From a virus (lineage: Duplodnaviria; Caudoviricetes), in the IMG/VR virus record IMGVR_UViG_3300027815_000126, positions 1 to 27,516 of that record: a DNA stretch of 27,516 nucleotides. One strand, given 5' to 3'. A program made the position numbers and the translations under genes. The notes under the pieces were generated by a model. That model was given only the letters and a program-made list of their open reading frames with translations, searched no databases and had not been told where the DNA came from. This document shows, piece by piece, positions 1 through 27,516 of this stretch. How positions within the stretch are numbered: position 1 is the stretch's first letter; each line of letters starts with the position of its first letter.

Positions 1-71
1 TGACGCCCAGCACCGCGGTTCATGACGTGGTAGAAAGCGTTGGGGTACTCTATTCGAAGAGGCCTGGACAT
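1..71 (-). CDS. REP-associated tyrosine transposase (RAYT, Y1/IS200-like HUH), N-terminus only, runs off the window edge
   Basis: Manual translation from ATG at 71 gives MSRPLRIEYPNAFYHVMNRGAGR, the typical RAYT start (RPLRIEYPxAxYHVxxRG). Not in the ORF track. Confidence 0.85.
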   Translation of the reverse strand, partial: MSRPLRIEYPNAFYHVMNRGAGR

Positions 72-207
72 GGGAACAAGTTAGCAGAGAAGTGACATGC
101 AGTCAAGAAAAGATTTGACCCCTTATATACTATTCGAAGAGGCCTGGACATGGGAACAAGTTAGCAGAGAAGTGACATGCAGTCAAGAAAAGATTTGACC
201 CCTTATA
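50..207. repeat. Exact 78-bp direct repeat x2 (50-127 and 130-207, period 80) containing the RAYT start and a REP-like hairpin
   Basis: ctattcgaagaggcctggacatgg...agatttgaccccttata occurs twice. Each copy has GTCAA-N8-TTGAC followed by CCC. Confidence 0.95.
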
Positions 208-232
208 CTTATACTTATATTCTTATACTTAT
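202..232. repeat. CTTATA microrepeat tract next to the REP-like end
   Basis: cttata cttata cttata tt cttata cttat. Confidence 0.85.
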
Positions 233-596
233 CTAAAATATGACGGCTTCTTTTGTCCGCGAAATTGCTCCAATAAGCGTTTTGGGTATTGCCACTCGGG
301 ATCAAGATCAATTGCCCTGAGAAGATTATTTTCTATCGTTTTGTTATAGGCCGGATCTTTGAATTGACTCATCATACCGTATGCTTGGCTGGCTAAGTGT
401 AGAGCCAATACTTTTGGGTCTTGGGACTCATTACCAGATTTTGTTAATAGCTCACCGATACAACTCACTGCCTTTTGGTATTGACCATTTTCAAGACTCC
501 TTTTTCCTTCTTGAAGCAAGTCAACCTCAGTGTTAAGTGCTTGCGCACTAATTACCATCGTAAAAAAGAAAAAAACGATAAAACGGCAGACTTCAT
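229..596 (-). pseudogene. Secreted TPR-like helical protein, apparently frameshifted by 1 nt in a T7-C-T6 tract within the signal peptide
   Basis: ATG at 596 overlaps the upstream stop (ATGA). Adding one T at 569-575 gives MKSAVLSFFFFFTMVISAQA|LNTE..., in frame with the TPR-like body (LLQEGKRSLENGQYQKAV; LLRAIDLDPEWQYPKRLLEQ). Confidence 0.6.
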
Positions 597-1003
597 TGAG
601 TTTTTCCAATTTTTTTGTTAAACAGGTAAAGCAATAAAACGGGTGCATAAAGAATCAGCGCAACGCTAAGAAATTGGCCCATATTATATAAAAAAGAGTG
701 TTCCGGGGAACGATCGGCCGCCGACGTAAAAGCTCCTATTACAAAAATAATGCTCAGTCCTGCATAGAATAAAGCAGCTAACGTTAGTTTCTTTGTCCTG
801 TTTCTCGCTCGTAAAAAGCTGACAGTAAAAATAATGAGGCCGTAGGAAATCAAAAAAATCTCAATAAAAATCCCGCGAGCATTTTTTTCACCCGGTATCG
901 ACGGAACCATATGATATGTCCAGTCGTGAATGATAACACCGAGAAAGATGTAAATCAACGAAATGGCGTATGATGCGTTGAGATATATTTTTTCTCTATT
1001 CAT
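593..1003 (-). CDS. Four-TM membrane protein, candidate immunity protein
   Basis: 136 aa with four hydrophobic segments, AT-rich, starts 2 nt after the toxin-like ORF stop. The immunity role is inferred from position only. Confidence 0.65.
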   Translation of the reverse strand: MNREKIYLNASYAISLIYIFLGVIIHDWTYHMVPSIPGEKNARGIFIEIFLISYGLIIFTVSFLRARNRTKKLTLAALFYAGLSIIFVIGAFTSAADRSPEHSFLYNMGQFLSVALILYAPVLLLYLFNKKIGKTQ

Positions 1004-1005
1004 GA

Positions 1006-3774
1006 CTAATCAGTATAACCTAAAAGTTTAAGTCGTCTATAAACATCGTTTGGAGAGTATTGATGTTGGGCATCCGTTTCCGTCAATTCAAATAAAGGAT
1101 GTCCGCTATCTTTATACAACTCTACAATCAAACTACTACAAATATTTCCCCCAGAAGTCAGCCCAATTAAATTGAAGGTGTTATATGGCATCTCGATGAC
1201 TTCATTAGTCATTGTCCAATTGCCATTTTCGTCCCGATTCCAATAAAAGAAATTACGCTCAATAGCTTGTTTAAGATCTTGGTTGACACCAGCCTCATCT
1301 AAACCGCCAATATTAATATCCGCGCCCTCTGATTGATATTGCGCGATCCAGTCATCAAGCTTGACTATACGAAGGCCTTGCCAAAACATCGGACCCTTTT
1401 CTTCAAAAACCCATTTTTGCCCACCATTATCTTCGTATAGAGTTGCAGTATGATTAATCGGTCCCATTGAAATTGTTTTTATCATAGCTGCTGCTGGAGT
1501 TTTGCCTCTCACAGAAATAACTGTGCCACTTTTTGCAACAGTCCTGAGAACTTCGGCGTTATTATTTAAGTGCTGTGATATTTCAGCATTAGTTCTGAAT
1601 CCAAATCCCTGAAACGCATTTAAAATGCGTTCCGCAGCCTCTGGCGACTTTAATGCCTCGATCCAATTTTCCGGTACTGTTGAATCGTTGGCTTCCCATC
1701 TCAAAGATGTTGTAAATTGACCATTATCGTCAAGGGTCTGACTCATTGAGAAATTATTCAAATTGTTAATGTCTAGCCCCTGCTGATTCATCCATGTCAA
1801 ATCAGTGTCACCCATAAATCGGAATCCATATTGGCCAGATGAGACAACACCGTTTTTAATTGAGAAATTAAAATCACCTTTCATATTTTCTATATCAGCA
1901 TCTCTGTAATTTCCAAACTCATCAAATGTTACCCCAAGCTTCCCTTTGATCGGCTTCACGGTCAAGTCGACCACGTCTTGACCGGATAGAGGATCGACGG
2001 AATAATGAACGTCTTTGATATTCCAGCCGTTTTCGATATAGGTTTTAGACTGAAGTCTTTCATTTTCATCGTAGACCGAAACAGTGCCGTTTTTGAGGCC
2101 CAGGTGCCCTGCTTCGTCTTTACCAAAGGTTCCGCGAAGAATTGTATTCCCCATTTTCACTTCAACAAGATTCTTATAGTCCGCTGTATAGATCTGGTAG
2201 TCCCCATTGGCAAGCAAAACCTTCTTGTATGTGGTTCCATCCTGCTGAACCGTTTGAGGTTTGTTACCCTGAATCTGATCTTGGATAAACGCTCCTACCG
2301 TCTGGAATGACTTGAGGATTGAGCTGATCGAATCTTCTGTTAACACCTGGGTCGCCGAATCCTCAATCGCCTGCGCGAGCCCCTTTTGCTGTACGATATC
2401 TGAAAAATTAATCACTCTTTGAAGATACTGTGTCTGACTCCATGAGTCGGTGCCCGAGACACCAAGTCTTGCTACGTTAAGCGCTGATTGCGAAAAAGCT
2501 CTGAAAATACCATCAAAGATATTGCCACCCAAAACTCCTTCAATTGCTCCCGTTATTGCCCTTGAAGTTAGAGATCCGAGAAGTGGGTCAACACCTTGAG
2601 TGGCATACTCAATACCGAGAGAAGTAGCGCCGCGTATCAAACCATCATTGATTGAATTTATGATCTGCGTGCCTGTGGTTACTCCTTGCCCAAAGATGGT
2701 TCCAATACCCGCGCTGATCGGCGACCCGATGAGGGACGAGAGGCGGGGATCTACGCCGAGTGAGATACCGAGTTTTTGAACTCCAAACTGAGCGAGCGAA
2801 CCAATCAGATCCGGCCTAATTTCGCTGAACGCCAGCTCAAGATTGGATCCGGGATTTGTTATAAGGTGCCCTTGAATCGCTCCGAGAGACAAACCAATGA
2901 TATTGGTGAAACTGGGATCAAGTCCAAGCTCCGTTCCTAAACGCCCCACATTATTAAGAACAACGGCTGATTGAACGGATGCTTGGATATTCTGGGCTTG
3001 GCTAACGGCGACGTGTCCGCCAGCCATCGTTTCAGGTTTAAGACCGCCAATGATTGCTCCTGCGGCCAATGAGCCGAGAAAGTTGGAGATTTGGGGCGAA
3101 ACGCCCAAACTTTCTAGTCCCCGGGAAACCCCAATATTGAGGCCGGTCGAAAGCGCCGTATTGACGATCTGTGCGCCGATGGTCGTGTGCGCCGCGGCCG
3201 CCGCTCCCTGAAGCGCAGGTCCAATGCCCGGCAAGAACCCAATAGCGCTATTAAAAAATCCGACAACCCCACTGTAGACGGTGTTAAGGGCTTGCCCCAT
3301 CGTTCGGAACATATCGCCAACAGGTCCCAAAGTCTTAAGGACCCCGTCAAAAGCCGTTTTAAATGCACCTACGATGCTATTAAAGCCGAGAGTGACGATA
3401 TTGCCTATGGCCGTGACAAAATCCCCTTCTATGGCCGCTACGGCTGTGGAAATGACCGTAAGTATCCATCCGATCTGCTGAAGCCCAGGAATCGGAATCC
3501 AGCTTAAAACCGATCCAATGAGACTTAGGATGCTCCCCCAGAACGCGCCTCTTATCTGCTGGGTTTGGCTAGCTGTAAGTATTTGTGTCTGAGATCCTAC
3601 GCGCGCTTTGGCCGCATTCACTAAGGTAGAATCAGCGGTAACATTCCCCTTCCACGCCTTCATAAAACCGTCTTTTGTGACGGTTAACGTTTCGTCGTGC
3701 TTGTCCGCCCCGATGCCTGGGTCTATATAGGTAATGGTATCTTGAGTTATCCCTGTGATTACAACATAGTGGTA
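1006..3774 (-). CDS. 5'-truncated polymorphic toxin-like protein: C39 peptidase C-half, GG-type cleavage motif, hydrophobic Gly-rich region, C-terminal permuted papain-like (YiiX/YaeF-type) domain
   Basis: The frame is open upstream of ATG 3663 to a TAA at 3775-3777, giving YHYVVITGITQDTITYIDPGIG...VTKDGFMKAWKGNV (C39 H...DP..G...F...W.G pattern). The C-terminus has NHTA (His, 1450-1452), PYN, ICSSLIVELYKDSG (Cys, 1138-1140) and YSPND. Confidence 0.75.
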   Translation of the reverse strand, partial: YHYVVITGITQDTITYIDPGIGADKHDETLTVTKDGFMKAWKGNVTADSTLVNAAKARVGSQTQILTASQTQQIRGAFWGSILSLIGSVLSWIPIPGLQQIGWILTVISTAVAAIEGDFVTAIGNIVTLGFNSIVGAFKTAFDGVLKTLGPVGDMFRTMGQALNTVYSGVVGFFNSAIGFLPGIGPALQGAAAAAHTTIGAQIVNTALSTGLNIGVSRGLESLGVSPQISNFLGSLAAGAIIGGLKPETMAGGHVAVSQAQNIQASVQSAVVLNNVGRLGTELGLDPSFTNIIGLSLGAIQGHLITNPGSNLELAFSEIRPDLIGSLAQFGVQKLGISLGVDPRLSSLIGSPISAGIGTIFGQGVTTGTQIINSINDGLIRGATSLGIEYATQGVDPLLGSLTSRAITGAIEGVLGGNIFDGIFRAFSQSALNVARLGVSGTDSWSQTQYLQRVINFSDIVQQKGLAQAIEDSATQVLTEDSISSILKSFQTVGAFIQDQIQGNKPQTVQQDGTTYKKVLLANGDYQIYTADYKNLVEVKMGNTILRGTFGKDEAGHLGLKNGTVSVYDENERLQSKTYIENGWNIKDVHYSVDPLSGQDVVDLTVKPIKGKLGVTFDEFGNYRDADIENMKGDFNFSIKNGVVSSGQYGFRFMGDTDLTWMNQQGLDINNLNNFSMSQTLDDNGQFTTSLRWEANDSTVPENWIEALKSPEAAERILNAFQGFGFRTNAEISQHLNNNAEVLRTVAKSGTVISVRGKTPAAAMIKTISMGPINHTATLYEDNGGQKWVFEEKGPMFWQGLRIVKLDDWIAQYQSEGADINIGGLDEAGVNQDLKQAIERNFFYWNRDENGNWTMTNEVIEMPYNTFNLIGLTSGGNICSSLIVELYKDSGHPLFELTETDAQHQYSPNDVYRRLKLLGYTD

Positions 3775-3784
3775 TTAATCACAG
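3753..3784. other. Putative tyrosine recombinase core/att site (13-bp arms, 6-bp spacer)
   Basis: Minus strand CTGTGATTAATAC-CACTAT-GTTGTAATCACAG. The arms are inverted repeats at 11/13 positions (outer 9 perfect). It lies 42 bp past the recombinase stop, exactly where the toxin frame is truncated. Confidence 0.7.
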
Positions 3785-3826
3785 AGTAAAGCGATAATGG
3801 TTGCCAGAAACGGCACCGGAAGGGGA

Positions 3827-4720
3827 TTATTCGGCGGCGAGTTCGCGGGGATGGTACTTTTTGACTGCCTTCTTCAAATCCTCGGGATTAAGGCGCGTGT
3901 AAACCGTGGTTGTCGTAATGCGGTCATGCCCAAGAAGCCTTTGAAGATGAACAATCGAGGCCCCTTTTCGAAGCATATGAAGCGCAAAAGCGTGCCTCAA
4001 CGTGTGCGGCGTGCTTGTTCTATTCTCGGGATCCCGGTAGCGATTCATTGTGTAACGAAGCATGTGCTGGCTTATCGGATTGCCCCGATCCGTTAAAAAC
4101 AAATAATGGGTCGGCTTTTTTTGCAAGGTTGGCCGGACTTTGGTCAAATACACTTCAATGGCCTCCCTTGCCTTACGCCCAAACGGCACGATCCGGCCCT
4201 TCCCGCCCTTACCCTCCCGGACAGTCGCAACCCTTTGAGCCAGGTCGACATCCTCGAGCTTCAAATCCCTCAATTCTTGATTGCGCAGACCCGCCGAATA
4301 AAAAAGCTCGAAGATCGCCCTGTCCCTTATTCCATAAGCCGTACACAGACGCGGCTTGCCGAGAAATTCGTCGACTTCCTTTTCGTTCGGCACCACCTTT
4401 GGCAATTTCCCGGGCGTTTTTATTCCTTCAATCGCGGCCGCGGGGTTATAACAAATAAGGAGCTCCCTTTCGAGATAGCGGTAAAAACACCGGATTGTTG
4501 AGAAGCGGTGATAATAAGTATGGTCGCTGATGGTGGGCTTTATTTTTTCAAGATACGCTTCGATATCAACCGGATCCACCTTGAGGATTTCCTTTTTCTG
4601 CTCTTTCAGAAACCGCACAAAAAGATCAAGGTCCTTCCCTATCGTCTTGAGGCTTGTCGGTCTATGACCCCGATTAAACAGATACGTCAAATAATCTTGA
4701 ATTTCTTTGGTCTTTGTCAT
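3827..4720 (-). CDS. XerC/XerD-like tyrosine recombinase
   Basis: RDRAIFELFYSAGLRNQEL, GKGGKGRIVP, HTLRHAFALH, LLGHDRITTTTVYT: complete R-K-H-R-H-Y set. Confidence 0.95.
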   Translation of the reverse strand: MTKTKEIQDYLTYLFNRGHRPTSLKTIGKDLDLFVRFLKEQKKEILKVDPVDIEAYLEKIKPTISDHTYYHRFSTIRCFYRYLERELLICYNPAAAIEGIKTPGKLPKVVPNEKEVDEFLGKPRLCTAYGIRDRAIFELFYSAGLRNQELRDLKLEDVDLAQRVATVREGKGGKGRIVPFGRKAREAIEVYLTKVRPTLQKKPTHYLFLTDRGNPISQHMLRYTMNRYRDPENRTSTPHTLRHAFALHMLRKGASIVHLQRLLGHDRITTTTVYTRLNPEDLKKAVKKYHPRELAAE

Positions 4721-5040
4721 GCGGCGCTCTCCCGCGACGGCGTTTTAATGCTTTTTATGGGCACGGCCGGGTTCTTTGAAATGAGTCCCTCTTTTTCCAA
4801 GTATCTATACAACCCGCGGATCCTTCCAAAGCAATTGTAAAAAGACCAAGCACTTAAAACCGGCTTTCGTTTTTTGAGATACGCCTCGACATCCTCGGTG
4901 TCCGCTTCCAATAAATCCTTTTTTCGTTCCCTTAAAAGAAACTCGGCAAAAAGTCCAAGCTCTTTCCTGTAAGTATCGACGCTCCGCGGCCGAGCGCCGC
5001 CCTTCGATAAAGACTCTAAATAATTCCAGAGCGCCTTCAT
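4717..5040 (-). CDS. Stand-alone integrase N-terminal core-binding (SAM-like) domain, no catalytic domain
   Basis: Aligns by eye over its whole length with the N-terminal ~100 aa of 3827-4720 (EAYL.K.KP..S, IR..YRYLE.E.LI..NPA..I..IKTP). ATGA overlaps at both ends. Confidence 0.85.
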   Translation of the reverse strand: MKALWNYLESLSKGGARPRSVDTYRKELGLFAEFLLRERKKDLLEADTEDVEAYLKKRKPVLSAWSFYNCFGRIRGLYRYLEKEGLISKNPAVPIKSIKTPSRESAA

Positions 5041-6083
5041 TTAGACACCTGCTCGCGGGGATGCGTTTTATCGTGGATTTCCTTTAAGTCGTCGATCACA
5101 AGCCTTGTATAGATGACCGTCGTTTCAATCGAATCGTGGCCCAAAAGATCCTGAATGAAGCGGATATCGCAACCCCTTTTAAGCATGTGCGTCGCACAAC
5201 TGTGCCTCATCGAATGACAGACAATCTTTTTCGTGATGCCGCACCTTTTGGCGTAAAATTTAACGATCCGGTTCGGATCGATGATCAGAAGTTTTCTGCC
5301 GTTGCGCGAAAGAAACAAGTACCCCTCGTCATTGCTTTTTTGAAGTGCCGGCCTTATGTTTTCGATGTAAGTTTTAAGCCACTCCAAGGCCACCTTGCCT
5401 ACTGGGAGAAGTCTTTCTCTTTTACCCATACGCCCTTTACCGTAGCGGATTCGGACTTCTTCTTTTTCGATATCAAGATCCCTGATGTTTATATTCAAAA
5501 GCTCTTCTGCTCTTACCGCCGTCGAATACAGAAACTCAAGCATTGCGCGGTTTCGCACCTCAATCGGATTTGCCCCTTTAACGGAATCAAGAAGCTTAAA
5601 CATTTCTTCTTCGCTCAAGACTTCGCGCAGACGGCTGTTTCGGACAACCGGAATGTCGATATTGGCGGCGGGGTTATAAGGAAGAAGTTCCGTCTTCGAT
5701 AAAAATTTGTAGAAGCTTTTCAGAACGACGATCCTGCCGACCTTGGATTCCTGACTAAGAGGCTTTCCGTCTTTTATCCGGGTCGTGGAATAGACAGAAT
5801 TCTCATATTCCAAAATATCCTTTTTTGTCACATCGTCCAGATACTCAAGGCCTCTTGATCCGCGAAGAAACGTAAAAAGGTGCTTTAGCTCCGCCCGGTA
5901 TTTAACAAGCGTTCTTTCCGAATAATTCCGCACCTTCATGTACGAAATAAAACGGTTCGACATCTCCTCAAAGCCGAGATTTTCCTCCACCACAACCGGG
6001 CGCTCGATCCTTTGGCGCGGAGCGTTTGGCGTAACCGGCACGTATGGATACGATGTCTTTAAAGCGGGTAATGCATTAGACAT
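5037..6083 (-). CDS. XerC/XerD-like tyrosine recombinase
   Basis: RNRAMLEFLYSTAVRAEEL, GKG, HSMRHSCATH, LLGHDSIETTVIYT. AGGAGG RBS upstream. Confidence 0.95.
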   Translation of the reverse strand: MSNALPALKTSYPYVPVTPNAPRQRIERPVVVEENLGFEEMSNRFISYMKVRNYSERTLVKYRAELKHLFTFLRGSRGLEYLDDVTKKDILEYENSVYSTTRIKDGKPLSQESKVGRIVVLKSFYKFLSKTELLPYNPAANIDIPVVRNSRLREVLSEEEMFKLLDSVKGANPIEVRNRAMLEFLYSTAVRAEELLNINIRDLDIEKEEVRIRYGKGRMGKRERLLPVGKVALEWLKTYIENIRPALQKSNDEGYLFLSRNGRKLLIIDPNRIVKFYAKRCGITKKIVCHSMRHSCATHMLKRGCDIRFIQDLLGHDSIETTVIYTRLVIDDLKEIHDKTHPREQVSK

Positions 6084-6241
6084 TCAGCACCAGCCTCCTA
6101 AAAATCGTTACCATTTGGTATCCTTTTTAAACAAAAAAATTGCGGTCTTTACGAACGAGGGGATGGTACCTCTGCCGTTTGTAAGATTCAAGGGCTATAT
6201 ATATAAAGGAAGCGCGACTCAATTTGACCCCGTTAAGAGAG

Positions 6242-6745
6242 CTATAAACTAGCTTTTATTTGGCCGACGATCTTTTTCGTGTCGGTGCTTTGTTTTGATT
6301 TAAGCGCATCGTGAAGCACTTGGGAATCAACTGCGCGGGCTTCCTTGATCGCGGCCACGGTCTGCTTCATGGCATTTTTATATTGAGCGTATTTTTTAAA
6401 TAGAAATCCGATTGTCGCGCCCGGCGCTATGATCAGCGCTAGAACGATCAAAGCAAAAATCCAGAAACTTAAACCGCCGATAAAATTCCCGATCCTTTCA
6501 ATGAAGCCGACCTTTTTCGGTGTCGTATCAAGCCCGACCGATAGCCTCTTTTCGGTACGCTGGACGACAACCGCGCTGTCGCCGGTAGTCTTTATTACCG
6601 TGGGCTCGGTCACAACCTCTTCGTTCCAATTGTAAACCGTTCGGGGCTTCTCGGGCGCAGTGAGCGACGGAAACCTCGGTGTCACTGAAGCGCATCCGGC
6701 TAAAAGAAAAACCCAAGCACTAAATAGTAGATATCGCATTTTCAT
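6242..6745 (-). CDS. Lipoprotein with downstream TM helix, unimolecular-spanin-like topology
   Basis: Start reassigned to 6745 (AAAGGAG RBS). MKMRYLLFSAWVFLLAGC lipobox, then ~75 polar aa, then TM FWIFALIVLALIIAPGATIGFLF and a basic tail. Confidence 0.55.
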   Translation of the reverse strand: MKMRYLLFSAWVFLLAGCASVTPRFPSLTAPEKPRTVYNWNEEVVTEPTVIKTTGDSAVVVQRTEKRLSVGLDTTPKKVGFIERIGNFIGGLSFWIFALIVLALIIAPGATIGFLFKKYAQYKNAMKQTVAAIKEARAVDSQVLHDALKSKQSTDTKKIVGQIKASL

Positions 6746-6902
6746 GAGCCCGTCTCCTTTCGCCTTTGTTTGGGGTGAAATTCTTGTTGGGCGATTTTTG
6801 ATAAACCTCAATCTTTGCAACCGGGCAATGATTGACCGGCTTTAAAGCCGCACAACCGCACAAACTAAATAAACAAAGACCTGCAATGATCCATTTTTTC
6901 AT
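6720..6902 (-). CDS. Small lipoprotein (lysis-region, o-spanin-like?)
   Basis: MKKWIIAGLCLFSLCGC signal/lipobox. ATGA overlap with the upstream gene. Confidence 0.55.
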   Translation of the reverse strand: MKKWIIAGLCLFSLCGCAALKPVNHCPVAKIEVYQKSPNKNFTPNKGERRRAHENAISTI

Positions 6903-7231
6903 GTCATGCTCCTCCCTAACAGTTTGTCGAGCTTTTCATTTGTGGTTTCAAGCTTCTGGTCAATTTTGGCGATGTCTTTTGACAAGCCCTTAAAAGTCTC
7001 CTCAAGCCTTGTGATTCGTTCAATGTTTGAAACCTGCGCGGCATCGACCGTATTCAGCCTTGTCGTAATTCCTGTCACCCAAAAGAAAGCTCCTGTAACT
7101 AAAACGCCCGTCACTGTCGCAAGAAGCCACCATAAAATTTTGATGGATTCCCCGTTGCTTTGTTTTTTTCGATTTAAAGTTGCGTCTGAATCCGCTGTAC
7201 AGTCCTTCATTTCATGCCTCTTGGGTAACAA
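6899..7231 (-). CDS. Single-TM plus coiled-coil protein (holin/XhlA-like)
   Basis: TM ILWWLLATVTGVLVTGAFFWV, then heptads ITRLEETFKGLSKDIAKIDQKLE. Position after tail genes. Exact start uncertain. Confidence 0.55.
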   Translation of the reverse strand: MLPKRHEMKDCTADSDATLNRKKQSNGESIKILWWLLATVTGVLVTGAFFWVTGITTRLNTVDAAQVSNIERITRLEETFKGLSKDIAKIDQKLETTNEKLDKLLGRSMT

Positions 7232-7406
7232 TTTCTAAAATGATCTGGTTTACTTCATCGAGCTCCTTTTCGAGTACGCCCTTTCGTACTTTTAAAGCAG
7301 CAATGTCCACTCTCTGCGTGACCGTTGATTCGCGGGTGTAAACGATCACCTCCCTCGTCCTTCCGTCAACCTCGGCGGTAAATGTTTCTCCTGTCGGCTT
7401 AAGCAT
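7212..7406 (-). CDS. Small phage hypothetical protein
   Basis: 64 aa, AAGGGGG RBS, fills the operon gap, C-terminal coiled coil. Confidence 0.6.
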   Translation of the reverse strand: MLKPTGETFTAEVDGRTREVIVYTRESTVTQRVDIAALKVRKGVLEKELDEVNQIILEIVTQEA

Positions 7407-7418
7407 AAAACCCCCCTT

Positions 7419-8030
7419 TTATAATTCTTTAAGCTGCATGAGGTTTGAAACCTTATGCGTCAAAAAGGTTGTCATAATGTATTTATCCTCCGACGCCGGC
7501 ATAGTGCCGCGATGAAGATGCGTCCAAGACGCCGGAAAAAGAACCATCCGGCCTTTGACCGGCTTAATGGAAAGCTTCTGATAAAAGAATTCAGTCTCGC
7601 CACCTTCTTCAACCGTATTCAAATAGATGAGGCATGAAAAAAGGCGGTTGATCGTCGCGTCGTTGCCGGCATCAATATGCCAATCGTAAAAGCCCTGTCC
7701 CTTTTCGTACCGTGTTAAAAAATACCCTGTGTCGTATATTGAGAAGGCCTTGAGTACGCCGAACTGCTCCACATATCTTTGGAATGCGAGATTCACAAGA
7801 CCAAAAAGCGATCTATCGATCTCCGAATCCTTGCCAGCTTCTTTACTGAAATCCAAGTCCGCCGATATTTTTACTTTTTTATTAACAACATGAGCGCCGT
7901 CTTGATCGACAACACGGCCTGCAACAACGCCGGGCGAGCCCTCAAAACCAGCCGTGATTTGATCGCATAAATTGTGAGGAATTGCGCCGTCTTCGATGCA
8001 GATAAAACTATTTTCTTTGATCTCATGCAT
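7419..8030 (-). CDS. 2OG-Fe(II) oxygenase (prolyl-hydroxylase-like)
   Basis: WHID (HxD), LIYLNTVEEGGETEF, KGRMVLFP, HLHRG, KYIMT. Confidence 0.92.
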   Translation of the reverse strand: MHEIKENSFICIEDGAIPHNLCDQITAGFEGSPGVVAGRVVDQDGAHVVNKKVKISADLDFSKEAGKDSEIDRSLFGLVNLAFQRYVEQFGVLKAFSIYDTGYFLTRYEKGQGFYDWHIDAGNDATINRLFSCLIYLNTVEEGGETEFFYQKLSIKPVKGRMVLFPASWTHLHRGTMPASEDKYIMTTFLTHKVSNLMQLKEL

Positions 8031-8032
8031 GG

Positions 8033-8980
8033 CTACACCTTGATCGCAACGGCCACCGCTTCAAACGGCGGAATGAATGTGTGTTTATGCGGTGAAAATG
8101 AACACGATAACGGAGGATTTGATCCCGCCGGTTGAAACGCGCCTGAGTTATCATTTCCGGTTAAAGGCGGCTGGTTGGTATCGCCTCCAACTTTTAGAAG
8201 CGCCCCTGTTAAATTCGTTTTTGCGGCGCCCGAATCGTCTTGTTTGGCCCCCACCGGAAACTTGTCGCGTGAATCGGGCACGTTGAAAGTCGTACTGCCG
8301 TCGCCGGTCCCGTAGGTTGTTCCGATTTCGGCAAAAAGCTCGGGAAAGCGCGTTCTTGAAATCGCCGCGCCGTCGCAATGCTTCCATCCTTCCGGCAGGC
8401 TTGCGATGGTGCCGTACCACTCCATCCGCTCTCCGGGCTTCCTGCGCTCTCTGAAATTCTTGACTGACCATTTATCGATATCCGAAGAACCGTTATTTTG
8501 AAAAGAGGCGAGGACCGCGAAAGTCGTTATGCCGGTGGGCGCGGTACTACTTAAGCTAAATTTTCCTGTGATGGTGGTATTCGACGCATCGGCGGCCGCT
8601 ATCACAAAGTATCGGGTGTTGGCCGCCTCGCCGCCGGTGTCGAGATCCGCAAAAGTAAGCGTAATATCTGCCGTTAGTTTTCGCGGAACACGGATAGAAC
8701 CGCTTGCGTTGGTACACCAGATAATACCGGCCTTGATCTTAAGCGACGTGGCGCTGACCCATTCGACCCTTGCTTCATTTGCCGGATCCGCGAGATACCG
8801 AAGATACTCCAAAAGATCAATTGAGCCGCTTTGCGGTTTTCCTGATGCGCCGACAAAGGTTTCAATTGCGTCAACCGGTACGTAAGCATCGTTAACGTCA
8901 TCTGCCTGAATAATGTCGACGCCGTCTTGGAGTGCTGTTTTATTGTCGACGCCTTGCGGATAAGTGGTTGACCCTGCCAT
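8033..8980 (-). CDS. Tail fibre protein with tail collar domain
   Basis: PEGWKHCDGAAISRTRFPELFAEIGTTYGTGDGSTTFNVPD is the collar signature. Confidence 0.9.
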   Translation of the reverse strand: MAGSTTYPQGVDNKTALQDGVDIIQADDVNDAYVPVDAIETFVGASGKPQSGSIDLLEYLRYLADPANEARVEWVSATSLKIKAGIIWCTNASGSIRVPRKLTADITLTFADLDTGGEAANTRYFVIAAADASNTTITGKFSLSSTAPTGITTFAVLASFQNNGSSDIDKWSVKNFRERRKPGERMEWYGTIASLPEGWKHCDGAAISRTRFPELFAEIGTTYGTGDGSTTFNVPDSRDKFPVGAKQDDSGAAKTNLTGALLKVGGDTNQPPLTGNDNSGAFQPAGSNPPLSCSFSPHKHTFIPPFEAVAVAIKV

Positions 8981-10270
8981 TTAAAGACTCCGAAGCCTTA
9001 GTGCGTTTTGTTCAAGTTCAAGCTTTCGTAATGCGGCCGATGCTCTGGAATAACCGATGGACGTGCCGAACTGCACTTCCGCATGAACCCGCCCGTCCTC
9101 AGGACTCATCTGATATTGCACGCGGTCGACTTGATGCTTTGCGACACCGCCGTAGAGCTGGCCGGATCCTCCGTTTAAAACAGAGCCGTAATACTTATTT
9201 GATCCGCCTGCGGCGGTCGTGCCGTAAACGGCACCTGTCTGATTATTCTCTGAATCGACAATGGAAGCTGCGCCAATCGGTAAAGACGTTTCAAATCGTT
9301 TCGTTGTATTCTTCAAACTGATAGAAAGTTGCCGCGCCGGAATGCCTCTTTGACGAAGAATGCTTGTGATGAACTGGCTTGCGACGTTTGAAGTGTAGAT
9401 CGAGCCGTTGGAAATAATTTCCTCGTGCTTGCCGTAGCGGTTGATGCTCGACTGCGACTGCCCTGTCGCTTGGAAAACAACGCCCGGGCTTGCCTCGCCG
9501 CCTTCAAAGTAAATCTTGTTCACGATGTTTTTAAAATCGACCCTGTCGGTGATCTTCACTACTTTGTCGCCGAGATAAAAGACGTGCTTTAAAATCGGGT
9601 CTTGGTTGTACCAGAAAAACTGCAAGTTCTCGTTGATGCCGTATTCGACCGTCCCGAGCAAATCAAAAAGCGTTCTTATTGCTTCCTTCGCGGTCGTTTT
9701 GAAAGAAATCGAATCCGGCGAAAAGTTGCCCGATTGAATAGTGCCGCGGGTGATCCCGGAGTTTCCGACGATGAAGTTGTCGACGATGTTTTGAACAACG
9801 GCGCTCACTTCCTGATTTGTATAAACTTTGCTTGCCCCCGAGTCATGAACAATGATCCGGTCAAGCCAGCCGAAGTAGCCGGTGCATTCTATCGTGATGG
9901 ATCCTGAGTTTCCCGTCTGAATGATTGGCGACACGGCTTCCACGTATCCGCGGTACCAAAGGAGGGCCCCCGATCCCGCTTTCGGAAGATAAATTCTTAC
10001 GTCATCATCGGGGTTAACCTGGAAACCTTTGTAATTCCCGTCAACTTTAATGGTCGCCCGGCCGCACCCGCCGATACGGTTCCACTCCCACGAAAGAGCG
10101 GTGACGTGAGATTCAATGCGTCTTTTAAGCTGAAAATTCTTGTCGCGTATCTCAATGGCATACCTTGACGGAGAAATGGTGACTACCGGCGTCCCGGAAG
10201 AATAATTCCCGATTATGCCGTGATCGGGCGTAACAACGACGCTTGATGGAGATACAATCCGTGCGGTCAT
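8981..10270 (-). CDS. Tail tip/baseplate hub protein (Tal-like)
   Basis: 429 aa in the tail-tip position with hub-like motifs (LSWEWNRIGGCGRATI, DDVRIY, YRGYV, IVNKIYFEGG, SINRYG). Confidence 0.7.
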   Translation of the reverse strand: MTARIVSPSSVVVTPDHGIIGNYSSGTPVVTISPSRYAIEIRDKNFQLKRRIESHVTALSWEWNRIGGCGRATIKVDGNYKGFQVNPDDDVRIYLPKAGSGALLWYRGYVEAVSPIIQTGNSGSITIECTGYFGWLDRIIVHDSGASKVYTNQEVSAVVQNIVDNFIVGNSGITRGTIQSGNFSPDSISFKTTAKEAIRTLFDLLGTVEYGINENLQFFWYNQDPILKHVFYLGDKVVKITDRVDFKNIVNKIYFEGGEASPGVVFQATGQSQSSINRYGKHEEIISNGSIYTSNVASQFITSILRQRGIPARQLSISLKNTTKRFETSLPIGAASIVDSENNQTGAVYGTTAAGGSNKYYGSVLNGGSGQLYGGVAKHQVDRVQYQMSPEDGRVHAEVQFGTSIGYSRASAALRKLELEQNALRLRSL

Positions 10271-10867
10271 TTAGGAGGCCACCGTTCTTATTTTGTGTTC
10301 CCAGTTTCTGGCGACGCTGGTTTTCGTGAAACGAAGAATGATCTCATCGCCGTTTAAATCAGACGCCGCAAGATCAATCTTGTACCAGCCGTTTCCAACT
10401 TCGGAAGCGCTATTAGCGCAAGCCGCAAACGCTCCCGCATCTATAGAACGCTGGCACGTAATGCCCGTAAGCCCCGTTTCGGCTGTCTTGCCGTCGGTAT
10501 CGTCAACCATGAGAAACATATAGTTCGCGTGGGCAATATTTTTCTTATACGCGATATCCACAATATCGCCGGGCTCTTTGGGGTACATGGTCAAAACGGT
10601 CGTTTTCGCACCGCTGGTCGTCGTTTTCACGATAACGACAACGCCATCGGCGTTCATTTCGGAGGCGGTTAGATCGAGATAATAAATTCCCTGCCCTATG
10701 TCAGTTGCTTCGTTCGTGCAGTCGGCCAAGGCCCCGCCGTCTTTTGAAACTTCTGAATCGAGCCCCGCGGCACTGGCCACCGGGTCCCCGTCGGCGTCAT
10801 AGATTGCAAAATATGCTCTGTAAGCTTGGTTTTTTATCGGAATCGGTTTAGCGTCGGTGGCGGCCAT
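10271..10867 (-). CDS. Virion structural protein with two tandem ~95-aa beta domains
   Basis: Internal duplication: DGGALADCTNEATDIGQGIYYLDLTASEMNAD vs DAGAFAACANSASEVGNGWYKIDLAASDLNGD. Confidence 0.7.
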   Translation of the reverse strand: MAATDAKPIPIKNQAYRAYFAIYDADGDPVASAAGLDSEVSKDGGALADCTNEATDIGQGIYYLDLTASEMNADGVVVIVKTTTSGAKTTVLTMYPKEPGDIVDIAYKKNIAHANYMFLMVDDTDGKTAETGLTGITCQRSIDAGAFAACANSASEVGNGWYKIDLAASDLNGDEIILRFTKTSVARNWEHKIRTVAS

Positions 10868-10876
10868 GGTTTCTCC

Positions 10877-12133
10877 CTATCTTGTTACTTCATTAAAAAA
10901 CTTTGTGCGCTGGTGCGGTGTGTTGTCATGGCGCACGCGCGAGGGCTGTCCGGCGGCGCCGATGGCAAAGAAGTTGTATTCTCTCCCCGTTGCGTCGGCG
11001 GTTGTCTGGTTTAAAGTAAATCCGTCGCCGTCCATCGAAACGACATCCACATCCGCATTAACGGTCGGCGGCAGTGAGGCGCCTGCGGTGATGTGCTGCA
11101 AACAGCGGTTTGACGCTTGTTTCTTATGCGCCTGCATATTTGCTTGGTTGTCGCGTGAATCATTCGCCGTCGCAAAGCGCTCGGAAGAACTCACTCCAAC
11201 ACCGATGCAAAAATTCCCCTGCGCAGTAATCACACCGCTTGGAGCCTTCGATTGAGATAAAAAGAGAATCGCTTGCGGCGAAAAACCCAAGCCCGTCTTG
11301 GAAAAGTTCCCCGTTGAAGTCGGCTCGACGTCTAAGGCGGCGTAACAGCGAACGTTTGCGCCGCCGATAGCCACGTATCCCCAGCGCGTGGCTGTTGCCG
11401 CTGAATTCGTTGACCAGTTGAGTGTAAAACCGTCCGAGTCAAGCGAGGTGAGACTTGCCTCTTTTGTAACGGTGAACTGATGGCGTCTGCAGATGGAGCT
11501 TGCGACCTGCGAGCCTTCGGTGTCAGAGGTGATCGCCGCATCGTCGCAAGAAATGGCATTTACCGTATTCCGGCCGGAGGAGCCGAACCCGATGGTATAA
11601 ACAAGATCCCCGACATAACCTTCGGCTGTATTAATAGTGCCGTTCGCCACAATGAGTCCAACCGGCGCAAAACCCACGCCCGTAATCGCCTGAGAGCCGG
11701 TTGTGGTGAGCGAATCAAATATCCCCACTTCGACGTCCACGTCATCGCCCGCGATTGCGAGAAAATAAACCACGCGCGAAGCAGCCGGAGCAGTCGTCCA
11801 ATTAATCGTGAAGCCGTCCGAATCCATCGAAACAAAATCCGCTTCCATGAGCGTCGTGTCTGTGGGTTGCGCGGAGACGATACACTTATTACTCCGAAAC
11901 CCCTTGCAAGTGTTGGCCGTGGCCAAGGTGTCATCGTCGTGCGCGGAGGCGCACCATCTTTTCGTTGAACTTTTTGCCGCGCCAAAAAAGGGGTTAAGAT
12001 CAGACTGCCCGCTGTCTTCGGCGGTAGCAGCGGCGCTGAAGAATAGAATAAGCTTCGGCAGGAAACCGAGGCCTGTAACGGCTTGGTTTCCTGTCGCGGT
12101 ATTCGTTGTAAAACTACCGGCCTTGACGTTCAT
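10877..12133 (-). CDS. Putative virion adhesin/structural protein with three ~130-aa repeats
   Basis: Three copies of TG[LV]GFxP...S[ML]DxDGFT[IL]N...[FY]xAI. Confidence 0.7.
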   Translation of the reverse strand: MNVKAGSFTTNTATGNQAVTGLGFLPKLILFFSAAATAEDSGQSDLNPFFGAAKSSTKRWCASAHDDDTLATANTCKGFRSNKCIVSAQPTDTTLMEADFVSMDSDGFTINWTTAPAASRVVYFLAIAGDDVDVEVGIFDSLTTTGSQAITGVGFAPVGLIVANGTINTAEGYVGDLVYTIGFGSSGRNTVNAISCDDAAITSDTEGSQVASSICRRHQFTVTKEASLTSLDSDGFTLNWSTNSAATATRWGYVAIGGANVRCYAALDVEPTSTGNFSKTGLGFSPQAILFLSQSKAPSGVITAQGNFCIGVGVSSSERFATANDSRDNQANMQAHKKQASNRCLQHITAGASLPPTVNADVDVVSMDGDGFTLNQTTADATGREYNFFAIGAAGQPSRVRHDNTPHQRTKFFNEVTR

Positions 12134-12463
12134 TTATCCGATGTAGTCCTTTAGCTTTTGAAGAACGTCCGCAAGCTTGTCGTCGCCGCGGTCATTGAGA
12201 ATAGTTACGGTTTCATCAAGGGCTTGGCTAAGTTCTCTTTTTTTCTTTCTTCCGGGGTTTTGAATATCCGCGTACAGTTCAACTTCCTCCGGCGTCGCCC
12301 CGACGATTGTTTGGTTATCCGCCAGAAGCTTCGGATTCTCCACATTCAAAAAAACCTTAAAGCCAGCCGGAACGATTTCCTCGGTCGGCAATATCAGCGG
12401 ATCCTCGTCTGTCGTGACCGCCCGTATGATTCTTGTCGTTTTATCGATGATGATCTTGTCCAC
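12134..12463 (-). CDS. Phage hypothetical protein (tail region)
   Basis: 109 aa, GTG start with AAGGAGG RBS, abuts the next gene. Confidence 0.7.
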   Translation of the reverse strand: MDKIIIDKTTRIIRAVTTDEDPLILPTEEIVPAGFKVFLNVENPKLLADNQTIVGATPEEVELYADIQNPGRKKKRELSQALDETVTILNDRGDDKLADVLQKLKDYIG

Positions 12464-12481
12464 TATCCGCCTCCTTTTCGA

Positions 12482-13246
12482 TCAGTAATATGCCGCTCTA
12501 AATTCGATCTCGATCCTTGTACTTCCCGTGCCTGTAAAAACAAGCGTGTTATCTCCGGGATTGAGCGTCAAAAAATCCCCTTCGAAGTTTTTGATATCAT
12601 CGACCCCGTCATTTGTGACGGAAAGATCCTCCGAATCCATTCGATTATTGATTACAAGATTTTTCCCCATTAAAACCGTTGCCCGGTACTGCATGGTTTC
12701 CCCCGTCGTCTGGTTTTCAAGCCTGCAGTTGTCGATGATGTTGCCTGAGGCGTTGGAAATCCGAACCCTGACCCTCGATGGGGCGTTTCCCGGGTTATTG
12801 ACGACAAAAGGGGTTGTGCTTATTGCCGGGTTCTCGTCATGAGTCGTGACGCTTGAGCCGTACCAAAAGGGGTCGGACGCCACCAGATCCACCGAAAAAT
12901 CTGCGAACGTCCGAAGCGTCTTATATGAATACGCGAAATTCCGGTACTGGACTTTAAGGATTCGATCATCATCCAGCGTCAAATTCTGTTCGGATGAGCC
13001 CTCAAACGCGCCTTTTAAATCATCGAGTTTCGATCTTAGGTTGTCGTAGTTTGAGCCGGTGATTGTCCCGCGGATTCTAACGTTTAATGTTTTCCGTTTC
13101 CCGATAGGCACAACCGATCCGTGAAACTTCGGAAGATCAAATTCTTGAATGCTTTTGGCAACACTGATATTCATATCTTCGACCGCAACGTTGTTGTTGC
13201 TGTCGAGATCAAGCGTCCCAATATTTATGTCGATTTCATCAGCCAT
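12482..13246 (-). CDS. Distal tail protein (Dit)
   Basis: Directly after the TMP. ASDPFWY, NNPGNAP, GDFLTLNPGDNTL, C-terminal FRAAYY are typical siphophage Dit motifs. Confidence 0.85.
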   Translation of the reverse strand: MADEIDINIGTLDLDSNNNVAVEDMNISVAKSIQEFDLPKFHGSVVPIGKRKTLNVRIRGTITGSNYDNLRSKLDDLKGAFEGSSEQNLTLDDDRILKVQYRNFAYSYKTLRTFADFSVDLVASDPFWYGSSVTTHDENPAISTTPFVVNNPGNAPSRVRVRISNASGNIIDNCRLENQTTGETMQYRATVLMGKNLVINNRMDSEDLSVTNDGVDDIKNFEGDFLTLNPGDNTLVFTGTGSTRIEIEFRAAYY

Positions 13247-15063
13247 TAAAGTCTTTCCCTTTCAACGTCGATAAACTGCGACAGCCGGGGCCCGATATTC
13301 CTTACAACTTGATCCGCCAGATTGTCAGGAGTAAAAACAGGATTATTGATCACGATCTGGATGTGATAGACATTCCCGCCTGAACTTTGATTTGGAGAAA
13401 CCATAGCGCCGCGAGGTAGATTCAGTAGTTCAGGTCCCCGCTCACCCACAAGAACGGCTCCCGTGCGCGTGACGGTGCCTCCACCGGCAAGACCCGGAAT
13501 ATTGGGAAGCTCGAGTTCTTTATTTTTTGATTCGTTCAGCGCCTTTTCGGCGGCATTAATCTGGCTAAAAGCGTTAGCCGCGCTCACAATGACGGCGGCA
13601 AGCTCGATGGCGGCGGTGATTCGCGCAAGCGGGTTCACGGCTGCTTTGATCGCTATAATCGCTTTTGCAGCGGCAACGCTGGCATTTAAAACCACCGATA
13701 TCCCTTTTAGGGCGCTTGATCCTGTTGCAATCGAAAGCTCTTGGCTTAAATTGGCCACAGCCGATGCCAGCTGAAACTGAAGTTTAAATTTTTGAAGCTC
13801 GGCCTTTAAAACCGCTTCTTGTGTTTTTTGGTGGTTTTCAAGCTCCGCTTCGCTGATCGCTTTTTTGTATTGAAGTAACTTTGCTTGCGTGGCTTTATCA
13901 AGATCCGCGGCTTTTAAAAATGCATCGATTTTCTTTTGTTCTTTTTCGAGATAAGCTTGTGTTTCCTGCTCTTTAATAAGTTTTGCGGTCTCGGAACCTG
14001 AAATTAGCTGATTTAACTTTGAATCATTAAATAGCCGGTCGATCTCATCCATCCGCTGATTATGAAGAACCTGATCGGCTTCTAACTGGGCATTGACTTG
14101 GGCGTGTAAATCGGTAAGGCCTCTTAAGAAATTTTCTTCCGAAGAAGGCCTCGCTTGATTATTTTGAGCTTCCCCGCCCGAGGCAATGGCTGAAGCATTC
14201 TGCTGCTGTAAAAACCGGGCGATATCGGGATTCTGTTTATTCGCCTCCATAAACTTTTTCGAGCGATCACCCTCGGATTCTGCGTTGATCTTCTTAAGAC
14301 TCTCGGCAAGATCGAGCGCTCCTTTTGTCATGCCGGCCATAGCCGCCTGAACACCCGGCGACTTAATAACGAAATTCCCGAGCTCCGCTAAAACCTCATG
14401 GATGGCGTTCCCCAGCTGCGCCTGTGCGCCCGAGAAGTTTTTTACATCCTCGGTCGCGGCCGAGCCAAAGCGCGTGGAAAGAATTTCTAAGAGCTGGTCG
14501 TACTGCTCGGATTTTGTTTTATTTTCGTCAAGCTCGATGCCCCATTTCTTTAAAGCCGTAAGATTGCCTTCGGCGGCCTTTGCCATAATGAGGGCTGCTT
14601 GCGGAAGATCCCGGCCCGTTACCGTCGCAAGATTAAGCGTTGCCCGCGTAATCTTATCCATCTGACTCGGGCCCACGTTGCCGAGATTTATAAGGGTTGT
14701 GATTGTCTCTTCTAGGGCGCTTTTACTAAACCGCGTCGACCGGGAAAGACTATCTGCTAAGTCCTCATACTTTTTCGATAAGGCATCGGTCGTGAAACCT
14801 TGATTTTGAAGCGCCATCGTAAGCCTGTGAAAGGCTTCCTCATCTTTTTGGGCTTCAACGACGGCACTTTTCATGAGCTCAATGACAGGCCCGATGGCTT
14901 TTTCCACGATAAAAAGCTGGGAAGCAAACCCCGCCCAGCCCAGATTCATCGAATCGGTGGAGCTTTTTGAATTATCGCCAATTTGTTTTAGAGCGCCGTT
15001 AAGTTTCCCCAAGGCGTCTTTATCGTCCAAGAGAAGCTTTATGCTTAGCGTTGTGTCGCTCAT
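13246..15063 (-). CDS. Tail tape measure protein
   Basis: 605 aa, Ala-rich helical, C-terminal LAGGGTV...VGERGPELL motif, follows the chaperones. Confidence 0.9.
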   Translation of the reverse strand: MSDTTLSIKLLLDDKDALGKLNGALKQIGDNSKSSTDSMNLGWAGFASQLFIVEKAIGPVIELMKSAVVEAQKDEEAFHRLTMALQNQGFTTDALSKKYEDLADSLSRSTRFSKSALEETITTLINLGNVGPSQMDKITRATLNLATVTGRDLPQAALIMAKAAEGNLTALKKWGIELDENKTKSEQYDQLLEILSTRFGSAATEDVKNFSGAQAQLGNAIHEVLAELGNFVIKSPGVQAAMAGMTKGALDLAESLKKINAESEGDRSKKFMEANKQNPDIARFLQQQNASAIASGGEAQNNQARPSSEENFLRGLTDLHAQVNAQLEADQVLHNQRMDEIDRLFNDSKLNQLISGSETAKLIKEQETQAYLEKEQKKIDAFLKAADLDKATQAKLLQYKKAISEAELENHQKTQEAVLKAELQKFKLQFQLASAVANLSQELSIATGSSALKGISVVLNASVAAAKAIIAIKAAVNPLARITAAIELAAVIVSAANAFSQINAAEKALNESKNKELELPNIPGLAGGGTVTRTGAVLVGERGPELLNLPRGAMVSPNQSSGGNVYHIQIVINNPVFTPDNLADQVVRNIGPRLSQFIDVERERL

Positions 15064-15395
15064 GACTTTATTTCCCGTTTAAGTTTTTCCGCGAACAAAT
15101 AATCCATGTAATTACAAATCTCAACAATCCGGTTTGGCTGATCGAGATATCCGCCCGGATACGGCAAAAAACCTTTTTCACGCCAATTGTGAAGCTCATA
15201 GGCGAATTTGATGAGTCCGCCTTCTTTTAGATAAAAACCCGGACACCGATCAATCACGATGCCGTCAAACTTGAAGCAAGCACTTTCCGGCTTTGGTCTG
15301 TCACAGCCCATGATTTCCCGGACCGCCGGTGCGGCCGTCTCGCATTCGTGGGATTTAACGAGCTCCGACTGCAAGACAGCGATGATTAGTTTTTT
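15060..15395 (-). CDS. Tail assembly chaperone GT extension (via -1 frameshift)
   Basis: The -1 frame is open from the slippery site (KLIIAVLQSELV...LPYPGGYLDQPN) and overlaps the TMP start (ATGA). Confidence 0.8.
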   Translation of the reverse strand, partial: KKLIIAVLQSELVKSHECETAAPAVREIMGCDRPKPESACFKFDGIVIDRCPGFYLKEGGLIKFAYELHNWREKGFLPYPGGYLDQPNRIVEICNYMDYLFAEKLKREIKS

Positions 15396-15805
15396 AGGTC
15401 TTGCCCTGTCATGGTGTTCAAGGCAATCACTTCACTCGCCAAAATATAGGTAATGTGAAGACGCTCATAAGCGTCCAATGTCTCCTCGGACACGAGGCCT
15501 TTTTCGTCAGAAACAAAAGGAACGCCTGACCCGTCCTTTTTCGTGATGCCGGTATGCCCCGTGACGCTCTGCTTGATGAAATCTCTAAAAACCTCATGAA
15601 GCTTTTCGTTCACCTCTTCGTACTTTTGGGGATCCTGCGCTTTCAAACTCTCGAAGCTTTCCTTCGTGACTTTGTTACTCATCTCCCTCAAAAAAGAGAG
15701 CCTTGAAATGAGACTGCGATACGTTTTCGCGGGCAACGCCCTCACGCTGAATACCGCGTCTTTCACCTTCACTTCGTGCTTGTCCGTCAAATCGGGAATG
15801 ATCAT
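15386..15805 (-). CDS. Tail assembly chaperone G
   Basis: Lies between tail tube and TMP and ends in the slippery heptamer. Confidence 0.8.
   Translation of the reverse strand: MIIPDLTDKHEVKVKDAVFSVRALPAKTYRSLISRLSFLREMSNKVTKESFESLKAQDPQKYEEVNEKLHEVFRDFIKQSVTGHTGITKKDGSGVPFVSDEKGLVSEETLDAYERLHITYILASEVIALNTMTGQDLKN
15389..15395 (-). promoter_or_regulatory. -1 ribosomal frameshift slippery heptamer A AAA AAC
   Basis: CTA AAA AAC TAA at the end of chaperone G. Confidence 0.85.
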
Positions 15806-15842
15806 TTTTACCCTTTCTTTTTCGGTTAAAGTTACTTAGAAA

Positions 15843-16769
15843 TCATGTAAAAACAATCGCATACTCATCATCCGCAGCCGAACGCGCCATCTGAAACGGC
15901 AGCTTATGAACAAGGATGCCGTCTGACGCGTCATAAGGAATGTTATTCAGGCGGCATTGATTTGCAGTGATCGTGCAGATATTCCCGGCACTTGCTCCGA
16001 TAGCAAGGCTTAAAACCTGCACGGTATCGGCTTCAAACTTCGTGTACCAGTTTTTCGTGCCAAGCGTTGTCGCCTCAACCGTGATCTCGCCTTCGGGATT
16101 TCGGTCAACGACGTCAAAACCGCGGATCCCGTGAGTCGCCGTCAAATCCCCGCGCTCGGTGATCTTGTTGCCCTGTTTCAACATGAGCTCACGAATAATC
16201 GCGGCGTATGCGTCCATCGTCGCCGTGAGATTCTTTAGAACCACGGGCACCGTCGAATCGTACGTTGGGCTTGCCGGAAGCGCTTGATCTGTAGGCGTGG
16301 CATAGAGGCACTTTATTTTGAATTTGAGCTTTGCAACTTCACCGGCAACACCCGAAAATTCCATATCGCCCACACAGCCCATGAGAATATGGCGCACCCC
16401 GTCCATGAAAAGATAGATCGTGCAGGACTGGAGCGACCCCGAACGCGGCGCGTAGGTGACGCTGACACCGGCGCTCACGGTTTCGGTGTGATCGCACGCT
16501 TTCAAAAGATCCCCGACCCCGCGAGGGGCGGTGCCGGCAGCACCCGAGCCTTTAAGTTCCACATAAAACGAAAGCTCGTATTTTCTTTTGCCCCCCAAAC
16601 TCTTTAATTTGGATTTACTGACTGCAAAGTCGTCTCGCTCCAACGTTTCGTGCTGGGGATCCAGCTTTACGTCAAATGCCTGGATGGCATTTGCCGCACC
16701 CGTCGGCACCGAATCCGTGCCGTAGGTTCCTTCGACCTTCGCGTACATAACTCCAAGTGCTGATCTCAT
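15843..16769 (-). CDS. Major tail tube protein
   Basis: 308 aa, AKVEGTYGTD start, ELKGSGAAGTAP, SCTIY, position in the tail operon. Confidence 0.85.
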   Translation of the reverse strand: MRSALGVMYAKVEGTYGTDSVPTGAANAIQAFDVKLDPQHETLERDDFAVSKSKLKSLGGKRKYELSFYVELKGSGAAGTAPRGVGDLLKACDHTETVSAGVSVTYAPRSGSLQSCTIYLFMDGVRHILMGCVGDMEFSGVAGEVAKLKFKIKCLYATPTDQALPASPTYDSTVPVVLKNLTATMDAYAAIIRELMLKQGNKITERGDLTATHGIRGFDVVDRNPEGEITVEATTLGTKNWYTKFEADTVQVLSLAIGASAGNICTITANQCRLNNIPYDASDGILVHKLPFQMARSAADDEYAIVFT

Positions 16770-16784
16770 TTTGATCTCCCTTTT

Positions 16785-17249
16785 TTACATAACCGTTTTC
16801 GGATTTATTTGAGCGTGGCGGTATTTGACTTCAACCGTTATCACGAGCCCCACTTCCCCCTGGCCTTCAATCGTGTCGAACGGCTCGACCGCCGTGATTG
16901 ACGTATCGATGGCGTTTCCCCCGCGCGTGATGTCCTCTTTTAATTTCTTTTTGATGTCCCCTAAGAGACTGTTTAAAACGGTATCCGGCGCGTTTGGAGA
17001 TCCTTCGTCGATGCGCGTCCAAAGAGTGAGAAAAACTTTCAGACTGCATGTCGTAAGCGGATAGGCGTTGTCTGATCCGTCTTCAGGACCGGAATTGACG
17101 ATAATTGTCGGAACAGATGCCAAAGTGTTGCCGTTTACATCCCACTGCTGGACGCTTGCGATGTTGTTGTCAAAGCCGTTGGCAACTGAAATAAGAGAAA
17201 GTGCCGATTTTATGTTTTGGAAAATATTTTCACGGACGGTATTCGGCAT
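16785..17249 (-). CDS. Tail terminator (gpU-like)
   Basis: 154 aa acidic, RENI, DITRGG.A, position before the tube gene. Confidence 0.7.
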   Translation of the reverse strand: MPNTVRENIFQNIKSALSLISVANGFDNNIASVQQWDVNGNTLASVPTIIVNSGPEDGSDNAYPLTTCSLKVFLTLWTRIDEGSPNAPDTVLNSLLGDIKKKLKEDITRGGNAIDTSITAVEPFDTIEGQGEVGLVITVEVKYRHAQINPKTVM

Positions 17250-17878
17250 TAGCTTGTCGCCTCCCTTACCGCTTTCGTGAGAGCGCCGCTAACGATCCGA
17301 ATCGCTTCGGGTTCCATGTCTTTCCAAGTTTTGTAAAAACCAAGGCGGGGCTTAAGGCGGACTTCTTCTTTAAGAACAAATAACGGCGGTAATACGTCCT
17401 CGGCCTTTCTTCTTTTTCGGAAGAGATAGGTTTTGCCGCCTACATTCACCGGCATGACGTTCTTTTTCGGTCTGACATCGCGGTTATAGGCAGTGCCGCC
17501 AAACTGACGCCTGATGGCTCCTGTAGACGTCTCGGTTGTTCCTGCGCTCGCAGAAATCGGAACGGCAAGCCTGAGGCCTCCCGTGCCGCGCATAACCCCG
17601 CCTTCTTCATGAAGCTTTGCGATTTTGGAAGAGGTGAATATCTCAACGCCCATTGTTTGGTTATCGGATGGAACGAGAAAAACTCTCTTAAAACGTCTGA
17701 AGAGACCGCCCGGACGTGCTTTTATTCCCTCACCGCCCGAAAGCCGTTCGTTGCGGAGTTTCTTTAAGAATTTAAGACTGATGTGATCGAGCGCGTCGCC
17801 AAACTGAAAGCGAACGGCCGTCGGGAGCTTGCCGAGAGTTGAAAGAACACGCGAGGCATCGACTTGTGTCTTGATCAT
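17249..17878 (-). CDS. Tail completion/neck protein (gpZ/HK97 gp10-like)
   Basis: Basic 209 aa, IAKLHEEGG, LKPRLGF, position after the head-closure gene. Confidence 0.65.
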   Translation of the reverse strand: MIKTQVDASRVLSTLGKLPTAVRFQFGDALDHISLKFLKKLRNERLSGGEGIKARPGGLFRRFKRVFLVPSDNQTMGVEIFTSSKIAKLHEEGGVMRGTGGLRLAVPISASAGTTETSTGAIRRQFGGTAYNRDVRPKKNVMPVNVGGKTYLFRKRRKAEDVLPPLFVLKEEVRLKPRLGFYKTWKDMEPEAIRIVSGALTKAVREATS

Positions 17879-19680
17879 TTAATGACCCTCAAATGCCACA
17901 TGGCATCGTCATGTTGTAAAATCTCGACTACCGTCCAAATGACGGGCGACCCGCCGACTTGAACCGGAAAGGAAACCTTGTCATTGTTTTTATTGATGGA
18001 AGTAACGCCGAGCGCCGCATCATTGGCGATGTAAATTTCAGCGCCCCGATTGAGCGAAATAGTGTGATCCGGGCCCTTGGATTCAAGCCGCTCGCGCACG
18101 ATAATCGAATTGATAAATTTGGCCGAACCGCCGTAAGGCGTGTAGGTGATAACTTCGGCAAATTCGGATGAATTTAAAAACGCAAATTTTGCGTCATCAA
18201 GGAGTTTCGTATCAAAATTGACGGCACCCAGCGACGGAGTTACAAGAGGCGCTGGAACATAAGAGCCGGTGAACTCATTGCCGCCTGCGCCGTATTGAAT
18301 GGTGTTTTTTACATCTGCCGGCGCGGGTAACGCCAGCGTTCCGACGGATCCGCCGTTGTTATAGACGATGCCGTTTCGGACATTCCCGACTACGGGATAA
18401 TCCGCCGATGGCTCTTGTCTTTGCGCCGCGCCGATATCCACATAGGACGTCGTGGACAAAGCCGCATTAAATACACTTGGCGCACCCATGGCTTTCATGT
18501 TTGGGCCGACTGCAAAATTACCGTTCGGAGCATCCACGAAAGCCGGATTCAAGGCAATATCACCAACCCCGACGTCCACATTCACGCGGTTTGTCGTGTT
18601 GTTGAAAAAGTTGTTATTCATCATGAAAACTGATTTTTGATTGACGCTACTGGTTACCGCCGTCGTGAGACCGTAAAAAATGTTGTTCGCTACTAAATGT
18701 GCGCCATTTCCACCGAAGTCAATTCCGATACCGGTCGGCGTCTGGGCGCCGTAAAAGGTATTGTTGATGATCTTAAAATTCGAGGAATTGGTATAAATAC
18801 CTGTCTGACAGTTTTTAAAAACGGTGTCTTCAATAACCGTGGGATTGCTGGCGAGCCTTATTCCGATGACGCAATCATGGATATAGCAGCCTTGGAGATA
18901 AACGTCGTTGAAGCTCGTAAGACCTCGGCACAAGGGGGCGGTTACTTCGCATCGGATAAACCGGCATTGCTGCCCGACCCAGCAAGCGCCCGCCGTTGAA
19001 ACGGCGCTCGTACTGATAAACTTGCAGTCTTTGGCGACGGTCACATATCCGATTTGATAGCCGGTGTTATCAACCGTGCTAAAAATAATGCTCGAAATAT
19101 TGTTGTACCAGCCCATCGCAAACTGAAATCCGCTAGGATTTGTAATAAACGGCCTTGTGGCTCCTGTTGGAAGATCGCCTCTCGCGATGTTGTAGCCCTC
19201 CCATTCGATCGGCAATGCGTCTGATCCCGTAGCGGAATTCCAAGTCGAAGTGATCGTGTAAGTCCCATTTTTTAGATAAACTTTATTTCCGGGAACAAGC
19301 TGCATACCCCAAACATTCACATCGACGCTGGCCTTGGCGCCTCCGACGTTTCCGCTGCCGCCCGTCGCATTGGCTCCGGCGCTTCGGTCAATCGTTATCG
19401 TGTTGCCGTTCGTAAAGCCGGTGATCTGATACCAGCCGGTCGTAAAGCCCGCACCCGCCGCGTAAATCCGCATAATATTTCCGATCATCGCGGCGGTGAA
19501 ACCACCAACGGCTGACGTAATCGTGGTTCCTGCGCCATTACTCGCAAGGTCCGTAAGGGCAAGCTGTGCGGCATTCTGCTGGGAATAATCCGTCCCGCCC
19601 GAGCCCGTGACAAAACCCCCGCCGTTATTGTCATTGCCGGTTGTACGGACTTCCCAAACTGTGTTTGCGGATAAAGACAT
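17875..19680 (-). CDS. Right-handed beta-helix protein fused to a C-terminal head-closure (gpFII-like) domain
   Basis: Beta-helix repeats (GCYIHDC, IINNTFYG, VANNIFYG, NNNFFNN, NPAFVDAPNGNF, DIGA). The C-terminal ~115 aa (FLNSSEFAEVITYTP...WTVVEILQHDDAMWHLRV) sits in the head-closure gene position. Confidence 0.7.
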   Translation of the reverse strand: MSLSANTVWEVRTTGNDNNGGGFVTGSGGTDYSQQNAAQLALTDLASNGAGTTITSAVGGFTAAMIGNIMRIYAAGAGFTTGWYQITGFTNGNTITIDRSAGANATGGSGNVGGAKASVDVNVWGMQLVPGNKVYLKNGTYTITSTWNSATGSDALPIEWEGYNIARGDLPTGATRPFITNPSGFQFAMGWYNNISSIIFSTVDNTGYQIGYVTVAKDCKFISTSAVSTAGACWVGQQCRFIRCEVTAPLCRGLTSFNDVYLQGCYIHDCVIGIRLASNPTVIEDTVFKNCQTGIYTNSSNFKIINNTFYGAQTPTGIGIDFGGNGAHLVANNIFYGLTTAVTSSVNQKSVFMMNNNFFNNTTNRVNVDVGVGDIALNPAFVDAPNGNFAVGPNMKAMGAPSVFNAALSTTSYVDIGAAQRQEPSADYPVVGNVRNGIVYNNGGSVGTLALPAPADVKNTIQYGAGGNEFTGSYVPAPLVTPSLGAVNFDTKLLDDAKFAFLNSSEFAEVITYTPYGGSAKFINSIIVRERLESKGPDHTISLNRGAEIYIANDAALGVTSINKNNDKVSFPVQVGGSPVIWTVVEILQHDDAMWHLRVIK

Positions 19681-19693
19681 TTATTCGGTTCCT

Positions 19694-20023
19694 TTAAACA
19701 TCGACGGCTCCGTCAAAATAACTTTTTCCATCTTCTTCTTTTATTTCGGCGGCCATAGTGTAAGCACTTTTGACGGCGTTTTTGCCGTCGCCTTCGATCG
19801 CGGCAATTCCGAAAAAACTCTCGTAAATATCGGGGCTCACAAGATAGGTTTTTGCCGCGATGTCTGCTTTGGGGTTTTCAAGACGCGACGCTTCGCTCTC
19901 GTATCCGGCGAATACCACTTGAGCCGTTTTATTGACCGGATCCAGCGTTACGCGGATCGGAATAAAATAAGCGGTTGGAAAGACCGTTCCGTCTCGGGCG
20001 ACGTATTTCATTTCTTTGGCCAT
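19694..20023 (-). CDS. Phage hypothetical protein
   Basis: 109 aa, GAGGAG RBS, between capsid and neck genes. Confidence 0.75.
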   Translation of the reverse strand: MAKEMKYVARDGTVFPTAYFIPIRVTLDPVNKTAQVVFAGYESEASRLENPKADIAAKTYLVSPDIYESFFGIAAIEGDGKNAVKSAYTMAAEIKEEDGKSYFDGAVDV

Positions 20024-20035
20024 ATTTTCTCCTCA

Positions 20036-20086
20036 AAGAAACGTACTTGTTGGCGCAGTCTTGGTAAAACCGCGCCAGCAAGTACG
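20036..20086 (-). terminator. Hairpin/intrinsic terminator after the major capsid gene
   Basis: CGTACTTGCTGGCGC (20086-20072) pairs with GCGCCAACAAGTACG (20056-20042) with one mismatch, followed by TTTCTTT. Confidence 0.65.
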
Positions 20087-20105
20087 CTTTCTTAAGATTC
20101 GCCGA

Positions 20106-21065
20106 TTAGGCGATCTTCATGAGGTGGCCGAAATACGGGTCGATCAGATTTTCGTCGGTGTTCTGACGGACTCTGAATACCTCTGATCGGATCGTTTCAT
20201 CGCGGTAGGCCTCAACCAGCGCGTTATCCGCCGAATCCTCTGTCCAGAGGAACGTACGGCCAACGCTCGGCATGGAAAGATCCGTACCACTCGGGTCAAT
20301 GAGGCCGAAGAAGACGTAGGTCGGGCTCCAAATATCTCCCGACACAAACGTCTGGCCTTCAAGCGCACTGTTGCGGATGCCCTTGGCAATCAGGACATTG
20401 TCGATCCCGAAGAGTGCCGCCAAGTACCCCGCCACTTCCGCGTCCGTTGCGACCTTGTTGTACTGAATGCGGTTCAAGATTGCGGTGTTCTTTTTGCAAT
20501 TCTCGAAGTTCGCATAGTTCATCACGATCGCATTCGGCAAAAGGCCCGTGTTCGCGCGAACCTTCTGCTTGCCGGTGGATATCTGCGCGATGATGTCGGT
20601 TGTGATCGTCGCCCACGGATTCGCCGAATTATCCGTGTAAAGCGCGGATCCGGTGAATGTCGTGGTGTTGAAGATCTTCCCGGCGATCCTCTTTTCTTGG
20701 GCTTGAAGCACCCCGCGGGCGGGCACCTTTGAAGCTACGAGCTCGGCCTGAAAATCCGTTTGGTACAAGGCGCGCTCATCGTCGCCCAGCGGATTTTCAA
20801 GACCGTTTTCGAGACAGCTGTAGGACTTGTCTTTCGCGCCCGAGCCGACCCGGTTGTAATTTCCCCGGGTGCTTCTTTTTGTGTCCACATCTTGGGTGAT
20901 GTAGTCACGCGTGATGGCCGAGAACGTCGCCGCCTTTTTTTTCGTCGGAAAAATCGGCATGATCTTCGTGCCGACAAATTCATCCGCTACTTGAATAAAC
21001 TCTTGAACCGCCACCCCGAGTTCAAGTCTCGGTGTAGCGCGGCCGCCTGGATATTGAATTGGCAT
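20106..21065 (-). CDS. Major capsid protein (lambda gpE-like, HK97 fold)
   Basis: 319 aa after the decoration gene, GGAGG RBS, EKRIA, PNAIVM, LAALFG, PSVGRTF motifs. Confidence 0.85.
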   Translation of the reverse strand: MPIQYPGGRATPRLELGVAVQEFIQVADEFVGTKIMPIFPTKKKAATFSAITRDYITQDVDTKRSTRGNYNRVGSGAKDKSYSCLENGLENPLGDDERALYQTDFQAELVASKVPARGVLQAQEKRIAGKIFNTTTFTGSALYTDNSANPWATITTDIIAQISTGKQKVRANTGLLPNAIVMNYANFENCKKNTAILNRIQYNKVATDAEVAGYLAALFGIDNVLIAKGIRNSALEGQTFVSGDIWSPTYVFFGLIDPSGTDLSMPSVGRTFLWTEDSADNALVEAYRDETIRSEVFRVRQNTDENLIDPYFGHLMKIA

Positions 21066-21097
21066 TTAAATTTCCTCCCCTTTTCGTTGTTGTGGTT

Positions 21098-21781
21098 TTA
21101 AGACCGTTTGATATGGACGTAGACATCGAACGCGGCCGCGGCCGAGGCGTTCACTTTGAGCGCCGTTCCAGCCGTGATATCTTTTTGTGCCGCGACGATG
21201 GTGCCGCCGCGAACAATCGCGTCGTTCGTCGTGCCTTTGGCCACAACAGCCGTCGCATCCGTTACGCCGTTGATAAGCTTCACGTTCGCGGCGGTCGTAT
21301 CACGCGAGACAAGCCACCAATCGATAATGCGGAACTTGAAATTCGCAGTAACGATGATCGGCGAGGTTGTCGCGTCCGTAATGCCTTCCTTCGAGAAGAC
21401 AAGCAGCTGCTCGGCGTTGTCTTGCATGACATAACCCATCAACGCTTCGAAGACGTCGCCGTCCGCGGTCGTGGTTTCGAGCGCCACGCCGAGCGGGGTA
21501 CCATTCACGGTCGCGGAAACTTTTCCGTTCAAATCCGCGTAGATAATCGCCCCCTTCGTGATGGCACCCGAAGCCGTGAGCTTGAACGTGCGTCCCGGGC
21601 TTTCCAAAGCGACGGTCACGTTGTCGCCGCTATTCACGTCCTGCTGGGTGACGCCGCAGTTGTCTTCACCGGCCCCGGCATACACCGCCTGAATCGATGA
21701 ATTCAATTTCACGCGGCGAAATGACGCGAGCGCCGACCCCGCCTGAAACGTTTTAAAATTACCTTCTATCTGTTGAGACAT
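21098..21781 (-). CDS. Capsid decoration/cement protein (DUF2190-like) with extra C-terminal beta domain
   Basis: ASGAITKGAIIYADLNGKV...GVALETTTADGDVFE in the first ~115 aa, plus ~110 additional aa. Confidence 0.75.
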   Translation of the reverse strand: MSQQIEGNFKTFQAGSALASFRRVKLNSSIQAVYAGAGEDNCGVTQQDVNSGDNVTVALESPGRTFKLTASGAITKGAIIYADLNGKVSATVNGTPLGVALETTTADGDVFEALMGYVMQDNAEQLLVFSKEGITDATTSPIIVTANFKFRIIDWWLVSRDTTAANVKLINGVTDATAVVAKGTTNDAIVRGGTIVAAQKDITAGTALKVNASAAAAFDVYVHIKRS

Positions 21782-21811
21782 TTGATTTCTCCTCCTTTTG
21801 AAAGATTTCGG

Positions 21812-22252
21812 TTATTTCTGTTCTCTTTTGGGGGCCGTGGCGATTAGCGCGTCCTCCATCGAGCACTTGTGGACAGCCTGATACTCCCGGGCGAGCGCCA
21901 AGTGATCCTTTGCGCCGCCTTCTCCGCCGGCATTGCCGCCACCCATGGCCCCGGGGGCTCCGGCTTGAATGACCTTAAGCTTCGCCTCCTTCATCTTTGT
22001 TTCGGCGGCTTCGACGGAGTCGCCGCTTGCGATACACTCGATGGCGGCCGCATCCACGCCTTGAATTTCTTTGGCTTTGGCGTTAATTCCGGCCACCCGC
22101 GCCTTTTCGAAATCATTCTTCGTTTTGAAACCGTTTTCGGCGGCGAGTTTTCCTTCCTCGACCCCTTTGTCGTGGCCTTCCTTCAAAAGCGCCGCGGCAA
22201 GGTCCGGCCTGCCGGCGCGAAACTGCTCGAGCGTCATGTCTTTTAGTTCCAT
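21812..22252 (-). CDS. Nested in-frame scaffolding protein (Nu3-like)
   Basis: Internal GGAGG-N8-ATG (MELKDMTLEQF...) after a Gly/Pro linker. Confidence 0.65.
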   Translation of the reverse strand: MELKDMTLEQFRAGRPDLAAALLKEGHDKGVEEGKLAAENGFKTKNDFEKARVAGINAKAKEIQGVDAAAIECIASGDSVEAAETKMKEAKLKVIQAGAPGAMGGGNAGGEGGAKDHLALAREYQAVHKCSMEDALIATAPKREQK

Positions 22253-23173
22253 TGTTTGATCCTCCGTTTTTGTTGGTTTGCCGGCTTCACCGCCGGGGTT
22301 TTTGTTTGTTTCAACACCGGCGACCGGCTGTGAGCCCTTACCCAAAACCCTGCCGCTTGTTCCACTGCTTAAAATCGAATCAATTGAATCCACGCCGTCG
22401 ATGAGGCCCATTTCAACCGCTTTCTCAGCGATCCAAACGCGCCCATCTGCGACTTGCATCACCTTGTCGACGGACACGCCTCTGTTACGCGCAACCGAGT
22501 CGACAAACACCGAATAAATGTCATCGATCCTTGTCTGCGCGATTTGCTTTTCTTCCTCCGAAATTGGTTTGGCGGGATGACCGAGGGCTTTATATTTACC
22601 GGCCTTGATAATTTCAAACTTGATACCGGCGTTGTGCGCCAAGACCGACATATCGATCATGGTCGTGTAAACACCGATTGATCCGACTTCTGTGGTTTTC
22701 GTGGCGTAAATCTTGTCCGCGGCCGAGCCGATCCAATAAGCGCCGGATGCCATCTGACCGCTGGCAAAAGCGTAGATTTTCTTTTTCGCGCGGGAGGCAA
22801 AAATCAGATCCGCTGTTTCAGCGGTACCGGCGACCGTCCCGCCGGGCGAATCGATATCAAGCGCGATTGATTGAACGGTTGGATCCGCGATTGCGGCGGT
22901 CACCATGTTTTGAATGGATCCTGTGGAAACCGCCCCGAAAAGAAGATCCCAAAAATCAGGGTTTTTCATGATGACGCCGTGAATTGGAATAACGGCAATA
23001 CCGTTCACAACGCTGTAGCCTTCTTGTTTGAATTCAGGCCGGCTTTTCAGCGCGGCGGCAAAAGTTTCCTTTGTGGCGTCTTCAGTAGAGAGGTTTCTTT
23101 GTGTAATAACTGTGAGCGTTTCCTCGCGGACCGCCCAAGCCTTGGAATAGACATCCTGAATTATGTTTTTCAT
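21812..23173 (-). CDS. S49 (SppA-like) prohead protease with C-terminal scaffold (lambda gpC-like)
   Basis: LDIDSPGG, MASGAYWIGSAA, VGSIGV, AGKYK, FVDSVARNRG, GLIDGV. Confidence 0.93.
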   Translation of the reverse strand: MKNIIQDVYSKAWAVREETLTVITQRNLSTEDATKETFAAALKSRPEFKQEGYSVVNGIAVIPIHGVIMKNPDFWDLLFGAVSTGSIQNMVTAAIADPTVQSIALDIDSPGGTVAGTAETADLIFASRAKKKIYAFASGQMASGAYWIGSAADKIYATKTTEVGSIGVYTTMIDMSVLAHNAGIKFEIIKAGKYKALGHPAKPISEEEKQIAQTRIDDIYSVFVDSVARNRGVSVDKVMQVADGRVWIAEKAVEMGLIDGVDSIDSILSSGTSGRVLGKGSQPVAGVETNKNPGGEAGKPTKTEDQTMELKDMTLEQFRAGRPDLAAALLKEGHDKGVEEGKLAAENGFKTKNDFEKARVAGINAKAKEIQGVDAAAIECIASGDSVEAAETKMKEAKLKVIQAGAPGAMGGGNAGGEGGAKDHLALAREYQAVHKCSMEDALIATAPKREQK

Positions 23174-24798
23174 TAATCGCCACCTTGATTTGGATTGTTC
23201 GGATCTGACGTGTCCGAAGTTTTTGATTTGGGGGTGTTCGGCTTGTCTTGATTGATGATTTTTACGCCGTATTTCTTTTCGAGATCCTGAATCTTTCGGA
23301 CTTCCCGCGCTCTTTGCTCAATTTTTTCTTCCCAATCGTCCCCGCGCGAGGCGCATTCGTCGGCCAAGGTCGATATGCCGTTATTGATCGAAAGCTCGGC
23401 GGCTTCGGCTTCTTTCAAGGGATCCACCCACTGCCAGCCGGGAGTAATCCATCGCGCTTTGTTGTAGTCATATCGTTTCGCGTAGTAATCGGGAACATCA
23501 AGCTCTCCCCGCAGATACGCTTCCTCGAGAAGCATTTCGTAAACCGGCTGGCAAAGTTTGCTCGATAAAGAAACTTGCCGCTGTTTGAAATAACGGTAGG
23601 CCTGTAAAAGTGCGGCACGTGCGCTCGAATAATTCGTTTTCGAGAAATCTTTTGAGACGATCTCGTATGGAAGATTGAGGCCGGCGCAAATCGCCCGCAA
23701 AATTGAGAATACAAACGGGTCAAAGTTCCCTGAAGGCCGCGCGGGATTAAAAGATTTCACCTCTTCACCCGGGGCCGTGCGCTTGATCATGCCCGGCTCA
23801 AGTTTTTCGAGGCGCTGGTTATTTAAATTTGTTTCGTCGGATGCGGCAATCGATGCGCTGGCTGAATTTTCTGTTTCGATGATTAGGGCGTAGCAAGCCG
23901 ATATCCGCGCGGCGACAAGCTCGGCTTCTTCGTAATCGACAAGATGCTTAAAATAATCAAGGACCGGCGTGAAAAAAGGAATGCCGCGGGTCTGCCCCGG
24001 ACGCTCGACTTCATAGATATGAATAACGTTTTTCCGGTCTTGGCTGTTGAATGCGGGAATCTCGGTGTACTGAAAATCATAAGAACCGCCGCCGTAGAGA
24101 AAATCACCCGGATGTTTTTTGCTGATAAAATACGAAAGCGGTTCCCCGCGGTCGCCGACCCGCACACCTCCTCTGATGTTTTTATCGCCTATAAACGCAA
24201 ACGGCGTTCTCAAGCGGTCGGGTTCAATGATGTCGATTGCCAGCGAATACGGCCGCCTCGGATCATTCAACATCGCCGGAATAAAAAGGGCTTCGCCGCT
24301 TTCTAAAATTTGGCGGTCGATAAGACGCTGAATTTCATAAAAATCCATGCGGTTGGCCGCATCGGCGGTGCCGCACCACTTCTCCCAAACCTTTTCGCAT
24401 TGGTCTTGAAGCTTCTTAGCCTGTTCATCGGTGATGCCTAAGTCTTCGGCGCTGATTCTTGACTGAAGACGAATGCCGGTGCCGACGGTGTTATTGACTA
24501 AAGTTTTTGTAATGCCTGAAGCTCGCGGATCATTCCCATTAAGGTCGCGGCTTCTTTCCCGAAGAATCGGAAGATCCAAAATAAGGTTTTGATCCGCGGA
24601 TCCGCGGCCCGGGATCCATGAGCTTTTTAAGCGGTCATAACCCGCCCCCTTGTAAAAGCCGGACGCCATGATATCTCCCGCCCGGCGGTACACCATGCGG
24701 CGATATGCGGTCTTGGGCGCTAAGATGCCGATGATTTTGTCGAGGCCGTTTCCGATATGATCGCCGAGCGAGAGTTTTTCTTCTTTTGGATTTTTCAT
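23173..24798 (-). CDS. Portal protein, lambda family
   Basis: LRERSRDL, VGTGI, RPGQTRGIP, DFSKTNYSSARAAL, WVDPLKEA. Confidence 0.95.
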   Translation of the reverse strand: MKNPKEEKLSLGDHIGNGLDKIIGILAPKTAYRRMVYRRAGDIMASGFYKGAGYDRLKSSWIPGRGSADQNLILDLPILRERSRDLNGNDPRASGITKTLVNNTVGTGIRLQSRISAEDLGITDEQAKKLQDQCEKVWEKWCGTADAANRMDFYEIQRLIDRQILESGEALFIPAMLNDPRRPYSLAIDIIEPDRLRTPFAFIGDKNIRGGVRVGDRGEPLSYFISKKHPGDFLYGGGSYDFQYTEIPAFNSQDRKNVIHIYEVERPGQTRGIPFFTPVLDYFKHLVDYEEAELVAARISACYALIIETENSASASIAASDETNLNNQRLEKLEPGMIKRTAPGEEVKSFNPARPSGNFDPFVFSILRAICAGLNLPYEIVSKDFSKTNYSSARAALLQAYRYFKQRQVSLSSKLCQPVYEMLLEEAYLRGELDVPDYYAKRYDYNKARWITPGWQWVDPLKEAEAAELSINNGISTLADECASRGDDWEEKIEQRAREVRKIQDLEKKYGVKIINQDKPNTPKSKTSDTSDPNNPNQGGD

Positions 24799-25013
24799 AC
24801 CGGGTCCTTGAAGCTTGCGTAATTCGTTGACGACCCGGGTGTGGAATTATTGAGTTCTTTTCGAATCAGGTTACGAATGTCATAAAGCTCTTTTAATGAG
24901 CAATACTGGATATTTCGTCCGCCGATTGTGTAAGACTGAACAGCTCCGCCCGCGAGGCGCGCGTTGATCGCGGCCTCCACGTTATCGAGCATTGTCTGAA
25001 TAGATACGGCCAT
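24795..25013 (-). CDS. Head-tail joining protein (gpW-like)
   Basis: Start reassigned to 25013 (GGAGG RBS). 72 aa with QSYTIGGRNIQYCSLKEL. ATGA overlap with portal. Confidence 0.85.
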   Translation of the reverse strand: MAVSIQTMLDNVEAAINARLAGGAVQSYTIGGRNIQYCSLKELYDIRNLIRKELNNSTPGSSTNYASFKDPV

Positions 25014-25031
25014 CACTTCCTCCAAAAGGTT

Positions 25032-25120
25032 TCCTGACAACCGAATAAAAAAGGCAAGACAGCAATCTTGTGGATTGCTTGTCTTGCCTTCTCGAGAAGG
25101 ACTGTATTCGGTTGTCAGGA
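25032..25120 (-). promoter_or_regulatory. Structured leader upstream of gpW: 16-bp outer stem enclosing a terminator-like hairpin
   Basis: 25032-25047 and 25105-25120 form a perfect IR. Inner IR 25051-25067/25073-25090 is followed by TTTTATT on the minus strand. Confidence 0.65.
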
Positions 25121-25146
25121 TCGCCGGTTCATGAGGCCGACGAGGT

Positions 25147-25178
25147 AAAAACAAAAAAGCTTGGGGGTTGCCCAAGCT
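25147..25178 (-). terminator. Intrinsic terminator
   Basis: AGCTTGGG-CAACC-CCCAAGCT then TTTTTGTTTTT. Confidence 0.7.
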
Positions 25179-25238
25179 CTTATCTTAAACGTGATTTAAT
25201 TTTTTAAAAGGGGGTCGTTGCTACAACGTAGCAAAGAC

Positions 25239-25508
25239 TTATTTGGGGTCTTTTTCGTTCAAAAGCTCGTTTAACAGGCCAAATACAGCTATCCGCCTGC
25301 CTTCCCCGTCGTGAATTTCCACTTTCACAATTTCCGCTACTTGGTTTTTCAAGAGAATCGCCACGTAACAGGCCTGAGTCGGCGTGCCTTTAACAAGCGG
25401 TTCCGCTAAAAAGTATTCTTCCCGAAGCCCGAGGGAATCGAGAAGTCTCTCATAAGACGTTTCGCGCGAAACGCCGTTTTTTAGATACGCTGTGATTTGA
25501 TAATTCAT
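25239..25508 (-). CDS. Hypothetical protein
   Basis: 89 aa, ATGA-coupled to the upstream small ORF. Confidence 0.65.
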   Translation of the reverse strand: MNYQITAYLKNGVSRETSYERLLDSLGLREEYFLAEPLVKGTPTQACYVAILLKNQVAEIVKVEIHDGEGRRIAVFGLLNELLNEKDPK

Positions 25509-25642
25509 CTGATCCTCGAGCTTTTTATCAGCTTTCGTAGTTTCCTTTTTTCGGCCGCCAAGCGGTCCCGAAGCGCCTGATTTAAGCCCAGCGCCACGCG
25601 TATGGCCGGTGTTATTTCGTCTTTCAAATAAGCCTGTTTCAT
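25505..25642 (-). CDS. Small basic helical protein (45 aa), not in the ORF track
   Basis: MKQAYLKDEITPAIRVALGLNQALRDRLAAEKRKLRKLIKSSRIR. AAGGGGG RBS and ATGA overlap. Confidence 0.55.
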   Translation of the reverse strand: MKQAYLKDEITPAIRVALGLNQALRDRLAAEKRKLRKLIKSSRIR

Positions 25643-25720
25643 ATTGCCCCCTTGTTGTACCCGGACTTGTGACCGGGCTTGTGCGTTAACCGGAGCCTTT
25701 TCGGGCTCCGGCCACTCCGC

Positions 25721-26098
25721 TTATTTCTCCTGCTTTGTTCCCCAGCCCGACTTCCAGCGTTTGACGGCCTGTTCCATAATTTCTTGGATGCGATCTGCTT
25801 TCGCACCGCCGACAATCTCGGAAAGCTCGGTTTTATTCATGACGCGGAAATTTTTGATTCCGCGCGACTTCACTTCTTCCATAAGCTGTTTTCGGCTTTG
25901 ACCCTGCGTTTCGTCCTTTTCGACTTTTGCCGCGGGTTTCGTTGCCGGTTTTGCCGCCGCTTTCGCCGCGGCCTTTTTCTTCTTTGCCATTTCATCCTCC
26001 TTTGTTTGTGTTTCGGGTTTAAATCCTAAACGCTCAAGTACGGCATAACCGCCCTGGGCGTTTATCACAGCGTCGTAATCCGGGTGAACATATCTCAT
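25721..26098 (-). CDS. Lys/Ala-rich (histone H1-like) plus Rho-N/HeH-like nucleic-acid-binding protein; alternative start at 25990
   Basis: MAKKKKAAAKAAAKPATKPAAK and SRKQLMEEVKSRGIKNFRVMNKTELSEIV. AAGGAGG RBS before the internal ATG 25990. Confidence 0.65.
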   Translation of the reverse strand: MRYVHPDYDAVINAQGGYAVLERLGFKPETQTKEDEMAKKKKAAAKAAAKPATKPAAKVEKDETQGQSRKQLMEEVKSRGIKNFRVMNKTELSEIVGGAKADRIQEIMEQAVKRWKSGWGTKQEK

Positions 26099-26244
26099 GT
26101 AAGCCTCTTTTTCGGCTTACAAGATCCTTTTTTACCTCCTATTCCAAGCAGCCGTCTGACTGCGCTATTGTTTGATTCGCCCTGCTTTTTACTGCACTTG
26201 ATAACAGCCGATACATCACGATCAATGCGGATTACACGCGACAT
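26095..26244 (-). CDS. 49-aa ribbon-helix-helix-like protein, not in the ORF track
   Basis: MSRVIRIDRDVSAVIKCSKKQGESNNSAVRRLLGI... Overlaps both neighbours (TGATG and ATGA). Confidence 0.6.
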   Translation of the reverse strand: MSRVIRIDRDVSAVIKCSKKQGESNNSAVRRLLGIGGKKGSCKPKKRLT

Positions 26245-26510
26245 CACGCCTCCTCTTTGGAGGCCGATTCATATTGATCAAGAACCTTGTCTTCGATGGC
26301 CTGTTTTAGAAAATCATCAACGGCAATCGTGTCAATCCACCGCCCGTCTTTTGCAAGCTTGCTTGGGAGTTTGACAAATACCCCCTTTTTACCGTCAAGA
26401 ACGGAAAATCCACGGACAATCAAACTGTCGCTGAATTTAACCGCAACCAAAGCCTTTAATTTTCCGTCCCCGTTCACAAGCCTTAAATCGACCACTTCAA
26501 CATTCATCAT
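26244..26510 (-). CDS. spoVG: SpoVG family DNA/RNA-binding protein
   Basis: GKLKALVAVKFSDSLIVRGFSVLDGKKGVFVKLPSK...DG.W.D...IEDKVL. Confidence 0.88.
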   Translation of the reverse strand: MMNVEVVDLRLVNGDGKLKALVAVKFSDSLIVRGFSVLDGKKGVFVKLPSKLAKDGRWIDTIAVDDFLKQAIEDKVLDQYESASKEEA

Positions 26511-26641
26511 GGCAACGTCTCCTTATAGAACGTCTTTCGTTTTTTTTCATTTCCTCAACTCGGTCGGAGGGTACCATTGGGGTCGGGGTAATCAAGGTCA
26601 TTTTCATTTTTTAATAAAACGCTTGTTAAGAGGGCAAAAGC

Positions 26642-26890
26642 TCATTGTTCGACCGATTTAAAACGAAACCCGCACCCACGGCAAAAGTGATACCGGATAG
26701 GCGGCGACGAGTTGTAGCATTTGACATCTTTTGACTGGCATTTTTTATTCGGACACCGGAGCGGAATATAAGATACGGCGTATTCGTTTTCGAGCGGCGT
26801 CTCGTCTGATTTTTTCTTGTCTTGAAGCTTGAGCTGAATTTTCTTTTGTTCGGGCGTAAACCAATTCTTATCTTCTCCAAGCCAGCTCAT
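26642..26890 (-). CDS. Zinc-ribbon protein, Ogr/Delta-like transcription activator candidate
   Basis: RCPNKKCQS...IRYHFCRGCGFRFKSVE. Start at 26890 gives an ATGA overlap with the terminase stop. Confidence 0.65.
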   Translation of the reverse strand: MSWLGEDKNWFTPEQKKIQLKLQDKKKSDETPLENEYAVSYIPLRCPNKKCQSKDVKCYNSSPPIRYHFCRGCGFRFKSVEQ

Positions 26891-27516
26891 CTGGCGAACC
26901 ACCCGGAAGTGTTTCCAATATTCCAGTTGCCTGATTCCCCTGTTGACGTATTTCTTTCTTTTTTATGAGCCGTTCTTATTTTTTCAATATCGGCGGGTTT
27001 TAGGGTGTTGACCCGGAGCATATCCGCCGCGACCAAGGCGTTTACTTCGCAGTCCCAAAAATGATTCGGTGTCGCCGATCCTTTAAGCTCCCACTGCTCC
27101 CATGCCTGCCCTTTGCGCTTGTTTCTGACAATGACCTTATGCTCGGAGCACATTTGCCTGACATATTGATCCGAAATATCTTTATAGATATGCCACTGGC
27201 TTCTGTCTTCTTTTTGGGCGTTTATAAGACGCGAAATTTTATCCTTAAAAAGCGTCGTATCGATGCGGAAAAGAGAAAGGCCTTCGGCAATTACTTGGCC
27301 GGTTCGGGGATTTCTGTCGATCTTTGAAACGATATAAGGCGCACCGTTCAGCCGGTCGACACCCTTCGTGGGCCGCGATCTATCGCGCCATTTCCGGCAA
27401 ACCTCATAAACTTCGTCCGTTCTAAATCCAGAATCAATACAGGCAAGCCTCACATATGCCTTAAAACCGTCATCACCCGAATATTCCGTTAAAAAAATAT
27501 CGGTGATAAGCTCCTC
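26887..27516 (-). CDS. Terminase large subunit (lambda gpA family), C-terminal nuclease region, 5' end outside the window
   Basis: CIDSGFRTDEVYEVC, PTKG, QMCSEH, PNHFWDCEVNA. Frame open to the window edge. Confidence 0.93.
   Translation of the reverse strand, partial: EELITDIFLTEYSGDDGFKAYVRLACIDSGFRTDEVYEVCRKWRDRSRPTKGVDRLNGAPYIVSKIDRNPRTGQVIAEGLSLFRIDTTLFKDKISRLINAQKEDRSQWHIYKDISDQYVRQMCSEHKVIVRNKRKGQAWEQWELKGSATPNHFWDCEVNALVAADMLRVNTLKPADIEKIRTAHKKERNTSTGESGNWNIGNTSGWFAR

Follow-up and report, generated by a model that had tools for sequence, protein, structure and literature searches.

Gene content of the locus

The DNA analysed here, referred to as the window, is a 27,516-nt viral contig (IMG/VR record IMGVR_UViG_3300027815_000126) in which a virion gene module is followed on the same strand by a trio of recombinase-type genes, a long open frame that lacks its own beginning (headless), and several small genes at the contig end (Table 1). 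The virion products comprise a terminase fragment, lambda-type portal, S49 protease, capsid, tail tube, tape measure, Dit, and collar/fibre proteins, and no match for a tail sheath was obtained from Pfam or PHROGs. A preliminary description of this DNA had located the virion genes, recombinases, attachment site, headless frame, apolar region, tip, and membrane gene, and all were recovered where it had placed them. Its further claim of a complete siphovirus did not hold, as the phage is a fragment whose terminase is cut at position 27516, with the early genes absent and the left part of the genome missing. Ahead of the trio, virion gene order is the same in the related loci L001/L008 and L006/L007, and the hosts of the phage are likely Omnitrophota bacteria.

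Table 1. Coordinates of the features of the window and the basis for their assignment.
Feature	Position	Strand	Basis
RAYT/Y1-type transposase, 5' end, at contig end	3..230	minus	L007 homologue is Y1_Tnp
Small helical protein travelling with this tip	229..648	minus	Homology to G001
136-aa four-helix membrane protein, predicted immunity protein	593..1003	minus	4 hydrophobic segments
Headless 922-codon frame, 3' end of giant RHS/LamG/C39-like protein gene	1006..3774	minus	Homology
Variable tip, permuted papain-like NlpC/P60 domain, predicted toxin	1009..1620	minus	Profile and model
Conserved apolar Gly-rich region, residues 75-520	2215..3552	minus	Common to all tips
Putative double-glycine-type leader-like motif, ends at residue 77	3544..3585	minus	Loose pattern
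C-terminal half of C39-like domain	3640..3771	minus	Pfam C39 model positions 88-125, E 0.035
27-nt right-arm block	3745..3771	minus	Identical in three host giant genes
Attachment site	3754..3783	minus	Element-side arm 3772-3783, core CACTAT 3766-3771, right arm 3754-3765
Recombinase 2, 297 aa, Xer-like tyrosine recombinase	3827..4720	minus	Domain matches, catalytic motifs
SAM-domain-only gene, 107 aa	4717..5040	minus	Phage_int_SAM_1 alone, catalytic motifs absent
Recombinase 1, 348 aa, Xer-like tyrosine recombinase	5037..6083	minus	Phage_integrase and SAM, catalytic motifs
Virion module of tailed phage	6242..27516	minus	Pfam and PHROGs matches for 34 ORFs

Both long genes of the trio contain the tyrosine recombinase catalytic residues, in agreement with the earlier claim of two catalytically complete Xer-type enzymes. 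Recombinase 1 shares 63-72% identity with its counterparts at the head of the trio in L001, L007, and L087, and recombinase 2 is 67-73% identical to its close relatives. Neither reached the NCBIfam XerC/XerD equivalog cut-offs (230-238 versus 330-335 bits), and in trees the recombinases fall in clades separate from host XerC/XerD, with recombinase 2 clustering with the second gene of the L032/L017 pairs (97% support in a fast tree). The SAM-only middle gene, which had previously gone unnamed, overlaps each neighbour by 4 nt, is conserved at 45-48% identity in L001, L007, and L087, and is predicted to encode a DNA-binding accessory factor. Promoter and terminator scans gave scores close to shuffle level.

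The frame behind the trio is open for 922 codons after a TAA at 3775-3777, with a His codon as its second residue, 55 nt past the stop of the last recombinase. Its full-length homologues are Omnitrophota RHS/LamG proteins of 2,000-4,500 aa, many with RHS repeats, which align from this same His at a median of 949 aa before their end (97 rows). Their genes are held by 81 of 401 genomes, and 79 of their tails sort into 25 clusters. The view that the frame begins inside a C39 domain without a start of its own is thus borne out, and the homologues are giant proteins matching from the His rather than stand-alone proteins starting at MKAWKG. A start at Met 3663 was rejected, since no Shine-Dalgarno-like run is visible upstream by eye and homology extends 36 codons further 5'.

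Intact giant genes match positions 46-126 (of 133) of the C39 model above the cut-off, and the conserved His of the domain is present and invariant at the junction. In the N-terminal half that the window lacks, the position that we take to be that of the catalytic Cys is occupied by Phe in 81 of 81 homologues with the motif (95 were examined, and the 14 without a match to the motif lie outside this count). The domain therefore appears to be without a catalytic Cys, and the "C39 Cys half" of the preliminary description does not hold in detail. Further along the frame, a segment presumably resembling a double-glycine-type leader (its loose pattern matched in 60 of 95 homologues) is a candidate cleavage mark ahead of the tip. 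The apolar region, with 10% charged residues versus 22% beyond it, is a predicted membrane-passage region in which only one segment exceeds a hydropathy threshold of 1.6.

In the tip, His775 precedes Cys879, the permuted order of a papain-like fold. Profile matches to 3KW0 (E 3.9e-7) and 2IF6 (E 0.0058) agree with the top Foldseek matches of a structural model (pLDDT 82.6). A protein atlas offered PF05708 as a lead (11% of one cluster), and Pfam returned no family for the tip at E 0.01, PF05708 (C92/YiiX) included. From these matches, the tip is predicted to be a permuted NlpC/P60 (C92/YiiX-type) enzyme acting as a toxin. A tip-specific small gene lies directly 3' of the tip in the window, G001, L007, and L087. 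In the window, this gene encodes the 136-aa membrane protein, which is 48% identical to the product of the gene behind the same tip type in genome G001, lacks a homologue at the other fetched loci, and returned no family from the atlas. The small helical protein shares 55% identity with the product of the second gene past the G001 tip and had no match in Pfam or PHROGs. The transposase fragment contains an exact 78-nt duplication.

The junction at a histidine codon

The core of the attachment site constitutes the His-Tyr codons at the start of giant-gene homology, within an inverted repeat (12+6+12) in which 10 of 12 positions pair. The symmetric site of the preliminary description is therefore real, but the symmetry by itself is at chance level, with 11 positions of the window reaching 10/12. 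The repeat gains its meaning from a comparison across 60 distinct His junctions, among which the window site is the most symmetric (10/12, runner-up 8). No second copy of the site was found in the window, where the best matches reach 18-20 of 30.

Giant-gene homology begins at the His codon in the window, L006/L007, and L087, with the break falling at that one codon, within 2 nt, in all three elements. Each has the same trio leading after 42-63 nt into a His-initial headless frame, and their tips are unrelated beyond the shared region; L007 runs on into host-type genes. A fourth trio-bearing element probably joins at the same codon, as its headless tip (P0034) and recombinase (P0163) were found on Logan contigs of identical length (6,281 nt) that probably are a single contig. 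The suggestion that homologous recombinases would be found ahead of truncated frames with variable tips is thus confirmed in L006/L007 and L087, whose frames are His-initial.

Conservation around the junction is confined to the right side of the His. The 27-nt right arm is identical (27/27) in G001, G003, and G410, matches at 23 positions in one further junction, and at no more than 19 in the other 55 of the 60. Among these three host genes, 9 of 9 codons are identical to the right of the His and only 3-5 to the left, which suggests that the arm is likely element-borne. Over the first 10 codons past the His, the window is identical to G001 at 9 (background 38%, P 0.001) and to G003 at 10 (background 46%), and the orphan tips are identical at 2 of 6 (L007) and 0 of 7 (L087). 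G003 and G410, both incomplete genomes, contain the right arm with no close recombinase found, and a TAG occurs in the G003 gene 53 codons past the His.

Close relatives of the trio are rare, occurring in 1 of 401 genomes and, with the window counted, in 4 of 80 metagenome loci that were retained from a set of 400. Among viral contigs, a close trio was found in L001 only, which is cut inside recombinase 2, and the tip, recombinase 1, and site patterns had no match. All 711 matches to INPHARED phages fell below 60%. Short frames in 20 regions of other genomes reflect contig edges or breaks elsewhere, and none is His-initial.

Both junctions in one genome

G001 is the only genome in which both ends of such an element are seen, and the sole one of 39 in its order with a close recombinase (the right arm occurs in three genomes of this order, G001 among them). 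Its full-length gene encodes 2,942 aa, with a tip 74% identical to that of the window and the same two small genes behind it. At the left junction, a 2,025-codon upstream frame continues open across the His into the tip and small gene, and 41,658 bp beyond, on the same strand, lie the trio and an orphan 1,071-aa tip. The second junction joining a long upstream frame to another tip, as had been anticipated, was found in this relative; no such junction is visible on the window contig itself. The two G001 junctions have 4 nt in common across the break, and their cores differ at 2 of 6 positions.

The stretch between the two ends carries DISARM, primase, and helicase genes and no capsid genes. The additional presence of another integrase and of a gene resembling terminase means that the island may be composite. 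GC and GC3 did not separate the two G001 tips, and a search for an empty-site relative via the upstream lnt gene gave 0 of 11 syntenic flanks (lnt relatives at most 61%). The capsid-less island appears to use the same route as the phage.

Proposed mechanism and alternative explanations

The preliminary description had proposed recombinase-driven integration inside the C39 domain that displaces or swaps the tip, a proposal strengthened by the His-start giant homologues, G001, L006/L007, and L087. In its present form, integration at the His codon quite probably brings about an in-frame exchange of the predicted toxin tip together with its predicted immunity gene. Since related elements break the giant gene at the same His codon, in-frame replacement of tip and immunity gene is the likely result of insertion. 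The trio would recombine the element's own site with the invariant His codon of a host C39-like domain, fusing the N-terminal 2,000-3,500 codons of the host gene in frame to the element-borne predicted tip with its predicted immunity gene and leaving the old tip headless behind the recombinase genes. The two complete recombinases may work as a pair on the two arms, like XerC/D; the sites would have to match over no more than about 4 nt at the His codon, and excision would bring back the old tip. The use of the His codon may be explained by its constancy, which no other DNA of the giant-gene family matches.

The tip module of the window is of the element-borne type. There is a slightly better than even chance that the window is the right prophage junction (attR) in a host gene already swapped once, and a somewhat less than even one that it is the attP of an excised genome with cargo. 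It is reasonably probable that the phage and island family serves as tip delivery vectors, in which a headless tip and immunity gene behind attP would rearm the giant toxin of the host, the old pair being parked behind the recombinase operon until excision reverses the swap.

Integration at the His codon might instead only disrupt the gene, with no full tip carried and the headless module being the cut-off 3' end of the host gene. The window displays a single junction, the arrangement of a RAYT gene behind tip and immunity genes recurs at the chromosomal loci L007, L089, L095, and L161, and the G001 island may be composite, all of which would fit. This reading is nevertheless unlikely, as the upstream gene of G001 is full-length and open across the His, with the exact right arm and the three-gene module of the window. 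Very unlikely is a silent cassette, in which trio and headless tip are copied into an expressed gene by homologous recombination and the recombinases move the cassette only, a model already put forward for orphan rhs tips. Such copying is consistent with the roughly 400-640 similar residues common to the tips and with G003, whose resemblance to the window ends after about 40 codons, suggesting additional homologous exchange; against it stand the shared break codon of the three elements, the recombinase-type symmetric site, and the one-sided conservation of the DNA. The chance-level repeat and the duplicated transposase start at the contig end could point to an assembly chimera or chance truncation, but the recurrence of this junction in separate, independent assemblies whose recombinases share no more than 63-73% identity makes this extremely improbable.

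The swap could also be real and the giant protein no toxin. In that case, the tip would be an exchangeable surface enzyme of an episymbiotic or predatory cell, an amidase acting on lipids or the cell wall, and the small genes would be accessory. None of the tips scanned matched a toxin family, neither of the structural relatives (3KW0, 2IF6) bears the name of a toxin, and giant Omnitrophota proteins have been proposed, in the accessible text of one account, as processors of cell-wall polymers (10.1101/2023.11.21.568195). The combination of RHS repeats, an apolar region, unrelated tips, an abutting tip-specific gene, and orphan tip arrays among the homologous loci fits polymorphic toxins and renders the non-toxin alternative rather doubtful.

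Comparison with known systems

IMEX have no recombinase of their own and use host XerCD at dif, and RIT elements consist of three full-length tyrosine recombinases; the element described here has its own trio, a coding His codon as target, and a SAM-only middle gene. Tandem Xer-like pairs on primase islands (L032, L061, L167), which adjoin rhs or giant-gene tips, likewise have tip fragments behind the recombinase pair, but they carry neither the SAM-only gene nor virion genes, and they join further inside the tip or within the RHS core.

As far as the available text of the source goes, the closest parallel is offered by the E. coli icd prophages, whose target lies within a protein gene and whose attP supplies a substitute 3' part (PMC10111431). 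Common to both are a tyrosine recombinase, a site inside coding sequence (in G001, the gene is open across the left junction), an element-borne 3' part that keeps the frame, and a displaced host piece at the far end. In icd, an identity block of about 250 bp restores the same function (PMC10111431), whereas the replacement here measures about 2.8 kb, is unrelated at its end to the segment it displaces, and comes with small downstream genes of its own. In icd-type integration the two junctions share an identical core of about 7 bp, which the G001 junctions lack.

Rhs and CdiA proteins resemble the giant proteins in their conserved body, variable C-terminal tip (25 clusters among 79 tails here), adjacent small gene, headless orphans, and nearby recombinases. 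Their orphan tips are described as exchanging by homologous recombination (10.64898/2026.07.13.738213), and the role of Rhs-linked integrases was noted but left untested (PMC5727410). A crossover codon or att pair is absent from these accounts in the portions available, and here the junction is one fixed codon and the carrier a tailed phage or 42-kb island. The phage-encoded MuF polymorphic toxins (PMC5576092, partial text) similarly combine a temperate phage with a variable toxin/immunity pair, predicted in the present case, but they are whole phage genes, whereas this element holds the 3' third only and needs a host N-terminus. Published giant Omnitrophota proteins with C39 domains (10.1101/2023.11.21.568195; 10.64898/2026.06.07.730766) share the phylum, the domains, and mobile genes in the flanks, and are mainly far larger than the proteins here. 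In the sections available, the former makes no mention of recombinase, integrase, prophage, or polymorphic, and the latter gives flanking recombinases and no mechanism. No description of a site-specific tip swap was found in the literature searched, which covered few subscription papers.

Significance

The gain of polymorphic toxin tips is usually credited to homologous recombination, with integrases noted beside rhs genes (PMC5727410, as far as available). With the crossover codon, both junctions, and the conserved arm defined, what such recombinases do can now be tested directly. The findings suggest that these recombinases can act despite mismatches in the core and leave reading frames intact, and they point to a specific function, and a means of varying, for giant genes that are widespread in Omnitrophota. 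If the proposed swap is correct, it would amount to lysogenic conversion through the fusion of genes and would provide polymorphic toxins with a dedicated, site-specific means of diversifying.

The phage fragment and its recombinase trio

The 27.5-kb window, which the preliminary description took for a complete siphovirus, covers only part of a tailed-phage genome, the terminase gene being cut at the window's end. Downstream of the virion genes lie three overlapping genes, here called the trio; they encode two tyrosine recombinases (the first of 348 aa, recombinase 2 of 297 aa) and, between them, a 107-aa SAM-only protein. The catalytic motifs are present in both long genes, in agreement with the earlier claim of two catalytically complete Xer-like recombinases; their scores against the XerC and XerD models fell under the cut-offs, and by tests of membership the system is neither chromosomal Xer nor IMEX nor RIT. 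Other genes of the window and the loci compared are listed in the table.

Features of the window and of the loci (L-numbers) compared with it
Locus	Feature	Positions	Strand	Remarks
Window	Virion genes	27516 (terminase, cut) to 6242	minus	Pfam/PHROGs-type annotation
Window	SpoVG gene	26244-26510		SpoVG-like gene also in G001 island
Window	Twister-P5 ribozyme	25661-25720	minus	55.4 bits (gathering score 37.6); between small genes after terminase
Window	601-aa beta-helix protein	17875-19680		Between head and tail-completion genes
Window	2OG-Fe(II) oxygenase	7419-8030		After fibre gene
Window	ATG overlapping stop of 136-aa gene	540-600	minus	Out of frame with body of next gene across a T run
Window	Reiterated 5' end of RAYT/Y1 transposase	3-230
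L006	Reiterated 5' end of RAYT/Y1 transposase	14446-14800
L006/L007	Phage tail genes, trio, His-initial 907-codon frame with another tip, 133-aa gene, RAYT transposase, host-type genes
L001/L008	End within recombinase 2
L087	Trio, then His-initial 1,071-codon frame with third tip
L032	Second-class locus	3886-6240
L167	Second-class locus	2169-3590
L031	Second-class locus	14169-16211
L061	Second-class locus	1749-2435

A headless frame related to giant host proteins

As described earlier, a frame without a start begins inside a C39 domain: 55 bases 3' of the last recombinase stop, 922 codons open right behind a TAA, with the invariant histidine of the domain as residue 2. Complete stand-alone homologues had been named as the outcome contrary to the proposal; instead, a search among longer proteins gave 29 matches, 2,079-4,356 aa long, among which RHS, LamG and C39 domains are frequent, and those that are named come from Omnitrophota. 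An exhaustive search gave 269 matches, and the distance from match start to C-terminus has a median of 949 aa (97 proteins matching from within the first 12 query residues, a few rows being misplaced). Of 401 genomes sampled from the phylum, 81 contain the target gene. Several giant proteins (P0004, P0009, P0014, P0015, P0033, P0050) have their C39-like domain interrupted, immediately 5' of the histidine, by an insert that contains LamG. On G001 contig 3 (L101, ~383-399 kb) lies an array of stand-alone ~990-aa genes, in each of which a separate start resembling a signal peptide is fused to a degenerate C39 C-half and a tip that differs from gene to gene. Small genes come after each of them, and this stretch showed no recombinase.

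The upstream half was expected to carry the catalytic cysteine, yet at the position that we take to be catalytic all 81 motif-bearing proteins (95 examined) have phenylalanine. Because of this, and because the Pfam C39 match covers model positions 46-126 only, the domain is, judged by its residues, C39-like rather than an active peptidase. A motif 3' of it that resembles a double-glycine leader occurs in 60 of 95 homologues (by a loose pattern) and is followed by an apolar region. The last 200 residues are variable, 79 tails forming 25 clusters (largest, n=46). By profile and by fold the window tip is a permuted papain-like NlpC/P60 domain, and it is a predicted toxin (profile match to 3KW0, E 3.9e-7; model pLDDT 82.6; top fold matches 3KW0 and 2IF6, with TM-scores of only 0.36-0.39 by query length). 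Beyond it, candidate causes of the frame change at the T run are a frameshift, a slippage site or an assembly error. RAYT genes often follow the tip and immunity genes at giant-gene loci.

The junction at the histidine codon

The inverted repeat around the histidine codon pairs at 10 of 12 positions, a level reached at 11 positions in the window, and so needed outside support. Homology to host genes begins within 2 nt of this codon (three junctions read), and CA (58/58 rows, by selection) and the T of the next codon (58/58) make it, in the aligned sequences, the most constant DNA of the family. Three host genes (genomes G001, G003 and G410) share with the window the exact sequence of the right arm, 27 nt from the histidine codon on; elsewhere 23 nt are shared at one junction and at most 19 at the remaining 55 of 60. 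Among themselves the three genes match at 9/9 codons right of the histidine and 3-5 left, with 0-4 matched on the right in six control pairs; window and G001 agree at nine of the first ten codons (background 38%). The arm is absent from the displaced tips of L007 and L087. Such conservation, on one side only and unshared by displaced tips, fits left junctions in which a host N-terminus has been joined to the arm and tip of an element, and the arm is likely element-borne. It occurs in three of 39 genomes of G001's order, G001 included, and a close trio in G001 only; no trio was detected in G003, whose giant gene has an internal stop, or in G410. Contig 92 of G410 (L195/L171) ends 53 nt past the histidine codon of the conserved arm; a break here would be expected if the population carried several tips after this point.

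Both ends in one genome and recurrence elsewhere

A second site joining a long upstream frame to a tip and small genes, predicted for the window itself, was seen in its relative G001, which is classed in one order with records named Omnitrophota, although its own record is labelled Planctomycetia. Contig 1 carries a gene of 2,942 aa whose frame continues across the histidine; over 917 aa its tip shares 74% identity with that of the window, and homologues of the window's two small genes come next. Further along the same strand, after 41,658 bp, come the trio and an orphan tip, and by arithmetic, excision between the two histidine codons would leave a 3,096-codon open frame. The stretch between the ends holds DISARM, methylases, a primase, a helicase, a second integrase and a terminase-like gene. 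Neither the ORFs scanned there nor a comparison with the window virion genes gave a capsid, portal or tail match, which indicates a module common to phages and a capsid-less island. This is the one two-ended case, possibly composite; no empty site was found, gene order being kept in 0 of 11 fetched flanks.

Among the best 80 of 400 metagenomic relatives of recombinase 2, four are close (window, L006, L007, L008), L006 and L007 being one element (100% over 14.5 kb). Looking behind homologous recombinases for His-initial truncated frames, as had been proposed, gave L006/L007 and L087, with different tips. A headless fourth tip (P0034) and a 67% recombinase (P0163) are each on a 6,281-nt Logan contig, presumably the same one. 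In a second class of loci, a primase and a tandem Xer-like pair adjoin tip fragments whose start lies further into the tip or, at L061, in an RHS core, which suggests that such genes are targeted elsewhere along their length by other recombinases.

State of the window and proposed route

The window carries both element-type arms and a G001-type module, which fits the site of an excised phage (attP), a possibility that we rate as appreciable but short of probable. A RAYT gene follows its module, as at chromosomal L007, L089, L095 and L161 and unlike the G001 left end; this fits the right junction of a prophage in a gene swapped earlier, a reading that we hold to be somewhat probable.

In PMC10111431, prophages that integrate in icd supply the gene with a new 3' end, much as proposed here, whereas the part supplied in the window is a variable enzyme tip together with genes of its own. 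Rhs-linked integrases are noted, their role untested, in PMC5727410; Xer systems near poly-immunity clusters are cited in 10.64898/2026.07.13.738213; and the available parts of two Omnitrophota papers name C39 domains and recombinases in the flanks but do not describe this mechanism. No description of a site-specific tip swap of this kind was found in the literature searched.

Judged from sequence, the junction is real and site-specific, and an in-frame tip swap is probable. Most likely, the two recombinases would bind the two arms and cut around the histidine codon. Since the G001 cores differ at 2/6 positions, the enzymes would have to accept mismatches, a property of some transposon integrases. 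Integration would join the host N-terminus to the element's tip in frame and leave the old tip, along with its small gene, downstream of the recombinase operon, from which read-through could keep the old immunity.

Follow-up and report, generated by a model that had tools for sequence, protein, structure and literature searches.

A palindromic site at a fixed codon of giant genes as the probable attachment core of a phage-encoded recombinase pair that would exchange predicted toxin tips

The window, i.e., the whole stretch of 27,516 nucleotides analysed here (positions 1 to 27,516 of the IMG/VR virus record IMGVR_UViG_3300027815_000126), carries the 3' part of a giant gene, an operon of recombinase-family genes and a long run of phage morphogenesis genes (Table 1). 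The small middle protein of the operon has counterparts in L001, L007 and G001. In the site-proximal recombinase the residues R146, K171, H239, R242, H265 and Y274 were invariant in the 15 homologues aligned and, by inspection, the site-distal enzyme has the same catalytic motifs. In a tree of a quick type (SH-aLRT support only, one spurious long row included) the recombinase pairs formed one clade with a distal and a proximal branch, apart from the host Xer proteins, a label that was assumed from near-universal single hits. The distal recombinase used as query recovered no viral loci.

The giant-gene part is headless. Its full homologues have 3,000–4,500 amino acids, with a conserved body, a variable C-terminal domain and small genes 3' of the tail, an arrangement like that of polymorphic toxins; the tip is a predicted toxin and the adjoining small gene a candidate immunity gene. 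The small gene directly downstream co-varies with the tip (window and G001; L007 and G342), and the second small gene probably starts later than annotated. The start of a transposase lies 3' of the window cassette, as it does after the host tails in L007, L008 and G342. No intact gene with the exact tail of the window was present among the 8,000 longer-protein candidates listed, the best reaching 70%.

Table 1. Features of the window around the recombination site.
Feature	Position	Strand	Basis or remark
Second small cassette gene	229..648	-	46% identity with the counterpart in G001
136-aa membrane protein, candidate immunity gene	593..1003	-	45% identity with the gene that follows this tip in G001
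Headless 3' part of giant gene, 921 codons	1006..3771	-	C-terminal half of C39-like domain, helical spacer region, variable tip
Tip, permuted papain-like (YiiX/C92-like) domain, conserved His then Cys	1006..1857	-	Homology; predicted toxin
Synonymous-site-conserved stretch	3731..3771	-	41 bases identical with G228, 29 with G001
Coding arm, V-V-I-T codons	3753..3765	-	Reading frame; inverse of element-side arm
6-base spacer, His-Tyr codons	3766..3771	-	Junction comparison (G001 left and right ends, L007); X1 contig-graph branch
Element-side arm	3772..3784	-	Non-coding; holds in-frame TAA 3777-3775; inverted copy of coding arm
Short motif GGCAAYCA	3798..3805	-	About 30 bases upstream of spacer; common to 3/3 element ends
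Site-proximal tyrosine recombinase, 297 aa	3827..4720	-	Catalytic residues present
107-aa protein, core-binding (SAM-like) domain only	4717..5040	-	4-base overlap with each neighbour gene
Site-distal tyrosine recombinase, 348 aa	5037..6083	-	Homology; tree
Phage morphogenesis genes (tail, tape measure, S49 protease, portal, terminase)	6242..27516	-	Element side of palindrome

Between the tail and the operon the minus strand holds an inverted repeat of 32 bases (3753-3784) with a 13-6-13 layout, in which 11 of the 13 arm positions pair and pairing stops at 13 bases without further extension. A first-pass annotation had described these arms, the spacer CACTAT (3771-3766) as the His-Tyr codon pair of a C39-like domain and the downstream arm as V-V-I-T, and the sequence and frame (TAA at 3777-3775, then Y-H-Y-V-V-I-T-G) bear it out. 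It had also held that the TAA in the upstream arm truncates the gene; the stop codon is there, but the headless 3' part lies downstream of it and would have been separated by the integration itself. Repeats of this kind (at least 11/13, 6-base spacer) are expected at a mean of 0.75 per window (20 Markov simulations) against the one observed, and the repeat alone is at chance level. It is the position that exceeds chance, because the spacer represents the first two codons of giant-protein homology and lies 55 bases past the recombinase stop. The site had no match when viral contigs were scanned for its exact pattern, and it was absent among the 25 repeat pairs listed by a repeat finder. Arms resembling the element-side arm of the window were found in the equivalent position in L007 and G001, and, of the 8,797 positions scored in the giant gene of G001, the coding arm gave the best inverted match to the left arm of the window. 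At intact host-gene sites (n = 19) the same register gave 3–7 pairs of 13 (mean 4.6), and element-side arms invert the coding-arm consensus (8 element-side against 19 intact junctions, P = 0.015). The motif GGCAAYCA is a possible accessory binding site.

When the DNA downstream of homologous recombinases was compared, homology broke at the spacer, at the same His codon, in all three independent elements with readable downstream DNA (the window, L007/L008 and G001), which are two phages and one primase element. The distance from the recombinase stop to the junction was 55 bases in the window, 63 in L007/L008 and 42 in G001, and the right-junction arms paired at 7 (L007) and 5 (G001) of 13 positions against 11 in the window. 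The landing site claimed in the first-pass annotation does recur in the C39-like domains of independent elements, the reading frame is kept across the junctions as it had proposed, and the comparisons agree with a core of the tyrosine-recombinase type with a 6-base spacer. The reduced synonymous variation expected at the site codons was found in part: the first ten codons were identical at 9/10 in G001 and 10/10 in G228, compared with 42% and 46% outside this stretch (P = 0.003 and 0.0004), while the other 8 of the 10 comparisons gave no excess identity. G228 has the conserved arm, and no matching recombinase was found in this incomplete genome. The C39-half alignment matched seven viral stretches without yielding loci; the related phage records G608-G610 extend to neither junction. 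A sliding test of protein congruence over 18 homologues showed no sharp loss at the His-Tyr pair, with dips about 150 residues upstream and 290 downstream; by this test the C39-like domain resembles a broad mosaic zone.

Only two elements had both ends on one contig, G001 (42 kb) and G325 (a 47-kb prophage, in one of 15 genomes checked); an order-level search around G240 yielded no further complete element. Each has at its far end an intact giant gene, with the tail and the immunity-like genes of that gene inside the element; a different tail, headless, stands 3' of the recombinases. In G001:C1 the intact gene (2,942 aa, His-Tyr at 458746) continues through the tail into two small genes, cargo, the primase and the recombinase trio, followed by a different headless tail of 1,071 codons at 500404. 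The DNA between the ends of this element held no trace of another 5' half. Its inner tail is 70.8% identical to that of the window at the DNA level over 2,795 bases from the site on, the first 29 being identical, and the window tail belongs to the family found at this leading end. The G001 left arm pairs with the arm of the inner tail at 7/13 positions, which is not a top match within its gene, and neither GC nor GC3 separated inner from displaced tails in G001. In G325:C6 the order is intact gene (3,148 aa), immunity-like genes, whole prophage, primase, recombinases and a headless tail of 706 aa. Here the right-end arm of the element pairs at 9/13 with the arm of the intact gene at the aligned codon against 7/13 with that of the displaced tail; 9 of 9,415 positions reach 9/13. 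The giant genes are present in several copies per genome with similar neighbours, and a lipid-enzyme/kinase/regulator module follows tails inside as well as outside the elements.

A similar situation was found in a sister family, which has an equivalent 13-6-13 site on a Ser-Tyr pair of the same giant genes, outside any peptidase domain. Of nine contigs retrieved for their tandem recombinases, five end in a headless tail at this site, one ends in an RHS fragment and three show no tail. The RHS-adjacent junction in G541 had no clean 13-6-13.

With the anatomy of the locus, the recurring junction, the two elements that are complete on a single contig and the conservation of the coding arm at synonymous positions all observed, we consider it probable that the palindrome is the attachment core of a phage-encoded tyrosine-recombinase pair that integrates at a fixed codon of the giant gene and swaps its predicted toxin tip. 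The swap would follow from a point overlooked in the first-pass annotation: at their opposite end, related elements bring a tail of their own, in frame. Each recombinase would bind one 13-base arm, with the core-binding-only protein as a putative accessory. Strands would be exchanged at the edges of the 6-base spacer, in the window at or near its 5' edge, and spacer identity would not be needed. Integration would fuse the 5' part of the host gene to the tail and immunity genes of the element; the former tail would remain behind the recombinases, headless and with its immunity gene unbroken, and excision would bring back the old tip.

Which junction the window represents has to be considered separately. 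The contigs of run X1 branch in the graph at 3773/3774, have loose ends at 3771/3773 and include others that run from the arm into an upstream motif missing in the window. The tables of runs X1 and X2 were nearly identical and may be one data set, perhaps that from which the window derives, and X3 and X4 contained next to no words of the window. Contig depth, a weak measure, was about 18 on the tail against 10.5 on the phage side, where a single junction was found. We take the window to be more probably a prophage right junction (attR) than a free-phage attP, most likely within a population that also holds uninterrupted genes. The far end of its own phage is off the contig, and a spare tail would lie outside the sequence covered. 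An attP with the tail as the phage's own cassette, a variant of tip exchange that differs only in the junction seen, is rather unlikely, with some points in its favour: the window arms are nearly symmetric compared with the right junctions of L007 and G001, the tail and both small genes match the leading-end cassette of G001 and the record is classed as viral. However, lysogens should then yield a second junction, from the recombinases to another tail, and equal depth on both sides, neither of which was seen, and the transposase start follows the cassette as it follows host tails.

Both complete elements could alternatively have inserted into another giant gene from which the 5' half was subsequently removed. 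The palindrome would then still be a true attachment core, used by an ordinary disruptive prophage without a tail of its own that breaks the giant gene until excision restores it. The single phage-side junction and the greater depth on the tail fit a host tail that is split in some members of the population, and the several giant-gene copies with similar neighbours also fit. Nevertheless, this would require a clean loss of 6–10 kb without remnant in both complete cases, and it leaves unexplained the better inverted pairing of the intact upstream gene with the element arm and the 29–41 identical bases across genomes; we regard it as rather unlikely. Tip exchange at an attachment core is also to be preferred to the view that illegitimate or homologous recombination made the junction and that the palindrome lies there by chance. 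The expected number of such repeats and the mosaic look of the C39-like domain are compatible with chance, but the same codon is used in three of three elements, the same geometry appears at the second motif of the sister family and element-side arms invert the coding-arm consensus, making chance very improbable.

The site had been further interpreted as Xer/dif-like and as targeting a catalytic residue, and neither idea is supported. The stretch likened to a XerD arm overlaps the spacer and, in the register proposed, matches the XerD arm of four dif-like sites of the host lineage at 1–2/11 (minus strand) or 3–4/11 positions (plus strand). In any register the best score of the palindrome against the host-lineage dif was 12/22, a score shared by 158 of the roughly 55,000 28-mers in the window. 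The dif/IMEX site has 28 bases, with two 11-base arms around 6 (PMC5357621, in the text available); the palindrome agrees in its 6-base spacer, but its symmetry covers 13 bases rather than 11. Use of a dif-like site by host XerC/XerD (IMEX-type integration), for which the inverted arms and the Xer-like architecture of both recombinases could be invoked, is the least credible reading, as the match to dif is not above chance, a canonical dif-like site is located elsewhere in the host lineage and the phage-encoded recombinases fall below the XerC/XerD cut-offs (233 and 238 bits; 330 for XerD) and outside the host XerC and XerD groups.

Regarding catalysis, active C39 peptidases have an N-terminal cysteine nucleophile. 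The His of the spacer does occupy the catalytic position, and together with the Asp-Pro region aligns weakly with PDB 7n87 (E 0.1). However, although Pfam C39 scored above cut-off in the five intact proteins scanned, its profile was matched only from position 45–73 on, leaving the cysteine half unmatched. The Cys-Gly motif was missing in 55 of 56 giant homologues, and 7 of 12 proteins had no Cys within 700 aa upstream. Targeting of a catalytic residue is unsupported because the host C39-like domain lacks its cysteine, and the sister family uses a pair that lies in no peptidase domain. Modelling the structure of the C39-like region from its sequence alone gave no useful information (mean pLDDT 41).

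Parts of this arrangement are known from other systems, compared here on the available portions of the cited texts. GInts, and the temperate phages and integrative elements with a tyrosine integrase that insert in coding genes, share the recombinase operon at one end, the conserved-gene target, chimeric attL and attR and a 6-base stagger that tolerates non-identical cores (PMC5385486). Rhs and CDI orphan modules have the conserved trafficking body, the variable C-terminal tip, the adjacent immunity gene and headless orphan tips capable of fusion with the main gene (PMC3967940, PMC3482391). Their exchange has been proposed to proceed by homologous recombination over about 500 bases after duplication (PMC3967940, PMC3482391; for polymorphic toxin tip exchange see also PMC3150448, PMC5361080), whereas the present type combines a symmetric core of 32 bases with a dedicated recombinase pair, the two tips being separated by a prophage or primase element. 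Xer/dif and IMEX systems also combine two related simple tyrosine recombinases with inverted arms around 6 bases (PMC5357621), but the window has longer arms, no dif sequence, its own recombinases and a coding-gene target. RIT elements are 3.5-kb stand-alone units of three adjacent recombinase genes, all catalytic, that overlap by 4–8 bases (PMC3414803, PMC8138268); the window has similar 4-base overlaps, but its middle gene lacks a catalytic domain and the 2.3-kb module forms one end of a phage or primase element. In rAID and polyimmunity loci a tyrosine recombinase or prophage is tied to conflict genes (PMC12247911, PMC3482391), although rAID, as described there, holds immunity genes only (PMC12247911). 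Phage-borne polymorphic toxins (MuF, cited in PMC13366799, and mycobacterial prophage toxin cassettes) are complete genes, not described in the available text as completing a host gene. Giant genes of Omnitrophota likewise encode large proteins with C39-family matches and have mobile-DNA genes in their flanks, and proteolytic processing has been proposed for them (bioRxiv 10.1101/2023.11.21.568195, 10.64898/2026.06.07.730766). The family described here differs from those published in its size of 3,000–4,500 aa without the C39 cysteine, and the available text of those papers yielded neither an attachment site nor tip exchange. No report of recombinase-driven tip exchange by prophages was found in the literature searched, mostly open-access main texts.

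The acquisition of polymorphic toxin tips is usually ascribed to homologous recombination with orphan cassettes, and the route proposed here would be site-specific, built of short defined parts: a 32-base core, two recombinases and an accessory protein. A wider proposal, for and against which we see about equal weight, is that in Omnitrophota-like bacteria a widespread family of prophages and primase elements acts as toxin-tip exchangers, plugging a tail, immunity genes and the lipid-enzyme/kinase/regulator module in frame into a giant toxin gene by means of a dedicated recombinase pair. Lysogeny would then reprogram a weapon, or perhaps a kin signal, while keeping the old immunity, and excision would reverse the change. 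A recombinase pair that exchanges strands within coding sequence with mismatched spacers may also serve as a tool. If true, tip exchange would connect the switching of toxins with lysogeny in an uncultured phylum, account for the common tandem “XerC/XerD-like” annotation and give a role to one class of giant genes.

The inverted repeat that the first-pass annotation described at 3753–3784 (minus strand) is present as stated, with 11 of 13 arm positions pairing around the 6-base spacer CACTAT. Chance would give 0.75 such repeats per window (20 simulations); the repeat by itself is unremarkable and its location is what counts. The frame across it reads L-C-D-stop-Y-H-Y-V-V-I-T-G, and the open frame (3771 down to 1006) corresponds to the final 921 codons in a family of proteins 3,000–4,500 aa long, i.e., the 3′ part (tail) of a giant gene, without the A-H-I-N-G-N-type motif that immediately precedes the His in intact giant homologues. 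An operon of two tyrosine recombinases and a core-binding-only protein, with 4-base overlaps between its genes, ends 55 bases from the spacer on its other side, and beyond it lie phage tail, portal and terminase genes. The tail genes include one for a 2OG-Fe(II) oxygenase (7419–8030), present too in the related phages L001 and G608. Of ten homologues looked up, one bears an organism name from its source, Candidatus Omnitrophota, and the host is likely, not certainly, a member of that phylum. We consider it very probable that the recombinase pair encoded by the element uses the core as its attachment site.

Downstream DNA was readable for these close relatives of the proximal recombinase: L007/L008, a phage in two assemblies counted as one element, and a primase element in genome G001 whose defence cargo we take, from its Pfam pattern, to be DISARM-like. 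The comparison proposed in the first-pass annotation, of DNA downstream of homologous recombinases, placed the homology break and the element end at the His codon in all three elements (window, L007/L008 and G001), each followed by a headless tail (one without its 5′ part) and small genes. A fourth relative (L001/L009/L086) breaks off inside the recombinase and adds no junction. The three element ends have in common a short motif ~30 bases upstream of the junction. In the window this motif (3791–3805, minus strand) looks as if the G-N-H-Y/F codons were repeated there in degenerate form, 28 bases ahead of the spacer in both phages. At the left junction in G001 the host G-N codons are followed by CACTAT and at the right one the element arm is followed by CATTTT, a non-identical spacer, while in L007 the base preceding the spacer is of the element type. 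This puts the switch no more than about two bases from the 5′ edge of the spacer. Such junctions would fit either a 6-base stagger that replication then resolves, as described for GInts (PMC5385486), or one exchange at that edge.

An identity with Xer/dif was not supported: the window site matched the host-lineage dif-like site at chance level, and a canonical dif-like site was found on another G001 contig and in relatives. XerC and XerD were rejected as names for the window recombinases, both ~100 bits below the cut-offs. In a quick tree of 64 recombinases the element pairs formed one group (SH-aLRT 99) that was separate from the presumed host XerC/XerD, with distal and proximal recombinases on separate branches (97 each).

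The claim that a catalytic-residue codon is targeted was not supported either. Aligned with a solved C39 domain, the window His falls in the region of the catalytic His (a weak match), but the cysteine half of the profile was unmatched and the Cys nucleophile motif was absent in 55 of 56 homologues, so that the C39-like domain of the giant proteins is likely a pseudo-peptidase; moreover, the motif used by a sister family is not enzymatic. A conserved pair of codons lying upstream of the variable C-terminal tip is the better description of the target. The 13-6-13 layout returns in the sister family, whose spacer is a Ser-Tyr (or Thr-Tyr, Ala-Ser) pair of the same giant genes; the Ser-Tyr pair lies ~340 codons downstream of the His-Tyr. 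The left arm frequently contains an in-frame stop, and most of these elements have a primase gene. Nine contigs were fetched for tandem recombinases: five had a headless tail from the Ser-Tyr pair, one an RHS fragment and three no tail at the contig end; G240:C33 and G148:C161 are further cases. The left arm is the inverse of the coding-arm consensus (8 element-side vs. 19 intact junctions, P = 0.015). The G240 bin holds six different tails (contigs C6, C8, C14, C16, C33 and C35), two behind recombinase pairs. At G541:C254 (L208) 1–600 a PIN-like pair as well as a headless RHS fragment come after a related recombinase-primase element; no clean 13-6-13 was found at this junction, and the class may target RHS toxins as well.

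Complete two-ended elements were available in two cases only, G001 and G325, the window contig, which makes up the whole of its assembly, ending before the other end of the phage. In G001:C1 the far end is an intact 2,942-aa giant gene (His-Tyr at 458746), followed by two small genes and an excisionase-like HTH_17 gene. Next come genes of hydrolase-like, methyltransferase, kinase and regulator type, then the defence cargo and the primase, and last the recombinase trio with, at 500404, a headless tail different from the inner one. When 15 genomes were screened for an intact giant gene with recombinases on its downstream side, G325 had this arrangement. There an intact gene of 3,148 aa is followed by small genes, by oxidoreductase, kinase and regulator genes and by a full prophage, after which come primase, recombinases and a headless 706-aa tail with its own small gene. 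The junction falls at codon 2491 of the intact gene (protein alignment), whose arm pairs 9/13 with the right-end arm of the element vs. 7/13 for the displaced tail; a pairing of 9 was reached at 9 of 9,415 positions. A 635-aa protein with two degenerate recombinase domains lies after this pair (G325:C6 67844–69751) and, with the core-binding-only gene of the window, suggests varied accessory subunits. Both cases would allow plain insertion followed by clean deletion, against which G001 shows no second 5′ half, five 5′ halves having matched nothing in the 39 kb between its ends.

The inner tail of G001 is the tail of the window (70.8% over 2,795 bases starting at the site, the first 29 identical), and the small genes that follow are 45–46% identical. 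G228 has 41 bases in common with the window and then another tip; an in-frame TAG 53 codons past its His-Tyr (G228:C60 9233–9235) splits the giant gene bearing the conserved arm. Over the first 30 bases, 36 intact sites matched the window at 29–30 positions (two sites), 25 (one) or 12–21 (33). The synonymous conservation suspected at the HYVVIT codons was borne out in part: with amino-acid change controlled, codon identity was in excess in two of ten comparisons (P = 0.003 and 0.0004) but not in the others, and G403, with an identical peptide, had 5/10 codons in common with the window. The left arm of the window found its best inverted match in the G001 giant gene exactly at His-Tyr (1 of 8,797 positions); the G001 left arm did not rank top there among the same positions. 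Two results speak against tip exchange: a congruence test saw no sharp break at His-Tyr, and inner tails do not stand out in composition as foreign. Another type of cassette array lies at G001:C3 386441–399165, three tandem tail-related frames of ~600–1,000 aa with 93% DNA in common, own N-terminal leader-like starts and small genes after each.

In sequencing run X1 the phage-side contig starts at 3744, which puts a branch of the graph at 3773/3774; two loose ends, one at 3771 and one at 3773, continue into the upstream motif that the window lacks. Tiny contigs matched 30–38 bases of the coding arm with zero mismatches at depth 66–74, the locus itself having 10–18; longer loose-end contigs were mostly other genes (4–6 mismatches). 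Depth was higher on the tail than on the phage side and the phage-side junction was single (contig depth is a weak measure, and runs X1 and X2 are possibly one data set). Together with the start of a transposase gene behind the cassette, a position such genes also take behind host tails, this suggests that the junction is probably the right end (attR) of a prophage present in part of the population. The symmetric arms and the match to the G001 inner cassette would instead suggest a free-phage site (attP), against which depth and transposase both speak. It may be that a related element brought in the window tail at an earlier time.

Features of the window and related elements
Feature	Location	Remark
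Tyrosine recombinase, 348 aa	window operon	distal to core
Core-binding-only protein, 107 aa	window operon	middle gene
Tyrosine recombinase, 297 aa	window operon	proximal to core
Y1_Tnp transposase after cassette	window 1–70 (minus); L007 14686–15627; L008 14437–15348; G342:C64 3491–4519	
Enzyme/kinase/regulator module	G001:C1 463343–467789; G325:C6 27092–33606 and 73121–78724	
Enzyme/kinase/regulator module	G173:C67; G228:C60; G049:C26; G342:C64	
SNF2 helicase, methyltransferase, helicase, MrfA-zinc, PLD genes in row	G001:C1 474891–488703	inside element
Sister family, contigs	G209:C103, G105:C47, G173:C67, G502:C109, G240:C6, G240:C33, G148:C161, G325:C6	
Sister family, loci	L207, L176, L211, L213, L215, L249, L261, L277–L278	

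In several loci the gene immediately behind a tail-plus-immunity cassette is that of an IS200-like (Y1_Tnp) transposase; the window begins with one, with a 60-base duplication at its end. Beside tails and inside elements there recurs a module of variable lipid- or small-molecule enzymes together with a 7TM histidine kinase plus response regulator, possibly a variable signal system moving with the tips.

Integration in coding genes and exchange of orphan tips are both already known; our literature search found no published report combining them. For Salmonella Rhs, tips are proposed to be exchanged through duplication and then homologous recombination across 522 bases (PMC3967940), whereas here a putative element-encoded recombinase pair would act. 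Two Omnitrophota giant-gene preprints mention, in the sections consulted, C39 domains and flanking recombinases and not attachment sites; those of a third held no comparable case. The window tip contains a papain-like domain of the permuted kind in which His and Cys are conserved (profile matches to PDB 3kw0, E = 3e-7, and to YiiX, 0.0035), in agreement with Atlas structure matches, and it is predicted, as somewhat more likely than otherwise, to be an antibacterial toxin. Across the giant-protein family the tips vary and the adjoining downstream small genes vary along with them, the pattern by which polymorphic toxins are defined (PMC3482391). Exchange of such tips is the predicted and reasonably likely function of this element family.
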